Origin: a virus
Reading direction: 5' to 3' (one strand)
Length of the DNA: 64,000 bases
Virus record (IMG/VR): IMGVR_UViG_3300020416_000001
Coordinates: 32,001-96,000 of that record
Each line of letters starts with the position of its first letter. Position 1 is the first letter of the stretch. The notes beneath the pieces were generated by a model. The model did not search any database and had not been told where the DNA came from. It saw only the letters and a program-made list of their open reading frames with translations. This document shows positions 1 through 64,000 of this stretch, piece by piece. The translations under genes and the position numbers were made by a program.

Positions 1-14
1 CGTTATTCAATACT

Positions 15-161
15 ATGGGACGCACTTACAAACGTAATGACACATACAAATCGAATAGAGCGAAATCGTTAAGAGAGAAACGAGACAATCACAAACAGAC
101 AGAGTACAAACCACCCTACCACAATCCGAGTAAAAAGTCAAGCAAGAAAAAAGATGAATGA
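15..161 (+). CDS. small basic hypothetical protein (48 aa, MGRTYKRNDTYKSNRAKSLREKR...)
   Basis: Manually translated ATG15-TGA161; overlaps next ORF start in typical phage coupled arrangement; below ORF-track cutoff. Confidence 0.6.
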   Translation: MGRTYKRNDTYKSNRAKSLREKRDNHKQTEYKPPYHNPSKKSSKKKDE

Positions 162-291
162 ACTGACTAAGGACTGGATCGATCTACTACTTGACGAACC
201 CGACGAGGATATGATACAATTAGACTATGAACAAAACGAACCCGAACCCTATGACGATTTAACAGAAATGACAATCATTTTCAATGACTAG
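154..291 (+). CDS. small acidic hypothetical protein (45 aa, MNELTKDWIDLLLDEPDEDM...)
   Basis: Manual translation; overlaps both neighbours by 8 nt. Confidence 0.55.
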   Translation: MNELTKDWIDLLLDEPDEDMIQLDYEQNEPEPYDDLTEMTIIFND

Positions 292-460
292 ATTTGAGTT
301 TCTAAATGAGTTAGTCGAGTCCAGTAGTTGCCCACCCTCGGAGTTAATCGAGTGGGGTCAGTTCTTGCTAGATACTGAACTACAACCCCACTTCAATAAG
401 CATCAAAAAATATTGATGTATCTCGTCGCTGAGGGGTGTTGCTATTGGGTGCCAACTTAG
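284..460 (+). CDS. hypothetical protein (58 aa, MTRFEFLNELVESSS...GCCYWVPT)
   Basis: Manual translation; coupled to upstream ORF. Confidence 0.55.
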   Translation: MTRFEFLNELVESSSCPPSELIEWGQFLLDTELQPHFNKHQKILMYLVAEGCCYWVPT

Positions 461-580
461 TCGGGTCGGTGCATATTAAAAAGGGAACCTAGTGATAACC
501 TACAACAGTATAGGGACGAGTATATTATCGAAATCGCATTTCGGGTCCCCCCATATACAAAAAAATTTTCCAAGTAAAAA

Positions 581-1000
581 ATGACCAAAAAGATCGATTC
601 GTACCGTGAAGAGTACAAGGAGTGGTTAGGGAGAGAATGGAAAGGACAGAAAGGAGGAGGATGCTTCAAACTCCTCTATGATTATGGTATTGCTACTGGG
701 TATCACACTTGTAAGGAGGATTACTCATTCAATCACCGATCATTCCTCAAGAACATCTGGGAGGACGAAGGATGGACTGCCATCAAGGTTTCCGAGATGG
801 GCGATGAGTTCGGTATCGAGGATCTGGAGAAGTATGACATATTGCTGATGAACTTAGAGAGTAATCGCCTCAATCACGGTGCTTTGTATCTTGGAGAGGG
901 ATTCGTATTACACCATAAGGCATTTGACGTATCACGGATAGAAAAAGTAAAACCCTATATAGGGCAGACACTATACGTGATACGAAAGAATGTCTCATAG
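581..1000 (+). CDS. NlpC/P60-like cysteine peptidase (lambda tail assembly protein K C-terminal-like)
   Basis: N-terminal GGGCFKLL catalytic-Cys context and DILLM...NHGALYLGEGFVLHH His motif typical of NlpC/P60. Confidence 0.7.
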   Translation: MTKKIDSYREEYKEWLGREWKGQKGGGCFKLLYDYGIATGYHTCKEDYSFNHRSFLKNIWEDEGWTAIKVSEMGDEFGIEDLEKYDILLMNLESNRLNHGALYLGEGFVLHHKAFDVSRIEKVKPYIGQTLYVIRKNVS

Positions 1001-1157
1001 GTATATACTTCCCATAGAGGAGGATGAAGAAAGTGGAGAACTTCTGCTCAATCTACCAGACGAGTTACTTGACGAAATGGGATGGTACTTTGGTGATGAG
1101 TTAGAATATTCCATTGAAGACGATCAACTTACACTTCGAAAGTTCAAAGAACCTTAG
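990..1157 (+). CDS. AbrB/MazE-like small DNA-binding protein (55 aa)
   Basis: Manual translation MSHRYILPIEEDEESGELLLNLPDELLDEMGWYFGDELEYSIEDDQLTLRK matches the swapped-hairpin pattern (LPxELLxxMGWxxGDELExxIEDxxLxL). Confidence 0.65.
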   Translation: MSHRYILPIEEDEESGELLLNLPDELLDEMGWYFGDELEYSIEDDQLTLRKFKEP

Positions 1158-1158
1158 T

Positions 1159-1362
1159 ATGAAGAAACCTTTATCATTTGATAAGTTAGGTATTGAACAT
1201 AAACGTGTCATTTATGCTGCAATACGTTACTATCAAGGTAACGGACTCACATCACAGTCTATTACCGAGTATAATAAATGTGATGAGATCTTAAATTCTA
1301 TCTCAGACACCTTGAACCGTTATGATCTTGGAACCCATCCCGACTTCGAATGTGACATCTAA
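1159..1362 (+). CDS. hypothetical protein
   Basis: ORF track 1114..1362; ATG at 1159 directly after upstream stop is the likelier start. Confidence 0.6.
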   Translation: MKKPLSFDKLGIEHKRVIYAAIRYYQGNGLTSQSITEYNKCDEILNSISDTLNRYDLGTHPDFECDI

Positions 1363-1534
1363 AGAGGAGTGGACAATTACAATCTCCAAAGAGGAGAGAC
1401 AGTTGATTGTGAACTCTGGTGCGTGGGCACTGATGTACAAACCTGAGGTATGTGGTGGTAAAGAACTAGCAAAGGTTCAAGCATTGCATAGGTCTCTGAG
1501 AGAGAAGTTAGGAGTTACCGAGGGTTTCGTATGA
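1322..1534 (+). CDS. hypothetical protein
   Basis: ORF track; ATGA overlap with next gene. Confidence 0.6.
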   Translation: MILEPIPTSNVTSKEEWTITISKEERQLIVNSGAWALMYKPEVCGGKELAKVQALHRSLREKLGVTEGFV

Positions 1535-2103
1535 GTTATTCACACAAGATGCAGCACCAACGTGTTGTAGACAATTTTCTACCAGAGGAGGAGTTCCTTA
1601 AGATGAGGGACGAGATCTGTGGTGATCAGTGTTTTCCTTGGTATTTGAATCACGCAAAGGTGATGCACGTAGCAAGGATGATAGACCCAGACTTACAGGC
1701 AAAGGAAATATATAACTGGCAGATGGTTCACAAGTTCTATGAAGGAGGAAGACCACAGAGTCCACAGTGGGATCTGATCTTACCTCTTATCAATAGAATC
1801 CAACCCAGAGCACTGATACGTGTCAAGGCAAATTTGAATCATCATACTGATGAACTTATCGAATACGATTATCATACTGACTGTGGGGAGTATCATCCTG
1901 ATGGTGGTGAGAACGTCTTCAAAGGCGCTACAACCGCTGTGTACTATCTAAATGATAACGATGGTTATACATTCTTTAAGGATGGCACTAGAGTGGAATC
2001 TAAGGCGAATCGAATAGTCTTCTTTCCTGTTAACATTCCACACGCAGGTACATCAACAACAAACAGCAAATTTAGATTTGTGCTAAACTTAAATTACTTT
2101 TAG
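1531..2103 (+). CDS. 2OG-Fe(II) oxygenase superfamily protein
   Basis: HTD iron-ligand motif, TAVYYLNDNDGYT, distal His (PHAG) and R (FRFVLNLNY); family very common in cyanomyoviruses. Confidence 0.85.
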   Translation: MSYSHKMQHQRVVDNFLPEEEFLKMRDEICGDQCFPWYLNHAKVMHVARMIDPDLQAKEIYNWQMVHKFYEGGRPQSPQWDLILPLINRIQPRALIRVKANLNHHTDELIEYDYHTDCGEYHPDGGENVFKGATTAVYYLNDNDGYTFFKDGTRVESKANRIVFFPVNIPHAGTSTTNSKFRFVLNLNYF

Positions 2104-2158
2104 GTATTAAACTACTGAGACGTTACCCCGCGAGCGTCGTAACTATTCTGAAAACACT

Positions 2159-3043
2159 ATGAAATACGAACTCTATACCTGGCCCTATGAAAAATCGTGG
2201 GATCTGGACTGGGAACCTAACTTTATCCAACCTCTGAATACTAAGAACTCTGGGAGTGATGTGCAAGCACCGCGACGGAAGCAATTATTGGAGGAACTAG
2301 AAGAAAAGGGAGATGATGAACTAATCCAAGTGTTAGGTCTGAGAGGATGTAAGAGAGGGACCGTAGTCACAACACTGCCGAATGAGATCTGGCGATGTAT
2401 GAGACATTATGATTCTGGTAAGGAGGTTATCTTACCTTACTACCACGTGAGTAATCTAGGGCGAGTTGTCAGTCACGTGCATCATCCTTCTCATAATAAG
2501 AGAACTAAGCAGACTGCAACGTGGTCAAAACAATATAACTGTCTAGCGTTCGGTAAGATGAAGAGTCAGAAAGGTCTGGACGGTAAGTGGAGAGATCGTG
2601 TTCACTATAAGATTAAGTATCGTGATGGTGATAAGTGGTATTTCTATCCTATCCTTCTACCTGAGGGAGTGGAGGGTAAGTATGCTCCATTTGTAAGTTG
2701 TGCAGCACAGCACGGAACAAAAGATATTGGAGCGCATATGATTATTGCTTCTACCTTTATTGACATATGTGATCATCCTCCTAACTGTAGAGATGAGAAC
2801 TTCCTAAAGGATATTGGATGGAAGCGTATGTCTAAGAAGGGAAAGCGGAAGATGTCTGCTCTCTTCGAGATTGATCATTGTAACCAAAAGTGTTATGATA
2901 ACAGATGGACAAACCTCGAACGTAAGAGAGGTGTTGACAATAACTTCGAATCACTGATTGCTCGTGGTGGAAACCATAGTAATAGTCACGATGATGTCTT
3001 TGTCAGTAAGCAAGTTCCTGTACTAGATGAGTTTTTTGTATGA
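2159..3043 (+). CDS. putative free-standing HNH homing endonuclease (NUMOD4-like N-terminal part)
   Basis: EIWR...YHVSNLGRV NUMOD4-like motif; HMIIASTF and EIDHCNQKCYDNRWTNLE HNH motif. Confidence 0.75.
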   Translation: MKYELYTWPYEKSWDLDWEPNFIQPLNTKNSGSDVQAPRRKQLLEELEEKGDDELIQVLGLRGCKRGTVVTTLPNEIWRCMRHYDSGKEVILPYYHVSNLGRVVSHVHHPSHNKRTKQTATWSKQYNCLAFGKMKSQKGLDGKWRDRVHYKIKYRDGDKWYFYPILLPEGVEGKYAPFVSCAAQHGTKDIGAHMIIASTFIDICDHPPNCRDENFLKDIGWKRMSKKGKRKMSALFEIDHCNQKCYDNRWTNLERKRGVDNNFESLIARGGNHSNSHDDVFVSKQVPVLDEFFV

Positions 3044-3330
3044 GCATTGAATTCCCAAAAGATGAACAACCTATCCCAGGTGTACCAAAGTTCGAGACCT
3101 ATCAGGAAGAACTAGAGTGGCGCTTTGAGAAGATCTCAGAGTCAATCAAGAATCTGGCAGAAAGGTCAATGCAACACGAGACATTCCTGATGAGGGGTGC
3201 TGATATGATTCAGTACAAACCCCCAGGTGCGGATAAGCATCTAAACCTGACGCAGTTATTTGACGATCTGTATGGCAGACTAAATACCTTGGAGGAAAAA
3301 CTATCTCAACGTGAGCATATATCTGATTGA
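3040..3330 (+). CDS. hypothetical coiled-coil protein
   Basis: ORF track; overlaps both neighbours. Confidence 0.7.
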   Translation: MSIEFPKDEQPIPGVPKFETYQEELEWRFEKISESIKNLAERSMQHETFLMRGADMIQYKPPGADKHLNLTQLFDDLYGRLNTLEEKLSQREHISD

Positions 3331-6300
3331 GACGGGTCGTAGTTACGAGAATCCGATTGATTCTTTTGACTATCAACGTCTTTACACTACTGATGATCAC
3401 CCGTCCTTTTCAGGTACTGATGAGGATGGTTCTCCCTATGGACGTATTGAGATAGAAGGTGCAGGACCAGGGTCATATGCTTTCGGACGAGACGAGGTAT
3501 ATTACATTGGTATTCAGAATGAGACTTGTATAGCACACTGTGATGCAGAGAGACGAGAAGTCTATCGTTTCTACAGTGGTAGAAGAGAGGATCATACTTA
3601 TTGGTATGAGACTGCTATGCCTGACAAAGCACCTCAAAACCCACAACGATATAATAGAGAACCCCGAAACGGAATCTGGGCGTTCTATTTGATGAAAAAT
3701 TCCCAGACGGGATCGCAACCAGTATATCTGCACTATGATTCTTCAAACTTTAATTCTTATTTCTCTAGTTCTTCTAGTGGTTCTATAGAACTATTGGGAT
3801 ATATCTTTACATCTTCTAGTGCTCCTAGTGATGTATTGAATCCTAATGAACAAACAATACCTTTATATCACTATAGAAAGAATATAAACGGTCACTATGA
3901 TGATTTCTATACTGTAGATCCTGCCAATGAGGTCAATCTACAGACTGGTGTCCCAGGAGTTCCTGACCCTGCTAAACCATTCCAACAAGAATACCAGTAT
4001 GTTGGCATCTATGGGTATGTGCTTAGTGCATTTGCTCCTAGAAAGAAGAAAACTGTTATTGATACTGGTGGTCCACAGAACACTGGAGAGGTTGACCGCT
4101 CTAGTTGGTACAGTTACGGAAGTGGATATGATGAAGATGACTATAGAGATCAAACACTAACACCTGCACAACAAGGATGGGGTGATCCTAACAACGCAGA
4201 CATCATCTCAGGTGATGCAAACTTCGAATGGTACTTCGGTAAGAATGGTGCTGTCAAGTGTGCACTGCCTAGGTTCTTAGGATTCCACGATGCCTTTGAA
4301 GGGCAGTTTGTGTACTACTTGTATGACACAGAGAAACCTTTTAATGGTCCTGTGTTTGGTATCAACTTCACTACTACTGATGCACCTTGTTTTGATGGTG
4401 ATGATTATGGTGGTGTACAGACTCCTAACGTACAATACTACTCTGTTTACTATAAAATACGTGATGATGCGTGGCAAACACAGAAAACACGCTTAACTGT
4501 CTCTGCTCCTAACGCAGATAACATCGCTGACTCGTTCTGGGCAGTAGGAACGGACGATCAGATGGTGTTTTTCCGTTATACATCGTCAACTGGTGCGTTT
4601 TTAGTCGGAGAAACACTCAAAGGATGGTTAATTACCCAAGTTAGGTACTTTGGAGACGAACTTAGGTGCGGTTACATACGTTTGCAGCACAAAAAAGCAA
4701 GAAATGGACAGGAATTTAGTTACAATGAGGTAATTACGGCACAGGACGGTGCAACTGGACTCGTTTTGGCGGGTTATGGCATAAAAGACAAGGCAGCGTT
4801 CTTCGGAGTGTACGAATTTCCGAAAAGAATCTCATATTTTAAGATAAAAGTCGATAATAGAGCGTTAATACCAAAAAGAACGCTTGATGAAGCGATTATT
4901 GAGGCAACTATTGACGAACAGGGGCGTGTTGCGTCGGCAGAGATCATAAATGCAGGTCTAGGTTATATAAATCCCGATGTTATCGTGTCAGTTCCCGATG
5001 AATTCAAGGAAGAGGGGTTTGCAGACACCGCAGACAACGTTGTGGAGTCATTTGAGGACGGAAGGTTTGCAAAATACAATATTAACGTCGAAACTTCGGA
5101 TGAATTCAAAACTGCAGACAAGGCACCGCGTGCTTTGGGACGAAAACTGAGAGATGAGAAGTTTTTGACTGATGCAGGATTCGCAAGAGAGATCAGACAG
5201 GCAAAAGCACGTATTACACTGAATGAGCAAGGTGCTGTTAAGACTGTAACCATTACTGAGAAGGGAAAGGGTTACACACCTGGAGATAAGGTTGCAATTT
5301 ACGTTGTGGAGCGAGAAATCGAGGTTAGAGCGGATGAATTCATTGGTGATCCTATGAAAGGGGTAACTGAGAAGATGAATAACACATTTTCCGACCCAGA
5401 TATGCCTATGGCGGATACTCCTGCATATATTCTCAATGAAAACGGTGATAAAGTCGAAGTTTCGACTAATACACTGTTTGATGAGGGTCTAGGAACGTAT
5501 AATAGCGTAGTTGGTGAGTTTGATCACACTGTTGAGACAAATATAGTCACTTCTTACATCGAAGCACACGATAAGAGCGATACTGAGAAGATGAAGTTCT
5601 GTAAAGATGTGCTTCCTGTCAAGTGTTTAGATCTAGGAATCGGTGGTGAGTGGCATAATTTAAGAAATTACATCAATCCATCAGAAATTTTCTCTTCTGC
5701 AAAGCAGTATAATCCTAACTTGGAGAAGGAAGAGGAGGAACTTGCACGTATTGTTGCAGAAGGAGAGGAAACATCACAGATAATCAACAACAGAATGAAC
5801 AATGGGATGGTTGGATTCCTCGGTGGAGACTGTCTTGAGGTATCTCAGTCAACACTTTACGGTGTTAGACGCTTCTTTGACATACCTTGTCCCTATACTG
5901 AGTTGGGTAAAGACGGTGTTTCACGAACTTTTGGTTATTTGCCGTACAAATATTGCGGATCTGACAGAGAAAGTGCACAAATTAGGGTAACAATGGAGGT
6001 AGAAGGTAATGTAATTAAGAAAGGAGAGGCAATAAACACTGATTTTATTGATTTTCTGAAGACATTACCCAAACCAACCCTTACTAGACCGCGCCCAACC
6101 ACAAATACCAGTGGAAAATCGCACGCTTGTAAGCGAGGAAGCAATGTAGAGGGTAAATGTTACTCAACTGGCAAAGGTCAATACACATTTGTGCCTGATT
6201 CTGGGGATGAAAACACGTTTGACTTCTACGGTACTGAGTTAGAGCAGTTAGAAACGTGGTTAGGTGCAGGTAATTTCACTGGATACGGTGCAGGAACTGC

Positions 6301-6742
6301 AACATACACTGTGACAGACCCTAATACTGGTACATCTGTTCCTTATACTGAGAATTACAACACGATTCAGATCGTAGCGTGCAGTGGAGGTAAGTTCCCT
6401 AACCCGTGTTGGCACAATTTTGTCACAGATGGTGTACTTGATGTGTACAATGCATACGATAGTTCGGGAAATGCTTCCGTAACTTGGGGTGCAAATATGT
6501 GTACGTCACCTCCATTCAATAATTACCTCTTGAGTTGTGAAGCATTGAGGAGTGTTATCTTCTCAACCATCGCATTTGACCCAGGTGCGATCTCAGATGT
6601 TGACAATAACATTGAACTTGCTCCTATTGGGGGAAGATTGAACTATACAAACTACTTGACTGGCGCAACTATCCTCCTTGATAGATCGCTAGATAGATTT
6701 GGGAACCCATATTTCGAAGAATGTGACTTGGAGACCTACTAA
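3311..6742 (+). CDS. large virion structural protein (baseplate/hub-associated)
   Basis: 1143 aa; VYRFYS...DH and PLYHY...DDFYT repeat-like modules, two V.I...G.GY..P/G motifs shared with gp7-like proteins, Cys-rich C-terminus; sits just before PAAR/gp25. Confidence 0.7.
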   Translation: MSIYLIETGRSYENPIDSFDYQRLYTTDDHPSFSGTDEDGSPYGRIEIEGAGPGSYAFGRDEVYYIGIQNETCIAHCDAERREVYRFYSGRREDHTYWYETAMPDKAPQNPQRYNREPRNGIWAFYLMKNSQTGSQPVYLHYDSSNFNSYFSSSSSGSIELLGYIFTSSSAPSDVLNPNEQTIPLYHYRKNINGHYDDFYTVDPANEVNLQTGVPGVPDPAKPFQQEYQYVGIYGYVLSAFAPRKKKTVIDTGGPQNTGEVDRSSWYSYGSGYDEDDYRDQTLTPAQQGWGDPNNADIISGDANFEWYFGKNGAVKCALPRFLGFHDAFEGQFVYYLYDTEKPFNGPVFGINFTTTDAPCFDGDDYGGVQTPNVQYYSVYYKIRDDAWQTQKTRLTVSAPNADNIADSFWAVGTDDQMVFFRYTSSTGAFLVGETLKGWLITQVRYFGDELRCGYIRLQHKKARNGQEFSYNEVITAQDGATGLVLAGYGIKDKAAFFGVYEFPKRISYFKIKVDNRALIPKRTLDEAIIEATIDEQGRVASAEIINAGLGYINPDVIVSVPDEFKEEGFADTADNVVESFEDGRFAKYNINVETSDEFKTADKAPRALGRKLRDEKFLTDAGFAREIRQAKARITLNEQGAVKTVTITEKGKGYTPGDKVAIYVVEREIEVRADEFIGDPMKGVTEKMNNTFSDPDMPMADTPAYILNENGDKVEVSTNTLFDEGLGTYNSVVGEFDHTVETNIVTSYIEAHDKSDTEKMKFCKDVLPVKCLDLGIGGEWHNLRNYINPSEIFSSAKQYNPNLEKEEEELARIVAEGEETSQIINNRMNNGMVGFLGGDCLEVSQSTLYGVRRFFDIPCPYTELGKDGVSRTFGYLPYKYCGSDRESAQIRVTMEVEGNVIKKGEAINTDFIDFLKTLPKPTLTRPRPTTNTSGKSHACKRGSNVEGKCYSTGKGQYTFVPDSGDENTFDFYGTELEQLETWLGAGNFTGYGAGTATYTVTDPNTGTSVPYTENYNTIQIVACSGGKFPNPCWHNFVTDGVLDVYNAYDSSGNASVTWGANMCTSPPFNNYLLSCEALRSVIFSTIAFDPGAISDVDNNIELAPIGGRLNYTNYLTGATILLDRSLDRFGNPYFEECDLETY

Positions 6743-7284
6743 TGGCACTAGGATTAGCAAAACCAGTAGCAAATCATAACGGTTTGCCCTGTACAGGACA
6801 CGGAATACCCATTCCGTCAACAATACACTCAACACAATCGTGTGGAACACCACCGATTAGGTTAGGAATTGTGATGAAAAACAAAACTTGTCTGTGGCCA
6901 CCCACGCCTTTAGTCTCTTTGACTGGTCTAAATCCCTTCAGAGCGATGGTTGTGGTCAATAAAATACCTATAATGATCAAAGGTGATGTGTTCACTCCTC
7001 ATTCGTCACCAACAACTAACATTATTAACTATTTGTGTCCTTGTGGTAAGGCAACCTGTATCATTCCTACTCCAACAATTTGCTCCCTACTGACTGCTGA
7101 AGATATTACAGGTGGTCATCCTAGGGTTCTTGATACTGGGTTCTACCAGTCTGTGAGAGCGTTTAAGATACCCATAGGTAGATTGGGTGATAACTTAGGT
7201 AAAGGCAGTCTACCGCCCGTCAGCATAGGGTATCCGTGTATGTCTAAGATTGCATACGGATCACCTAATGTCCTTGCGGGATAA
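6742..7284 (+). CDS. PAAR-like spike tip protein (T4 gp5.4 analogue)
   Basis: CTGHG, VNKIPIMIKGD..TPH, IPIGRLGD, C..KIAYGSPNVLAG motifs; position upstream of gp25. Confidence 0.8.
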   Translation: MALGLAKPVANHNGLPCTGHGIPIPSTIHSTQSCGTPPIRLGIVMKNKTCLWPPTPLVSLTGLNPFRAMVVVNKIPIMIKGDVFTPHSSPTTNIINYLCPCGKATCIIPTPTICSLLTAEDITGGHPRVLDTGFYQSVRAFKIPIGRLGDNLGKGSLPPVSIGYPCMSKIAYGSPNVLAG

Positions 7285-7287
7285 GTA

Positions 7288-7296
7288 TGCTATAAT
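7288..7296 (+). promoter_or_regulatory. extended -10 sigma70-type promoter element (TGcTATAAT)
   Basis: Perfect TGnTATAAT in the intergenic gap ~25 nt upstream of ATG 7322. Confidence 0.5.
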
Positions 7297-7321
7297 TTTC
7301 GAGTAGTTTGATTACTCTCTA

Positions 7322-7468
7322 ATGGCAAAGGCAAAAGTCGGTCTCGGTGGAGGCGTCTTTATCCAAGCAATTCCAAAGAGCACCCGTCAAGGAAACGGGA
7401 AAAACACAAAATACTCGGCAACATCTAGGAATGGTGCTAAGAAAAAATATCGAGGACAAGGTAAATGA
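7322..7468 (+). CDS. small basic protein (48 aa, MAKAKVGLGGG...KKYRGQGK)
   Basis: Manual translation; K/R/G-rich peptide of the type found before gp25 in cyanomyoviruses; preferred over track ORF 7347..7580. Confidence 0.7.
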   Translation: MAKAKVGLGGGVFIQAIPKSTRQGNGKNTKYSATSRNGAKKKYRGQGK

Positions 7469-7635
7469 GACCAGAGACCAGACACGCAATGGAGATGCTA
7501 TGGGGGGCAAAATGGAACTTGCCAACTGCAGCACTCCACTGTGGTCTAACAAACAAAGAAATGAAAATCACTTTCAATGAATATTGTGCCCTTCACCCCC
7601 CAACGGAGGAATATGAGTTCGAAAGGTCTAAATAA
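7465..7635 (+). CDS. small hypothetical protein (56 aa, MRPETRHAMEMLWGAKWNLPTAALHCGL...)
   Basis: Manual translation; ATGA overlap with upstream stop; possible HTH-like pattern. Confidence 0.7.
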   Translation: MRPETRHAMEMLWGAKWNLPTAALHCGLTNKEMKITFNEYCALHPPTEEYEFERSK

Positions 7636-7693
7636 TAACAGCAGCGATAGGAACCGCTCTAAAAGTTCTTCTTTACAAACGGAGGAACGACCA

Positions 7694-7843
7694 ATGGTAC
7701 AAGTTGACAGAGCACAGTGGTTCATCGATTCTGGTATGGTTTTAGTGACTGATCCTGTTGCTGATAAATACCTAAAACAAGTCCCAAAATCGAAGGATGG
7801 CGTACAGGTTCAAAGCAGACAAGAATCTAAGCAGACAGTTTAG
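7694..7843 (+). CDS. small hypothetical protein (49 aa, MVQVDRAQWFIDSGMVLVTDP...)
   Basis: Strong GGAGG RBS at 7681; in frame with track ORF 7577..7843. Confidence 0.6.
   Translation: MVQVDRAQWFIDSGMVLVTDPVADKYLKQVPKSKDGVQVQSRQESKQTV
7763..7770 (+). promoter_or_regulatory. T4-type late promoter (GATAAATA)
   Basis: NATAAATA motif ~27 nt upstream of gp25 start. Confidence 0.55.
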
Positions 7844-8204
7844 AGATTTTGGTATTGGGATGAAAGCAAATCCCAATACTGAAGACTTTTCTGTTGTGAA
7901 GAATGAAAACGCAATCAAACAAGCAATGAAAAACCTGCTGCTGACGCAGTTTGGTGAAAGACCTTTTCAACCCAATACAGGATCACGTGTAAGGGGAATG
8001 CTGTTTGAGAATTTCGATGTCTTTATGATTGAGGGTCTAACTGACGAGATTAAGAACACTCTTCGTCGGTTAGAACCTCGTATTATTGTTAATGACGTTC
8101 GAACTGTAATAGAAGACAGAAACGAACTAGCAGTGGAAATTGATTACACTATTGTCGGTCAGACACTTGTTCAAACTGTTGACTTTCTATTAGAAAAGGC
8201 GTAA
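7797..8204 (+). CDS. gp25: baseplate wedge subunit gp25
   Basis: NENAIKQAMKNLLLTQFGERPFQPNTGS...LFEN...EPRI signature. Confidence 0.92.
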   Translation: MAYRFKADKNLSRQFRDFGIGMKANPNTEDFSVVKNENAIKQAMKNLLLTQFGERPFQPNTGSRVRGMLFENFDVFMIEGLTDEIKNTLRRLEPRIIVNDVRTVIEDRNELAVEIDYTIVGQTLVQTVDFLLEKA

Positions 8205-8207
8205 AAA

Positions 8208-10292
8208 ATGGCAGCAATTCCCTCAAATCTAACATCATTAGATTTTTCCGAAATAAGAGAATCTATTAGATCATATCTGCGAACCAGAGACGAGTTTACG
8301 GATTATGACTTCGATGGTTCCGCTGCGTCCTATCTTTTGGATGTATTATCATATAACACGTACTATGCTGCGTTCAACGCTAATATGGCGATGAATGAAG
8401 CGTTCTTGGAGTCTGCAACTGTTAGAGACAACGTTGTAAAGATTGCCAAGCAACTTAATTACACTCCTAGATCTATCAAAGCGTCAAAAGCGTGTGTTAG
8501 GTTTAGTGTACAGACAGCACTTCTAGGTGACAACACATCTTACCCAACACAGGTAACTCTTCATAGCGGTGATGTGTTTGTGTCCACAACTAACGGTGAT
8601 GCATATACATTTACTCTACCTAATGACATCAGAGCAACTGTAAACCAATCTGACGGTGTTGCTACGTTTGATAAGGTTATCATCTATCAGGGTAACACTC
8701 TTGAGTTCCAATATACAGTCGATGACGTCAATAAGAGAGAATATCTAGTTCCTGCAGAGAATGTTGACACAGAACTCCTCAGCGTGTCAATTTCTCCCAA
8801 TGCACAGTCAACAGAAATCGATACTTACAATCTAGTACAGAATATTGTAGATGTAGACGGAACTACTCGTGGTTACTTCTTAGAAGAGACTGATGATCTA
8901 CGTTACAACGTCATTTTCGGTGATGGCGTCATTTGTCGTAGATTGATCTCTGGTGAGGTCATCCGTTTGAAGTATGTTCGCACTGACGGTCCAGAAGCGA
9001 ACGGATGTAAGCGTTTTAACTTCATTGGTAGAGTTCAAGACAGCGAAGGTCGTTTTATCAACAACGCAAGCATCTCTCTAGTGACCATAGACGGGTCACA
9101 GGATGGTGAAGCGTTAGAAACTACCTTGAGCATCAAATATAACGCTCCTAGGGCGTTTAACAGTCAGAACAGAGCGGTTACTGAGTCAGATTACGAATAC
9201 ATCACTAAAAAGGTGTATCCTCAGGCAAGATCTGTAACTGCTTATGGTGGAGAGCGTCTTAATCCTCCTGTTTACGGAAAAGTGTATGTTGCAATCCGTA
9301 CGAAGTCTGGTGCAACGTTGAATACCACAACTAAGAAGCGTATCAAGAATAATTTGCAGAAATATGCGATTGCTGCTATTGAACCAGTAATTATCGATCC
9401 TATTTCACTCTATATCAGACCTAAGACTTGGGCGTTCTTTGATGGTACTAAAACTGCGTTGTCTAACAACGAAGTTGCAACAACTATCCTTGGATCTATC
9501 GATCAGTATAACCAACAAGGTTCTGCTGCAAGATTCAATGGACGTATTGACATCTCTGCATATCAGAGAATGATTGATGATGCTGATCCTGCGATTAGCG
9601 GTAACATCACTCATATGACACTCGGTATGAATGTGGAAGGATTTGAATTTGGTCAAACCTTCTCACAATGTGTTGACTTTGAGAATGAGATTGAGAATCC
9701 TAATGACCTGTCTGGTGGTGCTAAGAATGACACTGGATCTGGTGGCACAGGAACTTGTTTACCTAAGTTCTCAAGTGTGAAATCGGGAACATTCTATGCA
9801 ACTGGATATTCTGAGAATTTACTTGCTATCCAAGGCACAGAATCTAACTCAATTTCTGCTACATCATTCATTGATGGAGATACATCAGCACTCCTACCTG
9901 TAAACATCCGTGATGATGGTTATGGGAACTTGATTATGGTTACCAAGCAAGATGAGAAGGAAGTTGTACTCAAATCCTCAGTGGGGACTGTGGATTACAA
10001 GAGTGGACTTGTTTGTGTCGGTCCTATCGATGTAGATTCTACACCTGATGGAACAAACCGTATCCCTGTAACGGTGATTCCTAAATCACCAAATATCAAC
10101 GTAGGTTCTGGCGTTGACCCAACAATCTTTAACCCGATTGTAACAACCGTTGACTACACTATTGACGGCAGCAATATTGGTGCATTTGATCCATTTGACT
10201 TTACTGCAATCAACTTTGACGGAACTCCACTAAATATCATTGACTATCCAACAACAGTATTCGAACTTCCTGAGTTCAACTCCTGTTTCTAA
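8208..10292 (+). CDS. gp6: baseplate wedge subunit gp6
   Basis: LDFSEIRESIRSYL, FTDYDFDGS, NEAFLESATVRDNVV, QNRAVTESDY, PPVYGKVY signatures. Confidence 0.95.
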   Translation: MAAIPSNLTSLDFSEIRESIRSYLRTRDEFTDYDFDGSAASYLLDVLSYNTYYAAFNANMAMNEAFLESATVRDNVVKIAKQLNYTPRSIKASKACVRFSVQTALLGDNTSYPTQVTLHSGDVFVSTTNGDAYTFTLPNDIRATVNQSDGVATFDKVIIYQGNTLEFQYTVDDVNKREYLVPAENVDTELLSVSISPNAQSTEIDTYNLVQNIVDVDGTTRGYFLEETDDLRYNVIFGDGVICRRLISGEVIRLKYVRTDGPEANGCKRFNFIGRVQDSEGRFINNASISLVTIDGSQDGEALETTLSIKYNAPRAFNSQNRAVTESDYEYITKKVYPQARSVTAYGGERLNPPVYGKVYVAIRTKSGATLNTTTKKRIKNNLQKYAIAAIEPVIIDPISLYIRPKTWAFFDGTKTALSNNEVATTILGSIDQYNQQGSAARFNGRIDISAYQRMIDDADPAISGNITHMTLGMNVEGFEFGQTFSQCVDFENEIENPNDLSGGAKNDTGSGGTGTCLPKFSSVKSGTFYATGYSENLLAIQGTESNSISATSFIDGDTSALLPVNIRDDGYGNLIMVTKQDEKEVVLKSSVGTVDYKSGLVCVGPIDVDSTPDGTNRIPVTVIPKSPNINVGSGVDPTIFNPIVTTVDYTIDGSNIGAFDPFDFTAINFDGTPLNIIDYPTTVFELPEFNSCF

Positions 10293-10310
10293 GACCGCCG
10301 TAGTTAAAAA

Positions 10311-13300
10311 ATGGTTGCACATAACACAGCAATTCAGGTCTCCCAGAGACTGAACAGTCAGATTCCTGCGTTTATCAAGGAAGATCACGACCAGTTCGTC
10401 AACTTGCTGACAGAGTATTACAAGTCACAAGAGAAATCGGGTCGCCCATACGATGTTCTAAACAGCATCTTATCGTATATCGACATCGGATCAGGTGAAT
10501 TTGATCCTAATTTCTTGTCATCAGAGTCTGCTGTGTTGGAGGCGGTCAATCCTACACAGAATAAGATCGTTGCTGAGAATGTAAACTACTTCTTAGAGAA
10601 GGATGGTACGCTAAAGATTGATGATGAAGTTTTATATTATGAGTCTGTAACACATTCCCCTGACATCGTTTTCACTCCTGGGGTCAACAAACAAGAATTT
10701 GACAGAAAGATACAAGAATTCGAACCAATCAATAATCAGTTTGATAGTTCAAAGACAGAATTTAACTTAAGATTACTCGGTAGACCAGTTACACCTCAGT
10801 CTTCCAATCATCTTTTGGTGATTGTAAATGGCGATTTTATGTTCCCTGACAGGGATTACTTTGTTGAGGGTGACAGGATACGCTTTGTAAACCCTCCTGC
10901 AGCGACTACAGGGGCGTTGACAGGTGCTATCAATACCATTCGTTACCTTATCGGTTACACAAGCGTTCCAGTGCGTTCTCTGGACACCATCACAGTTGAT
11001 GCTGATGCAAAAGAATTTCATCTAAAATTAAATACTCAACCATACACTCCTCTTTCAACAGTTTCTTCAATCGTTGTTGTTAACAGAGTTGAGAAAAGAC
11101 CGTTCGAAGACTTCACAGTTTTTAACGATAAACTCATATTCAAGCAGGATGTATCACAAAATGCTACAATCGACGTAAGATCTGTCGAACTGATCGCTCC
11201 TGAATTTGGTTCAGGTGCTGCAGCAGTCTCCCAAATCGAAGGTGGATCTGTTAGTGACATCCTTGTAAAGAATGGTGGTCAAGGTTATAGAGTAAGTTTT
11301 GCTCCTAGAATCACTATTCAGTCAAATAAAGGTCCTGGTGAGGGTGCAACTGCGGAAGCACTCGTAAATGGCATCAAGAATACTCAACTCTTGTTCCCAG
11401 GTCAAGGATATTCATCTAACAATCCTCCTATCGTAGTTGTGGATGATCCTGCTGATTCAGAAGGCAGTAGAGCACAAATTACAGCAATCGTATCTGATGA
11501 AATCGAAGGAGTCTCGGAACTGCGTGTTACATCGTCTGGATCTGGATATGACCGCATTCCTTCAATTAAGTTTGTTAATCCTGGTGGTGCTACTATCACC
11601 GATCCTGTCGTCGAAGGAGGATCAATCAAAACAGGATCAATCTCAGTCATAGACAGGGGTTCAGGGTATTCATCTCCACCTTTGGTGTATATGGATCCTC
11701 CTACTGGAGATAATGCTATCAATGCTACTGCTATTGCAGTTCTTGATGATGACGGTAGGGTTGAACGTATTGACATCATTTCTAACGGTCAAGGATATGA
11801 AGGTGCTATCAGGGCAAGAATTGTTGACCCTGTTGGTGCACAGATCCTTGATGTGTCTTGTACTGGTGGTAGAGTTACTAATATTGAACTACTGACTGGT
11901 GGTAAGGGATACACAGATGCACCTTCTGTGTATATCGTTGATAATAGAAAGGACACTAATGGTCAACCTATTGGTGGTGAGGGTGCAACAGCAGTTGCTA
12001 CCATCTTCAACGGTGAGATCACTGACATCAATATCACTAGTTTCGGTAACGGATACTCTGATACTGAACCTCCTAAGGTCTTTATCGCTGCTCCTCCTGT
12101 ACCTGAGGCGTCTTGTGACGTTGGTTTTGGAGAGATTACTGGTTTCACTATCCACAGTGACGGATCAGGATACGAACCTTCAGCATTTACTGGAGTAAAG
12201 CGCGGAGTTTCTGGTGTTACATCATTTGACCAGAAAGGTCATCAAATTTACAGCAAAGAATCCAGTCTGGTACAGAGTTCTCACGCTAAGGGAGCAGTTA
12301 TTCATAATCTGGATAATCTTTTTGCTAAAGAATTATACAGAAGATTTGTAAATCAATATCTTCCTAATGCGGAAATTGACTACACAAAAGTCAACGCTCC
12401 GCAGATTATCAAGACTATTTCGGATTTCTACGCATCTAAAGGTACGAAGATCTCTACACAGTACCTCTTTAAGATACTTTACTCCGAAAATGTCGATGTT
12501 TCTTATCCTAAGGATGAGGTTATCAAACCATCTGCTGCAACTTGGAACGTAGATACGGTTCTAAGAGCAGAACTTTTAGAAGGATCTCCTGAGAATCTAC
12601 TCGACTCACAGTTGATTCAGTACATTGACGACGTTGATGTTAACGTTAGAGGTGCATCTGCACTGGTTGAGAACGTTATTGCGATCAATACTGGTGTTGG
12701 TACGGTGTATGAACTTGCAATTTCTGAAGAAACACTGCAGGGTGCATTTACAATTCCATATAAGACCACACTGGTTGAGGAACTTTCTACTACAGAGTCT
12801 ATTATTACAGTTGACTCTACGATTGGTTGGCCAGAGAGAAATGGTACAATCCGCATCAATGACGATGAAGTTGTACAGTACAAAGAGAAAACACTGAACC
12901 AGTTCATCGAATGTACTCGTTCTAAGAACGGTGTAGTCGAAGATTGGGACGCAGGTACTATTGTTCACTCTGACATCTTCGTTTATGTCAACCGTGGCAC
13001 TGATACTGAGTGTAAGTTGCGTGTTCTTGGTATTGCTGATGCAGAATCTACAGTTCTATCTGATAACGGTTCATATTACCTCCCTGGAGATAAACTAAAC
13101 GTTGCATCACTTGGTTCTACAACTAACGACAAGAGAATCACCTCTTGGTTGTACAACGTTAAGAAACTAATCAATATTACTCAGATCATCCCTGGTGGTC
13201 TCAATAATCAGACTGCAACTGTTACCTGCTCTAATAATCACGGTCTGTTGGTTGGTGACACTGTTACCATCTACGGTGCGAACCCAACTGTGTTCAACGG

Positions 13301-16300
13301 AACCTTCTTGGTCACATCCCGTATCAATAACACACAGTTTGAATATAACATTCCTGCACCTGCTCCAAACGAACCACAGGGTAACATTCTTCTTTCTGTT
13401 GACCTGAACAAAGGTAAGTCTCCTGAAGAAGGTATCAGCGTTGCTATCAGAGACTTTACTACTAACGTACAGAATACATTCTTCAATGATGATTATGCAT
13501 ATGTTGCATCTTCAGGTATTCCTAACTATGAAGTTGGTCCTTTCCTAGGATCTGCGCTTCTCCCTGGAAACCAACGTAAGTTGATCCGTATTCCTAGAAC
13601 TATCAATACGATCTCTAAGCGTACAGACACAACATTCGGTCCTATTGGTTCTTGGGTCAATGGTGTATCAACTTGGTCTTACAAGTCACAGAACAAGATT
13701 AAGTTTGGTGGAGTGACTGGAATCAGTATTGATGACCCAGGTAAAGGATATGACGCAGCAAACCCTCCTGTCATTGAGATCAATGGTGGCGGTGGTACTG
13801 GTGCTAAAGCAAGTGTTGTTGTTAATGGTGCTCTAAGTGAAATCCAAGTTTCTTCTGGCGGTACTGGTTATACTAGTTCTCCTCTTGTTTCCATTGTGGG
13901 TGGTGGCGGATTTGGTGCAACTGCTACTGCTGTTATTACTAACGGCGTAGTTTCCAAGATTCTCGTCGAAACCCCAGGTCAGGGTTACACTTCACAACCT
14001 GACGTTTCTATATCTGGTGGAGGTGGTACTGGTTGTGCTGCTACTGCACAGGTACGTGGTCCAATTCAGTCTGTAACTGTAGATTCTGCAGGAGCAGCAT
14101 ATACGGCATCTCCTGAGATCAAACTAAACTCTGGTGAGGGTGCTGTTGCACAACCTATCATCATTAACGGTAGAATCGTTTCTATCGCTATCATTGCAGC
14201 AGGAAGAGGATATACAACCGCTCCTGAGATTGTTATCAACGGAGATGGTTACGGTGCTATTGCAAGAGCAACTATCGGTAATGTTGGTGAGGATAGAGGT
14301 AAGGTTATCGGTGTTACTGTTGTAAACAGAGGTATCGGTTACACTACTGGTAATACAACTATCCGCTTGGAAGCGGTTGGTGAATTGGCAGAGTTCACTG
14401 CAAGTGTATTTGAGTGGACTAGAAACCTTCAAGATGAACTAGGACAGAACTTTGATACAGCACGTGGTTACGTGTTTGCAGGTTATAACACTCAGTATGG
14501 TGGTGAGTACGCACACCTTTCTGATCCTAAGCAATTAAGATACGTTCTTGGTGATAACGTATTCAAGAATCAGGCAACTCAACAGTTACAGGAACTTACA
14601 ACTGGATACCAACACTCACCTATTTTGGGTTGGGCGTTTGATGGTAACCCCATCTACGGACCTTATGGTTACATTGATGCTACTAACCAATCATCTGGTG
14701 TCAGAAGGATTCGTTCATCTTACAGAATCAAACCCGCACTTATCTTCGACGCTGCAACTAACCCAGAACCAGTTAGAGCAGATGGTCCTCTTCTTACTGA
14801 TTACATTGCGGGATCATTCATTGATGACTTCGAATATGTCTTCCAAGAGGGTGATCTAGACCAATATAATGGTCGTTTCTGTAAGACTCCTGACTTCCCT
14901 GAAGGTGTTTACGCATATTTCGTATCAATCGACGCATCTGATGCAGGTAATCCTGTATTCCCTTACATTTGTGGTCCTCAACTGTACTCTTCACCTGATG
15001 AGTGGAACTTCTCTCAGAGTGCTGTACAGACAAATATCCCATCTAACGTGGTTAGATTCCGTGATCCTTATGAGGATGTGGATATTGATATTGATCGTAC
15101 ACCTAACCAAGCAACTGACACTCTTGTTACTGAACTTGGTGAGGATCTTATCTTTGAAATCGAAGATACTAACAGAGACGGTCTTATTAATAACCTAGAA
15201 GATACCACACCTATTCAGATCACTGAAGAACCCGTACTACAATTATTTGATTACTACCCTAAAGTTTCTACAAGATCTGTTGTTGACATTGATATTGAGA
15301 CTACGACTAAATTCGAAGACGCTAAAGTTGACGGATTCGTGGTTGAGAACCCAGGTATATCCTATAAGGTTAATGATAAACTGTTCTTTGATAATGAAGG
15401 AACTGATGGTTTTGGTGCATCTGCAAAAGTTGAGGCAGTTAAGGGTCTAGACATTGCAGGTTACTCTTCTTATATGACTGGTGATCAACCAGTTGGTAAG
15501 ATTACCACTGCAACTGAGCACGAACTCCGTGTAAATGATCAGATTATTGTTACCAGTACACCTATTCTTGATGACACTAACAAGACTTTCAAGGTAAAAG
15601 TCATATCTGGTGTTGAAAGAGTTACTGTTGATCAGTCTGGTTTAGGATACTCTGAGGATATTCCTCCTACTTACGAGGTTATCACTAACAGTGGACAAGA
15701 TTTTAACATCGACATCGTTAGAGATGAAGGTGGTAGAGTAGAGAACGTTAATATTATCAACTCTGGTTCAGGATACGACGAAAACAATCCTCCTCAGATT
15801 CGTGTTTCTCATCCTCAGAGATTCAAGAAAGCAACTTACTTCTTATCATTCTTGAAAGAAGCAGGTTCTACTCTTACTATTAATGACATTAAAGTTGCTG
15901 ATGATCGTACCTTCTATGTTTGTGGTAAGACTGAGATTGCAGATGGTGATGTAGCAGGTATTCTTGCTAAGTTCAATAGTGATGGTAGATTGCTTTGGCA
16001 GCGTACACTTATTCCTACTGTTCCTCAGACTGCTGATAAGTCACTTCAGTGGAAATCACTTCATATTGAGAACAGTAATCCTCATAACATCTACGTTATC
16101 GGTGAGACAGTTCCTAATGTAGGTAATCTTACTCACAACCCAGATATTGTTGTTGCTAAGTATCAGTCAGGATTTAATAACGCTAACAACCCTGATGGTA
16201 TCATTCAGTGGCAGCGTGATATTGCAGGCATCTCTGGTTCTACTAGAAGAGACTATGCTTCTAGCATTAGACTTGACCAAGATGGTCGTGTAATGATTGC

Positions 16301-19300
16301 AGGTTATACAGACTCTAACGCAACTGCTCCTGACGATATGTGGGTTGCGTTGATGGATATTGACGGATCTATTATGGAGAAGCGTAAGATCGCTTCTGCT
16401 GCTGCTAGTGAGCATCTACATCAAGTCGAATGGAGAACTGACGATACATTCCTCTTCACTGGTATCTCTGACCCTGCAGGTGCTGCTAACATCATTCTTG
16501 GTGAAACATACTATGATACTGCAACTATCGAGGTTGTATGGTCTAAACAAATTGAATCTGCTGCTTATCAGTTTGCTGATCCTACATTTACTATTGATGA
16601 ATACGGTTCAGTTTATGTAACTGCAACTGCCATTGACACAAACGGTAAGAATTACGGTGTTCTTTATTGTAAGTTTGATAATCAGGACTATACAGCAGTA
16701 TCTGTGTCTAAGATGTACGTTCCTACAGGAAATTACACATCTTGTAAGAATGCAGGTGTTGCTTTTGATGTATTTGGTAATATTGACGTCAGTGCACTTG
16801 TTGAGAGAGATTTCAACGATGTTCAATCAGTTACTGCAAAAATTTCTTGGAACAGTGGCAACATTCTTTCTGCTGCTGAAGCAAAAGAAGATTCTGGTAT
16901 TGGTTATCATCCAACTTGTGTTGCAAATGACAACTCTGGTGATACTTTGGTTGCAGGTAATAAGGTTGAGGCACAGCAACTTGCAATCTTCAACTGGAAC
17001 ACTGCAGACAACCTCTTTGATGAAACATACAATGACACTCTAAAAACTGGTACTAACAAGCAGTGGTATGCAACTGGTAACGCTGTTATTGATAACACCA
17101 AGTTTTATAACGGTGCTTCTTCAGTAAAACTTGATGCACCTAACTCATTGCTCCTCCAATACAGCACAACTGCTGATGTTAGTGTTGAGTGGACAATGGA
17201 AGGTTGGTTTGCTCTTGGTGCTACTCAATATGCTGCACAAGCATCTAAACCTGAATTCTTCGGTATTTACTCTCAGTTAGCACAAGAAGTCAAGGTTGGT
17301 GTTGATGGTACTTCAGGTAGTGCTAATTTTGGTAAGATCTTCCTTGATCTAAATGGAACTACATCATATTCAACTGGTACAGCATTCTGGACTGGATTTA
17401 ACTCAGAGGCGTGGGTTCACGTTGCTATTTCTAAGGAACGCCCTGGTGTTGGTTCTTACATCTATCGTATATACGTCAACGGTGTAGAGGCACATTCAGT
17501 AACTAGTGCCAGTGTTGATGTCAATATGATGCAGGTAACTCTTGGTCCTATCTCAACTCCAAGTTCTCAGAACAACTGGATTGGTTGGGTTGACAACTTT
17601 GTGGTTACACCTTCTGCTAAGTACACAGATGCATTCACTGCAGGACTGATAACTGGTACAAACAAAGTTACTGAAGCATTCATCTATAAGATTGACAAGG
17701 ATAAGACAAAACTTGGAACATTTACTCTAAACGATGTAGAGACTGGACATACTCTTACAACTTCCGCCACAAGCAATTATACGTTTAATACCCAACCTGT
17801 ATCTGTTAACCCTTGGTTGATCGGTCCTGCAGGTATTCAGATTCTTGATTACTCTGATGTTGTATCAACTCACGTCCCTGGAGTTTATACCGTAACATCT
17901 ACTGATGAGGCGTGGGCAAGTAGAACTGCTACTATTCCTACACAAGGTGGTAAGAAACTACTCTTAACTACTAAGGTTATTCCTAAGTTCTATATTAGAG
18001 ACGCAAAATACACTAGTATTGACCTTGTTAAGACAATTACATTCAATCAACCTGCAACCTTTACAAAAGGAACTGTTCTTCAGCAGTATTCTACTATTGG
18101 TGGTAACGATGTTGTATCAGCATATGGTACTGTTGTTGAGGTTGGAACTAGTTCTTGTAAGATCGGTAAGATTATTGGTTCGTTTGATACCTCTAAACTT
18201 CTTAAATCTACCGCAGGTGATGTAAACGAGACAGATAAAGAGTTTACAGTTCTAACTACAACTCCTGTCTGGGAACAAAACCAGAACTATGATGTTGGTG
18301 ATATTGTTTATAGTAACGGTAAGATCTATACATCTGGTACTGCTGCAACTGCAGGTCCTATTGCTCCTAATCATACATCTGGTACTGTCTCTGATGGTAA
18401 CATCAACTGGGCATTTACAAGCGTTGCAGGTACCTTCTCAGTAGATTTGGCGAATAGCGTACACGGTTCAGGTACTCTTGCACAGTTTGCATCTTGGAAA
18501 CCTTTCAATGCTTCTGACTATACTATTAGAATCCAACAGATCTATGATGATTCAGACTTCATTAAGGGTGACACCATTGATGCTGATGCTGTTAACTTGA
18601 CATTTGATGTTGATGCAACTGGTAAGATCGCAACATTTGGTGGTCTTGTTGGTGTTAAGCAGTTCAATCTTCAGGCAAAACTCAATAAAGACGTTATTCC
18701 TTCACAGGGACTAACAAATACTGATCTTGTTTACTGCTCTGCTAATACCAGACATAACTTTGCAGCAACTGACATCATCTTTACTGAAGGATTCTCCACT
18801 AATGAATACAACGGTTCATTCTTTGTGGAAGAAGTATTCACTTCTAGAGACTTTACATACAAATTAAGAAGCACTGCTGTTCAGGATCCAACATTCTCAG
18901 GTTCAGGTTCTTCTGTTTCTAACGTTAATATCTTTGCTAAGCATCCTAAGTTCCTATTTGTTAGAGGACATCAGTATATCTTTGACCTTGACGATTCTTC
19001 TAACCTTGGATACTACCTATCATTCTCTAAAGATAACCAGTATAAACTTGAATATCCATTCATTAACATCATTAGAGAGGGTACACCTGGATTTACTGAT
19101 GATGATTCACCAACTCCATTGGTTAAATTCGTCATCAATGATGATGTTACTAACATTTCATACTACTTTGACCCATCTAGAACCACAGCAGACAACTCTC
19201 CTGTTGGTGAAGGGTCATTTATTGACGTTATTGAGTCTCCTTACCAAGGTACATTTACAATTTCGAAGGTTTCTTCCGATGGATTGGAGTTTGACTTCCC

Positions 19301-22300
19301 ACTTCTTGTTGAACCTGAGAAAACTATCGCTCCTGTTGGTAATAATGAGTTTGGAAACCCACGTTCCTTCTACTCTACAACCTCAATCAAGGCGATTGGA
19401 CCTATTGCAAGCATTAAACTGGTAAACCCAGGTGGATTCTATCAGAAATTACCTATTGTTACTGATATTGCATCTAATAGAGAGATTGAAAAGGTCCGTG
19501 TTAACAACGGTGGTACTGAATATGTCAACGGTGTGTACTATAACGTTCCTATTGCAGGAGATGGTGAAGGTGCAACCTGTAATATCACTGTTCAGGATGA
19601 CGGAGACTTCACTGGTGTCATTACTGATGTTGTTTTAACCTCTGCAGGTAAGGGTTACACCTTTGCATCGATTGATGTAGACGCTATCCCTGGAATTCTT
19701 GGTCCTCTTCTTGCAGGTTCAGGTGCACAACTAGAAGTTGTGATTCCTTCTGAGGGATCTGGTGCATCTGTATTCTTACAAGGTAAGTCAATCGGACGTA
19801 TCAAGAAACTTAAGAACAACGAATTTGGTTTCGGTTATTCTCACGACTATACTTTGAGACCTGAAATCACTTTCCCCGTGAACCTTCAGTTGTTTAATAC
19901 CGCTATTCTTGCAGAAATCAAGATTACAGACCCTGGTTCTGGTTATACATCAACACCTGCTGTTGTTATCGAAGGTGGTGGCGGTACAGGTGCTCAGGCA
20001 GAAGCAGTTATTAAGAACAATAGACTTTCTGAAGTTATTATTAAGGATCCTGGTGCAGGATACAGTTCTGAACCTACAGTTACACTTAAGTCTGAGTTCA
20101 ACTACGTTGTTAACATTGACTTAGGTTATCTACAGTTTAACTTCCCACACGGTATTACAACTGGTGCTGAGATCCAGTTGAGAGCAGAAGATCTTGGATC
20201 TACAGTTGGTATCCTTCCAAAACCAAGTTCTGCAGGTTTGGTTAGTTTGTCATCATCTCAGACTTACTATGCTATCGCAGGTGAGGCAAATGGTCTTGAA
20301 TCTGACCAACTTCGTATCTCACTGACTAAACTTGACGCTGAATCTGGTTCTTACATTACATTCTTGACACAGGGTGAAGGTAGACAGATTCTCTTGACCG
20401 AAGTATTTGGTGGTCAAGCAACTGCAATCGTTGAGACTTCAAGATTCCTTGAGGGTGAACTTGTTTATCAGGGTTCATCACTTGAACTTGCATCTGCTAC
20501 TGGTTATGTTTCTACTAACGAAGGTTGGCAGATCGGACCTAGAATCCTTAAACTTGAGAACTATGACGGTGTTTGGACTGCAGGTGAGCGTGTAACTGGT
20601 GAAGTTTCCCGTGCATCTGGTTTGATTGATAACCTTTCAATCGCTCGTGGTACTCTTAATATTGACTCTCTTACCAATACCCCTGGTCAGTTCATTGATG
20701 ACGTTGGTAAACCATCTGAAATTGTTCAGAAAATACAAGACTCTTACTTCTATCAGAACTTCTCTTACGTTATTAAGTCTGAAACACCTATTAACACTTG
20801 GAGAAAACCTGTTCTAGAAACAAACCACCCTGTTGGTTTCAACCTCTTCGGTGAACTAGCAATTACTGGTGGTAAGGATATTTCTGGAAGAAAGGTTGTA
20901 TCTGATCTAATCAAAGAGGTTAATATCAATGCGTTCACAAATATTAACCAAATCACATCATTTGCTAACGCACAACCCATTTATACTCAGTTCAACAACA
21001 CTGAGGTGCTCTTCAGACAGAAGAGACTGACTAACTCTGAGGAAATCCTTACTTCTATTGTTAAGAAGATCGATAACATTTCTGATGACTTTGACGGTGT
21101 TAGAACTCAGTTCCCACTGAATGTTGAGGGTAGTTCTATCACTGCAACTGAAGATCAGATGTTTGTGCTACTCAATGGTGTTGCACAGTCACCTGGAACT
21201 TCATTCTCTACATCAGGTCCTTCTATTGTGTTCTCTGAACCACCTAAGGCACCTTCTAGAATTAAGTTTAGAACTGTAACCTTTGCTCAGTTATTAATTA
21301 CTCGTATCACCTTTGATTTGATCGGTGGTATCTTCCCGCTATCTGGTAACAGAGTCAGAGGTCTTGTTTCTGAGGCAACTGCTACTGTAGTCGATTCTGG
21401 TACTGATTATATCGATGTAATTAATATTGAGGGAACTTTCCAAGCAGGAGAGGCAGTTCTTAATAGTGCTACTGGTTTCAACTCAACTATTGCTTCAAAC
21501 GGTGTAAGCGGTCTTTCATCTAAGACAATCTTCGAACAAGGTGAAAGAATTACTAACCTTGATGGTAAGTTTGCAATCATTGAAGAGAACAACCTTGATG
21601 ATGGTAATATCAACAATGAACTGGTTGTTTCTAGAACATCTGGTACTGCTGAGTATGAAACTGGTGAATTTGAGATCAAGTTCAACGATATAATCTATTC
21701 TGCAAGATCTAAGATTGCAGCAACAGTTTCTGCTATCGCTCCTTATCAGGATGCAGTTTCAGAACAGATTATTGACACTGTTGACCTTTCACCTTCATCT
21801 AGTTTCTTTGCTCTTGTATTCCAGAGAGTTCCTTCAATCACATATCCTAACGTTATCCTTGATAACATTGGAGATACAGTTATTAACCCAACTGAACTCT
21901 ATGATATTGAATCACCTAATAACCAAGACTTCCTAGATTTCGAATCTGTTCGTAACCAAGAGATTCGTTATGATGGTTTGACTGGTAATGACTTTGCACC
22001 TGGAACTAACATCAGACTTAAGAAGATCTACTTTGGTAACTCTTCTATTAGAACTGTACACGATACCCGTGCAAATAACGCTGCAGAGGCACTAGTTAAG
22101 AACGACAGATTCATCGCTGAAGAAGCGGTGGGAATGATGTTGAATTTCTACCCCTCCTTTACTGTTCCTACAGGTAAAGTTAATTGTGAGGACGACATCG
22201 TTGATATGCTCAATCTAATTGCTTGGCAACTTGAGCACGATGGTAACTCTGAGGTTTGGGATGCTGCAAACTTCTATGTTCAGAACAATACTGTATATCA

Positions 22301-25300
22301 CGTTGATGGACAGGTTGCTCAGACAATATATGCAATGAATGCAGCGAGAGATCTCGCTAACAAGTGTATTAATATGGTGGACATCACTACTGAGTACACA
22401 ACTCTGTCTCAGTGGAAGGATCTCACTATTACACCTGAATATGAAGTTGTAAGTAATAGTCACGGTGACGCTAGAACCTTGTTGCTTGCTAACAAGTGGT
22501 TTATTGCGTATGAGTCACTTCACTATGCTAAGACTCTAAACCCAGGTTATAACGTATCTGGTGGAGATGAGCATTGCCTCTCTGACATCGTGGATGTTGT
22601 TGAAGCACTTGCATACAACGTTGCACACGGTGGTAACGATTTCATTTGGGAAGCAACAGATAGAATCCTTCACTACGGTGTAACATCTGGTGATAGAGAC
22701 ACTATTGTCAACTCCTTTACAAAGGCAAAGGCAATGTCTCTCGATATTATGAGAAATATTGCTGTTACCAAGGCAGGATCACACGATTGGAATCAGGTAA
22801 CCATTTCTATCACTGCTGACCCTGCAAGTCCAACTTGTCAGGCAGTTGCTGCTTCTATCACAACATTGATGGATATTCTCATCAATGCTCTTGGTACAAC
22901 TGCATCCCCAGGCACTAGAGAAGCATTCCAAGCAGCAGTTACATCAACTGCTCCTCAGGCAGACTACTCACAAGGTAGAACTACGATTCCTAATGAAAAT
23001 GCTTGTGTTGCTCAGACATCTGCTGTTGCAAACTTCTTCAAAATCATTACTGATACTCTATCAGATCCTACTGGAGCAGATCCTGCTACCTATCAGTGGT
23101 CTATCAGCAATGTTCCTAGAATTGCACCTGCATACACCTTTGAAGCGGGTGAGACAATCCGTTCTATCAAGCATTCTTATAAGGACAAATCATCTGGTGG
23201 ATTCTTCAACTTCGGACAAGTTCTTAAGGGTGTCTCCTCTGGTGCTGTTGCAGAGATCATTGGAACCAATGCAGGTAGCAAATGGGTCTATACAAAGGGT
23301 GTTACTGGAGCATTCAACCCTGCTGAGTACATTACAAACTCAACAATCACATATAATAACGTTACAACTGATAAGTTGAACCCTGGAACTGGCACTGGAT
23401 CACTTGAATTTAGTGGTACAAGTTCTAGACTTAGACACGATTCCAATGCAGCATTTGCCTTTGGAACTGGTGATTACACAGTTGAACTCTGGATCTATCC
23501 TACAACTGTATCTGGTACACAACGTATTATAGATTTCAGAACTGCTTCAAGTAGCAATGCAGGTAGCATCTTCTTACAAGGAACATCAATCAAGTTTGGT
23601 ATTGGCGTAAATGACCATATCACTGGATCTGCTGCAGTTCCTACTGCTAATCAGTGGTATCACGTTGCTATCTCTAGAGCATCTAACGTAACTAAGATGT
23701 TTGTCAACGGTCAACCCGTTGGTTCTGATTACACTGACGCTTCTGATTATCCTAACTCTCCAATCACTGTCGGTGCATCTTGGGCAAATGGTGAGACTTT
23801 CACAGGTAATATGGACAACCTTATTATCAGAAAAGGAACCGCCAGCTACTCTAGTGGGTTTACTCCCCCTACTGTTTACGATTTCAAAGCACTTGACATC
23901 TCATTCGGTTTCAATGGTGAATCACCGTTCCCAATGGAACTCTCTGCAGTCTACGCAACATATCAACAGACTATCATCTCATCTGCTAACGCTGACGGTG
24001 TAGAACTCTGGCGTGAAGAGATTATGACAGAGGAGATTGATGTTTCTCGTGATGATTATAGAGATTGTGCTGATATTATTGATAAGAACCGTTTCTGGAT
24101 CGCAGAAGAAGCAGTTGGACGTATGAAGGAGAAATATCCTGCATTTGTCATCCCAGGTGACGGTGGTGGATCTACTCAAGGTACTGACAAGTGTGTTCGT
24201 GACACTAACTCCTTTATTATCCCTGCAATCATTAATGACCTTAAGTTAGGTGGTAACTTCCACACTATCGTTGCAGGTCGTGGATACTTAGAAGGATCTG
24301 GTGCTCTCAAGCACGTTAATGGTGAACTTCTACAGTCAATCTATACTTGGCGTGAAGTTGGTAAGATCTGTATTGACGTTATCACTAAAGATGAATCAGA
24401 TCTAACTGGTGAGTACACAAATAGAATTAGAGTTCCTAATTATTTCTCATCTCCTGCATCATCAGCAATTCAAACATTCATTTCTGACTTGATTGACAAT
24501 ATGTTGGAAGTTATGTCTCCAACAGGTCACAGATACAGAGATGGTGCTGATCTTCTTTACTTCAACCGTGGCGCGATTGCTGATGAAGCAGTCTCTATGA
24601 TGGAGCAAGAATGGAACGTTCTAATCAACTTTGTCCAACAAGATAAGATTGACATTCCTAGCAGAGAGAAATGTGTAAGAGATATTAGAGACCATATCGT
24701 TCCTGCTGTTGCAGGTGACTTGATCACTGGTGGTAACTCAAATATCCAAGGTATGATTGATTCATATCTCGATTCACAAAGCAATATTAACTATATCGAG
24801 ACTGAGTTGCTTGCAATGCTTGATGCTCTTGAGCACGTCAAGTTCCTTTCAAACAAAGCACTTCAGAACCTCTTAGTTGGTAGAAACGAAAACATTGCTA
24901 ACATTGCAGGTACAACACCTCAAACTATCGATGATTTCTATCAACTTCAGTATAGTGACCTAACAGCATACAGAAAAGAGTATGATGCTGCTGTTAATTA
25001 CGATCTAACTGGCGGTGTTATTACTGAGAGCACCTTCTATCCACCTGATCCTAAGATCTTCCAAGGTACACATAGAGCACTTGATTCTGCAAATATCATT
25101 GAAAGAAATGCTCGTACTATTGCAGGTGAGGCAGTTGACATTGTAACTAAGACATCAGCATTCAAGCACTACAACTTCAGAGTTCCTGGTGGTAAAGTTC
25201 ATTGTGAAGACGACATCGTTGATTTCATCAACTCTGTTGCACACGACTTGAGATTCTCATCTAACAGTGAGGTATATGATGCTGCAGCACTATATCTGAA

Positions 25301-28300
25301 TACAGATATGGGTCTGTCACACGTTACTGGTCAATCACAAGAGACAATCTACGCTTACAAGATGGCGAGAGATATGTCAATTCTCGCGATCCGCAACAAA
25401 CTTGGGTTTACTCCCTTCGAGGAAGCAACCACAGGTGGTGGCGGTGGACAAGGTGGAAATGCCATTGGTGGAGGAGTTCCTCGTGGTGATTATGATAATA
25501 ACGCTACTACTAATAAGGACTACGACGCAGGCAATGAAATAGAAAATAACTTGAGATTCATCGCTACTACTGCTGTAGGACGTGGATATGCTCAGTATCC
25601 TAACCTTACATTTGGTGGTTACGGTTATCAGTCTTGTGTCGATGATGTTATTGACATCCTTGAGGCAATGGCGTGGAACCTCAAGCACGGTGGTAATAAC
25701 AAGGTTTGGTATGCAACTGAGTTCTATATTACTGATGCTAACGCTATTCAGCATATCAACTCTCAGGCAACTGAAGTTAAGTACATCTTCGAGCAGGCAC
25801 GTGACATCGCTATTGAGGTGATGAGACAGCAGTTGGTCACTGTAAATGGTTACACAGAAGGGTATCCAGTTTACGATACTACTATTACTATTGACTCTAG
25901 CAGTTCACAAACTGGTCAGTTAACTCCTACAAACGCAACTTATAATCCTGCCACAGGTGATTTGGTCTTGACTAAGACTGGTCACGGTTTGGTAGCAGGT
26001 GACGCTGTACAGATTGCAACTTATGGATTGAAGTTTACTTGTGACTTTGATGGTAATCAGTCAGAGCATACTTATCCAAGACCTCTCGATCCATCAAACG
26101 GTGCTCTTCTCCCTGTCACATCTTCTAATAGTTCTACATTTACAGTCAACGTTGGAACAACTACTAACGTTAACTACGATGTAAGTAACGCAATCTACGA
26201 AGAAGCAACTGGTAATCTATTCCTTGACATCGGTTCTAACACCTTAGATGTTGGCAGACACATCAAGTTACCTGATAATGCAATTACATTCACTTGTACT
26301 AAGGATGGAAATGCTACTAACCATTCATATCCTCGTCCTAGTGACTATGCATCTGGTAAATCTCTAACTGTTCTTGAGATTGGTGATTCAGAATTTACTG
26401 CAACTAATGCAGCATACGTTCCTGCAACTGGTGTTCTAACTCTTACAGTTCCTAACCACGGGTTTGCTAACGGGGACAACGTTCAGATTGTTACTAACTC
26501 ACTGAACTTCACTTGTGATATGGACAACAACTACACTGTTCATTCATATCCTCGTGTATCTGACCCTGCTGCTAACAAGTATCTTCCTGTTGGAAACGTT
26601 ACTACAAATACATTCACTGTAAACGTTGGTACTACAGGCACTGTCAACTTCACACCTACGAACGTTGCCTACAATCCTATTACAGGAAATATGGTTCTGA
26701 CTCTGGGTACTGGTCACGGTCTTGTTACTGGATCACATCTTAAGATCCAACCTAACTCACTCACCTTTACTTGTGAGGAAGACGACAACGCAACCAACCA
26801 CTCATATCCTAGAACTACAACTACAACTCATACTGTTACCGATGCTGCTTACAACGGCACAACTGGTATTATGACGTTGACCATTCCTCAGCACGGGTTC
26901 TCTAATGGTGATCAAATCAAGATTGCTGATAACTCTCTAACCTTTAGATGTGCTGAAGATAACTATGCAACTGATCACACATATCCAAGAAGCACTGATC
27001 CTGCATCAGGATCTTGGTTGGAAATCTCTAACGTAACTGCTAATACCTTCAAGGTTCAGGTTCTCCTTTCTGACGGTATTCCTTCAACTAACGTTACTGC
27101 TCACAACTTCATTTCAGCATCATCTAGTGGTGTTACTTGGAAGAAGGATAGAGCATACGATGTTCCTCTCGAAGTTATTGCTGCTACTGCAACTACAGTC
27201 ACAGTCAACGTTCTTGCCTCTGGTAGAACTCCTTCAACCAACACAACTACACACACATTTGTCGCTGCCACACCAAATGCAATTTCTGCAGGCGGTAACT
27301 ACACTCACACATTTACCAGTGCAGTTGCGAACGGAATCAAGTTCAAGAACGGTAGAATTAAGGTTAACGTTAACCCTGCACCTACTAGCGAACAATATCC
27401 ACATACATTTGTATCTGCTGTATCTAATGCTGTACAGGGTGGTGGTAACTACAATCACACATTCATCAGTTCTACAACCAACTCAATCAGTTGGATCACA
27501 GGTGGTGGTGGAGCAACAAGATGTGCTACTCAAGCATCTTCTATCACAACATTGATGGGAATCACTATAGATCTGTTCAATAGTGGTACAAGTAACCCAC
27601 AAAACTACATCGACGGCATCTCCAGAACTCTGCCAGGCGAATGGCCACTGACAGGTGAGCGTGCTGCCGTTCGTGATCTGACTATCACATATGATCAGGC
27701 AGGATCTGGTCAGTGTAACGTTGAATCCTCAACTATCAGTTCTCTCTTCGACATCGTTATCGGTGTTGTCAAGGATGCTGCTGCAGGCAATGGTAGTTAC
27801 TTCACTAACCAAGGTATTAGTAGAAACGCACCTATACAGAACAACACCCTGCTATTTGGTGGTGGTGTCTGCTATAACGTGACATCTGCTGCTAACGTTC
27901 TTTATGATCTTCTTGAGGATACACTTGGAAGAGCACCTGAGATGTATCGTCAGGCATCACGTATCATTTCACTGAATGATCTCTACATCAATAGAGAGGC
28001 ATATTACAAAACTGTTAACCAATACTCTGGATATACAGGTGATATTTCATTCGGTGATGATATAAGAAAGGCATACATTTATGACCTATTGACTGATGGT
28101 AATGCTAAAACCGTCGAACTGATTAATAATTGGTTTGATGCCGAGGGCAACTTCATTGCATTCCCTAACATCTTCAGAACATATTTGATCTTCCACGCTC
28201 AGGCAACCACGGATATGATTAAGCATATCCTTTCTGGAACTGCTCCTGAACCTGGAACCTATAATTTGGAACCTCTCTACAAAGATAGAGAACTTCGTCC

Positions 28301-31073
28301 AACAATGACTGCTGTCCATAAGATTGAACAGTTATGGCATTTGGTTTACACTGCACTTGCAGAATCCAAGTTACCAACTGTATTCATCAAGCAGGCAATC
28401 GATGTTGGTGTTGATGTGAATTCTGATGGTTCAATATTCAAACCAAATCATCCATTCGAGGCATATGACAGAGTTAATTACACTGTCTTGGGTACAAATA
28501 TTGTGGAACTTGACAGGTCACAATACTACATCCACCCAGACACTACTTCGGACAGAATCTTCTTGGCAGAGTACATTGATGGACACAAACTTACATCTCT
28601 GACCCCAGGACTCCCAGGTGAGATCCACACATTCTCTGTAAGCAGAACCACTGGTATTGAGCGTATCCCAACAACATTTGGTGATCGTGACATTCCTACA
28701 CCTACATCTGGTGGTATAGAACCTGCTGACATCTTCTACGGTACAACATCTGACGCATACGCTGAAGTTATCCGTGTTCAGGACAACCTTGCTGCTATCA
28801 ATTACAGGGTTGTATTCCTTCCTATCACACTTACATCTGCTCCTGAGGTATTCCTTCAGGGTGAACAGATTGTTAAGACAGGTGCTACAGGTAATGAAGG
28901 TAAGATTATCGCTACTGACAACGCAACTTACATAAAAGTAGAGATGACCAGTGGTTCATTTACTGCTACAGACAATATTGAGGGTATAACTTCAGGTGCA
29001 ACTGGTCTTGTTGGCACAGGAATCCACGATAGATTGATCGTCAACTTCAAGCAAGGTGAGTTTATTGCTACTGATAACATCTATTCTAAGGAAGACAGTG
29101 GTAAAGCAAACGCTCTTATCGTCAGAAATAACGATGGTGCTCTAATTGATAACCAATCAGGTAGAATTACCTATGACATTGAGAGTGTTGTTGGTAACTT
29201 TGAACCTAACGATGTTATCTACGGTTCTGTTACTGATCAGATTATCGAGGTTGAAGCATTCACAATCCTCCCAGGATTCGGTGAGTACGTTCATTCTACT
29301 CAGATTACTAAGTTTACATACGCAGGATTGATTACTGACACAGGAGTTACTGACACATTCAACGTTGGTGATGTGTTACAACTCCAGAACGCAGGACAAT
29401 CTGTTGGTCACACCTTCGTGGTCACTGAGCACGACATTGATAACAACGAAATCTACCTCGCAAATGAGACTGGACGCTTTGTTTCTATCGGTGATGATCT
29501 AAGCGTGATCGCAAATGATGCAGCATATCAACTTGCTAAGATCCCACCTGGATCTAACTTCCCAAGCGTTTACACCTCTGGTATCACACTCGTTACACAG
29601 ACTACAACATCTGCCTACGGTAAGGTCGAGAAGATTCAACAAATTGGTCTTCGCTTGATTATTCACCTTGGTGACACTTCTGGAACATTCCTCAAGAATG
29701 CACAGATCATTGGTGATGCAGGATTCAGAGCAGCGTGTTCAGTCGCTAAGACTCTACGCGGGCGTGTGAAGAGATTCTTCAGAGGATTTGATGGTGTTCA
29801 ACAGAACTTCAAGTTAACTACTGGAAACGGTACTGCATACTTCCCAGATCCTGCAGGTCATATGATGATCTTCGTGAATGGTATCCTACAACCTCCAGGT
29901 GGTAACAACGCATTCACTGCATTCTCTGATAACATCCAGTTCACTGAACCACCTGCGATTGGATCTACATTCCACGGCGTGTACGTTGGTAAATTGAGAC
30001 AGTTGGATGACATCTCATTCGACTTCGACTCCTTGAGAAACTCCTTCAACTTGAAACTTGGTGGTGTGTTCTACTCACTTACACTGACTGATGGTGTACA
30101 ATCCAACACCATTCTTCCTGAGAACAACATCATCTGTCAGTTGAACGGTGTTATTCAGGAACCTGGAATTGGTTTCGAGATCGTTGGTTCTAGAATCATC
30201 TTCTCTGAAGTACCTCGTGCAGGTTCAACCTTCGTTGCCTTCTCATACATTGGTTCTGACGTTGACGTTATCGCAGCAACAGTTGTACCACCTATTGAAT
30301 CGGGTGACATTCTACAGATTGAGGGTGAGGACGAGACTAGAGAGGTTGCTCTAATTGAATCTTCTAACTCACTTATCACATTCGAATACTCGGGTGCTGT
30401 TAAGGGACGTAACGGATCTGCTCTCGCGAACATCGAGAAGGGTCGCGTTATCGAAGCAATCCTTACAAACTCTGGTGATGGTTATACTTCACGTCCTAAC
30501 ATTGACGTGATCTCCTCCTCAGGTTTTGGTGCACGCATCAAGGCACTTGTGGGTCTAGCACGCATCGACGTGAAGAACGCAGGACAGGGTTATGTACAAC
30601 CAACCATCAACGTGAACACTACCGTTCCTGATAGTTTCTTCGCACCTTCTGGTGTTGGAGTCAACGGTGGTATTGACATCTACGATCCAAACTACGTTCC
30701 CCCAGGTGAATCTCAGGCACAGGGTGAGCAGGCGATTGTCATTGAATCTCAACCTGTTAACACAACTGTTAACCAAGGAGATACTGCATCATTCACAGTG
30801 GTCGCTTCTACTAACCCTGTCGGTGGCACAATCACCTATCAGTGGCAGAAGAAGAACTACGGTGAAAGTGACTGGAATAACATCAACGGTGCTACTTCCC
30901 CAACATACACAACGCCAGACACAACTCAGGCAGACGGTGGTGATGAATTCAGATGTGGTCTTACCGCAGCGGGTGCAACACCAACATTATCCAACTCTGC
31001 AGTTCTTACAATCAACATTGGAGCAACTACAGTGGATAACTTCACTCCTGATCAGATCTTCGATGACAACTAA
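10311..31073 (+). CDS. gp7: giant (6920 aa) gp7-like baseplate wedge initiator / multidomain virion protein
   Basis: Between gp6 and gp8; gp7-like segments (QIPAFIKED, IIKTISDFYASKGT...LFKILY, QKIQDSYFYQNFSYVIKS...HPVGF); many V.V..GG.GY..P repeats, YHYH-type domain (~14480-15000), beta-propeller-like block, two LamG domains, helical repeats, C-terminal Ig domain. Confidence 0.8.
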   Translation: MVAHNTAIQVSQRLNSQIPAFIKEDHDQFVNLLTEYYKSQEKSGRPYDVLNSILSYIDIGSGEFDPNFLSSESAVLEAVNPTQNKIVAENVNYFLEKDGTLKIDDEVLYYESVTHSPDIVFTPGVNKQEFDRKIQEFEPINNQFDSSKTEFNLRLLGRPVTPQSSNHLLVIVNGDFMFPDRDYFVEGDRIRFVNPPAATTGALTGAINTIRYLIGYTSVPVRSLDTITVDADAKEFHLKLNTQPYTPLSTVSSIVVVNRVEKRPFEDFTVFNDKLIFKQDVSQNATIDVRSVELIAPEFGSGAAAVSQIEGGSVSDILVKNGGQGYRVSFAPRITIQSNKGPGEGATAEALVNGIKNTQLLFPGQGYSSNNPPIVVVDDPADSEGSRAQITAIVSDEIEGVSELRVTSSGSGYDRIPSIKFVNPGGATITDPVVEGGSIKTGSISVIDRGSGYSSPPLVYMDPPTGDNAINATAIAVLDDDGRVERIDIISNGQGYEGAIRARIVDPVGAQILDVSCTGGRVTNIELLTGGKGYTDAPSVYIVDNRKDTNGQPIGGEGATAVATIFNGEITDINITSFGNGYSDTEPPKVFIAAPPVPEASCDVGFGEITGFTIHSDGSGYEPSAFTGVKRGVSGVTSFDQKGHQIYSKESSLVQSSHAKGAVIHNLDNLFAKELYRRFVNQYLPNAEIDYTKVNAPQIIKTISDFYASKGTKISTQYLFKILYSENVDVSYPKDEVIKPSAATWNVDTVLRAELLEGSPENLLDSQLIQYIDDVDVNVRGASALVENVIAINTGVGTVYELAISEETLQGAFTIPYKTTLVEELSTTESIITVDSTIGWPERNGTIRINDDEVVQYKEKTLNQFIECTRSKNGVVEDWDAGTIVHSDIFVYVNRGTDTECKLRVLGIADAESTVLSDNGSYYLPGDKLNVASLGSTTNDKRITSWLYNVKKLINITQIIPGGLNNQTATVTCSNNHGLLVGDTVTIYGANPTVFNGTFLVTSRINNTQFEYNIPAPAPNEPQGNILLSVDLNKGKSPEEGISVAIRDFTTNVQNTFFNDDYAYVASSGIPNYEVGPFLGSALLPGNQRKLIRIPRTINTISKRTDTTFGPIGSWVNGVSTWSYKSQNKIKFGGVTGISIDDPGKGYDAANPPVIEINGGGGTGAKASVVVNGALSEIQVSSGGTGYTSSPLVSIVGGGGFGATATAVITNGVVSKILVETPGQGYTSQPDVSISGGGGTGCAATAQVRGPIQSVTVDSAGAAYTASPEIKLNSGEGAVAQPIIINGRIVSIAIIAAGRGYTTAPEIVINGDGYGAIARATIGNVGEDRGKVIGVTVVNRGIGYTTGNTTIRLEAVGELAEFTASVFEWTRNLQDELGQNFDTARGYVFAGYNTQYGGEYAHLSDPKQLRYVLGDNVFKNQATQQLQELTTGYQHSPILGWAFDGNPIYGPYGYIDATNQSSGVRRIRSSYRIKPALIFDAATNPEPVRADGPLLTDYIAGSFIDDFEYVFQEGDLDQYNGRFCKTPDFPEGVYAYFVSIDASDAGNPVFPYICGPQLYSSPDEWNFSQSAVQTNIPSNVVRFRDPYEDVDIDIDRTPNQATDTLVTELGEDLIFEIEDTNRDGLINNLEDTTPIQITEEPVLQLFDYYPKVSTRSVVDIDIETTTKFEDAKVDGFVVENPGISYKVNDKLFFDNEGTDGFGASAKVEAVKGLDIAGYSSYMTGDQPVGKITTATEHELRVNDQIIVTSTPILDDTNKTFKVKVISGVERVTVDQSGLGYSEDIPPTYEVITNSGQDFNIDIVRDEGGRVENVNIINSGSGYDENNPPQIRVSHPQRFKKATYFLSFLKEAGSTLTINDIKVADDRTFYVCGKTEIADGDVAGILAKFNSDGRLLWQRTLIPTVPQTADKSLQWKSLHIENSNPHNIYVIGETVPNVGNLTHNPDIVVAKYQSGFNNANNPDGIIQWQRDIAGISGSTRRDYASSIRLDQDGRVMIAGYTDSNATAPDDMWVALMDIDGSIMEKRKIASAAASEHLHQVEWRTDDTFLFTGISDPAGAANIILGETYYDTATIEVVWSKQIESAAYQFADPTFTIDEYGSVYVTATAIDTNGKNYGVLYCKFDNQDYTAVSVSKMYVPTGNYTSCKNAGVAFDVFGNIDVSALVERDFNDVQSVTAKISWNSGNILSAAEAKEDSGIGYHPTCVANDNSGDTLVAGNKVEAQQLAIFNWNTADNLFDETYNDTLKTGTNKQWYATGNAVIDNTKFYNGASSVKLDAPNSLLLQYSTTADVSVEWTMEGWFALGATQYAAQASKPEFFGIYSQLAQEVKVGVDGTSGSANFGKIFLDLNGTTSYSTGTAFWTGFNSEAWVHVAISKERPGVGSYIYRIYVNGVEAHSVTSASVDVNMMQVTLGPISTPSSQNNWIGWVDNFVVTPSAKYTDAFTAGLITGTNKVTEAFIYKIDKDKTKLGTFTLNDVETGHTLTTSATSNYTFNTQPVSVNPWLIGPAGIQILDYSDVVSTHVPGVYTVTSTDEAWASRTATIPTQGGKKLLLTTKVIPKFYIRDAKYTSIDLVKTITFNQPATFTKGTVLQQYSTIGGNDVVSAYGTVVEVGTSSCKIGKIIGSFDTSKLLKSTAGDVNETDKEFTVLTTTPVWEQNQNYDVGDIVYSNGKIYTSGTAATAGPIAPNHTSGTVSDGNINWAFTSVAGTFSVDLANSVHGSGTLAQFASWKPFNASDYTIRIQQIYDDSDFIKGDTIDADAVNLTFDVDATGKIATFGGLVGVKQFNLQAKLNKDVIPSQGLTNTDLVYCSANTRHNFAATDIIFTEGFSTNEYNGSFFVEEVFTSRDFTYKLRSTAVQDPTFSGSGSSVSNVNIFAKHPKFLFVRGHQYIFDLDDSSNLGYYLSFSKDNQYKLEYPFINIIREGTPGFTDDDSPTPLVKFVINDDVTNISYYFDPSRTTADNSPVGEGSFIDVIESPYQGTFTISKVSSDGLEFDFPLLVEPEKTIAPVGNNEFGNPRSFYSTTSIKAIGPIASIKLVNPGGFYQKLPIVTDIASNREIEKVRVNNGGTEYVNGVYYNVPIAGDGEGATCNITVQDDGDFTGVITDVVLTSAGKGYTFASIDVDAIPGILGPLLAGSGAQLEVVIPSEGSGASVFLQGKSIGRIKKLKNNEFGFGYSHDYTLRPEITFPVNLQLFNTAILAEIKITDPGSGYTSTPAVVIEGGGGTGAQAEAVIKNNRLSEVIIKDPGAGYSSEPTVTLKSEFNYVVNIDLGYLQFNFPHGITTGAEIQLRAEDLGSTVGILPKPSSAGLVSLSSSQTYYAIAGEANGLESDQLRISLTKLDAESGSYITFLTQGEGRQILLTEVFGGQATAIVETSRFLEGELVYQGSSLELASATGYVSTNEGWQIGPRILKLENYDGVWTAGERVTGEVSRASGLIDNLSIARGTLNIDSLTNTPGQFIDDVGKPSEIVQKIQDSYFYQNFSYVIKSETPINTWRKPVLETNHPVGFNLFGELAITGGKDISGRKVVSDLIKEVNINAFTNINQITSFANAQPIYTQFNNTEVLFRQKRLTNSEEILTSIVKKIDNISDDFDGVRTQFPLNVEGSSITATEDQMFVLLNGVAQSPGTSFSTSGPSIVFSEPPKAPSRIKFRTVTFAQLLITRITFDLIGGIFPLSGNRVRGLVSEATATVVDSGTDYIDVINIEGTFQAGEAVLNSATGFNSTIASNGVSGLSSKTIFEQGERITNLDGKFAIIEENNLDDGNINNELVVSRTSGTAEYETGEFEIKFNDIIYSARSKIAATVSAIAPYQDAVSEQIIDTVDLSPSSSFFALVFQRVPSITYPNVILDNIGDTVINPTELYDIESPNNQDFLDFESVRNQEIRYDGLTGNDFAPGTNIRLKKIYFGNSSIRTVHDTRANNAAEALVKNDRFIAEEAVGMMLNFYPSFTVPTGKVNCEDDIVDMLNLIAWQLEHDGNSEVWDAANFYVQNNTVYHVDGQVAQTIYAMNAARDLANKCINMVDITTEYTTLSQWKDLTITPEYEVVSNSHGDARTLLLANKWFIAYESLHYAKTLNPGYNVSGGDEHCLSDIVDVVEALAYNVAHGGNDFIWEATDRILHYGVTSGDRDTIVNSFTKAKAMSLDIMRNIAVTKAGSHDWNQVTISITADPASPTCQAVAASITTLMDILINALGTTASPGTREAFQAAVTSTAPQADYSQGRTTIPNENACVAQTSAVANFFKIITDTLSDPTGADPATYQWSISNVPRIAPAYTFEAGETIRSIKHSYKDKSSGGFFNFGQVLKGVSSGAVAEIIGTNAGSKWVYTKGVTGAFNPAEYITNSTITYNNVTTDKLNPGTGTGSLEFSGTSSRLRHDSNAAFAFGTGDYTVELWIYPTTVSGTQRIIDFRTASSSNAGSIFLQGTSIKFGIGVNDHITGSAAVPTANQWYHVAISRASNVTKMFVNGQPVGSDYTDASDYPNSPITVGASWANGETFTGNMDNLIIRKGTASYSSGFTPPTVYDFKALDISFGFNGESPFPMELSAVYATYQQTIISSANADGVELWREEIMTEEIDVSRDDYRDCADIIDKNRFWIAEEAVGRMKEKYPAFVIPGDGGGSTQGTDKCVRDTNSFIIPAIINDLKLGGNFHTIVAGRGYLEGSGALKHVNGELLQSIYTWREVGKICIDVITKDESDLTGEYTNRIRVPNYFSSPASSAIQTFISDLIDNMLEVMSPTGHRYRDGADLLYFNRGAIADEAVSMMEQEWNVLINFVQQDKIDIPSREKCVRDIRDHIVPAVAGDLITGGNSNIQGMIDSYLDSQSNINYIETELLAMLDALEHVKFLSNKALQNLLVGRNENIANIAGTTPQTIDDFYQLQYSDLTAYRKEYDAAVNYDLTGGVITESTFYPPDPKIFQGTHRALDSANIIERNARTIAGEAVDIVTKTSAFKHYNFRVPGGKVHCEDDIVDFINSVAHDLRFSSNSEVYDAAALYLNTDMGLSHVTGQSQETIYAYKMARDMSILAIRNKLGFTPFEEATTGGGGGQGGNAIGGGVPRGDYDNNATTNKDYDAGNEIENNLRFIATTAVGRGYAQYPNLTFGGYGYQSCVDDVIDILEAMAWNLKHGGNNKVWYATEFYITDANAIQHINSQATEVKYIFEQARDIAIEVMRQQLVTVNGYTEGYPVYDTTITIDSSSSQTGQLTPTNATYNPATGDLVLTKTGHGLVAGDAVQIATYGLKFTCDFDGNQSEHTYPRPLDPSNGALLPVTSSNSSTFTVNVGTTTNVNYDVSNAIYEEATGNLFLDIGSNTLDVGRHIKLPDNAITFTCTKDGNATNHSYPRPSDYASGKSLTVLEIGDSEFTATNAAYVPATGVLTLTVPNHGFANGDNVQIVTNSLNFTCDMDNNYTVHSYPRVSDPAANKYLPVGNVTTNTFTVNVGTTGTVNFTPTNVAYNPITGNMVLTLGTGHGLVTGSHLKIQPNSLTFTCEEDDNATNHSYPRTTTTTHTVTDAAYNGTTGIMTLTIPQHGFSNGDQIKIADNSLTFRCAEDNYATDHTYPRSTDPASGSWLEISNVTANTFKVQVLLSDGIPSTNVTAHNFISASSSGVTWKKDRAYDVPLEVIAATATTVTVNVLASGRTPSTNTTTHTFVAATPNAISAGGNYTHTFTSAVANGIKFKNGRIKVNVNPAPTSEQYPHTFVSAVSNAVQGGGNYNHTFISSTTNSISWITGGGGATRCATQASSITTLMGITIDLFNSGTSNPQNYIDGISRTLPGEWPLTGERAAVRDLTITYDQAGSGQCNVESSTISSLFDIVIGVVKDAAAGNGSYFTNQGISRNAPIQNNTLLFGGGVCYNVTSAANVLYDLLEDTLGRAPEMYRQASRIISLNDLYINREAYYKTVNQYSGYTGDISFGDDIRKAYIYDLLTDGNAKTVELINNWFDAEGNFIAFPNIFRTYLIFHAQATTDMIKHILSGTAPEPGTYNLEPLYKDRELRPTMTAVHKIEQLWHLVYTALAESKLPTVFIKQAIDVGVDVNSDGSIFKPNHPFEAYDRVNYTVLGTNIVELDRSQYYIHPDTTSDRIFLAEYIDGHKLTSLTPGLPGEIHTFSVSRTTGIERIPTTFGDRDIPTPTSGGIEPADIFYGTTSDAYAEVIRVQDNLAAINYRVVFLPITLTSAPEVFLQGEQIVKTGATGNEGKIIATDNATYIKVEMTSGSFTATDNIEGITSGATGLVGTGIHDRLIVNFKQGEFIATDNIYSKEDSGKANALIVRNNDGALIDNQSGRITYDIESVVGNFEPNDVIYGSVTDQIIEVEAFTILPGFGEYVHSTQITKFTYAGLITDTGVTDTFNVGDVLQLQNAGQSVGHTFVVTEHDIDNNEIYLANETGRFVSIGDDLSVIANDAAYQLAKIPPGSNFPSVYTSGITLVTQTTTSAYGKVEKIQQIGLRLIIHLGDTSGTFLKNAQIIGDAGFRAACSVAKTLRGRVKRFFRGFDGVQQNFKLTTGNGTAYFPDPAGHMMIFVNGILQPPGGNNAFTAFSDNIQFTEPPAIGSTFHGVYVGKLRQLDDISFDFDSLRNSFNLKLGGVFYSLTLTDGVQSNTILPENNIICQLNGVIQEPGIGFEIVGSRIIFSEVPRAGSTFVAFSYIGSDVDVIAATVVPPIESGDILQIEGEDETREVALIESSNSLITFEYSGAVKGRNGSALANIEKGRVIEAILTNSGDGYTSRPNIDVISSSGFGARIKALVGLARIDVKNAGQGYVQPTINVNTTVPDSFFAPSGVGVNGGIDIYDPNYVPPGESQAQGEQAIVIESQPVNTTVNQGDTASFTVVASTNPVGGTITYQWQKKNYGESDWNNINGATSPTYTTPDTTQADGGDEFRCGLTAAGATPTLSNSAVLTINIGATTVDNFTPDQIFDDN
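16960..17650 (+). other. LamG/concanavalin A-like domain 1 within giant protein
   Basis: WTMEGWF...WVHVAISK...RIYVNG...WIGWVDNFVV. Confidence 0.7.
23380..23900 (+). other. LamG/concanavalin A-like domain 2 within giant protein
   Basis: GTGDYTVELWIYP...QWYHVAISR...KMFVNG...FTGNMDNLII. Confidence 0.75.
25918..27500 (+). repeat. five nested beta-rich repeats (Y.P.TG...HG...FTC..D...H.YPR ... H.F)
   Basis: Five openers and five H-[TN]-F closers visible in the translation. Confidence 0.8.
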
Positions 31074-31076
31074 ATA

Positions 31077-31274
31077 ATGGAAGATAATGAATTCTATTGT
31101 GAGTGGAGGATGGGAATCCACGAACTTCGTGCATTCTACGATCACCTTACTTACTCGATCAAGATGTGGCCAGGTTCTCCTGCGAGACCTGCTGATGAAC
31201 AAGTGTTTCTCGAACGCTTGAAGAAACAAACTTTTGCGATGATCTGTGAATATAACCTTACGGAAATCGACTAA
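31077..31274 (+). CDS. small hypothetical protein (WPGSPARPADEQ motif)
   Basis: ORF track; tightly packed between structural genes. Confidence 0.7.
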   Translation: MEDNEFYCEWRMGIHELRAFYDHLTYSIKMWPGSPARPADEQVFLERLKKQTFAMICEYNLTEID

Positions 31275-33016
31275 TGGCAGCAAACGGAAGTTACAACGCA
31301 GTAACTGAAATACTGACAATCACGGGAAATGGTCTTCCAACTCCTGTAGTTCCTGGTACCTTCCCGAATGCTGATAACTCAAATACGATTACATCATATA
31401 CTTTCTCTCATAACTTTACATATAGGGGTGGAGATAATACAACAACATCAGGTACATTACCTGTAGGTATCGTTGGTCTTAGTGCTAACGGCGTTGCTAT
31501 CTACAATCCTTCAGGTGGATCAGAGGGTACACCTCCACAAGGTTTCAACTGGGTTGCGTCAGCAACGAATACTGCTATTGACTTTGGTGAGGACAACTGT
31601 GGTGGTTATCCTGAGACAACTGGACAATATCATTACCGTGATTCACATCTCCTGAATTGTTGGAAAGCGAATCAGGTAATGTCAGGTTACAACGATTACT
31701 ACGGTTCAACACAATATCAAGGTGACAATATGCGTCATCCTGATGGTCATTCTAAGATCATCGGTTTTTGCTTTGATGGATACCCCATCTATGGACCATA
31801 TGGTTATGACGATCCGACAAACAATCTTTCACAAGTAAAGATTATGGTTACGGGTTATCAGATGCGTGATAATATCGCTGTTAATAGACCTGCATACGAT
31901 TCAACATATCCAAAAGGTGCATTTATTCAAGACTATGAATACAATGCAGATACAACTGGAAGACATCTAGACGCATATAATGGGCGTTTCTGTCACACTC
32001 CTGAATACCCATCTGGTACGTTTGCGTACTTTATGTCGATTCACGATGATCTTTCTGATAATAGAACTTTCGTTGTCACCGTCTCAGCAGAAGATGATGG
32101 CAACAAATACAGACTTGATGGCGTTTTATATCCTGACATAACTCTTACCAAGGGTTCTACTTACATATTTGATCAAAGTGACTCTTCAAACGCCACACAC
32201 AATCTTCGACTCTCAGCAACCCTAAACGGACCTTGGAATCTGGGAACCGAATACACTGACGGAGTAACTTATGAAGGAACTCCAGGTCAGGCAGGTGCTA
32301 GGACTATAATTACAGTTCCTCAAGATGCTCCTGCAAATCTATATTATTATTGCCAAAACCATTCAGGTATGGCAAATAATGCAGTCGGTACTGTGATTGC
32401 AGATATGAGTTATGAACCTAAGTTTCCATTCATCTTTGGACTTGTTTCAAAAGAACAGGTAAATGTTCCTGCCAACCAAGGTATTCAACAGGAGCAGCAA
32501 TCAGGTGGTGGTGGAGACCAAGGTGGTGGAGATGAACCAGACCCACCATCTCTCGTGATCAGTAACCAACCAACTAATGCAACCATTGCTAACGGTGGAA
32601 CTCAAACGTTCTCTGTTCTAGCAGAGGTTCAACCACAAGCAGGAACTATTAACTACCAGTGGCAGGTCTCCACTGATGGTGGTTTTGCTTGGTCCAATAT
32701 CACTGGTGCAACATCTTCAACTTATCAGATTGTCGCACTATCTTTTATGACTGGATATAGATATAGAGTAGTGCTAACAGGTCCCATTGGTGAACCTCAA
32801 CAAGCACAGAACTCTCCTCTATCATCTAACCTTGCTATCCTAACCGTTACTGGTGGTACCAGTGGCGAAGATACATCAGGTGTTTTGAAATGGGATAGTA
32901 CCGTTGGACGTTATGATATGACTTCCGTTCCGTTTGACAGGGATAATAACAATCCTGGTTTCACAACGAACACTATAAGATTTGACCAAACCAATTATGA
33001 GTTCGACCTCACATAA
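31274..33016 (+). CDS. YHYH-domain virion protein with inserted cupredoxin-like module and Ig-like domain
   Basis: GQYHYR, HSKIIGFCFDGYPIYGPYG, LDAYNGRFCHTPEYPSGTFAYF; insert ending YYYCQNHSGM; Ig motif YQWQVSTDGG...YRYRV. Confidence 0.8.
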   Translation: MAANGSYNAVTEILTITGNGLPTPVVPGTFPNADNSNTITSYTFSHNFTYRGGDNTTTSGTLPVGIVGLSANGVAIYNPSGGSEGTPPQGFNWVASATNTAIDFGEDNCGGYPETTGQYHYRDSHLLNCWKANQVMSGYNDYYGSTQYQGDNMRHPDGHSKIIGFCFDGYPIYGPYGYDDPTNNLSQVKIMVTGYQMRDNIAVNRPAYDSTYPKGAFIQDYEYNADTTGRHLDAYNGRFCHTPEYPSGTFAYFMSIHDDLSDNRTFVVTVSAEDDGNKYRLDGVLYPDITLTKGSTYIFDQSDSSNATHNLRLSATLNGPWNLGTEYTDGVTYEGTPGQAGARTIITVPQDAPANLYYYCQNHSGMANNAVGTVIADMSYEPKFPFIFGLVSKEQVNVPANQGIQQEQQSGGGGDQGGGDEPDPPSLVISNQPTNATIANGGTQTFSVLAEVQPQAGTINYQWQVSTDGGFAWSNITGATSSTYQIVALSFMTGYRYRVVLTGPIGEPQQAQNSPLSSNLAILTVTGGTSGEDTSGVLKWDSTVGRYDMTSVPFDRDNNNPGFTTNTIRFDQTNYEFDLT

Positions 33017-33019
33017 ATA
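33012..33019 (+). promoter_or_regulatory. T4-type late promoter (CATAAATA)
   Basis: Motif 25 nt upstream of ATG 33044. Confidence 0.65.
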
Positions 33020-33043
33020 AAACTGTAGAAAAACCCCACCGCT

Positions 33044-34720
33044 ATGGCTAAGCAAAATCTTAACATTGGTGTGTCAGCAAATGACGGCACTGGTGATACC
33101 CTAAGAGATGGTGCTATTAAACTCAATAACGTTATTAACGAGTTATATACCTTTCTGGGAGACAACACAAACCTACAAATTAGTGTCGGGAGTCCGTCAA
33201 CTAATCAGGTTCTAAAATGGAATGGTTCAGTATTCACTGAAGGTCAACTTTCTGTTTCTAATCTTACCGATATTGATGTTAGCGGTGTCAGTAACGGTCA
33301 AGTTCTGAAGTGGAACGAGGCAAACGCTCGTTGGCAAGCAGGGGATGATCTACAAGGTGGTGGAGGCGGTGGTTCTTCTATTACTAATTTGTCAAACAAC
33401 GGATCGGGTAACGTTGTTATCGACACACATTTCCTTCCTAACTCAGATGCAACATACGATCTGGGTTCACCCTCACTGAAGTTCAGAGACTTATACCTTG
33501 ATGAATCTACCCTTTGGATGGGTGACACAGGTATCTCTACTGACTCAGTAACACAAGAAATCAGTCGCAGAAAGAGAAAGGAGCACACTGTTAATAGTAT
33601 TGACACTGGTGCTACCCGTACTATTGCATCTAAACTCGCTTCCGAAGATTCTACACAGGAAGAGGCGTTTAGAACTAGGTTCTCAGCGATGAAAGGAGAC
33701 ACTAAGTTAGAGATCGAAGATGCCACTGGTGCTAAAGCGACGGTTACCTTCAACTCATTCACTGCTGAAAACGGTGGAGCACGTGGATATATAACAACAA
33801 CTGCTGTAGGTGCTAACCAATCACAAGAACTATCGGTTTCAAGTGCTGTTAAGATCACATCATATAACCGTGTGGTATCTGAGGATGAAGGTGGAAACAT
33901 CGAACTCGGTGGTCAGTCACTGAAGTTTGCTGCAGGTAAAGAACTTAAATTCGATGATGATGGAACACTTGAACTTCCTTCAAACTCTTCTATTCGTTTT
34001 GGTGATAGTGGCTCTACGAAGGTCATTGCTATGGACGGTAGCGGTAATTTGGACCTTGCTGTTGGTACTGACATTCGTTTTGGTGGCGATGCTGCTAAGT
34101 CAATCAAGTTTGATGGATCTGGTAACCTTGAAGTCCCAGACACTGCAGAAATTCGTTTCGGATCTGGCGGAACTAAGAAGATAAAATTTGACGGATCTAA
34201 TAACTTAGAACTTCCTGCATCTTCTGAGATCAAGATCGGTACTAAGAGAATGAAGATTGGTACCAATGGTGAACTTGAAGTTGCAAATGATGGTACTAAC
34301 TTTACTGAAGTTGGTGGTGGATTCCAGTCACAGGTCAACAGTGCTCCTGTTGGATCATCAATCATCAAGGGTGCAGGTACATCGGGCACGGTACATAAAC
34401 CTTCACCTACAATCTTGTTCAGATTTACTGCAGTTGGATCTTCCAGTTACACAGTAAACGGACCAGGATTGCCTTCAGGTGGTGCTGCTGATGCTACTTT
34501 GGTTCTCTATCGTGGATTTACATATGACTTCCACAACCAAGCAGGGGGTGCACACCCACTAGCAATCAGAACTTCATCTGGTGGTTCTACATACACAACT
34601 GGTGTTAGTGGTTCCAACACAGGAATCCAAACATTCACCGTACCGATGGATGCACCTAACACTCTTTATTATCAGTGCACCATTCATAGTGGAATGATTG
34701 GAACCCTCGATATAAGGTAA
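33044..34720 (+). CDS. gp9/gp10-like baseplate wedge tail-fibre connector with C-terminal cupredoxin-like domain
   Basis: MAKQNLNIGVSANDGTGDTLRDGAIKLN is the gp9/gp10 N-terminal motif; NGQVLKWN repeats; ends LYYQCTIHSGMIGTLDIR. Confidence 0.8.
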   Translation: MAKQNLNIGVSANDGTGDTLRDGAIKLNNVINELYTFLGDNTNLQISVGSPSTNQVLKWNGSVFTEGQLSVSNLTDIDVSGVSNGQVLKWNEANARWQAGDDLQGGGGGGSSITNLSNNGSGNVVIDTHFLPNSDATYDLGSPSLKFRDLYLDESTLWMGDTGISTDSVTQEISRRKRKEHTVNSIDTGATRTIASKLASEDSTQEEAFRTRFSAMKGDTKLEIEDATGAKATVTFNSFTAENGGARGYITTTAVGANQSQELSVSSAVKITSYNRVVSEDEGGNIELGGQSLKFAAGKELKFDDDGTLELPSNSSIRFGDSGSTKVIAMDGSGNLDLAVGTDIRFGGDAAKSIKFDGSGNLEVPDTAEIRFGSGGTKKIKFDGSNNLELPASSEIKIGTKRMKIGTNGELEVANDGTNFTEVGGGFQSQVNSAPVGSSIIKGAGTSGTVHKPSPTILFRFTAVGSSSYTVNGPGLPSGGAADATLVLYRGFTYDFHNQAGGAHPLAIRTSSGGSTYTTGVSGSNTGIQTFTVPMDAPNTLYYQCTIHSGMIGTLDIR

Positions 34721-34724
34721 TTAA

Positions 34725-36596
34725 ATGCCAAGAACAGTACCTGGAAGTGGAGCGATTATTGAACCTATCTTTAACTCTATATTCGGAGTAAGAGAGGTTT
34801 ATGTAATAGATGGTGGAAACGGATACAACTCATCCGATCCTCCACAACTCAAAGTCGGTAACTGTGGTACCCCAATTAGAGAAGCAGTATTGCAACCTAT
34901 CATTAGTAACGGTCAAATTGCTTCTGTACGAGTTTTGGATCCTGGCGAAGGGTACGATCCATTCAGAATTGAATTAGAAACAGAAGGAGACGGTCACGGT
35001 GCAGTTGCTAAGGCAATCTTGTATGAACAGGATGAACTTGCACCTGATGGTACTATCATTGCTCCTGCAGGTTCTATTCAATACATACAAGTTTTGTCTA
35101 ACGGTGATGAATACTACTCATCTCCCACGACTGCCGAAGTAAAAGGTGGTGGTGGATCTGGTGCTGAACTTCGTCCTGTTGTTGGTCTTGTTACTGGTTT
35201 GTCTTTGGAAAACCAAGGATCAAACTATGAGTTGGGAGACATCAACTTAGTTGTCTCTGGTGGCGGGGGGCAAGGTGCAACTGGCGTTGCTGAGGTGGAT
35301 GAATTTGGCGTTGTCAAATCTATCGACGTCTCCAACGTTGGTGAGTTTTACGAAACTGCACCTACTATCCTACTTAACGGTGGTGGTGGATCTGGTTCTG
35401 TTGCGAAAGCAAATATTGATCTAGGTTCTATTACATCAATCGATGTTATCAACCCTGGTGGTGGATACTCGTCTGCACCCTCTGTCTTGTTCACAAGAAA
35501 CACTGACTTGACTAAAGAGTCAAGAAACCGTCAATCATTTAACTCTAATCTCTATAACATATCTGGTCTACTTGCAGACGTAGACGAGAATGATCAAACC
35601 ATTTATGTACAAACAACTGCTCCTTATCCTGGTTCAGGCAAAATTCTTATCGGTCGAGAAGTTATCCGATATACGGGTAAAACACTTACCTCCTTCACTG
35701 GTTGCGACCGTGCTCTCAATTTCCGATATGATCAAAAGGTAACTGTTGATTCTCTAGCAGACGTAAATGGTGTCTCGGGTTATAACTTTAACGTTGGAGA
35801 CAGAGTTATTAGAACTACAGAAAGTTCTAGTAATAAGATTGCTAGAGTGTATGACTGGATCCCATCACAAAGGGCACTCTTCCTCGTGTTTGAGGTTGAC
35901 GAACTTGCATTTATTGATGGTGGATCGTCACAAGTTAAGTCGCAGGTTATTGACTTTTCTGGTGGTGTTGCTTCAGCATCTGCAACTGGTGTTGAACCTC
36001 ACGTACTAATTGATCTTGCTGATGCACAGATCATAACCTTGACTGTTCCTATTAGTTTCATTCAAGATAAAGCGTTTGAAGATGATGATGAAGCAAGTGG
36101 TGCAGGTGATGGCATACCTGATTTGGTAAATACTAATACTGACTTTGAAGGAGAGATCAACCTTGACGGTGGAATTTCTTCTTCACTTTATGGTATTGAA
36201 GAAACTGTTGGTGGTACTAATACCACTTTGTTTGCGATTGGAGATCAAATGACTGATGGTTCCAATCCTCCACTATCTCCCACAGTGTCTCTAGCAGGAG
36301 AACTTGGAGATGGTGATGTGCATCCTGCCTTGGTGCAATTCCAAATGCGTAGTACCAATCCTGAGAATGGAAACTTTACAGTTTCAGAAACTGTTACAGG
36401 ATCCATTACTGGTATTACTGCTACTGTGAAGTCTTGGGACAATGCAACCAAGATATTGATAGTTGAAAATGTAGTAGGTAATTCAGGCAACTTCCTTTGG
36501 AATAACAACGAAACTGTTACTGGCGGTTCGACAGGAACAGTGGGCACACCACTGAGAATTGAGTATCTCTCATACCTCAGAAACGAACCCGACTAA
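34725..36596 (+). CDS. baseplate-associated structural protein
   Basis: Multiple V.V...G.GY...P.V..GGGG.GA repeats like gp7; located before gp8. Confidence 0.75.
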   Translation: MPRTVPGSGAIIEPIFNSIFGVREVYVIDGGNGYNSSDPPQLKVGNCGTPIREAVLQPIISNGQIASVRVLDPGEGYDPFRIELETEGDGHGAVAKAILYEQDELAPDGTIIAPAGSIQYIQVLSNGDEYYSSPTTAEVKGGGGSGAELRPVVGLVTGLSLENQGSNYELGDINLVVSGGGGQGATGVAEVDEFGVVKSIDVSNVGEFYETAPTILLNGGGGSGSVAKANIDLGSITSIDVINPGGGYSSAPSVLFTRNTDLTKESRNRQSFNSNLYNISGLLADVDENDQTIYVQTTAPYPGSGKILIGREVIRYTGKTLTSFTGCDRALNFRYDQKVTVDSLADVNGVSGYNFNVGDRVIRTTESSSNKIARVYDWIPSQRALFLVFEVDELAFIDGGSSQVKSQVIDFSGGVASASATGVEPHVLIDLADAQIITLTVPISFIQDKAFEDDDEASGAGDGIPDLVNTNTDFEGEINLDGGISSSLYGIEETVGGTNTTLFAIGDQMTDGSNPPLSPTVSLAGELGDGDVHPALVQFQMRSTNPENGNFTVSETVTGSITGITATVKSWDNATKILIVENVVGNSGNFLWNNNETVTGGSTGTVGTPLRIEYLSYLRNEPD

Positions 36597-36602
36597 AACC
36601 CT

Positions 36603-36610
36603 CATAAATA
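36603..36610 (+). promoter_or_regulatory. T4-type late promoter (CATAAATA)
   Basis: Intergenic, 22 nt upstream of gp8 ATG. Confidence 0.7.
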
Positions 36611-36632
36611 AAGAGAAGGTAGAAATTGTCCA

Positions 36633-38168
36633 ATGGCACTACTTACTGACCAATTTAGAATTTTTACTGCGGAAAAATTCATCAAATCACTGGAAGGTCC
36701 TGACAAAAATCAGTCAGACATCGCGGCTGGTGTAAATAGGGATCGTCTATATGTGTACATTGGACGTCCTCAAGAATGGGATAACGAGAACAACCCTCCG
36801 ACTCCTGTAGATTCTTTTCAGGAATTTTCTGACTCCTTCGATGATATGATCTCGATGAAGCGTGTTCTTGCGAACGACGCTGTTCAGGTTATTCGTCGTA
36901 TTGACTGGATCCCACCCGAACAAACCACTGGTGGTTTGGGTTATGTGTACGATATGTATCGTCACGATTATAGTTCCAGTAAAACTGCATCTTCTGGTGC
37001 TACTAAACTGTACGACGCTGATTTTTACGTTGTTAACTCATCGTATCAAACTTATAAATGCATTTACAATGGTACATCCCCCTCTGACCCGAACGGAAAA
37101 CCTTCTACGGTTGAACCTACAGGTACTTCGACTTCAATTATCACTACTGCTGATGGTTATCGTTGGAAGTATATGTACACAATTCCTGTTGGACAGGTTC
37201 TAAAGTTCTTCTCAGGCGACTATATGCCTGTGTTGGTTGATACTGCTGTGGTATCTGATGCTGTGGGTGGTGAGATTGACACTGTTGTTATCCAATCTGC
37301 AGGTTCTGGATACAACAACGGTACATATGAAAACATCCCCATCAAGGGTGATGGTACTGGTGGAAGAATATCTGTTGTGGTTGACGGTGGTCGTATCGTC
37401 TCTGCTACTGTAACTTCTGGTGGTGCAAACTACTCCTTCGGTAAAGTTATTATTGACGAGATCAACGGTATCGGTTCTGGTACTGGATCTGGTGGTGCTA
37501 TCGATGTGATCATTCCTCCTAAAGGTGGACACGGTTCAGGTCCACAAATTGAGTTAGGTGGATTCCGTGTAATGATCAACACCAAGTTCACATACGATGA
37601 AGGTTCTGGAGATTTCCCAACTGACAACGATTACCGTCGTATCGGTTTGGTTCTCAACCCTCTGAAGTTTGGAACTGAAGAATTGGCAGACGCTATTACT
37701 TTGTCTGCTACTAACGCTGTGATTTTCTCGCCCGATTTCACAGGTTCATTTAATACTGACGAAATTATTACTCAAACTCGTACTGTTGGTGGTCAGCAAG
37801 TGACTGCTAGAGGACGAGTTGTGTCTTGGAACTCCACAACAAAGGTTCTGAAGTATTACCAAAACAGAGTCGATGGTATCTTCCCTGAGATCTCTGGTAA
37901 TAAAACAGTCTTTGACGGTGGTAACACTGTTGTTGGTTCAGGTTCTGGTACTTCTGCCGACCCTGATATTAACTTCCCTATTGTTCCTGGTGAAGCGACT
38001 CGTGTTATTAACAACACTGAGTATGACCTAGGTATGTCATTCACATCTGGTTACGCCAAACCCGAAGTGAAAAAAGACTCTGGAAAAGTGATCTACATAG
38101 ACAATAGGAGAGCAATCTCTCGTGCAGGCGACCAAATTGAAGACATCAAGATCGTAGTAGAGTTCTAA
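36633..38168 (+). CDS. gp8: baseplate wedge subunit gp8
   Basis: LLTDQFRI, YDMYRHDYS, YKCIYNG, DGYRWKYMYTI, YIDNRRAISRAGDQIEDIKIVVEF. Confidence 0.93.
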   Translation: MALLTDQFRIFTAEKFIKSLEGPDKNQSDIAAGVNRDRLYVYIGRPQEWDNENNPPTPVDSFQEFSDSFDDMISMKRVLANDAVQVIRRIDWIPPEQTTGGLGYVYDMYRHDYSSSKTASSGATKLYDADFYVVNSSYQTYKCIYNGTSPSDPNGKPSTVEPTGTSTSIITTADGYRWKYMYTIPVGQVLKFFSGDYMPVLVDTAVVSDAVGGEIDTVVIQSAGSGYNNGTYENIPIKGDGTGGRISVVVDGGRIVSATVTSGGANYSFGKVIIDEINGIGSGTGSGGAIDVIIPPKGGHGSGPQIELGGFRVMINTKFTYDEGSGDFPTDNDYRRIGLVLNPLKFGTEELADAITLSATNAVIFSPDFTGSFNTDEIITQTRTVGGQQVTARGRVVSWNSTTKVLKYYQNRVDGIFPEISGNKTVFDGGNTVVGSGSGTSADPDINFPIVPGEATRVINNTEYDLGMSFTSGYAKPEVKKDSGKVIYIDNRRAISRAGDQIEDIKIVVEF

Positions 38169-38172
38169 AACA

Positions 38173-41100
38173 ATGCCTCAGAATACCAATCTGAATATCG
38201 CCCCTTATTTCGACGATTTCGATAAGGCGAATAATTTCTACCGAGTGCTATTCCGCCCTGGGTATCCTATCCAAGCTCGTGAACTGACGACGCTTCAATC
38301 TCTGATGCAAAATCAGGTTGAATCGTTTGGTACACATATGTTCAAGGATGGCAGTATGGTCATCCCTGGTCAGATTGGTTACGACCTCGACGCCAAAGCA
38401 GTTATCCTGCAGGGGTCATTCTTGGGTGCTGATGTTGAACAATATAGAGATCAGATTACAGGTACTATTGTCGAAGGTTTGACAACTGGTATCAAGGCAA
38501 AAGTTTTATTCAGTATTTCTTCTACTGAATCAGAGCGTGGTTATATCACTTTATACGTTAAGTATTTGACATCTGGTGGTGAAGATAGTGACACCAGACA
38601 ATTTGTAAATAACGAGCAGTTGATCTGTGCTTCAGAAATTACTTTCGGTTCATCTCTAATTGAGATCGGAACTCCTTTTGCACAGTTACTTCCAACTAAC
38701 TCTACTGCTGTAGGTTCTACTGCAGCGATAGCACAAGGTGTCTATTTTATTAGAGGACACTTTGTAGATGTTAATGCTCAAACTATTATTCTAGATCAAT
38801 ATACAAACAACCCTTCATATAGAATCGGTCTAGAAATTTTTGAATCTATTGTTACTCCTGAAGATGATCCTAGTCTAAATGACAATGCAACTGGTACGTC
38901 TAACTACTCTGCTCCTGGTGCTCATAGGTTTAGAATCAGGACTTCCCTCGTCAAGAAGGTTATTGATGATGACACCGACAAGAACTTCATCGAACTTTTA
39001 AGAATTAACAAATCTCAAGTTGAGTCATTTGTTGAGAGAACTGCATATAACGAATTAGAAAAAGAACTTGCTAGAAGAACCTTTGACGAATCAGGTGACT
39101 ATACTGTTCGTGATTACGATGTTCGTGTTAGAGAACACTTGAACGATGGTTCTAACGGTGGTGTTTATCTCCCTGGTGAGAATTCACCTGCAGGACTTGG
39201 AGCATCTTCTGCACACTATGCTGTTGAGATTGGACCTGGTAAGGCATACGTTAGAGGTTTTGAGTCTGAGACTCTTGTTCCTACATTCATTGACTTAGCA
39301 AAACCAAGAGATACTCTTGCTTTACAGAACTCAATCATTCCGTTTGAGTTGGGTCAGTATATGTTGATGAGTAATGTGAAGGGATCACCTATCATCAACG
39401 GTAACAATATTACTGCTAACTATCAGGTTATTGAGTTTAGAGATCAATTCCAGAATGGTAACCTCTCTAGTCAAGGACAGATTGTTGCACTTGGTCGTAT
39501 CGCTGCATACGAATATCATAGTGGTACTACTGTTAACTCAACTAACACAGTTTTCAAGGCATACATTTTCGATCTACAACCTCTAACAATCTTCAAGACC
39601 GATGCTGCCGTTACACTTACTCAAGGTCACGTTATCAGAGGACGTACTTCTAAAGCAAAAGCATTTGTTGAAGGCGATGTTAGTGGCGGACAAATCTTCA
39701 ATGTTTATCAGGTTTATGGTACATTCCGAAATGGGGAGATACTTGAGCGTGATGGTATTGAAATCGGTACTCTAAACGATCACTTCTCGTTTGAAGTTAC
39801 AGATGCTCGTTCAATGATCGGTAGAGATCCAGATACAAATAATATTAGATTTGCAGGTGACCTTCTAACTGATGCTCAAGTTGTAATTGTTGGTACAAAC
39901 TTCAATCTTAGTTCTGGTGGTGCTACTGGTACATTGACTGGTACACAGTCTAACTTTACCTTGGACATCAGACCTAATGACATCTTTACACAGAATGGAA
40001 CTAATAGTCTGTTAATTGACAGGATTAGCACCATCTCAGGTAATATTGATAATAAGATCACAACTGCTACAACTGCTAGTTACTCTGGTAACAACATTGC
40101 TGCAGGAGATTATGGATTCTTAGTTAGATTGCGTCCACAAATCTATGATAGAGAAACTGCTGACCTTATGATCGAGATGCCTAAGGAATCTATCAACCAG
40201 ATTTCTGACGAATCTTGTATCGTTGCACGTTCTTTTGACGACATCACAGTTACAGGTGCTAATGACTTTACGATCTCACTACCTGCTGACGAACAGTTCC
40301 TTGCATATGATAAGGATCATTATCAATTAGTATCTCTTGCACCTACCCCAGGTACATTGATTGACATTGAATCAAGTCTTGCATTTAACAGCACTGGTAC
40401 ACCTAGAACTTCACTGACTGTTTCTGGTCTAACTGGTGTTACATCTTGTCGTTTGATTGCTTCTATCTCTAAGAACCAAGCAGAGAAGAAGTTGAAGAAT
40501 GCTACACAGATGGAAGTTATGAAGGTTGAGAGAACCAGTAACTCATCTGATAGCGTCAAGTATGGTCTTGCATACGGTTCATTGTATGGTACTCGTATTG
40601 AAGATGAAGAGATCTCACTTGGATCTACAGACGTTTATAATATTCACGCTATCTACGAATCAGTTGATAACAATCCTGCAGTAATTCCTAACTTGCAGAT
40701 GCAAGATGCAACTATCTTCAAGGAAGGTACTGTTATTGAGGGACAGACATCTAAAGCAAAAGCACGTGTTGTAAACTTCAACGCTGTATCATATATCTGT
40801 CATTTTGTTTATGAGAATGATCAGTTCTTCCAGTTAGGTGAAACTGTTCGTGGTTTTGATGCTAATGATGAGGTTATCACAGGTCTAATTAACGATGCTG
40901 AAGGTAGTATCAATAATGGATCTAGGAACATTACTTCCGATTACTTCCTCGATCCTAACCAGAAGGGTCACTTCTACGACATTTCTAAACTAATTCGTTA
41001 TGCATCATCAACTAAACCTCTAAGAAAATTGATGATTGTGTTTGATAGGTTCACTCACGAAGCAACGGGTGACTATTTTGCAGCACAATCTTATGTTGGT

Positions 41101-44100
41101 ATTGACTATGGTAGGATCCCATCATTTACAGAGAATGGTATTACCAAAGAGTTGAGAGATGTTCTTGACTTTAGACCTGCTGTTACTCCTGTTCTTTCAG
41201 GATCTGGTACTGTTGGATCACCTTATTATGTAAACTGTGCATCACTTGACTTCAAAGATAGAGGATTCTCCTCTGGTGGTGTTGCAAACAATGCTACGGT
41301 TATTGATATTCCAAAACCTGAGTCTGACTTCCGTTGTGACTATGACTATTACCTTGGTAGAGTTGACAAATTATTCCTAACTAATCAGCAAGAATTTAAG
41401 ATTGCTAAAGGTATCTCTGGTGAAAACCAAGAACTTCCTGCAGATATGGATAATGCAATGTTGCTTGCAACATTCTTCCACAAACCATATGGTTACAGTC
41501 CTGACGATGTAAGAATCTCTAGAGAGAACAACCGTAGATTCACTATGCGTGACATCGGTAGAATTGAAAAGAGAGTTGATAACCTTGAGTATTACACATC
41601 TCTAAACCTTCTTGAGATGGAAACTGCATCATTCTCTGTTAAGGATGCTGATGGTTTCGATAAGTTCAAGAATGGATTCCTAGTTGATAACTTTACATCA
41701 TTCGATTCTGCTCAAACTGTACACGAAGACTTTGCTTGTGCTCTTGACTTCAGAGAAGGCATCTTAAGAGCAGCACATTATACAACAAACGTTTCTCTTG
41801 AGTATAACGATACTGCATCGACAGATATGACTAATCATTCTGTTGGTACATTGACTCTTCCATACAATGAGATTCAGTTTATTGTTCAACCATATGCATC
41901 AAGAGTTGAGAATGTAAACCCATTCAACGTGTTTGCTTATATCGGTAGATTGGATCTATTCCCATCATCTGATGACTGGGTAGCAGAAGAAAGAGAACCA
42001 GATAGAGTTGTTAACATTGAAGGTGACTTTACTGCAAGAGTTCAAGCACTTGGTGGTGATAGCAACACAGGTTTCGTTCCTACACAGTGGAACTCTTGGA
42101 GAACTAACTGGTCTTCTAGCAGCACTTCATCTTCATCTCAGTTTATGAGAAGAGGTCACTGGCCGTTCATTAGAAGAATCAATACAAATACTACTACCAC
42201 AGTTTCATCACAATCTAGAACTGGTATTAGAACTAACGTTGTTCCTAGGATTGACCGTCAGTCTCTTGGTGACAGAGTTATTGAGCGTACAGTTATTCCG
42301 TTCATTAGATCAAGAAACATTGCATTTAAGATTCAGCGTCTGAAACCAAACACTAGATTCTATGCATTTATTGACAATGTTAATATTAATTTCTACACAA
42401 CTCCTAGATTGTTAGAAGTTATTAAGAATCCTATTGATGATACAAGAACAAACAACACTCCTTTTGTTGTAGGAGAAACAGTTGTTGGACAAACATCAGA
42501 TTGTCATTTGAAGTTGATGGATCCTAACGTTGGATTCGATGATGATATTAACCCATTTGATAGCAGTGAACTACCTAGTTCTTATGCATCAACAACCCCT
42601 CTCTTGAACATTGACACTAAGATTATGTCAGAGACGGTTGCAGGTCAATACTACGGTAACCCTCTAGAAGGTGAGATCCTTGTTGGTCAAACCTCTGGTG
42701 CTCGTGCTGTTGTTAAGACTAAGCGTCTCGTTGCAAACACTAACGGTGACCTAGAAGGTATTATCTGGATTCCTAATCCTGGTGTTGATACCAACCCAAG
42801 ATTTGCTACAGGTACAAGAGTTGTCAGACTAACAACATCTGCAACTGACTCTAGAGTTCCAGGTCAGGTTGACTCTGCAGCATCTGCAAACTACGTTGCA
42901 TCTGGTGTTATTGAGACTAAGCAAACAACTATCCTTGCTGTTAGAAACGCTGACATCGTTAGAGACACAGTTACTCAAGGTAGAACTGTTAATAGTTCTA
43001 GCACATCTACAAGAGACACAGGTTGGTATGACCCTCTTGCTCAATCATTCTTGGTTGAGTCTAAGGGTGGTGCATTCTTGACTGGTGCTGAACTGTACTT
43101 CAATACTAAGGATGAGAGAATCCCAGTATCTGTACAGGTTAGAGAGATGGCAAATGGTTATCCAACCACTAAAGTTCTTGCATTCTCTGACGTTACACTT
43201 CTTCCTTCACAGATTAACCTTTCTGAGAATGGAACAGTCTCTACTAAGTTTACATTCCCATCACCTGTATATGTGACAGAGAATAGAGAGTATTGTTTGG
43301 TTGTTCTTTCTGACTCAAACGAATACAAACTCTGGATCTCCAGAATGGGTGAAGACGATATTACAAACGATAGAACGATCTCTGAGCAACCATATGCAGG
43401 TGTGCTCTTCAAATCACAGAACGCTTCTACTTGGACTGCTGACCAGTATGAGGATCTTAAGTTTATCCTTCATAAGGCAGAGTTTACGATGAATAAAGTA
43501 GGAACTGCAGTATTCAACAACTCAGAACTTGCTCTTGGTAATGGTGGTATCAGCAGATTGCGTCACAATCCTATTGAAACACTGAAACCACAACTTAAGA
43601 TTATCCTTTCTGATCACATTGCTAACTTCACAATCGGTGCTGAGATTACTCAGACTGATACTAACCCAGTTCCTTCTGCTATTGTTCGTGAAGTTGTACA
43701 AGGTATCTCAGGTTCATCTAACGCTTACATCATTGTTGATGATGTTCAGGGTGAATTCAGGGAAGGTGTTGCATCTGGTGCAAACTACATCTATAGATTA
43801 GTATCATCTAGATCTATCGCTAACCTTACACTGACTGGTGTCACAGGTACATTCCAAGTTGATGAGACAATCACCAATGGTAGTGGTGCCTCTGGTATGG
43901 TTACTGCATTCAATGCAGGTACAGGTGTCCTAACTGTTAAGTCGGTCACTGGTACATTTAACGCTGCCGATCCTATTACACAAACTGTCGGTGGTTCAAC
44001 TGTTGGATCAGGTACGGTTGCATCTGGTGGTGTTGCACTTTCTGGTGATGACATCAATGATTATCCTGCTGCTCCAATCTCATACTTCAACAGAGCGACT

Positions 44101-45384
44101 GAAGTAACAGTGCATCACGCAAACCACTGTATGCACGATGCTGCTAACAACGTTAATATTACAGGCGTTATCTCAGAAGTTGCTCCTACAATTATTGACT
44201 CTGCATACCATACAAACGGTATCACTGCATCTGATGGTGTCTCAGGTACATTCCAGTTACACGTACAAGATGCATCTGCATTCCACTCTCTAGTGAATGG
44301 TACTCAAGTATCTACTAGTAACCCTGGATATATTATTCTTCGTGACCCTGACATCGGTCAGAAACACTTTGAGATTATTCAATATAATAACATCTCTGAT
44401 GATGGTAAGATCTTAACACTTCCTTCAGGTTCTCGTGGTCAGGCAGGAACTGGTGCTCTGGTTCACAACGCCAACACTATTGTTGAATGTTACAACCTAG
44501 ATGGTATTCCTCTAGTTGAGATCAACAAACTTCATACACAAATCGGTTCACCTACACTTGATACTTACAAGATTGCAGTCACATCAGTTTCTAGCAATGG
44601 TATTAGAAACGGTGGATCAAGAGTTACATCAACGCAGAACATCCAGTTTGAGCAGTTCTATCCTCAGATTCAGATGACTGTATATCCTGAAACTGATGTT
44701 GATCCTAGAATCAACGTTGTATCTGCTACTTCTCTAAGAGATGGTGCTAATACAGATGAAGCATCATTCATTAATGACGGTGTATTCATCGATTGTATCG
44801 CTAACGAAGACAACTACCTTGGATTCCCCAAGATGGTTTGCTCACAAGTTAACGAAGATGCAAAACTATCTGGTTCTAAATCACTGAACTTCCAGTTATT
44901 GATGAGCACAAACAACAAGAACTTGTCACCAATCGTTGACCGTGATCGTTGTTCAATCATCACAACTTCAAATAGAATCAATGAAATCCCTGCTGCTAAC
45001 TCTAATGCAGAAGATAGAACAGGTGATCTCAATAGTGCAGTCTACATCACCAAAGTGATCAACTTGCTTCAACCTGCTAACTCCTTGAGAGTTGCATTCG
45101 AAGCGTGGCGACACCCTGACACCGAAATCCACGTAATGTATCGTACGATGCCAGTGGGTACCTCATTAACCTTTGATGAGATCGGTTATACATATTTCAA
45201 CGGTAACGGAAAGGAAGACAAAACTGTGCCTAAGACAGAAGGGATTCTGTACCGAGACCTTGAATATACCAATGAGGGAACAGAGTTTAGTTCTGCACAG
45301 ATCAAAATTATTATGGTCTCCAAGAATCAAGCGTACGTTCCTGAAATCAAGAACCTCCGTGTAATGGCATTAAGTGACCTCTAA
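38173..45384 (+). CDS. VrlC-like (DUF4815-type) large virion structural protein
   Basis: MPQNTNLNIAPYFDDFD...YRVLFRPGYPIQARELTTLQS, RRFTMRDIGRIEKRVDNLEYYTSL, FKNGFLVDNF, DPLAQSF, LFKSQNASTW. Confidence 0.88.
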   Translation: MPQNTNLNIAPYFDDFDKANNFYRVLFRPGYPIQARELTTLQSLMQNQVESFGTHMFKDGSMVIPGQIGYDLDAKAVILQGSFLGADVEQYRDQITGTIVEGLTTGIKAKVLFSISSTESERGYITLYVKYLTSGGEDSDTRQFVNNEQLICASEITFGSSLIEIGTPFAQLLPTNSTAVGSTAAIAQGVYFIRGHFVDVNAQTIILDQYTNNPSYRIGLEIFESIVTPEDDPSLNDNATGTSNYSAPGAHRFRIRTSLVKKVIDDDTDKNFIELLRINKSQVESFVERTAYNELEKELARRTFDESGDYTVRDYDVRVREHLNDGSNGGVYLPGENSPAGLGASSAHYAVEIGPGKAYVRGFESETLVPTFIDLAKPRDTLALQNSIIPFELGQYMLMSNVKGSPIINGNNITANYQVIEFRDQFQNGNLSSQGQIVALGRIAAYEYHSGTTVNSTNTVFKAYIFDLQPLTIFKTDAAVTLTQGHVIRGRTSKAKAFVEGDVSGGQIFNVYQVYGTFRNGEILERDGIEIGTLNDHFSFEVTDARSMIGRDPDTNNIRFAGDLLTDAQVVIVGTNFNLSSGGATGTLTGTQSNFTLDIRPNDIFTQNGTNSLLIDRISTISGNIDNKITTATTASYSGNNIAAGDYGFLVRLRPQIYDRETADLMIEMPKESINQISDESCIVARSFDDITVTGANDFTISLPADEQFLAYDKDHYQLVSLAPTPGTLIDIESSLAFNSTGTPRTSLTVSGLTGVTSCRLIASISKNQAEKKLKNATQMEVMKVERTSNSSDSVKYGLAYGSLYGTRIEDEEISLGSTDVYNIHAIYESVDNNPAVIPNLQMQDATIFKEGTVIEGQTSKAKARVVNFNAVSYICHFVYENDQFFQLGETVRGFDANDEVITGLINDAEGSINNGSRNITSDYFLDPNQKGHFYDISKLIRYASSTKPLRKLMIVFDRFTHEATGDYFAAQSYVGIDYGRIPSFTENGITKELRDVLDFRPAVTPVLSGSGTVGSPYYVNCASLDFKDRGFSSGGVANNATVIDIPKPESDFRCDYDYYLGRVDKLFLTNQQEFKIAKGISGENQELPADMDNAMLLATFFHKPYGYSPDDVRISRENNRRFTMRDIGRIEKRVDNLEYYTSLNLLEMETASFSVKDADGFDKFKNGFLVDNFTSFDSAQTVHEDFACALDFREGILRAAHYTTNVSLEYNDTASTDMTNHSVGTLTLPYNEIQFIVQPYASRVENVNPFNVFAYIGRLDLFPSSDDWVAEEREPDRVVNIEGDFTARVQALGGDSNTGFVPTQWNSWRTNWSSSSTSSSSQFMRRGHWPFIRRINTNTTTTVSSQSRTGIRTNVVPRIDRQSLGDRVIERTVIPFIRSRNIAFKIQRLKPNTRFYAFIDNVNINFYTTPRLLEVIKNPIDDTRTNNTPFVVGETVVGQTSDCHLKLMDPNVGFDDDINPFDSSELPSSYASTTPLLNIDTKIMSETVAGQYYGNPLEGEILVGQTSGARAVVKTKRLVANTNGDLEGIIWIPNPGVDTNPRFATGTRVVRLTTSATDSRVPGQVDSAASANYVASGVIETKQTTILAVRNADIVRDTVTQGRTVNSSSTSTRDTGWYDPLAQSFLVESKGGAFLTGAELYFNTKDERIPVSVQVREMANGYPTTKVLAFSDVTLLPSQINLSENGTVSTKFTFPSPVYVTENREYCLVVLSDSNEYKLWISRMGEDDITNDRTISEQPYAGVLFKSQNASTWTADQYEDLKFILHKAEFTMNKVGTAVFNNSELALGNGGISRLRHNPIETLKPQLKIILSDHIANFTIGAEITQTDTNPVPSAIVREVVQGISGSSNAYIIVDDVQGEFREGVASGANYIYRLVSSRSIANLTLTGVTGTFQVDETITNGSGASGMVTAFNAGTGVLTVKSVTGTFNAADPITQTVGGSTVGSGTVASGGVALSGDDINDYPAAPISYFNRATEVTVHHANHCMHDAANNVNITGVISEVAPTIIDSAYHTNGITASDGVSGTFQLHVQDASAFHSLVNGTQVSTSNPGYIILRDPDIGQKHFEIIQYNNISDDGKILTLPSGSRGQAGTGALVHNANTIVECYNLDGIPLVEINKLHTQIGSPTLDTYKIAVTSVSSNGIRNGGSRVTSTQNIQFEQFYPQIQMTVYPETDVDPRINVVSATSLRDGANTDEASFINDGVFIDCIANEDNYLGFPKMVCSQVNEDAKLSGSKSLNFQLLMSTNNKNLSPIVDRDRCSIITTSNRINEIPAANSNAEDRTGDLNSAVYITKVINLLQPANSLRVAFEAWRHPDTEIHVMYRTMPVGTSLTFDEIGYTYFNGNGKEDKTVPKTEGILYRDLEYTNEGTEFSSAQIKIIMVSKNQAYVPEIKNLRVMALSDL

Positions 45385-45598
45385 AGAATTCATTCCCGTG
45401 AAAGGACATCCCGATTTAGTTCGGGATTCCGAATCGAAAGCGGTACTAAATACAAAACCGACTCCCCCTGGAAACGCTGCTAAGAAGCGTAAACAAAGGG
45501 ATGATACTATCGATAACTTGAAATCTGACGTAGATGTGCTAAAATCAGATATGTCGGAAATCAAATCCTTACTGAAAACATTATTGGAGCAACGCTAA
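45374..45598 (+). CDS. small coiled-coil virion-associated protein
   Basis: VKGHPDLVRD..SKAVLN plus C-terminal heptads; typical position after VrlC-like gene. Confidence 0.75.
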   Translation: MTSKEFIPVKGHPDLVRDSESKAVLNTKPTPPGNAAKKRKQRDDTIDNLKSDVDVLKSDMSEIKSLLKTLLEQR

Positions 45599-45828
45599 TG
45601 CCCGCTGATCAAACTGAAACAGTTGACCAAGAGAAACTTCTTGGAGATTTCAAAGACCGCTACAAGCGTCTTATTGAAGATAATCAAAGAATGGCAAAGA
45701 TCATTCGTAATAATGAACAACAAGCACTTAAACTACAAGGTGCTATTGAAACTCTCGAATATTGCCTCGGAAATGGGGAAGAAGAAGCAGAAGCACCACC
45801 CGAAGTGGACAACGTGGACGCTGCATAA
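45598..45828 (+). CDS. small coiled-coil hypothetical protein
   Basis: ORF track; KLQGAIETLE motif; followed by terminator. Confidence 0.7.
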   Translation: MPADQTETVDQEKLLGDFKDRYKRLIEDNQRMAKIIRNNEQQALKLQGAIETLEYCLGNGEEEAEAPPEVDNVDAA

Positions 45829-45833
45829 TCCCT

Positions 45834-45858
45834 GGACCCGAAAGGGTCCTCTTTTTTT
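45834..45858 (+). terminator. Rho-independent terminator
   Basis: GGACCC-GAAA-GGGTCC stem with GNRA loop followed by TCTTTTTTT. Confidence 0.9.
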
Positions 45859-45861
45859 GCG

Positions 45862-45869
45862 TATAAATA
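45862..45869 (+). promoter_or_regulatory. T4 late promoter TATAAATA
   Basis: Perfect consensus immediately after terminator, upstream of fibre gene. Confidence 0.8.
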
Positions 45870-45920
45870 TTCCGAGAGGCATTTTCTGTCCGTTATCGGA
45901 TACCCCACGTGTGTTAAACA

Positions 45921-48900
45921 ATGGCAAATAGAATCCAATTAAGACGTGATGGTGCTCAGCAGTGGGCAAACATCAATCCAATCCTTGCACAAGGTGAACT
46001 AGGAATCGAAATCGATACTTCACGTATCAAAATCGGTGACGGTGTTACCCCTTGGAACTCATTGAAATATGAGCGACCATTGGAGACGGAATCAAACGCT
46101 GCAAATACGCTTGTCAAGAGAGACGCTGACGGTAACTTCCAAGCAGGTGCTGTCACGGCGACGCTAATCGGTAATGCCTCAACTGCCACTAGACTCTCTA
46201 ACGCACGTCAAATACAATTAGCAGGACAGATTACTGGATCAGGTTCTTTTGATGGATCTTCTAACCTGACACTTAATACTGATCTGTCTCTGATCACAAC
46301 TCTGCCTCACTACGATCCCGCTAACCCTAGTGCTGAATCAACTTATACTAGAGTTAGGGTTAACTCACAAGGTCGTGTGGTGGGTGCTGAACTTGCTTCT
46401 ACATTAGCAGACTATGGTATCACTGATGCTCAGGCATTGGATGATGACCTTACATCACTTGCACAACTTACGAACGTTGGTATTCTTGTTCGTGCATCGC
46501 AAGGAAATATTATAACCAGACAGTTAACTGGTGGTGGAGGAAGAATTATATTTACAGTTCCTGACGGAACATCACAGAACCCATTCATCGATCTTGCTGA
46601 TACTGCTGTCGTTGTTGGATCATACAATACTGAATCCCTGACATCTGTCACTGGTAATGCTTCTAGCGAGACTGTAAACGCAACTAAATTTACAGTTGAC
46701 AGATATGGTCGTTTGACTGCTGCGTTGACTGTGCCTATTGCCACAGCAACAGAAGGATCTAAGTATGCAGTTTACGATGCAGGTACACCATATAATAGAT
46801 ACGATATTATTGAGAATGCAAGCAACGTTTATCAAGCGATTGCTGATATTGCAGCAGCACAAGGTGCTCCTACACATTCTACTGAGACTATAACTTATGC
46901 TGTTACTGTAAATGCAGAACCAGATGGAAATAAGTATTACTTAGATGGATCAATCTATCCTAATCTAACATTCAAGAGAGGAAGTACATATATCTTCAAT
47001 CAGGATGATGCTTCTAACGTTCTTCATCCGTTGCACTTTAGTGAAACATCTAATGGCACACACGGCGGTGGATCCGTCTATAATGTAGGAGTTACCTATA
47101 AACTTGATGGTGTAGTAGTATCATACTCTGATTACTACGATACTACCAACTTTACCAACGCAACAACACGTCAGGTAGAGATTGTAGTACCAAGAAATGC
47201 ACCTAAGTTGCTACATTACTATTGCTACTACCATTCTGGTATGGCAAACAATGCGTACATTGATGTTGTACATAGCGACTCTGGAAACTGGAGATGGTTG
47301 AACCCTGTTGCTGTTGAGCAAAAAGGACTAGCATCTTTTGCACAAGAAGACTTTGACGTCGATGGTAATGGACACGTTGTTATCGCTGCTAGTTCAGTGG
47401 ACAACACACAACTGCAGAATAATGTAGTTGGATTCGCAGATGGTAACACGGTCGAAACTTTTGAACTTGATAACGAACTCACTCCCACATCGGGATACAG
47501 AGGATTTAACTACTTAAACTATGTCAAAATTAACGATACTTCAGGGAATCTGTTATTCTCTGCTAATAATACTGGCGACTCTGGTAGTGGAGAGATTGAT
47601 ATTAATGTAAGGTCATATTATAGTGACCCTGACATTACACTGGATGGTACCGTAAATCAAACACTTGACAAAACAGGTGACGGTAACTTAACATTCCAAA
47701 CTACACAAGACAGTACATCTGATAGAGATCTTAATATTCTTGCTACTAACGCAGGATCTGGATCCTCTAACATTAAGATTACTGCCGAAGATACTGTACA
47801 GATCAATGCATCTGCAGGATCAGGTAAAATTTGGATCGAAGATGCCAGACTTCAAGACAACTACATTGCTACGACTAATTCAACTCTTAACCTTGACCCA
47901 GGTGATGACAGAGCAAACACTGGTACAGTCCGAGTTTGGGGTGACCTACAAGTCGATGGAACAACAACGACTGTTAACAGTACGACTGTTACTATTGATG
48001 ACCCTATCTTTACCCTTGGTGGAGACACTACACCTGTATCCGATGATGGATTAGATCGTGGTATTGAGTTCAAATACTATGACACTCAAGCAAGAATCGG
48101 TTTCTTTGGATGGGACGAAGATCTAACACGTCTTGATTCTGGAACTGGTGGTTATGCATTCCTTTATAATGCAACAAATAGTAGTGAGACATTTACTGGA
48201 ACTGACGCTTACATCAAGGCAGGTGCTCTTTCCTTAACCACAAACACTGGATCTACATCAACTACTACAGGTACACTTGTAGTTACTGGTGGTGTTGGCA
48301 TCTCAGAGAATGTTCACGTTGGTGGAGAGGTTACAGTTGCAGGTCAGACAGAAATTAATGACACCGTTCTTATCAAGTCTGATAACGAAGACTTTAAGAT
48401 TCAGACTGGAGCAGGTGTAGATAAGTTTACAGTTGATACTGACACAGGTAACACAGTTATCGAAGGTACTCTTGATGTACAACTCGAAACTACAGTTACT
48501 GACAACCTAATCGTTCAAGCAGATAACAAGAAGTTTGAAGTTAAGTCTGCTAACGGTACATCCAAGTTTGATATTGATACAGATAATGGTAACACCCACA
48601 CAGATGGTACGCTTGATGTTGATGGAGGAGTAACATTCAACAGCACTCTCGATGTTGATAACAATACAACATTGAATGCTGAGTTGGATGTTGATGGTAA
48701 TTCAACCTTCCACAATAATATTCTTCTCGATACAACTGGCAAGACGCTGACCATTACAAATGGTTCTACTAATAAGTTCCAAGTTACTAGCACAAATGGT
48801 AACACTGATATTGAAGGAACTCTAAACGTTGCTCAGTTTGTATATCTTGAGGATAACGATGTACCTACAATCTCTACTGACGGTAGCAATAACTTTGTTA

Positions 48901-51900
48901 TCAGTGGTGGTGATTACGGTGCATTTAGATTTGATGGTGGTGGTTACGTTGAAGGAGACACTCTATTCAATAGTGACATCTACATCAACGGTGCTATCAA
49001 TCAGAAAGACCAAGGTACTCAGACTGAGACATTCAGTACACAGAACTACCTAAGAGTAAGATATAAGTTCAGAGCAGGTACAACTGCTGCACTCACACCT
49101 AGTTTTGCAACCGATAATGGTTCTAACTTGAGAGTATTTGGTGGTGCAGGTATTGCTACCGACCTTCACATCGGTGACGATCTATTCATCGGTAAACTAA
49201 ACAGTGGTGATACCGTTGAGTTTAGTGTACTTGGTGAGTCTGGTAATACTGAGATTGGTAGAACTGGACAAGGTTCGAACTCTGCAGGTACTCTAACTGT
49301 TCACGGTGACGGTACATTTAACCGAAACGTCGCAATCAATGGCAATACAACCATTGGTAATCAGAACTCTGACACTCTTACAGTCAATGCTGTCACACAG
49401 TTCACTGATAATGCAACTGTTGACGGAGACTTGACAGTCAATCAGAACGCATTGATCGAGGGTAACCTCACTGTTAATGGAGTTACAACAACTGTCAACT
49501 CAACCACAACACAACTTGATGATCCTGTTATCACACTTGGTGGAGATACCGCTCCTCAGTCATCAGATGCCAAGGATCGTGGTGTTGAGTTTAGATATTT
49601 TGATGGAACTGCCAAGATAGGATTCTTTGGTTGGGACAATTCTGCTTCAAGATTTGCTCTCTTCCACGCTGCAACCAATTCAAGCGAAGCATTTACAGGT
49701 ACAAGATCAGGAATCGATGCAGGATCTATCAAGTTATTCGATACCACTTCTGCAACTAACTCTAGTTCTGGTGCTCTTATCGTTGGTGGCGGTGCAGGTA
49801 TCGGTGAGGATCTATTTATTGGTGATGATCTTTCGGTTGGCGATGACGCTTCTATCGGAGGAAACCTCGCAGTAACAGGAACATTTGATGTTACTAACGA
49901 TCTCGCAGTTAATAATAATAAGTTTACTGTAAACTCAGCAACTGGCGATACACAGGTAGCAGGAACCTTTGGATCCACTGGTGCTGCCACACTGTCCTCT
50001 ACACTGGCGGTAACTAGCAATACCACTATCGGTGGTACTTTAGGCGTTACGAACGCTACAACGCTTTCTAGCACCCTCTCAGTAACCTCTAACACAGACA
50101 TTGGCGGAACTCTAGATGTTGACGGAGCAACCAATGTTACCAATACCCTTGGTGTTACTGGAGTTACCTCTCTCACTAACAACGCTTCAGCAACTACCAC
50201 AGGTAGTTACACTGGCGATGGTGCACTGAGAGTCACAGGTGGTGCTTCTATCGGAAACAATCTGGTAGTTGCAGGCGACGTCAGATTCTATGGCAACTCT
50301 GTAATTGATGGAACTGTTTCATACGCATCCATCCAAACTTACGCAGAGAAAGTTAGATTCAATAATAATGCTGATGCTGTTACTGCATCTAGCAATGTTG
50401 CCTCAGTATTCACACAAGGTGGATTGGCAGTATCTAAGAAAGCATTCATTGGTAATGACCTAGATGTTGGTGGTGGTAACTTCACCGTTGACGGTCCTAC
50501 AGGTAATACTAATGTTAGCGGTAACTTTGGTGTTATCGGTTCATCCACAGTTTCAACTATCACCGCTTCTGGTGTTGCCGATCTACAGTCTACTGTAACT
50601 ATCGGTGGTAACCTTGCAGTTGGTAATAACAAGTTCAACGTTAACTCTTCTAACGGTAACACTGACATCGATGGTTCACTTGATGTTCTTGGTCAAACCG
50701 TTATTGATGACACACTGAATGTAACTCAGGCAGTTGACTTTGACAGCACACTGAATGTTGATGGTGGAACTACACTGAATGCTGCTCTTGTAAACAACAG
50801 CACTTCATTACTGAAAGATAACGTCATCCTTCGTGGTGCATCTAAGTCACTCAAACTACAGAACGGTAACAGTCAAGACAAGATTACTCTTGAGTCCACA
50901 ACTGGACACGTTACTATGGCAGGTAACTTGGTTACTTCTGGAACTGGTGCATTCACTGATGCCGTCACAATGGGCAACACCTTGAATGTAACTGGTCAGA
51001 TCACAGGTAACTTGACTGGTGATGTTACTGGTACATCAACGAACGCAGATAATATTGACGTCAACAATACAAACAATAATACAATCTTCTATCCAATGTT
51101 TGCAGCAGCGAACACTGGACATACTGGTGCGTTTGTTGACTCCGCTAACCTTACATACAACCCATTCTCTAACACTCTAACAGTTAACAACTTCACATCT
51201 ACCACGAACTTTGAAGTTCAAGGTAATATGAACGTTACTGGAACGATTACCTTCGGTCAGTCACAGGTTGGTTCTATCGCTAACCACAATACTGACGCTC
51301 TTACTGAGGGTACAAGCAATCTATACTTCACTAACGAAAGAGTTGATGATAGAGTTAACGCTCTAATCACTGGTGGTACAGGTATTACTGCAACTTATGA
51401 TGACGCAGGAAATATCCTAACCTTGAGTGCAACTCAGTCAGACATCAATACAGACAACGTAACCGAAGGATCGACCAACCTGTTCACCACTGCTGCTCGA
51501 TCAAGGACGCACTTTACCTACGGAACGGGTATTGAGTTGTCTGGTAGTGGTGAACTCTCTGTTACTCAAGGAGATATTAACACTGATAATATCACCGAGG
51601 GTTCAACAAATATCTTCTATACCAATGCTAGGTTTGATACCCAGTTAGCAACTAAGGATACAGGAGATCTTACTGAAGGATCTAACCTTTATTACACAGA
51701 CGCTCGTGCTGATGCAAGAATTGCTGCAGCAACTACAAGTGATCTGACTGAAGGATCTAATCTATACTTTACTGATGCTAGAGCGGACGCGAGAATCGCT
51801 GCTGCATCTACCAGTGACCTTTCCGAAGGAACAAATCTTTATCATACAACTGCTAGGGCACGTGCTTCTATCAGTGCAGGTGGAGATCTCTCATACAACG

Positions 51901-52187
51901 CCTCTACTGGTGTAATGAGTGTTACTCTTCCGACTGTATTCTCTGGTAACTACAACGATCTATCTAACCTACCTTCGCTCTTCTCTGGAGCATACAATGA
52001 TCTGACTGGTAAACCAACCCTCGGAACCGCTGCTGCTACAGCGTCTACAGATTATGCTACTGCTGCACAAGGTGCTAAAGCAGATTCTGCATTGCAGGCA
52101 GAAACAATTACATTAGCACAACTTAAAACTGCTGCTGCGAACTCCGCTACTTATGCTGCGTTCCAAGCTGCAATCGCTGCTCTCTAA
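45921..52187 (+). CDS. long tail/whisker fibre protein (2088 aa)
   Basis: MANRIQLRRD...W...NPILAQGELGIEIDT...KIGDG N-terminus (fibre/major-tropism-determinant-like); GALxVxGGxGI and LDVDG beta-helix repeats; C-terminal EGSNLY repeats. Confidence 0.85.
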   Translation: MANRIQLRRDGAQQWANINPILAQGELGIEIDTSRIKIGDGVTPWNSLKYERPLETESNAANTLVKRDADGNFQAGAVTATLIGNASTATRLSNARQIQLAGQITGSGSFDGSSNLTLNTDLSLITTLPHYDPANPSAESTYTRVRVNSQGRVVGAELASTLADYGITDAQALDDDLTSLAQLTNVGILVRASQGNIITRQLTGGGGRIIFTVPDGTSQNPFIDLADTAVVVGSYNTESLTSVTGNASSETVNATKFTVDRYGRLTAALTVPIATATEGSKYAVYDAGTPYNRYDIIENASNVYQAIADIAAAQGAPTHSTETITYAVTVNAEPDGNKYYLDGSIYPNLTFKRGSTYIFNQDDASNVLHPLHFSETSNGTHGGGSVYNVGVTYKLDGVVVSYSDYYDTTNFTNATTRQVEIVVPRNAPKLLHYYCYYHSGMANNAYIDVVHSDSGNWRWLNPVAVEQKGLASFAQEDFDVDGNGHVVIAASSVDNTQLQNNVVGFADGNTVETFELDNELTPTSGYRGFNYLNYVKINDTSGNLLFSANNTGDSGSGEIDINVRSYYSDPDITLDGTVNQTLDKTGDGNLTFQTTQDSTSDRDLNILATNAGSGSSNIKITAEDTVQINASAGSGKIWIEDARLQDNYIATTNSTLNLDPGDDRANTGTVRVWGDLQVDGTTTTVNSTTVTIDDPIFTLGGDTTPVSDDGLDRGIEFKYYDTQARIGFFGWDEDLTRLDSGTGGYAFLYNATNSSETFTGTDAYIKAGALSLTTNTGSTSTTTGTLVVTGGVGISENVHVGGEVTVAGQTEINDTVLIKSDNEDFKIQTGAGVDKFTVDTDTGNTVIEGTLDVQLETTVTDNLIVQADNKKFEVKSANGTSKFDIDTDNGNTHTDGTLDVDGGVTFNSTLDVDNNTTLNAELDVDGNSTFHNNILLDTTGKTLTITNGSTNKFQVTSTNGNTDIEGTLNVAQFVYLEDNDVPTISTDGSNNFVISGGDYGAFRFDGGGYVEGDTLFNSDIYINGAINQKDQGTQTETFSTQNYLRVRYKFRAGTTAALTPSFATDNGSNLRVFGGAGIATDLHIGDDLFIGKLNSGDTVEFSVLGESGNTEIGRTGQGSNSAGTLTVHGDGTFNRNVAINGNTTIGNQNSDTLTVNAVTQFTDNATVDGDLTVNQNALIEGNLTVNGVTTTVNSTTTQLDDPVITLGGDTAPQSSDAKDRGVEFRYFDGTAKIGFFGWDNSASRFALFHAATNSSEAFTGTRSGIDAGSIKLFDTTSATNSSSGALIVGGGAGIGEDLFIGDDLSVGDDASIGGNLAVTGTFDVTNDLAVNNNKFTVNSATGDTQVAGTFGSTGAATLSSTLAVTSNTTIGGTLGVTNATTLSSTLSVTSNTDIGGTLDVDGATNVTNTLGVTGVTSLTNNASATTTGSYTGDGALRVTGGASIGNNLVVAGDVRFYGNSVIDGTVSYASIQTYAEKVRFNNNADAVTASSNVASVFTQGGLAVSKKAFIGNDLDVGGGNFTVDGPTGNTNVSGNFGVIGSSTVSTITASGVADLQSTVTIGGNLAVGNNKFNVNSSNGNTDIDGSLDVLGQTVIDDTLNVTQAVDFDSTLNVDGGTTLNAALVNNSTSLLKDNVILRGASKSLKLQNGNSQDKITLESTTGHVTMAGNLVTSGTGAFTDAVTMGNTLNVTGQITGNLTGDVTGTSTNADNIDVNNTNNNTIFYPMFAAANTGHTGAFVDSANLTYNPFSNTLTVNNFTSTTNFEVQGNMNVTGTITFGQSQVGSIANHNTDALTEGTSNLYFTNERVDDRVNALITGGTGITATYDDAGNILTLSATQSDINTDNVTEGSTNLFTTAARSRTHFTYGTGIELSGSGELSVTQGDINTDNITEGSTNIFYTNARFDTQLATKDTGDLTEGSNLYYTDARADARIAAATTSDLTEGSNLYFTDARADARIAAASTSDLSEGTNLYHTTARARASISAGGDLSYNASTGVMSVTLPTVFSGNYNDLSNLPSLFSGAYNDLTGKPTLGTAAATASTDYATAAQGAKADSALQAETITLAQLKTAAANSATYAAFQAAIAAL
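51290..51870 (+). repeat. T[DS]xL[TS]EG[ST]NL[YF][YF]TxAR peptide repeats in fibre C-terminus
   Basis: About six copies visible in translation, with nucleotide-level similarity (ctgaaggatctaa). Confidence 0.85.
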
Positions 52188-52193
52188 TAACAA

Positions 52194-52988
52194 ATGGCAA
52201 ATCCTACCTCTAAAGCAGAACTCAAAGAGTATGCACTCCGTAGACTGGGCAAACCAGTCTTGGAAGTTAACGTATCAGACGATCAGATTGATGATGCTAT
52301 CGATTATACTATCGAGAAGTTTCAGGTCTATCATTATGGTGGATCAGAAAAAGTATTTCTAAAGCATCAGTTTACTGCTGCTGAGATTACTGCATTTCAA
52401 TCAGACACTACTGAGACGGTAGGTAGTACAGAGTTCAAGACTCAGAATAACTATCTGGATCTGCCACCACATATCTCATCAGTGAACGGTATCTTTACCT
52501 TTACTGATAAGGGTACTCGTAATATGTTTGACATTCGTTATCAGATGAGATTGAATGATCTGTTTGATTTTACATCAACACAGTTCTATCATTATTATAT
52601 GATTCAGACACACCTTGAAACAATCAACTTCTTGTTGGAAGGTATGAAACCAACTAGATTTAATGCTACACAAGGTCGTCTTTATATTGACTTCGATGCT
52701 AAGACTGATGTAGTCGATGGTGGGTTTGTGATTATCGATTGCGTTCGTGCTCTTGATCCTGCAAACTGGAGCAAGATATATGGAACAATTTGGGTGAAAG
52801 ATTATGCAACTGCAATGATCAAAAAGTATTGGGGACAAAACCTAACGAAGTTCCAAAACGTGCAACTTCCTGGTGGTGTCACCTTGAACGGAGAAAAGAT
52901 TTACAGTGATGCGATTACTGAACTAGAAAACCTAGATGAAACTCTCCGTACCACATACGAAATGCCACCTCTAGATATGATAGGGTAA
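52194..52988 (+). CDS. gp13: neck protein gp13
   Basis: ELKEYALRRLGKPVLEVNV, WVKDYATAMIKKYWGQNLTKF..VQLPGGVTLNG. Confidence 0.95.
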   Translation: MANPTSKAELKEYALRRLGKPVLEVNVSDDQIDDAIDYTIEKFQVYHYGGSEKVFLKHQFTAAEITAFQSDTTETVGSTEFKTQNNYLDLPPHISSVNGIFTFTDKGTRNMFDIRYQMRLNDLFDFTSTQFYHYYMIQTHLETINFLLEGMKPTRFNATQGRLYIDFDAKTDVVDGGFVIIDCVRALDPANWSKIYGTIWVKDYATAMIKKYWGQNLTKFQNVQLPGGVTLNGEKIYSDAITELENLDETLRTTYEMPPLDMIG

Positions 52989-53854
52989 TGCCATTAAATT
53001 CTTTTTTCACTAACGGAACGACTGGCGAGCAACAACTCGTCGAGGATCTTGTCGTAGAACAAATCAAGATGTTCGGTGTAGAACTATTCTACATTCCTAA
53101 AACCTTAGTATCTGAGGATAACATCCTTGGTGAAGATTCACTTAATAGTTTCAACTCTGCATATCAGATCGAAGGTTACCTTGAGAACGTACAAGGGTTT
53201 GGTGGAGATGGAGATTTGTTCAGTAAATTTGGTGTAAGGATTGCTGATCAGGTTAACTTTATTATTGCACGTAAAAGATTTAAGGATCTAGTTGATGATA
53301 ATACAACACTAGTGGTAGAAGGAAGACCCAATGAAGGAGATTTGATTTACTTCCCTCTTGCTAAAAAATTATTTCAGATTCAATATGTTGAATATGAGCA
53401 ACCATTCTATCAGTTAAACAAGATTCATATCTGGGGTCTCAAGTGTGAGTTGTTCGAATACAGTGGAGAGGACCTCGATACTGGCGTCGAAGACATCGAT
53501 GTTATCGAGAGAAACCTTGCTACAACTATCACCGTCAACTTTGCTGCAGGTGGTACTGGTGCATTCACAGTTGGTGAGGAGATCGTGGGTGGTACATCTA
53601 ATGTAACTGCTGAAGTTAAGAGTTGGGACTCTACTAATAACCAACTACAAGTGTACAACAGGTCTGGTATTTTCTCCATACCTGAGACCATTACTGGTCA
53701 AACCTCAGGTGCTGCTTGGACTACTGCAAGTTACAATACACTAAATAATACGAACTCGGAGTTTGATGCCAACGCTGACTTTGAGACCCTTGGGGACGCG
53801 ATCATTGACTTTAGTCAGGGCAACCCGTTTGGCGAATTTGGAGGTGAAGACTAA
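52988..53854 (+). CDS. gp14: neck protein gp14
   Basis: EQQLVEDLVVEQIKMFG, DLFSKFG, RPNEGDLIYFP, CELFEYS, NPFGE. Confidence 0.95.
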   Translation: MPLNSFFTNGTTGEQQLVEDLVVEQIKMFGVELFYIPKTLVSEDNILGEDSLNSFNSAYQIEGYLENVQGFGGDGDLFSKFGVRIADQVNFIIARKRFKDLVDDNTTLVVEGRPNEGDLIYFPLAKKLFQIQYVEYEQPFYQLNKIHIWGLKCELFEYSGEDLDTGVEDIDVIERNLATTITVNFAAGGTGAFTVGEEIVGGTSNVTAEVKSWDSTNNQLQVYNRSGIFSIPETITGQTSGAAWTTASYNTLNNTNSEFDANADFETLGDAIIDFSQGNPFGEFGGED

Positions 53855-54651
53855 TGTTAGGAACGTATTCCTACAACGAAATTTTTAGAAAGACCGTTAT
53901 TGCATTCGGTACGCTTTTCAATAATATTGAAATCAAACGTACAGAAGGTAGTAAGACAGAGGTTATGAAAGTACCTCTTGCCTATGGTCCTAAAGATAAG
54001 TTTCTCGCTCGCATCAAACAGACTGGTGATCTAACCACTAAGAAAGCGGTTCAGATTACTCTTCCCAGAATCTCATTTGAGATTTCTGGATTTGCGTATG
54101 ATGCTACCAGAAAAGTATCACCTACGCAGGTGTTACGTTTTACTGGCACTGACAGTAAGACAAGAAAATCTTTTATGCCAGTACCATATAATGTGGACTT
54201 TGAACTGGCAATCCTAGCAAAGAATCAAGACGATGGTCTTCAGATTCTAGAACAGATTTTACCGTTCTTCCAACCGATGTTTAACATCACACTTAACTTA
54301 CAGGAAGCAATCGGTGAAGTAAAAGATTTCCCAGTTACATTGAACTCAGTGGTTTATGAGGATGACTACGAAGGTGACTTCACCACTCGTAGGACTCTGA
54401 TCTATACACTATCGTTTACTGCTAAGACATACATTTACGGTCCTGTCACTGACGTTACCGATAAACTTATCAAGAAAGCGATTGTGGATACTGCTACCGA
54501 TAGCAAACCCACTGCTGCACGTGAAGTCAGGTACACAGTTGAACCTGATCCTATCACAGCAGACCCTGATGATAACTTCGGATTTAATGAACTTTATAGT
54601 GAGTTTACAGATGGAAAATCAAGAAACCCAACCACAGGACAAGACGAGTAA
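53854..54651 (+). CDS. gp15: tail sheath stabilizer/terminator gp15
   Basis: FGTLFNNIEI, KVPLAYGPK.KFL, LPRISFE, QILEQILPFFQP, DDYEGDFTTRR. Confidence 0.95.
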   Translation: MLGTYSYNEIFRKTVIAFGTLFNNIEIKRTEGSKTEVMKVPLAYGPKDKFLARIKQTGDLTTKKAVQITLPRISFEISGFAYDATRKVSPTQVLRFTGTDSKTRKSFMPVPYNVDFELAILAKNQDDGLQILEQILPFFQPMFNITLNLQEAIGEVKDFPVTLNSVVYEDDYEGDFTTRRTLIYTLSFTAKTYIYGPVTDVTDKLIKKAIVDTATDSKPTAAREVRYTVEPDPITADPDDNFGFNELYSEFTDGKSRNPTTGQDE

Positions 54652-55057
54652 GTTCGACGGTATCGAGGATGCTCTTGATGTGGAGACATCTCTGGTCAAA
54701 CCAGGGCAACCACAGAAGAAAGCAATCGTACCAAATGTCACTGATCAACAGATCAAGGACTATGAATATTCTCGTGGAAACTTTTACTCACTGATCGAGA
54801 AAGGTCAGGAGGCGGTTGATGGTATTCTTGAACTAGCACAAGAGTCTGATTCACCTAGAGCATACGAAGTTGCAGGTAATTTAATTAAGAACGTTGCAGA
54901 TACTGCCGATAAATTGGCAGACCTCCACAAGAAAATGATGGAGATTGAAGGAGGACCGAAAGGTACATCAGCACAAAACGTTACTAATAACACTATGTTT
55001 GTTGGTTCTACAGCAGAACTTGCCAAGTTCTTGAAGCAACAAAAGAATGATAAATAG
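54611..55057 (+). CDS. gp16: terminase small subunit gp16
   Basis: DYEYSRGNFYSLIEKGQEA, SPRAYEVAG, NNTMFVGSTAEL; ATG 54611 likelier than track start 54482. Confidence 0.92.
   Translation: MENQETQPQDKTSKFDGIEDALDVETSLVKPGQPQKKAIVPNVTDQQIKDYEYSRGNFYSLIEKGQEAVDGILELAQESDSPRAYEVAGNLIKNVADTADKLADLHKKMMEIEGGPKGTSAQNVTNNTMFVGSTAELAKFLKQQKNDK
55049..55056 (+). promoter_or_regulatory. T4-type late promoter (GATAAATA)
   Basis: Overlaps gp16 end, 25 nt upstream of ATG 55081. Confidence 0.6.
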
Positions 55058-55080
55058 TAAAAACAAGTATTAAAAAGTCG

Positions 55081-55632
55081 ATGTCTGTATTAAATGTATT
55101 AGATACTACGACAGTGAGTGGATCAGGTACCGCTTATATTGTCGTGAAGACTGGTGTTGTACGGGCATATGCTGCAAGTGCTTCTTCTATCCAGTTTGAC
55201 GATGGTCCTGCGGTTACGTTGGCAGCAGGCGAAGCAATCCTTCTTCACACTGGTAAATCAAAGAACATTGGCGTCCACGCTGCGACCAATGCTAACGGTT
55301 CTGTATTCAGCGTTGGTGGAGCGGGCAGCGGATCAGGTGCAGGTGGAAGACATACATTTGCAGTTGGTGACTTTATTCAGACAGTAGATGGCGGAGATAC
55401 AAATGGTTTTGGTACTGACTTTGAATCTGCTGCATCAGCAGGTAAGAAAGTAACTGCAATCAGTGACCTAACAATCACAACAGATATTGATGCATCTGGT
55501 GCGGGCAGTGCATATACTCTCAGCGATGCTGACATTGTTGCAAACACAGTTCCTCAGATTCAGAGAACTGTAAAACTCACAGCAGGTAGTAACGACGTAG
55601 TTGTAGAAACAGTACAAATCGTTGGTGGTTAA
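55081..55632 (+). CDS. hypothetical, probably virion structural protein
   Basis: G/S/T/A-rich beta-type sequence; late promoter upstream. Confidence 0.7.
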   Translation: MSVLNVLDTTTVSGSGTAYIVVKTGVVRAYAASASSIQFDDGPAVTLAAGEAILLHTGKSKNIGVHAATNANGSVFSVGGAGSGSGAGGRHTFAVGDFIQTVDGGDTNGFGTDFESAASAGKKVTAISDLTITTDIDASGAGSAYTLSDADIVANTVPQIQRTVKLTAGSNDVVVETVQIVGG

Positions 55633-55633
55633 G

Positions 55634-56326
55634 ATGGAAGCGCAACCTCAAAAGGAAAAAATTAATCCAAAGGATCAAGCGATCAAGAAGACTAAGCAAC
55701 TTCTAGACCGCAGGCAACTTATGATTAATCTTAGAAAGTTGCAACTTCAAAGAAAGTCCGTTCAACAAAAAGGAAACACTGATATGCACCTACAGACACA
55801 ATCGGTTGATCCCTGTGCTATGATAAGTTTCGGAGAGTTTATCTCCGAGGGCGGTCTCGCTCGGGCGATGCAGAAATCCAATACCAAAGTAACTGGACAT
55901 ATCAGTGCTGACCGTGGTTCTTCTGAAAAGGATAACCGTAGTAAAAGAAAAGGACTTGAAAAAGATCTTAAGAAGCACGGTATTGGTCACAAGAAAGGTG
56001 TTGGAGAGTATAAATATGATTCAGGTGAGACAGGTCGTGAGGTTTCGTACCACACTTCCAAACCCGACAAGATGTCCAAGCGTCGCTTTGGTAAAGTGAT
56101 GCGCCGTCTTGGTCGTAAGCACGGACAAGAATCTGTGATTACTAAAGACAAGGACAAACCTGCAAAGTTACACACTACCGAAAAAGGAAGCAAAGCAAAG
56201 TCTGAGACTCTAGGTAAGTCGAAGGTGGGCAAGCATCCAAAAGGATATGGTGAAACCTCATCAACTAAGGTGAGATCAGGTAAACTACCAGACAAATCTA
56301 AAGACAGGAAATTTCACTATGGCTGA
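55634..56326 (+). CDS. basic protein, putative internal head protein
   Basis: Very K/R-rich; internal MISFGEFISE resembles T4 capsid-targeting sequence. Confidence 0.65.
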   Translation: MEAQPQKEKINPKDQAIKKTKQLLDRRQLMINLRKLQLQRKSVQQKGNTDMHLQTQSVDPCAMISFGEFISEGGLARAMQKSNTKVTGHISADRGSSEKDNRSKRKGLEKDLKKHGIGHKKGVGEYKYDSGETGREVSYHTSKPDKMSKRRFGKVMRRLGRKHGQESVITKDKDKPAKLHTTEKGSKAKSETLGKSKVGKHPKGYGETSSTKVRSGKLPDKSKDRKFHYG

Positions 56327-56462
56327 ACAGAACAACAATGGACAGTGGGTATGTCAGTATTGTGACCTCACTTCCCCTCAAGGACATTGGCGTCCTAAAA
56401 CTTGGATCGAAAAGCACGAATTAAATTGTGCATCTAACCCCAAACTCAATAAGGAAAAATGA
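56319..56462 (+). CDS. small C2HC zinc-finger protein (47 aa)
   Basis: Manual translation MAEQNNNGQWVCQYC...EKHELNCASNP; overlaps both neighbours. Confidence 0.65.
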   Translation: MAEQNNNGQWVCQYCDLTSPQGHWRPKTWIEKHELNCASNPKLNKEK

Positions 56463-57376
56463 AATCATTTAGCGAGTTCCTCACAGAAAGACAAAAGGAC
56501 AGCGACAACCAGAGATTAAGTCAAGAACGTGGTCGTTCTAACTATGGTAAAGCGTCTGTTCGTAATGTCAGAGCAACAGGTCAAGGTGGCAATGGTGCTG
56601 ACCCTGCTGAGAGACTCGTGGCAATGGATGCAAGACACAAGGCACACAAAGAAAAACGTGGTGTCAAAACTAAGGGTCTCAAAGAAGGATTAACTGGTGC
56701 AAGAGCACAACGTGCTCGTGAGATGCAAGATAGTGACATCAAAAAAGGTGGTGGTAAGAGAACTAATGCTGATAGAGATACAGCATTCAGACTTGGCACT
56801 GGCACAAGTGAGACCCGAATTTCACAAAAACAAAGAAAGGGTGCAAGTGATCAAGGCAAAGGTAACGCTGCCAAACGTCGTATGAGTGAAGGGGTAGGAC
56901 TTTCTATTGCGAGAGCGATTGACAAAACTAATCCACCTCTCGGAAGAGCATCTAAGAGAAAGGCAATCAGTCACGCACTAAAGATGCGTGAGATTATGAA
57001 GGATACTAAAAAGAACAAACAGAAAGACGATCCCTATTCAGCAGGTAAGATTGCTAAGGCAGCACTTGGTGGTAAGGATAGTAAGAAGAAAAAGAAACCA
57101 GAAAAATCTCCTGTTTCATTCCTACAGGACAAGCAAGTAAAAGAAAGTGCTTGGCAAAGAAAGGAAGGCAAGAATCCTAGTGGTGGACTGAACGAGAAAG
57201 GACGCAAGTCCTATGAAAGAGAGAATCCTGGTTCAGATCTCAAAGCACCACAACCCGAAGGTGGTCCTAGAAAAAGATCATTCTGTGCTCGTATGAGTGG
57301 AGTGAAAGGACCTATGAAAGATGAGAAGGGCAGACCTACACGTAAAGCACTCGCACTTAGGAAGTGGAAGTGCTAG
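56459..57376 (+). CDS. basic modular protein, putative capsid-targeted internal protein
   Basis: N-terminal MKSFSEFLTE; C-terminal AWQRKEGKNPSGGLN...RKRSFCARM...ALRKWKC module (DUF6321-like). Confidence 0.75.
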   Translation: MKSFSEFLTERQKDSDNQRLSQERGRSNYGKASVRNVRATGQGGNGADPAERLVAMDARHKAHKEKRGVKTKGLKEGLTGARAQRAREMQDSDIKKGGGKRTNADRDTAFRLGTGTSETRISQKQRKGASDQGKGNAAKRRMSEGVGLSIARAIDKTNPPLGRASKRKAISHALKMREIMKDTKKNKQKDDPYSAGKIAKAALGGKDSKKKKKPEKSPVSFLQDKQVKESAWQRKEGKNPSGGLNEKGRKSYERENPGSDLKAPQPEGGPRKRSFCARMSGVKGPMKDEKGRPTRKALALRKWKC

Positions 57377-57384
57377 TATTTTAA

Positions 57385-57413
57385 TTGACATATATAATAT
57401 TCCATCCTAAATT
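57385..57413 (+). promoter_or_regulatory. sigma70-type (early) promoter TTGACA-N17-TAAATT
   Basis: Perfect -35, 17-nt spacer, near-consensus -10, in intergenic gap upstream of ORF 57439. Confidence 0.65.
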
Positions 57414-57438
57414 TGAATAGTAAACTGGGGAGATTCCT

Positions 57439-57711
57439 ATGTCGGATGACTTCGCGTTCAAGATCGAGCAAAAAGTCTGCCAAAAATGTGGTGCAACTTG
57501 GTTAAATGGTGAACACCGTTGGACTGGCACTGGCGCTAAGGGAAACGAACTAGACTTGGCAGGTTTAGTATGTAATAATATCGACAAGACAGACCCCGAT
57601 TACAGTAAATGTATCAACCCCAAGAGGGGTGAAATCGGTGGTGATACTTGGGAATATCGACGAGGTTACGTTGATGGTGTGATGAGACAATTCGAGAACA
57701 GGAATCCCTGA
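57439..57711 (+). CDS. hypothetical Cys-containing protein
   Basis: CQKC...H.W...DLAGLVC...CINP; GGAG RBS. Confidence 0.75.
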   Translation: MSDDFAFKIEQKVCQKCGATWLNGEHRWTGTGAKGNELDLAGLVCNNIDKTDPDYSKCINPKRGEIGGDTWEYRRGYVDGVMRQFENRNP

Positions 57712-57767
57712 CATATCTCGTAACGTCTTTTTGCAGCACAACTAGATAACTTAGTTGATCATTTTAT

Positions 57768-58091
57768 ATGAAGTTCATTCTGGCATTCTTTGCAACTCTG
57801 TTCTTGGCATTGCCAGTTTTTGCTGTCGATATTAATATGGGAGATGATGGAAAATTAGTTTTCCAACCTTCAGAGGTTACTATCTCTGCAGGTGAGACTG
57901 TTCATTTTTTGAACACTATGTTGCCTCCACATAATATTATAGTAGAATCACGTCCAGACCTTTCTAGGGAAGCACTTATGTTTAACCCAGGAGAGACTAT
58001 GGACATTACATTCCATACCCCAGGTGATTACGAATTCTTTTGTGCACCACATAGGGAAGCAGGAATGACAGGAACAATTCACGTAAACTGA
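57768..58091 (+). CDS. petE: plastocyanin (auxiliary metabolic gene)
   Basis: Signal peptide, LVFQPSEVTISAGETVHF, PPHNI, GDYEFFCAPHREAGMTGTIHV with His/Cys/His/Met Cu ligands. Confidence 0.95.
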   Translation: MKFILAFFATLFLALPVFAVDINMGDDGKLVFQPSEVTISAGETVHFLNTMLPPHNIIVESRPDLSREALMFNPGETMDITFHTPGDYEFFCAPHREAGMTGTIHVN

Positions 58092-58441
58092 TGACTAAAA
58101 CACCAGAAAACCCGTCTAAGATAACGATCAAGGACGTGACCGATTCTGAAAAGGATTGGCAAGACTTTTGGGAATCCAATGAATCTATTGATTATTGGAT
58201 GCCTGAGTTAGGAGACTACCCAATGACAAATCGTTTTAAGGAGATACTTCCTGCAAAACGTCCACCGACTGTAGAAGAAGTAGATGAAATGATCGAGGCG
58301 AAGATTCGTCGTCATAATCGGAATGCTTCATTTATTAGTATGGCACTGGGATTCGCATTCCTAGGAGCATTCGTTGATGGTTTTTTGAGAGTCATTGGTA
58401 AAATTGCCCCATTCTTAGGTATAGACGTTAGCATTTTGTAA
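58091..58441 (+). CDS. membrane-anchored hypothetical protein
   Basis: IRRHNRNASFISM followed by hydrophobic helix; possible internal start at MTNRF with GGAG RBS (~58211). Confidence 0.7.
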   Translation: MTKTPENPSKITIKDVTDSEKDWQDFWESNESIDYWMPELGDYPMTNRFKEILPAKRPPTVEEVDEMIEAKIRRHNRNASFISMALGFAFLGAFVDGFLRVIGKIAPFLGIDVSIL

Positions 58442-58459
58442 ACCCGCAAAGGACAAACA

Positions 58460-58633
58460 ATGAGTTGCAACCAGTGTGATGAAGAACGTAACTTCGACAA
58501 AGAAGATTACAGATTGATACTTGATGCTCTATGGAAGCGTCAACGCTGCTATATTGCAGGGGATAAGATGTTTAAGCACTACGGAAGTATTATTTCTGAA
58601 GTAGAACGAAGGTCTGAAATGGTAAAACAATGA
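58460..58633 (+). CDS. hypothetical protein (57 aa, MSCNQCDEER...LWKRQRCYIAGD)
   Basis: Manual translation; AGGA RBS; fills gap between neighbours. Confidence 0.6.
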   Translation: MSCNQCDEERNFDKEDYRLILDALWKRQRCYIAGDKMFKHYGSIISEVERRSEMVKQ

Positions 58634-58640
58634 GTTAAAG

Positions 58641-58907
58641 ATGACAATACCAAAAGAATACAAAGTTCGACTCAATATTAATGAGTTGATTGAAAAGAGA
58701 ATACCGTGCTGTGATTTACTGCACCCTGATCATTGCTTGACAGAGCAACAGGTCGCAGAGATTGCACACGATATTAGTATGGACTTGGATCTGCACCCAG
58801 TCTATAAACAAATAGATCAGCATATCTTAAGGTATGTTGCTGCAGCAGGAATTAAGAACGAAGACCATTGGGTTGAAGAGCGTTTGAATCATCCTTCAGA
58901 TGGGTGA
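58641..58907 (+). CDS. hypothetical protein
   Basis: ORF track. Confidence 0.7.
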   Translation: MTIPKEYKVRLNINELIEKRIPCCDLLHPDHCLTEQQVAEIAHDISMDLDLHPVYKQIDQHILRYVAAAGIKNEDHWVEERLNHPSDG

Positions 58908-59079
58908 TCCTGTTTGGTCTGTTAACATAATGATTGCCATTCTTGTAATAATAGTCACACTTTACATTGCCTATATATTGAGAATGTCTTTCAAGGAATT
59001 AGAAGATGGGAGCAATGGTGCCACCGAGTCGGAAGAGTTGTTACAACTTCCGAGTGACCGAGGTGAACAGAGTTCTTGA
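58900..59079 (+). CDS. small single-pass membrane protein (59 aa, MGDPVWSVNIMIAILVIIV...)
   Basis: Manual translation; hydrophobic N-terminal helix; overlaps nuclease gene. Confidence 0.55.
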   Translation: MGDPVWSVNIMIAILVIIVTLYIAYILRMSFKELEDGSNGATESEELLQLPSDRGEQSS

Positions 59080-59467
59080 CGGAGATACGATTGATGTAAC
59101 AATCGATCTCGGTTTTGATCTATATAAAAAAGAGCGAGTAAGAATCGCAGGTGTAGATACTCCTGAGAAACGTACTCGTAATCTGGAGGAGAAGGCACTT
59201 GGAATCGATGCAACCGAATGGCTCAAAGCAAAACTGGAAGATACAATCTCTGGTGATGATGAGTTGTCTATTAGGACTGAACTTGTTGGTGGTGTCGGTA
59301 AGTATGGTCGCTTACTCGGTTGGTTATACGTCGGGGACTCAGATGTGTCCCTTAATGAACAAATGATCACCGAAGGTTATGCGTGGGAGTATGACGGCGG
59401 TACCAAACAAAAGGACTTTAACGAACTCCGTGAAATCCGTAAATCAAAAGGCACCCTTGTAGAATGA
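59006..59467 (+). CDS. thermonuclease (SNase-like) endonuclease
   Basis: RVLDGDTIDV, RVRIAGVDTPE, GKYGRLLG, LNEQMITEGYAWEY. Confidence 0.92.
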   Translation: MGAMVPPSRKSCYNFRVTEVNRVLDGDTIDVTIDLGFDLYKKERVRIAGVDTPEKRTRNLEEKALGIDATEWLKAKLEDTISGDDELSIRTELVGGVGKYGRLLGWLYVGDSDVSLNEQMITEGYAWEYDGGTKQKDFNELREIRKSKGTLVE

Positions 59468-59667
59468 GAAAAGAAATCCTAGAAGCAGTTAAACTGCACG
59501 CTTTAGGTAACATCGAAAAGCATAAGATAAATATCGAAATTTATCTAACAAACCCTGTCGGTATCGGAGAGCACTCTGATGTAGTGGCAGCGATCTTAGG
59601 AGAGATCGATCAAATCTCCCATTATCACGATCAACTAGAGGTACTAGAAAAGTACATAGACAAATAA
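59464..59667 (+). CDS. conserved hypothetical phage protein
   Basis: NIEIYLTNPVGIGEHSDV motif. Confidence 0.75.
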   Translation: MRKEILEAVKLHALGNIEKHKINIEIYLTNPVGIGEHSDVVAAILGEIDQISHYHDQLEVLEKYIDK

Positions 59668-59668
59668 A

Positions 59669-59944
59669 ATGGATTCCTCCTTTGTCCCATTAGCACTTTG
59701 GTTAGTGTTGGTGGGCGTCGCTATCTCAATGGTACTGCAAGCATTTATGATTGCAAAAGAGATGGGCGGTTATAAAAGAAATCCTCGTGACTTCACGAGG
59801 CATCCTGAGATAGAGGAGATGGATCCTGATGAGAAATTATTGTCTATCAAGTTTAATTACTATGCTGACGAGTATCCAGAGGGATACGATGAACTACAAA
59901 AACGTATAGATAATTTGAAACGGAAGGAACAGAATGGGACTTGA
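59669..59944 (+). CDS. small membrane protein (DUF2973-like)
   Basis: N-terminal TM helix then RHPE motif and LLxIKF. Confidence 0.55.
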   Translation: MDSSFVPLALWLVLVGVAISMVLQAFMIAKEMGGYKRNPRDFTRHPEIEEMDPDEKLLSIKFNYYADEYPEGYDELQKRIDNLKRKEQNGT

Positions 59945-61580
59945 TGCATACTTAGGTAATCCCAATCTAAAGAAAGCAAACGTAGGACAGAACTTCACAC
60001 CAAAACAGGTAAAGGAATTTATCAAGTGTGCAGGTGATCCTATCTATTTTATCAAGAAGTACATCAAGATTGTATCTCTAGATGAGGGTGTCATACCATT
60101 TAACTTGTATGACTTCCAAGAAACTATGGTGAATCGCTTTCACGAGAACAGATTTAATATTGCAAAACTACCAAGACAGTCTGGTAAATCGACTGTTGTT
60201 ACCGCGTACTTATTATGGTATGTAATTTTTAACGATAACGTTAATGTCGCAATCCTCGCAAACAAAGCAGCAACTGCACGAGAGATGCTTGGGCGTCTAC
60301 AACTCAGTTACGAAAATCTTCCTAAGTGGATGCAGCAAGGTATTATTGGTTGGAACAAAGGGTCAGTGGAACTGGAGAACGGAAGTAAACTCCTGGCTGC
60401 ATCTACTAGTGCTAGTGCCGTCCGTGGTATGTCTTTTAACGTCATATTTTTGGACGAATTCGCGTTCGTTCCGAATAACATTGCGGATCAGTTTTTTAGT
60501 TCTGTCTATCCTACTATTTCTTCTGGTAAATCCACTAAAGTTATTATCATCTCTACACCTCACGGGATGAATATGTACTACAAACTCTGGCACGATGCCG
60601 AGCGTGGTACTAATGAATATATTCCTACAGAGGTTCACTGGTCTGAGGTTCCAGGCAGAGACGCTGAATGGAAAGCACAAACTATCCGTAACACATCTGA
60701 ACAACAGTTCCGTGTTGAGTTTGAGTGTGAGTTCCTTGGATCTGTAGACACTCTGATCTCTCCTAGTAAGTTGAGAGTGATGACTTACGATGAACCATTG
60801 GAGAAAAAGAATGGTCTGGATGTATTTGAGAAACCACAGGAGGGACATAATTATACAATGACAGTGGACGTGGCAAGAGGTATTGATGGAGACTACAGTG
60901 CATTCACACTATTCGATACATCTACCGTTCCATATAAGTTAGTTGCTAAGTATAGAAATAATGAAGTCAAACCTATGCTGTTTCCTGATATTATCTGTCA
61001 GGTTGGAAGAGCATACAACCACGCTTATATCCTTGTAGAAGTAAATGATATTGGTGGTCAAGTTGCAGATATTATACAGTATGATCTTGAGTATGACAAC
61101 CTGCTGATGGCAGCAATGCGTGGTAGAGCAGGACAGGTTGTTGGTCAAGGATTCTCTGGTGGTAAGGTACAACTAGGTGTCAAGATGTCAACCGCAGTTA
61201 AGAAGGTCGGTTGTTCCAACTTGAAGCAGTTACTAGAAGATGATAAGTTAATCCTGCACGATTATGATATTATCTCTGAACTAACTACATTCATTCAGAA
61301 GGGTCAATCTTGGGCAGCAGAGGAAGGTTGTAATGATGACCTTGCTATGTGTCTGGTAATGTTCTCGTGGTTGGCAGTTCAAGATTACTTTAAGGAACTC
61401 CACGATAACGATATTCGTGCTAGAATGTACGCTGAACAACGCGAAGCGATAGAAGCAGATATGGCACCGTTTGGTTTTATGGATGATGGTCTCCAAGAAG
61501 AGACTATCGTAGATCCAGAAGGTCAGGTGTGGCATACTGACGAATATGGTGATCGCTCTTATATGTGGGACTACAGATGA
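59934..61580 (+). CDS. gp17: terminase large subunit gp17
   Basis: YLGNPNLKKAN, Walker A PRQSGKST, Walker B IFLDEFAF, IIISTPHG, nuclease VDVARG and DDLAMCL. Confidence 0.97.
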   Translation: MGLDAYLGNPNLKKANVGQNFTPKQVKEFIKCAGDPIYFIKKYIKIVSLDEGVIPFNLYDFQETMVNRFHENRFNIAKLPRQSGKSTVVTAYLLWYVIFNDNVNVAILANKAATAREMLGRLQLSYENLPKWMQQGIIGWNKGSVELENGSKLLAASTSASAVRGMSFNVIFLDEFAFVPNNIADQFFSSVYPTISSGKSTKVIIISTPHGMNMYYKLWHDAERGTNEYIPTEVHWSEVPGRDAEWKAQTIRNTSEQQFRVEFECEFLGSVDTLISPSKLRVMTYDEPLEKKNGLDVFEKPQEGHNYTMTVDVARGIDGDYSAFTLFDTSTVPYKLVAKYRNNEVKPMLFPDIICQVGRAYNHAYILVEVNDIGGQVADIIQYDLEYDNLLMAAMRGRAGQVVGQGFSGGKVQLGVKMSTAVKKVGCSNLKQLLEDDKLILHDYDIISELTTFIQKGQSWAAEEGCNDDLAMCLVMFSWLAVQDYFKELHDNDIRARMYAEQREAIEADMAPFGFMDDGLQEETIVDPEGQVWHTDEYGDRSYMWDYR

Positions 61581-61687
61581 TAGAAACAATGTTAGGACAG
61601 ATGGCAACCACACTATTCATATTAGTGTTGTTCTCGTTTGGATTCGTAATGGGTTATGCAGCAAGGAAGAGTGAGGAAGAACCTTGA
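61577..61687 (+). CDS. small membrane peptide (36 aa)
   Basis: Manual translation MIETMLGQMATTLFILVLFSFGFVMGYAARKSEEEP; ATGA overlap with gp17 stop. Confidence 0.5.
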   Translation: MIETMLGQMATTLFILVLFSFGFVMGYAARKSEEEP

Positions 61688-61917
61688 GTCTTGAGGAAGA
61701 GTTTGAACTAGAAGCATTCCTGTTTGTAGATAGACAGTGCAGGAGATGTTTGAGAACTCTTTCTCTTTTAGATAACTTCTATAAGACAAGAAAAGATCGG
61801 GGGCAGAACCCGTCAGCATATTCGTATGAGTGTAAATACTGTACCAAGAGAAGAGTGACAAAGTATAGAAAAGCAAAACCTAAGCATAGAAAGGAATCTG
61901 AGTATCCTGACTGGTAA
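61684..61917 (+). CDS. small Zn-finger protein (endonuclease VII N-terminal-like)
   Basis: CRRC...FY.TRK.R...YSYECKYC...YPDW; TTG start. Confidence 0.7.
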   Translation: MSLEEEFELEAFLFVDRQCRRCLRTLSLLDNFYKTRKDRGQNPSAYSYECKYCTKRRVTKYRKAKPKHRKESEYPDW

Positions 61918-61955
61918 TGTTCACGTTCTGTTTCCCCGCTTGAACAATACCTTTT

Positions 61956-61963
61956 CCTAAATA
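61956..61963 (+). promoter_or_regulatory. T4-type late promoter variant (CCTAAATA)
   Basis: TAAATA core ~40 nt upstream of gp18. Confidence 0.6.
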
Positions 61964-62001
61964 ATTTCAGCAATAGATTGAGATTTTCAAGGAGCTAACC
62001 A

Positions 62002-64000
62002 ATGGCATCTACCCAACTTTCACCAGGGGTCGTTGTACTTGAAAAGGATCTGACAACGGTTGCAAATGCGACCTTAGATAATGTTGCAGTGATAGTCGGT
62101 TCCTTTGAAAAGGGTCCTGTTAACAAAATTGTTGACATTACAAGTGAGAAAGAATTACTTTCTACATTTGGCAGACCAAATGATTTTAACTTCGAATACT
62201 GGTATTCAGCAGCACAGTTTTTATTGTACGGTGGTACATTAAAAGTTATTCGTGCAAACAGTTCTTCTCTTAAGAACGCTATTGACACAGCGCAGACTGT
62301 CGTCACTACATTCTCAGGAGCAGACACTACACTTACAGTCACATCAGCAACGGACTTCGCTACTAGCGATCTGATTCTGATCGACGCAGAAATTTTAAGA
62401 GTTACTAACGTTTCAGGTAATGACCTTACCGTTCAACGTGGACAACTTGCGACAGCAGCAACATCGCACGCTGCAGGCGCGAGCATCACCTTGATCGAAG
62501 AGTCAGGTAATAGCACAACAATGAACCAAGGCGGTACACTCGCTGCAGGTGGTACTTCATTGACTGTTACTTCTGTTGCTTCTCTTGCTGTTTCTATTAA
62601 CGACCACATCTTGATCTCTGACGAGATTCTCAAGGTGACTGGCATTTCAGGTAATGATCTTACTGTTGAGCGTGGTCAGTTGGAAACAACTGCTGCAGCA
62701 CAGACAGATGGTCAAACCGTTAAGCGTTTGGTTGTTACTGCAGGCAAGACAACAATCAATGAACAAACCTCTACTGGCGTAAGTGCTCCTCTTATCAGAA
62801 ACCTCGAAGAGTACGAGGGCAATGTAGAAGGTGCCTCTAACAACTGGAAGTGGGGTGCTAGGTTCCCAGGTCTTTACGGTAACTCACTAAGAGTTGTAAT
62901 GACTGACTGTGGTCCTGACCAAATCCTTTCACTTGCACAACCTACCACTGCTGAGTGGGAATTCGAAACTACAACTGATGTAACCTTTAGCGGTGCTAAT
63001 GCAGGAGCTAAGATCTACAGTTACAAGATCGTAGTTACTATGGATTCCGCATCCATCGCAGGTGACTTTGAGAACGGACAATACTGGAGGGCAGAAACAG
63101 ATGCTTCTTCACCTGTAAGTATTCCTGTTCAAGGTCAAGTGGTTGCATACGATCCTCTTACAAGAAAGATCGAGATTGATGTTAACTACTCACTCTCATC
63201 TGATGTACTTGAGGTTGGCGATGTAGTTGCTCTCTGGAGTGCAGAGACTGGCGGATCAAGAACTGGCGACAAAGGTAAGGTTGAAGCAATCGAAAGACAA
63301 CTTCTTACTATTACTAATCAGTCACAGGAAAGATTCGAAGCAAACTACACACTCTCTGACGACAACGCATCAGGTTCACCTAACGTTAACGTCGCAGCAG
63401 TAAGATCAGAATACGACGAAAGATTCTTCGGCGGAACACAGAAGTGGTCAAACGTTGCTCCTAGACCAGGCACTTCACCTTGGGTTTCAGATCGTGGTGG
63501 TTCTAAAGACCAAATGCACGTTCTTGTCCTTGATGGAGACGGCAAACTTACTGGCACACCTGGAGCAGTTCTTGAGAAGTTCCTCTTTGTATCTAAGTCA
63601 AACGACGCTAAAGGCGTTCAAGGCGAGACTATCTACTACAGAGAAGTTATTAAGAACAGATCACAATTTGTTTTCTGGGGTTCACACGAAACTGGAAGCA
63701 TCTTTGATAGAGATGCAGGTGCTAATGGAGACTTCGGTTCTTCAGGAGTATCAAGACATTTTGACTTGATCAAGCAAGCAGCAGCAATCAAGACAAACGA
63801 AACATCACTTGGTCGCGAGATCATCGGTACATCTGACGGTTCAACTCTTAAGTACAGTCTTCAAGGCGGTACTGACGGATACACCTTACAGAGATCTGAG
63901 ATCCTCGGTTCATATGACCTCGTTGCTGACAAAGAAACCATCGATGTAGATTACATCTTGATGGGTCCTTCAATGGCAGACACTAGCGATACAGTCGCTA
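62002..64000 (+). CDS. gp18: tail sheath protein gp18 (5' part, runs off window)
   Basis: Manual translation MASTQLSPGVVVLEKDLT...FEKGPV...FGRPND.NFEYW.SAAQFL.YGG.L.V.R; later WGARFPG.YGNSLRV, HVLVLDGDGKLTG..G.VLEKF; GGAG RBS; missing from ORF track because there is no stop in window. Confidence 0.95.
   Translation, partial: MASTQLSPGVVVLEKDLTTVANATLDNVAVIVGSFEKGPVNKIVDITSEKELLSTFGRPNDFNFEYWYSAAQFLLYGGTLKVIRANSSSLKNAIDTAQTVVTTFSGADTTLTVTSATDFATSDLILIDAEILRVTNVSGNDLTVQRGQLATAATSHAAGASITLIEESGNSTTMNQGGTLAAGGTSLTVTSVASLAVSINDHILISDEILKVTGISGNDLTVERGQLETTAAAQTDGQTVKRLVVTAGKTTINEQTSTGVSAPLIRNLEEYEGNVEGASNNWKWGARFPGLYGNSLRVVMTDCGPDQILSLAQPTTAEWEFETTTDVTFSGANAGAKIYSYKIVVTMDSASIAGDFENGQYWRAETDASSPVSIPVQGQVVAYDPLTRKIEIDVNYSLSSDVLEVGDVVALWSAETGGSRTGDKGKVEAIERQLLTITNQSQERFEANYTLSDDNASGSPNVNVAAVRSEYDERFFGGTQKWSNVAPRPGTSPWVSDRGGSKDQMHVLVLDGDGKLTGTPGAVLEKFLFVSKSNDAKGVQGETIYYREVIKNRSQFVFWGSHETGSIFDRDAGANGDFGSSGVSRHFDLIKQAAAIKTNETSLGREIIGTSDGSTLKYSLQGGTDGYTLQRSEILGSYDLVADKETIDVDYILMGPSMADTSDTVA

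What the first reader, a model, noticed from the sequence alone, without database searches (positions are those of the whole stretch)
22060..28350. Tandem phycobiliprotein-like (globin-fold) domains with bilin-site cysteines inside a virion baseplate protein
Seen: six ~110-aa helical units, e.g. ADIIDKNRFWIAEEAVGRMKEKYPAFVIPGDGGGSTQGTDKCVRDTNSFIIPAIINDLKLGGN and REKCVRDIRDHIVPAVAGDLITGGN. Others carry NCEDDI, HCLSDI, HCEDDI and SCVDDV. The Cys residues are 3959, 4089, 4628, 4788, 4965 and 5109, and a seventh unit without Cys lies at ~27935. Established (sequences recalled from memory): allophycocyanin alpha reads ...[29 protein letters not shown]...TCLRDLDYYLR..TYGIVAGD, and phycocyanin alpha reads GKDKCARDIGYYLR..TYCL.AGG. 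There the Cys binds the bilin and the R-D pair contacts it. Spacing from N.x.I, through [YF]P and C-x-x-D, to the GG turn matches. Separate helices CQAVAASITTLMDIL, CVAQTSAVANFFKII, CATQASSITTLMGIT, CNVESSTISSLFDIV and CYNVTSAANVLYDLL (Cys 4176, 4232, 5738, 5802, 5854) resemble the beta-subunit C-terminal DCSAL.SE.A.YFD (beta-155 bilin site). The N-terminal X/Y dimerisation helices appear absent. Inference: a captured and amplified phycobiliprotein core displayed on the virion, potentially chromophorylated (light sensing for adsorption, photoprotection, or host mimicry). I am not aware of a description of this. Alternative: a pigment-free structural scaffold whose Cys form disulfides.
Basis: partly seen in the sequence, partly recalled or inferred. 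Interest (0 to 1): 0.95.

Follow-up and report, generated by a model that had tools for sequence, protein, structure and literature searches.

The report
Phycobiliprotein-fold domains in cyanophage baseplate protein
A 6,920-residue baseplate protein of an uncultured marine cyanobacterial virus contains seven partly nested domains that are true distant relatives of the host's light-harvesting phycobiliproteins and mostly keep the pigment-attachment cysteine, so one can now test whether the virus particle itself carries pigment, which has not been shown.

Summary
Every motif and cysteine number is exact. The seven units form one repeat family inside a single 6,920-aa ORF in the gp7 position of a T4-like cyanophage baseplate module.

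Homology to phycobiliproteins is supported three ways:
- Pfam PF00502 scores 31 bits on the C-terminal half (cut-off 22.2).
- A 51-unit profile finds almost only phycobiliproteins in the PDB (best E 3.2e-7). The unit Cys aligns to bilin Cys84, inside a shared K-C-x-R-D...Y-x-L-x-x-G-G helix.
- Two template-free AlphaFold models (pLDDT 81 and 87) match phycobiliproteins first (Z 12-15).

The X/Y helices are absent. The separate Cys helices are the H helices of split, nested units.

The family is large (1,421 clusters at 50% identity), has no Pfam model of its own, and among 50,697 phage records matched only Synechococcus/Prochlorococcus cyanophage records. In giant tandem-array relatives C-x-R-D is almost invariant.

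Pigment attachment is untested. Against it, four of the six Cys units here lack the Arg, and most units have lost seven residues of the pocket loop. I found no paper describing this. This scan noted the same feature earlier in at least 34 other genomes.

The parts
10311..31073 (+). Giant ORF, 6,920 aa, in the gp7 (baseplate wedge) position
   Evidence: PHROG 701/2885; neighbours are baseplate wedge and connector genes
22041..22448 (+). Unit 1 core (helices A/B, E, F, G); site N-C-E-D-D, Cys3959
   Evidence: HMM envelope; AF2 model 2 helices 15-116
22434..22829 (+). Unit 2 core; site H-C-L-S-D, Cys4089; nested inside unit 1
   Evidence: model residues 143-291 superpose on phycobiliproteins through to their C-termini
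22836..22892 (+). H helix of unit 2, starting at Cys4176
   Evidence: model helix 270-290, pLDDT about 90; aligned as helix H of ApcE, APC and PE
23004..23060 (+). Distal H helix that completes unit 1, starting at Cys4232
   Evidence: model helix 329-347; globins align over model 11..351, skipping unit 2
23454..23828 (+). Laminin_G_3 (concanavalin-like) domain between the two groups of units
   Evidence: PF13385, E 2.8e-19
24027..24452 (+). Unit 3 core, the most phycobiliprotein-like; K-C-V-R-D, Cys4628; full-length B-E loop
   Evidence: PF00502 19.4-19.6 bits alone; ungapped 51-residue alignment to ApcF 6hrk_A; AF2 pLDDT 81, Z 12.4 to PE beta
24459..24515 (+). Contiguous H helix of unit 3 (Ser in place of Cys)
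   Evidence: alignment A5; assignment by analogy with unit 2 (inferred)
24504..24947 (+). Unit 4 core; K-C-V-R-D, Cys4788
25047..25436 (+). Unit 5 core; H-C-E-D-D, Cys4965; lacks its own tail and H helix
   Evidence: HMM positions 4-115 of 137 only
25488..25904 (+). Unit 6 core; S-C-V-D-D, Cys5109
25902..27518 (+). Beta-repeat block inserted between the tail and the H helix of unit 6
   Evidence: exactly absent in relatives L008, L013 and L055, where unit 6 runs straight into its H helix (L054 row)
27522..27578 (+). H helix of unit 6, starting at Cys5738
   Evidence: contiguous with unit 6 in relatives
27714..27770 (+). Tail plus H helix assigned to unit 5, Cys5802
   Evidence: sequence pattern D-L-T-I-T ... 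C-helix; assignment inferred
27870..27926 (+). H helix assigned to unit 4, Cys5854
   Evidence: sequence pattern; assignment inferred
27915..28367 (+). Unit 7 with contiguous H helix; no Cys (F-G-D-D)

Best explanation
The seven units are genuine members of the phycobiliprotein branch of the globin-like fold. They are stripped of the X/Y dimerisation hairpin and built as domains into the giant gp7-position baseplate protein of a T4-like cyanophage. Some are nested: a later unit, or a beta-repeat block, is inserted between helix G and helix H of an earlier unit. This much is shown by sequence profiles, predicted folds and a natural insertion/deletion variant (about 0.9).

How it works is inferred. 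The protein is made late in infection in a cytoplasm that holds free bilins; this phage carries its own pcyA. I think it most likely (about 0.45) that at least the units with the intact K-C-x-R-D site (units 3 and 4; unit 3 also keeps the full-length pocket loop) receive a thioether-linked bilin. Attachment would be by host S/U- or T-type lyases or autocatalytically, as in ApcE. The baseplate periphery would then carry chromophores. Their light-driven change could gate fibre or baseplate deployment, which would explain the light-dependent adsorption of cyanomyoviruses. The other units (C-E-D-D, C-L-S-D, C-V-D-D, F-G-D-D) would serve mainly as structural beads.
For: Sequence evidence:
- PF00502 scores 31 bits, E 3e-7, above the 22.2 cut-off on the C-terminal half. 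37 of 123 units hit PF00502 on their own; the next family is hit by 4.
- The 7-unit profile against the PDB gives about 38 of 42 hits to phycobiliproteins. The 51-unit profile gives 144 hits, nearly all phycobiliproteins, best E 3.2e-7, always in the same register with Cys on Cys84 and a shared C-x-R-D-I...L..I.Y.L..GG.

Fold evidence:
- AF2 of unit 3 has pLDDT 81. The top ~50 Foldseek hits are all phycobiliproteins. The VIA top ten are all phycobiliprotein-family or bilin-binding globin domains, Z 12.4-9.1, above sensor globins at 8.6.
- AF2 of aa 3905-4265 has pLDDT 87 and pTM 0.78. Unit 2 plus its H helix fits ApcE with Z 14.0, rmsd 2.2 A over 118 residues.

Conservation and distribution:
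- All unit and H-helix Cys are conserved in six orthologues. Cys is present in 80% and Asp in 82% of 123 non-redundant units.
- In tandem-array relatives C, R and D are kept in almost every unit. Several such proteins have hardly any other Cys.
- Two tblastn searches of 50,697 phage records matched only records named for Synechococcus or Prochlorococcus phages or cyanophages, plus one 'Marine' record.
- pcyA is in this genome.

Literature:
- The role of phage bilin genes is called a mystery (PMC3037559).
- P-HM2 does not adsorb in the dark, whereas podovirus P-SSP7 does (PMC6628666). P-HM2 gp7 has two K-C-x-R-D units and P-SSP7 has none.
Against: - No experiment or paper shows pigment in cyanophage virions.
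- In this protein four of the six Cys units replace the propionate-binding Arg with Asp or Ser, yet keep the Cys. The Cys is therefore constrained independently of a canonical bilin site.
- Most units lack seven residues of the B-E loop that walls the phycobiliprotein pocket (gaps).
- The second half of the unit and the H-helix Cys show no sequence similarity to phycobiliproteins.
- This genome has no cpeT and no heme oxygenase in the 94% that is held.
- The adsorption correlation rests on two phages.
Confidence: 0.5

Rival explanations
1. Pigment-free scaffold. The phycobiliprotein fold was captured and is now only a compact helical building block of baseplate and fibre proteins. The conserved Cys serves another purpose, such as disulfide cross-links between units or chains that form after lysis in oxic seawater. 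Asp/Arg are kept for fold stability.
For: Cys is kept in units that lost the Arg (C-E-D-D, C-L-S-D, C-V-D-D). Most units have a 7-residue deletion in the pocket loop. Tandem 108-aa units lack helix H altogether. No pigmented virion is reported in the papers searched. Unit 7 works without Cys.
Against: Between phycobiliproteins and phage units the best-conserved residues are exactly the chromophore motif K-C-x-R-D-[IV]-G-Y, which would be unexpected if binding had been lost. Many family members have one Cys per unit and almost none elsewhere, so no intradomain disulfide is possible. The protein folds in a reducing cytoplasm.
Confidence: 0.38
2. The site binds something other than a bilin (a metal, another tetrapyrrole or a host surface molecule), or the Cys is a redox or catalytic residue. 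The phycobiliprotein pocket would have been re-used for a new ligand involved in host recognition.
For: The tandem family has a constellation of invariant polar and aromatic residues (Y39, C44, R46, D47, D58, Y74, S79, T89), which looks like a binding site. Acidic variants with His in front (H-C-E-D-D, H-C-L-S-D) look more like metal ligands than bilin sites.
Against: No precedent exists. Arg next to the Cys in most family members does not suit metal binding. No similarity to any other Pfam family.
Confidence: 0.09
3. Convergence. The units are an unrelated helical repeat that only resembles phycobiliproteins by chance in one helix-loop-helix.
For: Sequence similarity covers only profile positions about 7-70. 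Single-unit scores lie below the Pfam cut-off. Z-scores of 12-15 can occur between unrelated helical proteins (note).
Against: The E-value improves from 0.006 to 3.2e-7 as the profile deepens, with hits almost only to phycobiliproteins in one register. Independent template-free folds rank phycobiliproteins first, over the full B-to-H span. Among phage records the family matched only records named for cyanophages.
Confidence: 0.03

Closest known systems
Phycobiliprotein alpha/beta subunits (phycocyanin, phycoerythrin, allophycocyanin; Pfam PF00502)
   Same: Globin-like fold from helix A/B to helix H. Shared helix B-loop-helix E sequence with Y/F-P, P-G, K-C-x-R-D, Y-x-L-x-x-G-G. Cys at the Cys84 bilin position. 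A second Cys at the start of helix H, near beta-155.
   Different: No X/Y hairpin. Not a free 160-180-aa subunit but a domain in a 6,920-aa virion protein. Units are nested. Most have a 7-residue shorter pocket loop, and four of six lack the Arg. No evidence of a chromophore or of (alpha-beta)3 assembly.
ApcE (core-membrane linker) phycobiliprotein-like domain
   Same: A phycobiliprotein-fold domain embedded in a large multidomain protein and carrying a loop insertion. It is the best low-rmsd structural match to unit 2 (4xxi_A, Z 14.0, rmsd 2.2 A over 118 residues). By general knowledge it attaches its bilin autocatalytically.
   Different: ApcE is a cellular phycobilisome component with one such domain. 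Its attachment Cys is not at position 84. It has no tandem or nested amplification.
Photocobilins (bilin-binding globin-like domain fused to a B12 photoreceptor; PDB 8j2y, 8j2w)
   Same: A bilin-binding globin-fold domain used outside light harvesting, as a sensory module. Structural match Z 10.5-11.
   Different: Bacterial cytoplasmic photoreceptors. No detectable sequence match here.
T4 gp7 baseplate wedge protein
   Same: Gene position between gp6-like and gp8/gp9/gp10-like genes. Relatives are annotated gp7 (P-HM2, S-SSM7).
   Different: T4 gp7 is 1,032 aa (general knowledge). No phycobiliprotein-like domain was found outside cyanophage records. Only a weak PF23786 hit (E 0.054).

Membership tests
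Phycobiliprotein family (PF00502) | Significant sequence-profile similarity to phycobiliproteins | tested here: met
   PF00502 31 bits against a cut-off of 22.2 on the C-terminal half. 51-unit profile against the PDB, best E 3.2e-7, 144 hits, nearly all phycobiliproteins. Single units score 19.4-19.6 bits, just below the cut-off.
Phycobiliprotein family (PF00502) | Globin-like fold with helices A, B, E, F', F, G, H | tested here: met
   Predicted only. AF2 pLDDT 81 and 87. Phycobiliproteins are the top matches: Z 12.4 (131 residues aligned) and Z 12-15, with rmsd 2.1-2.6 A over 117-123 residues to the C-terminus of the chain.
Phycobiliprotein family (PF00502) | N-terminal X-Y helical hairpin that forms the alpha-beta monomer | tested here: not met
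   Units start at about phycobiliprotein residue 22-33 (chain ranges). Profile matches start at residue 33-39.
Phycobiliprotein family (PF00502) | Bilin-site triad Cys84, Arg86, Asp87 | tested here: inconclusive
   Complete in units 3 and 4 (K-C-V-R-D). Cys and Asp but no Arg in units 1, 2, 5 and 6. No Cys in unit 7. Almost invariant in tandem-array relatives.
Phycobiliprotein family (PF00502) | Covalently bound bilin chromophore | not testable with these tools
   Needs Zn-blot, absorbance or MS of virions or of recombinant protein.
Phycobiliprotein family (PF00502) | Free subunit of about 160-180 aa that assembles into (alpha-beta)3 discs | tested here: not met
   The domains lie inside a 6,920-aa ORF. 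No stand-alone small homologues were found, only fragments. Assembly itself was not tested.
Beta-subunit second bilin site (Cys153/155) | Cys in the G-H loop just before helix H, with sequence similarity around it | tested here: inconclusive
   Cys4176 lies in the first turn of the predicted helix H (model residue 272, helix 270-290) and is conserved. The extended profile A5 does not align this region to any phycobiliprotein.
T4-like baseplate wedge protein gp7 | Gene order gp6 - gp7 - gp8/9/10 and virion-protein families | tested here: met
   The upstream ORF is phrog_219 (baseplate wedge). Downstream are phrog_677 (connector) and phrog_438/708 (wedge). The ORF itself hits phrog_701/2885. The same order holds in P-HM2.
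Sensor globins / RsbR-type non-haem globins | Globin fold with sequence similarity to those families | tested here: inconclusive
   Structural Z 8.6-11.4, below the phycobiliproteins. No sequence hit in Pfam or the PDB.

The most novel reading that the evidence does not exclude
Cyanomyovirus particles carry covalently chromophorylated phycobiliprotein-derived domains on their baseplate and fibres. These would act as the phage's own photoreceptor, gating adsorption by light. They would also be the long-sought client of the phage-encoded bilin genes (pcyA, pebS, ho1) and of the T-type lyase CpeT.
Probability: 0.25. Interest if true: 0.95.

Novelty: new variant of a known kind. Interest (0 to 1): 0.8.

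Why it matters
Two puzzles in cyanophage biology would become directly testable. First, why cyanomyoviruses, including those of Prochlorococcus hosts that lack phycobilisomes, carry working bilin-synthesis genes and a CpeT lyase; their role is called a mystery in PMC3037559 and unclear in PMC2984593. Second, why adsorption of some cyanomyoviruses needs light, which PMC6628666 attributes to unknown light-induced changes in receptors or tail fibres.

Even without pigment the result has value. It shows a host light-harvesting fold captured, stripped of its dimerisation hairpin, nested and amplified into a very large family of virion domains. That family has 1,421 clusters at 50% identity and up to about 27-35 copies per protein. 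It has no Pfam model, and the viral proteins that match it carry no phycobilisome-type name.

Tried and rejected
- An extended unit profile including the tail and H helix (A5) against the PDB still aligns only helices B-E, best E 0.003. The beta-155 claim therefore has no sequence support.
- A profile of the 23 tandem units of P0005 (A7) against the PDB gave only two weak hits, both phycocyanin alpha, E about 0.5. The link of that subfamily to phycobiliproteins runs through the baseplate units.
- The search for related loci with the diverse alignment A2 failed because it had no conserved stretch. I used the orthologue alignment A3 instead.
Metagenome loci L105 and L106 are not held for whole-record searches. 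Co-occurrence with bilin genes could therefore not be tested beyond three IMG/VR genomes, two of which have a bilin reductase.
- A search for stand-alone small homologues returned only fragments.
- CpeT (PF06206) and heme oxygenase (PF01126) were not found in this genome.
- The paper on the phage CpeT lyase (PMC5336146) is not held.
- Five literature searches for a prior description found none.
- Pocket geometry and Cys-Cys distances could not be measured, because model coordinates are not exposed.
Full report
WHAT IS THERE. The window is the structural module of an uncultured T4-like cyanomyovirus. It is an IMG/VR record of 171,756 bp, 94% complete, and the window is C1:32001-96000. One ORF, 10311-31073 (+), encodes 6,920 aa. 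It follows a gp6-like baseplate wedge gene (phrog_219). After it come wedge, connector and fibre genes. It belongs to PHROG 701/2885, 'virion structural protein / baseplate wedge subunit'. Relatives are annotated gp7 (P-HM2).

The seven units align with each other at 20-40% identity, with invariant N, I, D (Cys+3) and N. An HMM of them finds exactly seven copies in the genome, all in this ORF.

HOMOLOGY TO PHYCOBILIPROTEINS.
- Pfam PF00502 hits the C-terminal half at 31 bits, E 3e-7 (cut-off 22.2). Unit 3 alone reaches 19.4 bits. Scanned one by one, 37 of 123 non-redundant units hit PF00502; the next family is hit by 4.
- A profile of the seven units against all PDB sequences returns 42 hits, about 38 of them phycobiliproteins (best E 0.006).
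- Adding units from other cyanophages (51 sequences) improves this to E 3.2e-7. There are 144 hits, nearly all phycobiliproteins, always with profile positions 7-70 on residues 33-104 and the unit Cys on Cys84. The shared pattern is Y/F-P, P-G, K-C-x-R-D-I, L, I, Y-x-L-x-x-G-G.
- Unit 3 aligns to ApcF (6hrk_A) over 51 residues without a gap, so it keeps the phycobiliprotein-length B-E loop. The other unit types show a 7-residue deletion there.

FOLD. AlphaFold2 was run without templates.
- Unit 3, with a 123-sequence alignment built only from the window and IMG/VR loci, gave pLDDT 81 and pTM 0.76. The first ~50 Foldseek hits are all phycobiliproteins, with TM 0.55-0.67.
- The Foldseek-independent VIA search ranks PE beta first (Z 12.4, 131 residues). 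Next come APC, ApcE, PE alpha and the bilin-binding photocobilin domains. Sensor globins follow at Z 8.6. Units start at about phycobiliprotein residue 22-33, so the X/Y hairpin is absent.
- A second model, aa 3905-4265 (units 1 and 2 plus the two Cys helices), gave pLDDT 87.1 and pTM 0.78.
- In that model, unit 2 plus the helix that starts at Cys4176 (model 143-291) superposes on phycobiliproteins right to their C-termini. Matches are ApcE Z 14.0 with rmsd 2.2 A over 118 residues, 8imk_G Z 12.6 with rmsd 2.1 A (chain 33-158 of 158), and PE alpha Z 12.2. That helix is therefore helix H.
- About a dozen globins align over model 11..351 with about 125 residues. This is unit 1 plus the distal helix after Cys4232, skipping unit 2. 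Unit 2 with its H helix is therefore nested between helices G and H of unit 1.

NESTING, INDEPENDENT EVIDENCE. In relatives L008, L013 and L055 the beta-repeat block (aa 5198-5736) is exactly missing, and unit 6 runs straight into the helix that starts at Cys5738 (L054 row). Unit 5 lacks its own tail and H helix. The remaining two Cys helices (5802, 5854) fit as the H helices of units 5 and 4. That assignment is inferred from sequence pattern only.

THE 'BETA-155' HELICES. The Cys sits in the first turn of helix H, near where beta-155 lies at the end of the G-H loop. It is conserved in all six orthologues examined. A profile extended through the H helix still aligns only helices B-E to phycobiliproteins. 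The equivalence is therefore topological and not shown at residue level.

THE FAMILY.
- The 123-unit profile finds 1,421 representative proteins (50% clusters) at E <= 1e-3 among 1.84 billion, and 486 at <= 1e-30. The best are giant metagenomic proteins with up to 35 matched stretches.
- These carry tandem 108-115-aa units without helix H. They have K-C-x-R-D-[VI]-G-[YF] in practically every unit (for example 27/27 Cys, 27/27 Asp and 25/27 Arg in P0003). In several proteins almost no other Cys is present.
- Pfam has no model for them.
- One such protein (P0005) lies beside gp13- and gp15-like genes in a marine T4-like contig. Its gp13 is closest to that of a Microcystis phage.
- Two tblastn searches of 50,697 phage records, with units 3-4 and with a piece of P0005, matched 351 and 148 records. 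All are named for Synechococcus or Prochlorococcus phages or cyanophages, plus one 'Marine' record. Proteins annotated as tail or short tail fibre are among the hits.
- BFVD structural hits are cyanophage 'structural', 'tail' and 'tail fiber' proteins. None is named after phycobilisomes.

FUNCTION. Nothing here tests pigment binding.

For it:
- The residues best conserved between phycobiliproteins and phage units are the chromophore motif itself.
- The tandem family keeps that motif almost without exception, with one Cys per unit.
- This phage encodes PcyA.
- According to PMC10452541, only myocyanophages carry ho1, pcyA, pebS and cpeT, with a single podovirus exception for pebS.
- The role of these genes is called a mystery (PMC3037559; PMC2984593).
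- P-HM1 and P-HM2 do not adsorb in the dark, while podoviruses P-SSP7 and P-GSP1 do (PMC6628666). P-HM2 gp7 has two K-C-x-R-D units and P-SSP7 has none.

Against it:
- Four of the six Cys units here have Asp or Ser in place of the Arg but still keep the Cys.
- Most units have lost part of the pocket loop.
- Unit 7 has no Cys.
- This genome has no cpeT or ho1.
- No paper reports pigmented virions.

I put homology at about 0.9, bilin on at least units 3 and 4 at about 0.45, and the full light-gated-adsorption scenario at about 0.25.

NOVELTY. Five full-text searches found no description. This scan has noted the same feature in at least 34 other cyanophage genomes, with follow-up agents reaching similar verdicts. 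Those are not independent evidence. It is a new variant of a known kind: a phycobiliprotein-family domain in a new context and architecture.

Noticed in passing
P0002-P0151; locus L105:5567-18721: Giant metagenomic proteins are built of up to 27-35 tandem 108-115-aa copies of the unit, each with K-C-x-R-D-[VI]-G-[YF] and often no other Cys. P0005 (23 units) lies beside gp13/gp15-like genes of a T4-like marine contig whose gp13 is closest to that of Microcystis phage Mel-JY01.
   Followed up: partly
window 25902-27518: A beta-repeat block (five repeats, each with a conserved Cys) is inserted between the tail and the H helix of unit 6. It is exactly absent in relatives L008, L013 and L055.
   Followed up: partly
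window 23454-23828: A Laminin_G_3 (concanavalin-like lectin) domain, E 2.8e-19, sits between the unit 1-2 nest and unit 3. It is a possible carbohydrate-binding part of the same protein.
   Followed up: no
window 14427-14936 (aa 1373-1542 of the giant ORF): A YHYH domain (PF14240, E 6.7e-30) lies in the N-terminal half of the giant protein. A related domain occurs in the next ORF, 31274-33016.
   Followed up: no
G000:C1:106419-107090 (outside the window; L018:1405-2076): The phage encodes a PcyA-type phycocyanobilin:ferredoxin oxidoreductase (NF002760, 220.5 bits against a cut-off of 206). No CpeT or heme oxygenase was found in the record.
   Followed up: yes
window 30738-30941 (aa about 6810-6877): There are weak Ig_3 / Hoc-like immunoglobulin domain hits at the C-terminus of the giant protein (Pfam E 0.01; phrog_4069 E 3e-5).
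   Followed up: no
L107 (P-HM2 gp7) and L108 (P-SSP7): P-HM2 gp7 (4,454 aa) holds two units (KCARDT, KCIRDT). The podovirus P-SSP7 genome holds none. This parallels their reported light-dependent and light-independent adsorption.
   Followed up: partly

What the first reader, a model, noticed from the sequence alone, without database searches (positions are those of the whole stretch)
22060..27930. Nested (Russian-doll) topology of the globin-like units
Seen: the order is unit1-unit2-helix-helix, then unit3-helix (SSAIQTFISDLIDNMLEVM, no Cys), then unit4-unit5-unit6-[beta repeats]-helix-helix-helix. That gives six N-terminal parts and six closing helices. Inference: each domain is inserted in the G-H loop of the previous one, so the chain runs out and back as a stalk of stacked domains with the beta-repeat cluster at the tip. 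Such discontinuity would hide these domains from standard HMM annotation. If chromophorylated, it could form a linear pigment array.
Basis: partly seen in the sequence, partly recalled or inferred. Interest (0 to 1): 0.7.

Follow-up and report, generated by a model that had tools for sequence, protein, structure and literature searches.

The report
Nested phycobiliprotein-like domains in cyanophage baseplate
A 6920-residue baseplate protein of a marine cyanobacterial virus holds seven copies of its host's light-harvesting pigment-protein fold, six of them inserted one inside another like Russian dolls, and most keep the pigment-attachment residues, so it can now be tested whether the virus particle carries pigment.

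Summary
ORF 10311-31073 (6920 aa) lies in a T4-like cyanomyovirus baseplate module. It has units and closing helices in the order (( )) - LamG - () - ((( beta cluster ))), plus a seventh contiguous domain just past the stated end.

The units are true relatives of phycobiliprotein beta subunits. The profile E-value is 1e-7. AlphaFold models align at Z 14.5-17, rmsd 2.0-2.6 Å, over 129-135 residues.

The nested pairing rests on three results:
- **Structure:** structural alignments span u2+hA, u1+hB, u5+hE and u4+hF, and weakly u6+hD.
- **Architectures:** 45 of 46 distinct architectures in about 270 relatives read as balanced brackets. Closed nests reach depth 4.
- **Innermost loop:** it holds 13-30, 127, 553, 763 or about 2200 residues, or one extra whole domain.

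The Cys82/Asp85 equivalents are kept in 426 of 428 domain copies. The helix-H cysteine is kept in 419.

Among 50,697 phage records, only cyanophages carry the domain (317 records). Pigment binding and the stalk geometry were not shown.

This scan has already noted the same architecture on this stretch and in at least 15 other genomes. I found no paper describing it.

The parts
10311..31073 (+). Giant virion structural (gp7-position) protein, 6920 aa, directly downstream of the gp6-like baseplate wedge gene
   Evidence: ORF list and translation. PHROG phrog_701 'virion structural protein' matches full length. The neighbours are baseplate wedge genes. Homologues in isolates are annotated gp7, baseplate wedge initiator or structural protein.
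22053..22382 (+). Unit u1 (helices A-G of the outer domain of nest 1), residues 3915-4024; CEDD motif
   Evidence: Unit HMM E 1e-38. VIA alignment of model residues 14..347 to phycocyanin beta 34..172: 129 aligned, rmsd 2.0.
22452..22772 (+). Unit u2 (helices A-G of the inner domain of nest 1), residues 4048-4154; CLSD motif
   Evidence: Unit HMM E 9e-26. VIA alignment of model residues 144..291 to PBP beta 34..172: 130 aligned, rmsd 2.1, Z 14.5-15.
22812..22910 (+). Closing helix hA (helix H of u2), residues 4168-4200, with N-terminal Cys
   Evidence: Helix HMM E 1e-13. It lies inside the 144..291 alignment. pLDDT 89-95.
22980..23078 (+). Closing helix hB (helix H of u1), residues 4224-4256, with N-terminal Cys
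   Evidence: Helix HMM E 6e-10. Alignments of model residues 4-14..346-347 to whole PBP beta chains (8xf1, 7lix_B, 8u0f_C, 1lia_B) need this helix.
23454..23828 (+). Laminin_G_3 / concanavalin-like domain between nest 1 and domain 3 (residues 4382-4506); not part of a nest
   Evidence: Pfam PF13385, E 2.7e-19.
24036..24521 (+). Domain 3: unit u3 (residues 4576-4694, CVRD motif) with its adjacent Cys-less closing helix hC (4710-4737)
   Evidence: Unit HMM E 5e-35 and helix HMM E 8e-7. It holds the best Pfam PF00502 stretch. It aligns over its full length with the other contiguous domains.
24516..24884 (+). Unit u4 (outermost of nest 2), residues 4736-4858; CVRD motif
   Evidence: VIA alignments of model residues 1..1139-1146 to allophycocyanin 8or7_A (Z 14.8, rmsd 2.3), ApcE 4xxi_A (Z 14.7) and 7eyd_g9 (Z 15.0).
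25056..25409 (+). Unit u5 (middle of nest 2), residues 4916-5033; CEDD motif
   Evidence: VIA alignment of model residues 186..1087 to PBP beta 34..172: 135 aligned, rmsd 2.4-2.6, Z about 15.
25500..25844 (+). Unit u6 (innermost of nest 2), residues 5064-5178; CVDD motif
   Evidence: Unit HMM E 4e-37. In compact orthologues it is followed after 13-30 aa by the hD orthologue. A weak VIA row spans model residues 341..1026.
25908..27500 (+). All-beta repeat cluster (residues 5200-5730) inserted in the G-H loop of u6, the tip of the nest
   Evidence: AF2 secondary structure is all strands, pLDDT about 65-89. This stretch is absent in the compact orthologues and replaced by 127, 763 or about 2200 aa, or by one extra domain, in others.
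27498..27596 (+). Closing helix hD (helix H of u6), residues 5730-5762
   Evidence: Helix HMM E 6e-11. pLDDT 72-91. Pairing is by elimination, by the compact orthologues and by the 341..1026 row.
27690..27788 (+). Closing helix hE (helix H of u5), residues 5794-5826
   Evidence: It forms the end of the 186..1087 alignments.
27846..27938 (+). Closing helix hF (helix H of u4), residues 5846-5876
   Evidence: It forms the end of the 1..1139-1146 alignments.
27924..28385 (+). Domain 7: contiguous unit u7 plus its own closing helix (residues 5872-6025); lacks both cysteines
   Evidence: Unit HMM E 4e-14. hhalign against the complete-domain profile A6: 97.9%, E 4e-13, 144 columns including helix H.

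Best explanation
Residues about 3915-6025 of the giant gp7-position baseplate protein consist of seven domains homologous to the globin core (helices A-H, without the X-Y hairpin) of phycobiliprotein beta subunits. Six of the seven are arranged by repeated domain insertion into the G-H loop. In nest 1, u2+hA sits inside u1...hB. In nest 2, u6...hD sits inside u5...hE, which sits inside u4...hF. A 530-residue beta-repeat cluster lies in the innermost loop. Domains 3 and 7 are contiguous. The chain therefore runs outward through helices A-G of successive domains and returns through their H helices in reverse order. Each nest is a closed excursion whose two ends meet at its base, with a variable module at its tip. 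The innermost G-H loop is an evolutionary insertion hot spot. It lets the phage swap or enlarge the displayed module, probably a host-surface-contacting part of the baseplate periphery, without disturbing the helical scaffold. The topology is shown by prediction and by comparison. The display function is an inference. The near-invariant Cys-x-x-Asp on helix E and the Cys at the start of helix H correspond to the beta-82 and beta-153 bilin sites. They point to a retained cofactor site, most simply bilin, and I rate that at roughly one in three.
For: **Homology to phycobiliproteins**
- Pfam PF00502 scores 31.2 bits against a cut-off of 22.2.
- A profile of 27 contiguous domains hits beta subunits in the PDB at E 1.1e-7, with 148 distinct PDB sequences at E<=1; all 60 listed are phycobiliproteins. 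PslxvPGGN aligns with PQLIAPGGN and CxxD with C82-x-x-D85.
- All top Foldseek hits are PBP beta chains.

**Pairing in the AF2 models**
- Nest 1 (pLDDT 80.8): model residues 144..291 align to beta 34..172 with 130 residues at rmsd 2.1. Residues 14..347 align to 34..172 with 129 residues at rmsd 2.0.
- Nest 2 (pLDDT 69): residues 186..1087 align to 34..172 with 135 residues at rmsd about 2.5. Residues 1..1139-1146 align to APC, ApcE and PE alpha at Z 12.6-15. Residues 341..1026 give one weak row.
- A unit alone has only about 110 residues, so 129-135 aligned residues require the distant helix.

**Comparative evidence, independent of AF2**
- 45 of 46 distinct unit/helix strings are valid bracket words. 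The summed log10 of the chance values is -14.5 if the strings are treated as independent, which they are not.
- Closed nests reach depth 2 in 57 proteins, depth 3 in 78 and depth 4 in 10. A unit and its helix lie up to 3825 aa apart.
- The tip gap is 13-30, 127, 553, 763 or about 2200 aa.
- L060 has one extra unit and one extra helix exactly between the u6 and hD orthologues.

**Site conservation** in 428 non-redundant pairs: Cys82-equivalent 426, Asp85-equivalent 426, helix Cys 419, Asp39-equivalent about 90%.
Against: - All structural evidence is predicted. No coordinates were available, so contacts were read from the first and last aligned residues only.
- pTM of 0.50-0.62 leaves inter-domain geometry open.
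- The u6-hD pairing has only one weak structural row (Z 6.2, to an unrelated helical protein). It otherwise rests on elimination and on the orthologues.
- AF2 may favour non-crossing completions of a fold it knows well.
- The bracket statistics count related proteins. Many strings are short of helices because Cys-less closing helices escape the helix HMM.
- Pairing of helices in trans between the several copies of the protein in a baseplate cannot be excluded.
- For the cofactor: the B-E loop is 7 residues shorter than in PBPs and lacks the Arg77/78 segment. The Arg84 position is Asp in 243 of 428 copies. This genome record shows no cpeT and no heme oxygenase.
Confidence: 0.82

Rival explanations
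1. The closing helices do complete the units, but not in nested cis order. They pair in parallel order (first unit with first helix) or are swapped between neighbouring copies of the protein in the baseplate, which would make an interlocked oligomer.
For: Helices hA-hF are too alike and too short for sequence similarity to assign partners. The middle pair u5-hE is the same in the nested and the parallel schemes. Monomer AF2 cannot see swaps in trans.
Against: The VIA ranges fit the nested scheme: 144..291 with 14..347, and 1..1139-1146 with 186..1087. They do not fit the parallel scheme, which would give 14..291 aligned from chain residue 34, or 1..1022. In compact orthologues only 13-30 aa separate the innermost unit from the next helix, a normal G-H loop. 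The extra unit and helix in L060 lie adjacent at the tip, not at opposite ends.
Confidence: 0.08
2. The domains are an apo, purely structural scaffold. The phycobiliprotein fold was captured from the host and kept only as a rigid helical spacer. The conserved Cys and Asp would then serve stability (disulfides in oxidising seawater, helix capping) or bind a metal, not bilin.
For: The B-E loop is shortened and the Arg84 position is mostly Asp. Domain 7 has lost both cysteines and domain 3 the helix cysteine, yet both persist. No cpeT or ho1 is found in this record. Other giant proteins hold up to 34 tandem copies with Cys-less closing helices. Other virion proteins of this genome were noted to carry metal-site modules (unchecked).
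Against: The Cys and the Asp three residues later are kept in 426 of 428 copies at 20-30% overall identity, and the Asp39 equivalent in about 90%. That is the exact bilin-site geometry of PBP beta subunits. In 9 of the 428 pairs, among them the u3 orthologues, the unit cysteine is kept though the closing helix has none, which argues against an obligatory intradomain disulfide. The domain occurs only in cyanophages among 50,697 phage records. This phage encodes a PcyA-type bilin reductase.
Confidence: 0.55
3. The nesting is an artefact. The 'closing helices' would be unrelated amphipathic helices forming their own bundle, and the units would be truncated six-helix domains.
For: Each helix is only about 30 aa. 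Its match to PBP helix H is weak at the sequence level (1.9 bits).
Against: Aligned lengths of 129-135 at rmsd 2.0-2.6 Å need helix H. Contiguous unit+helix domains exist and match PBPs end to end in the models. The numbers of units and helices match within runs (()) across hundreds of proteins. The helix HMM finds no copy elsewhere in the 6920 aa.
Confidence: 0.03

Closest known systems
Phycobiliprotein beta subunits (CpcB, CpeB, cryptophyte PE/PC beta; Pfam PF00502)
   Same: They share the globin-type core of helices A, B, E, F', F, G and H (Z 14.5-17, rmsd 2.0-2.6 Å over 129-135 residues). The shared sequence motifs are PxLxxPGGN, C82-x-x-D85 and Asp39, plus a Cys at the start of helix H where beta-153 lies.
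   Different: The phage domains have no X-Y N-terminal hairpin, the alpha/beta dimerisation element; alignments start at about chain residue 30-34. The B-E loop is seven residues shorter. Arg84 is mostly replaced. The domains are embedded seven times in a 6920-aa virion protein, six of them split by insertions of 160 to over 1000 residues in the G-H loop. No evidence of bilin or of trimer or rod assembly.
ApcE (core-membrane linker) bilin-binding PB domain, PDB 4xxi
   Same: It is a phycobiliprotein-type domain built into a very large multidomain polypeptide and interrupted by an inserted loop. It is structurally close to the outermost domain u4+hF (Z 14.7, rmsd 2.4, 118 aligned). From my own knowledge, ApcE attaches its bilin without a separate lyase. 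That would be a precedent for a phage lacking cpeT.
   Different: ApcE has one PB domain. Its insertion (the PB loop) lies between helices B and E, not G and H, and is a loop rather than whole domains. It is a phycobilisome component, not a virion protein.
Discontinuous (inserted) domains in general
   Same: A parent fold is completed by segments on both sides of an inserted domain whose N and C termini lie close together.
   Different: Here the same fold is inserted into itself repeatedly. Depth is 3 in this window and 4 closed levels in relatives. Up to 3825 residues separate the two parts of one domain. From memory, self-nesting to this depth is very rare among solved structures. I did not check this against a structure classification.
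Globin-coupled sensor and RsbR-type sensor globins (e.g. 4zva, 3zta, 2bnl)
   Same: The globin fold is used as a module within larger signalling or structural proteins; Z 8-11.6 to the models.
   Different: They score much lower than the phycobiliproteins, show no shared sequence motifs, and bind heme or no cofactor.

Membership tests
Phycobiliprotein family (Pfam PF00502, Phycobilisome protein) | Sequence match to the family profile above the curated threshold | tested here: met
   The half-protein scores 31.2 bits against a cut-off of 22.2, but as a sum of sub-threshold stretches; the best single unit reaches E 7e-4. A profile of 27 contiguous domains hits PDB beta subunits at E 1.1e-7. The relative P0221 scores 44.8 bits.
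Phycobiliprotein family (Pfam PF00502, Phycobilisome protein) | Globin-type core of helices A-B-E-F'-F-G-H | tested here: met
   Predicted only. Z is 14.5-17, rmsd 2.0-2.6 Å, with 129-135 of 139 core residues aligned for u1+hB, u2+hA and u5+hE. For u4+hF, 118-134 residues align at rmsd 2.3-2.8 Å (Z 14.7-15.0).
Phycobiliprotein family (Pfam PF00502, Phycobilisome protein) | N-terminal X-Y helix hairpin that mediates alpha/beta heterodimer formation | tested here: not met
   The unit profile begins at PBP residue about 33. The tight structural alignments start at chain residue 30-34. Only 15-25 residues precede helix A in each unit.
Phycobiliprotein family (Pfam PF00502, Phycobilisome protein) | Bilin-attachment Cys82 with Asp85 on helix E | tested here: met
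   The Cys and the Asp three residues later align with C82 and D85. They are present in u1-u6 and absent in u7. They are kept in 426 of 428 non-redundant copies. The Arg84 position is Arg in only 111 of 428.
Phycobiliprotein family (Pfam PF00502, Phycobilisome protein) | Second beta-type site: Cys153 in the G-H loop / start of helix H, with Asp39 | tested here: inconclusive
   Asp39 aligns in the strong stretch, and its equivalent is Asp in about 90% of copies. The helix cysteine aligns with Cys153 only in a weak second stretch of 1.9 bits. Five of the seven domains here have it.
Phycobiliprotein family (Pfam PF00502, Phycobilisome protein) | Covalently bound bilin; assembly into (alpha-beta)3 discs | not testable with these tools
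   This needs spectroscopy or mass spectrometry of virions or recombinant protein.
Nested (discontinuous) domain insertion | Segments on both sides of the insert together form one copy of the parent fold | tested here: met
   The VIA ranges are 14..347 and 144..291 for nest 1. For nest 2 they are 1..1139-1146, 186..1087 and, weakly, 341..1026. These are predicted structures.
Nested (discontinuous) domain insertion | Relatives exist in which the parent domain is contiguous or carries inserts of other sizes at the same loop | tested here: met
   Orthologues have 13-30 aa between u6 and hD. Others have 127, 553, 763 or about 2200 aa, or one extra domain. There are 157 contiguous pairs among the 428.
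T4 gp7-type baseplate wedge protein | Position after gp6 in the baseplate module and homology to gp7 | tested here: inconclusive
   The position is met: the gp6-like gene at 8208-10292 lies directly upstream. PHROG names are 'virion structural protein' and 'baseplate wedge subunit'. Isolates annotate homologues as gp7 or baseplate wedge initiator. No direct comparison with T4 gp7 was made.

The most novel reading that the evidence does not exclude
The nested phycobiliprotein-like domains carry covalently bound bilin in the virion, made with the phage's own PcyA-type reductase and attached by the host's lyases, a phage lyase, or autocatalytically. The domains would then act as a light sensor on the baseplate or fibres that gates adsorption. 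This would explain the long-unexplained light-dependent adsorption of cyanomyoviruses, and also why cyanophages keep bilin synthesis and cpeT genes. Anecdotal support comes from four isolates. P-HM2, P-HM1 and S-PM2 need light to adsorb (PMC6628666) and carry 6, 6 and 11 copies of the domain plus cpeT. P-SSM2 adsorbs in the dark and carries neither.
Probability: 0.15. Interest if true: 0.95.

Novelty: new variant of a known kind. Interest (0 to 1): 0.72.

Why it matters
- **Protein architecture.** This is an unusually deep case of a fold inserted into itself. It reaches three levels here and four in relatives, and the two parts of one domain lie up to about 3800 residues apart. It shows how a phage can evolve giant modular proteins: it keeps a helical scaffold and exchanges whatever sits in the innermost loop.
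- **Annotation.** Discontinuity and divergence together leave only a composite, sub-threshold Pfam signal. Bracket-style parsing of half-domains recovers the architecture.
- **Phage biology.** The fold comes from the host's light-harvesting proteins. It is found only in cyanophages among 50,697 phage records, and it keeps the bilin-site residues almost without exception.
- **A testable question.** One can now ask whether cyanophage particles carry pigment. That bears on two open problems: the mechanism of light-dependent adsorption, and the purpose of phage bilin genes.

Tried and rejected
- **Foldseek alone.** E-values were only about 1e-2 and no ranges were given. VIA-align settled both the fold and the ranges.
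- **Pairwise similarity of the six helices within the window.** The scores were too low (18-53) to assign partners. Only the comparison with L060 was informative.
- **Limits of the helix HMM.** It misses Cys-less closing helices, such as the hC type in many orthologues, the u7 helix and the long tandem arrays. Many strings therefore look short of helices. I did not count those as evidence. One string, P0103, starts with a helix, probably because an upstream unit was missed.
- **Searches that could not run.** The source organisms of the tandem-array proteins therefore remain unknown.
- **Jia et al. 2010 on light-dependent adsorption.** The paper is not held. I rely on its citation in PMC6628666.
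- **Literature searches.** Searches for phycobiliprotein-like domains in cyanophage virion proteins found nothing.
- **CpeT.** Searches of the own genome with PF06206 and with the P-HM2 and S-PM2 CpeT proteins found nothing. Heme oxygenase was also absent. The record is 94% complete.
- **Complex prediction.** Not used. Any H-type helix would probably complement any unit through likeness to solved phycobiliproteins, so it could not separate nested from parallel pairing.
- **Intradomain Cys-Cys disulfide.** I considered it as the reason for the two cysteines. It is unlikely, because the u3 orthologues keep the unit cysteine without a helix cysteine. No coordinates were available to measure the distance.

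Full report
**Context.** The window is the structural module of a T4-like cyanomyovirus.
- All large ORFs lie on the + strand.
- The neighbours match baseplate wedge, PAAR, tail-fibre connector and head-tail adaptor families.
- DNA similarity is only to Synechococcus and Prochlorococcus phages.
- The finding lies inside one ORF, 10311-31073, which translates to 6920 residues. It sits directly after the gp6-like gene and matches the 6136-position PHROG 'virion structural protein' from end to end.
- Homologues in isolates are annotated gp7, baseplate wedge initiator, structural protein or short tail fibre.
- The stated span, 22060-27930, corresponds to residues 3917-5874.

**Observation.** Aligning the seven candidate units gives a common pattern: D-A-x-x-[IL]-x-x-N-x-x-F-I-A-x-E-A-V ... 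P-G-G-x(2-3)-C-x-x-D ... G-G-N .... The six closing helices share C-x(4)-S-x-I-x-x-L-x-x-I, and only hC lacks the cysteine.
- HMMs built from these alignments and iterated on 120 homologues find exactly seven units and six helices in the 6920 residues, and nothing elsewhere.
- A seventh unit begins at the end of the span. Profile-profile comparison shows that it is a complete, contiguous domain with its own Cys-less closing helix (97.9%, E 4e-13, 144 columns).

**What the units are.** They are relatives of phycobiliprotein beta subunits.
- Pfam PF00502 (Phycobilisome protein) scores 31.2 bits on the C-terminal half, against a cut-off of 22.2. This is a sum of stretches, none of which is significant alone. 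Single units reach E 7e-4 at best.
- A profile of the seven units against all PDB sequences returns 54 hits, of which 50 are phycobiliproteins (best E 0.0016).
- A profile of 27 contiguous unit+helix domains, from this window and from related viral contigs, reaches E 1.1e-7 on phycocyanin beta. It gives 148 distinct PDB sequences at E<=1; all 60 listed are phycobiliproteins. The alignment pairs PslxvPGGN with PQLIAPGGN, the unit Cys-x-x-Asp with Cys82-x-x-Asp85, and the first-helix Asp with Asp39. A weak second stretch puts the closing-helix Cys on Cys153.
- The domain lacks the X-Y hairpin, and its B-E loop is seven residues shorter.

**Is the topology nested? Predicted structures.** I folded residues 3905-4262 with a 25-row alignment (pLDDT 80.8, pTM 0.62). 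I folded residues 4735-5880 with an 18-row alignment (pLDDT 69.0, pTM 0.50). Foldseek puts only phycobiliprotein beta chains at the top. VIA-align gives Z 14.5-17 and, most usefully, the aligned ranges.
- **Nest 1.**
  - Many chains align residues 34..172 to model residues 144..291, that is u2+hA (130 residues, rmsd 2.1).
  - Others align 34..172, or the whole chain, to model residues 4-14..346-347, that is u1+hB (129-146 residues, rmsd 2.0-2.7).
- **Nest 2.**
  - The common row is model residues 186..1087 against chain 34..172, that is u5+hE (135 residues, rmsd 2.4-2.6).
  - Rows spanning 1..1139-1146 give u4+hF. They match allophycocyanin 8or7_A (Z 14.8), the ApcE bilin domain 4xxi_A (Z 14.7) and 7eyd_g9 (Z 15.0).
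  - One weak row spans 341..1026, which can only be u6 helices plus hD because the stretch between them is all-beta.
- A unit alone has about 110 residues, so the aligned lengths require the distant helix.
- The ranges expected for parallel pairing do not appear. Those would be 14..291 starting at chain residue 34, or 1..1022.

**Is the topology nested? Comparative evidence independent of the folds.** I wrote each homologue as a string with '(' for a unit and ')' for a closing helix.
- Across 120 full-length homologues, 79 viral loci and 149 library representatives, 45 of 46 distinct strings are valid bracket words. Typical forms are (), (()), (-[1270]-()-[203]-) and ((-[2637]-(())).
- Closed nests of depth 2, 3 and 4 occur in 57, 78 and 10 proteins. 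A unit can lie 3825 residues from its helix.
- The gap at the tip of nest 2 is 13-30 residues in compact orthologues, a normal G-H loop. In others it is 127, 553, 763 or 2206-2227 residues.
- In locus L060 the orthologues of u3, u4, u5, u6, hE, hF and u7 are recognisable by score. One extra unit and one extra helix lie side by side exactly between the u6 and hD orthologues. Insertion of a whole domain into the innermost loop predicts this; parallel pairing does not.
- Caveats: these proteins are related, so the chance figure (summed log10 p of -14.5) is only illustrative. Cys-less helices also escape the helix model.

**What is not shown.**
- No coordinates were returned, so contacts are inferred from the ranges.
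- pTM is low, so a straight stalk of stacked domains is unproven.
- Pairing in trans between subunits cannot be excluded.
- The beta cluster is at the topological tip. Where it sits in the virion is unknown.

**Cofactor question.** In 428 non-redundant unit-helix pairs the conservation is as follows.

| Position | Copies conserved |
|---|---|
| Cys82 equivalent | 426 |
| Asp85 equivalent | 426 |
| Asn of G-G-N | 422 |
| Helix Cys | 419 |
| Asp39 equivalent | about 90% |

- Overall identity between copies is only 20-30%.
- The Arg84 position is Asp in 243 copies and Arg in 111. In this window u3 and u4 have C-V-R-D.
- In 9 of the 428 pairs, among them the u3 orthologues, the unit Cys is kept although the closing helix has none. 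This argues against an obligatory disulfide between the two cysteines.
- The phage record is 171.7 kb and 94% complete. It encodes a PcyA-type phycocyanobilin:ferredoxin oxidoreductase. It has no detectable cpeT or heme oxygenase.
- Pigment binding is therefore plausible but unproven. I rate it at about one in three.

**Distribution.**
- The contiguous domain finds 317 of 50,697 phage records by tblastn, and all 317 are Synechococcus, Prochlorococcus or 'Cyanophage' records.
- Against 1.84 billion representative proteins the profile finds 1384 proteins at E<=1e-3 and 976 at E<=1e-10. All 150 listed are long (730-6982 aa). By my unit HMM, some of them hold up to 34 tandem copies.
- Pfam offers no other family for them.

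**A possible link to phenotype.** Light-dependent adsorption of cyanomyoviruses is unexplained. [quoted passage not shown]

| Phage | Adsorption | Domain copies | cpeT | Bilin reductase |
|---|---|---|---|---|
| P-HM2 | needs light | 6 | yes | yes |
| P-HM1 | needs light | 6 | yes | yes |
| S-PM2 | needs light | 11 | yes | no |
| P-SSM2 | adsorbs in the dark | 0 | no | yes |

Four phages are an anecdote, not a test.

**Prior knowledge.** Text searches found no paper on phycobiliprotein-like domains in cyanophage virion proteins. Within this scan, the same architecture was noted on this stretch and in at least 15 other genomes. One of those notes states that the domains occur only in phages with cpeT. 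The present record is a counter-example, unless the gene lies in the missing 6%.

**Verdict.** The finding is a new variant of known kinds, namely the phycobiliprotein fold and domain insertion, and it carries a testable and potentially important functional question.

Noticed in passing
window 25908-27500 (residues 5200-5730): The beta cluster reads as five 'first halves' (HG..GD..L-x-F-T-C-x-x-D-x(5)-H-x-Y-P-R) followed by five 'second halves' (x-H-T-F-[VI]-S-A...), so it may itself be nested, as other first readers noted. The AF2 model is all-beta at pLDDT about 65-89. VIA gives Z 6-8.3 to the phage phi92 endosialidase (4hiz_A), to E1 FCCH barrels and to FAD-binding barrels.
   Followed up: partly
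outside the window: G000:C1:106419-107090 (L080:1405-2076): The phage encodes a PcyA-type phycocyanobilin:ferredoxin oxidoreductase (NCBIfam NF002760, 220.5 bits against a cut-off of 206). No cpeT and no heme oxygenase were found in the 94%-complete record.
   Followed up: yes
NC_015284 (P-HM2), NC_015280 (P-HM1), NC_006820 (S-PM2), NC_006883 (P-SSM2): The domain profile finds 6, 6 and 11 copies in P-HM2, P-HM1 and S-PM2, spread over two giant ORFs per phage, and none in P-SSM2. cpeT follows the same pattern. Bilin reductase is present in P-HM2, P-HM1 and P-SSM2 but not in S-PM2.
   Followed up: partly
proteins P0123, P0124, P0127 (library representatives): These giant proteins of 4800-6400 aa carry 30-34 tandem copies of the domain, spaced about 160 aa apart. 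Their closing helices lack the Cys motif.
   Followed up: partly
window 14427-14936, 18270-18353, 30738-30941: The same giant protein has other modules. There is a YHYH domain at residues 1373-1542 (E 7e-30), a weak CBM_5_12-like stretch at residues 2654-2681, and a weak Ig_3-like stretch near the C terminus at residues 6810-6877.
   Followed up: no
window 6742-7284: A 180-aa ORF between the 1143-aa baseplate protein and the gp6-like gene matches a PAAR-motif PHROG (E 7e-16).
   Followed up: no
loci L032, L036, L039, L040, L048, L049: In these relatives the innermost loop of nest 2 holds about 2200 residues instead of 553. In L008 and L025 it holds 763, and in L015 it holds 127. The content of these inserts was not examined.
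   Followed up: no
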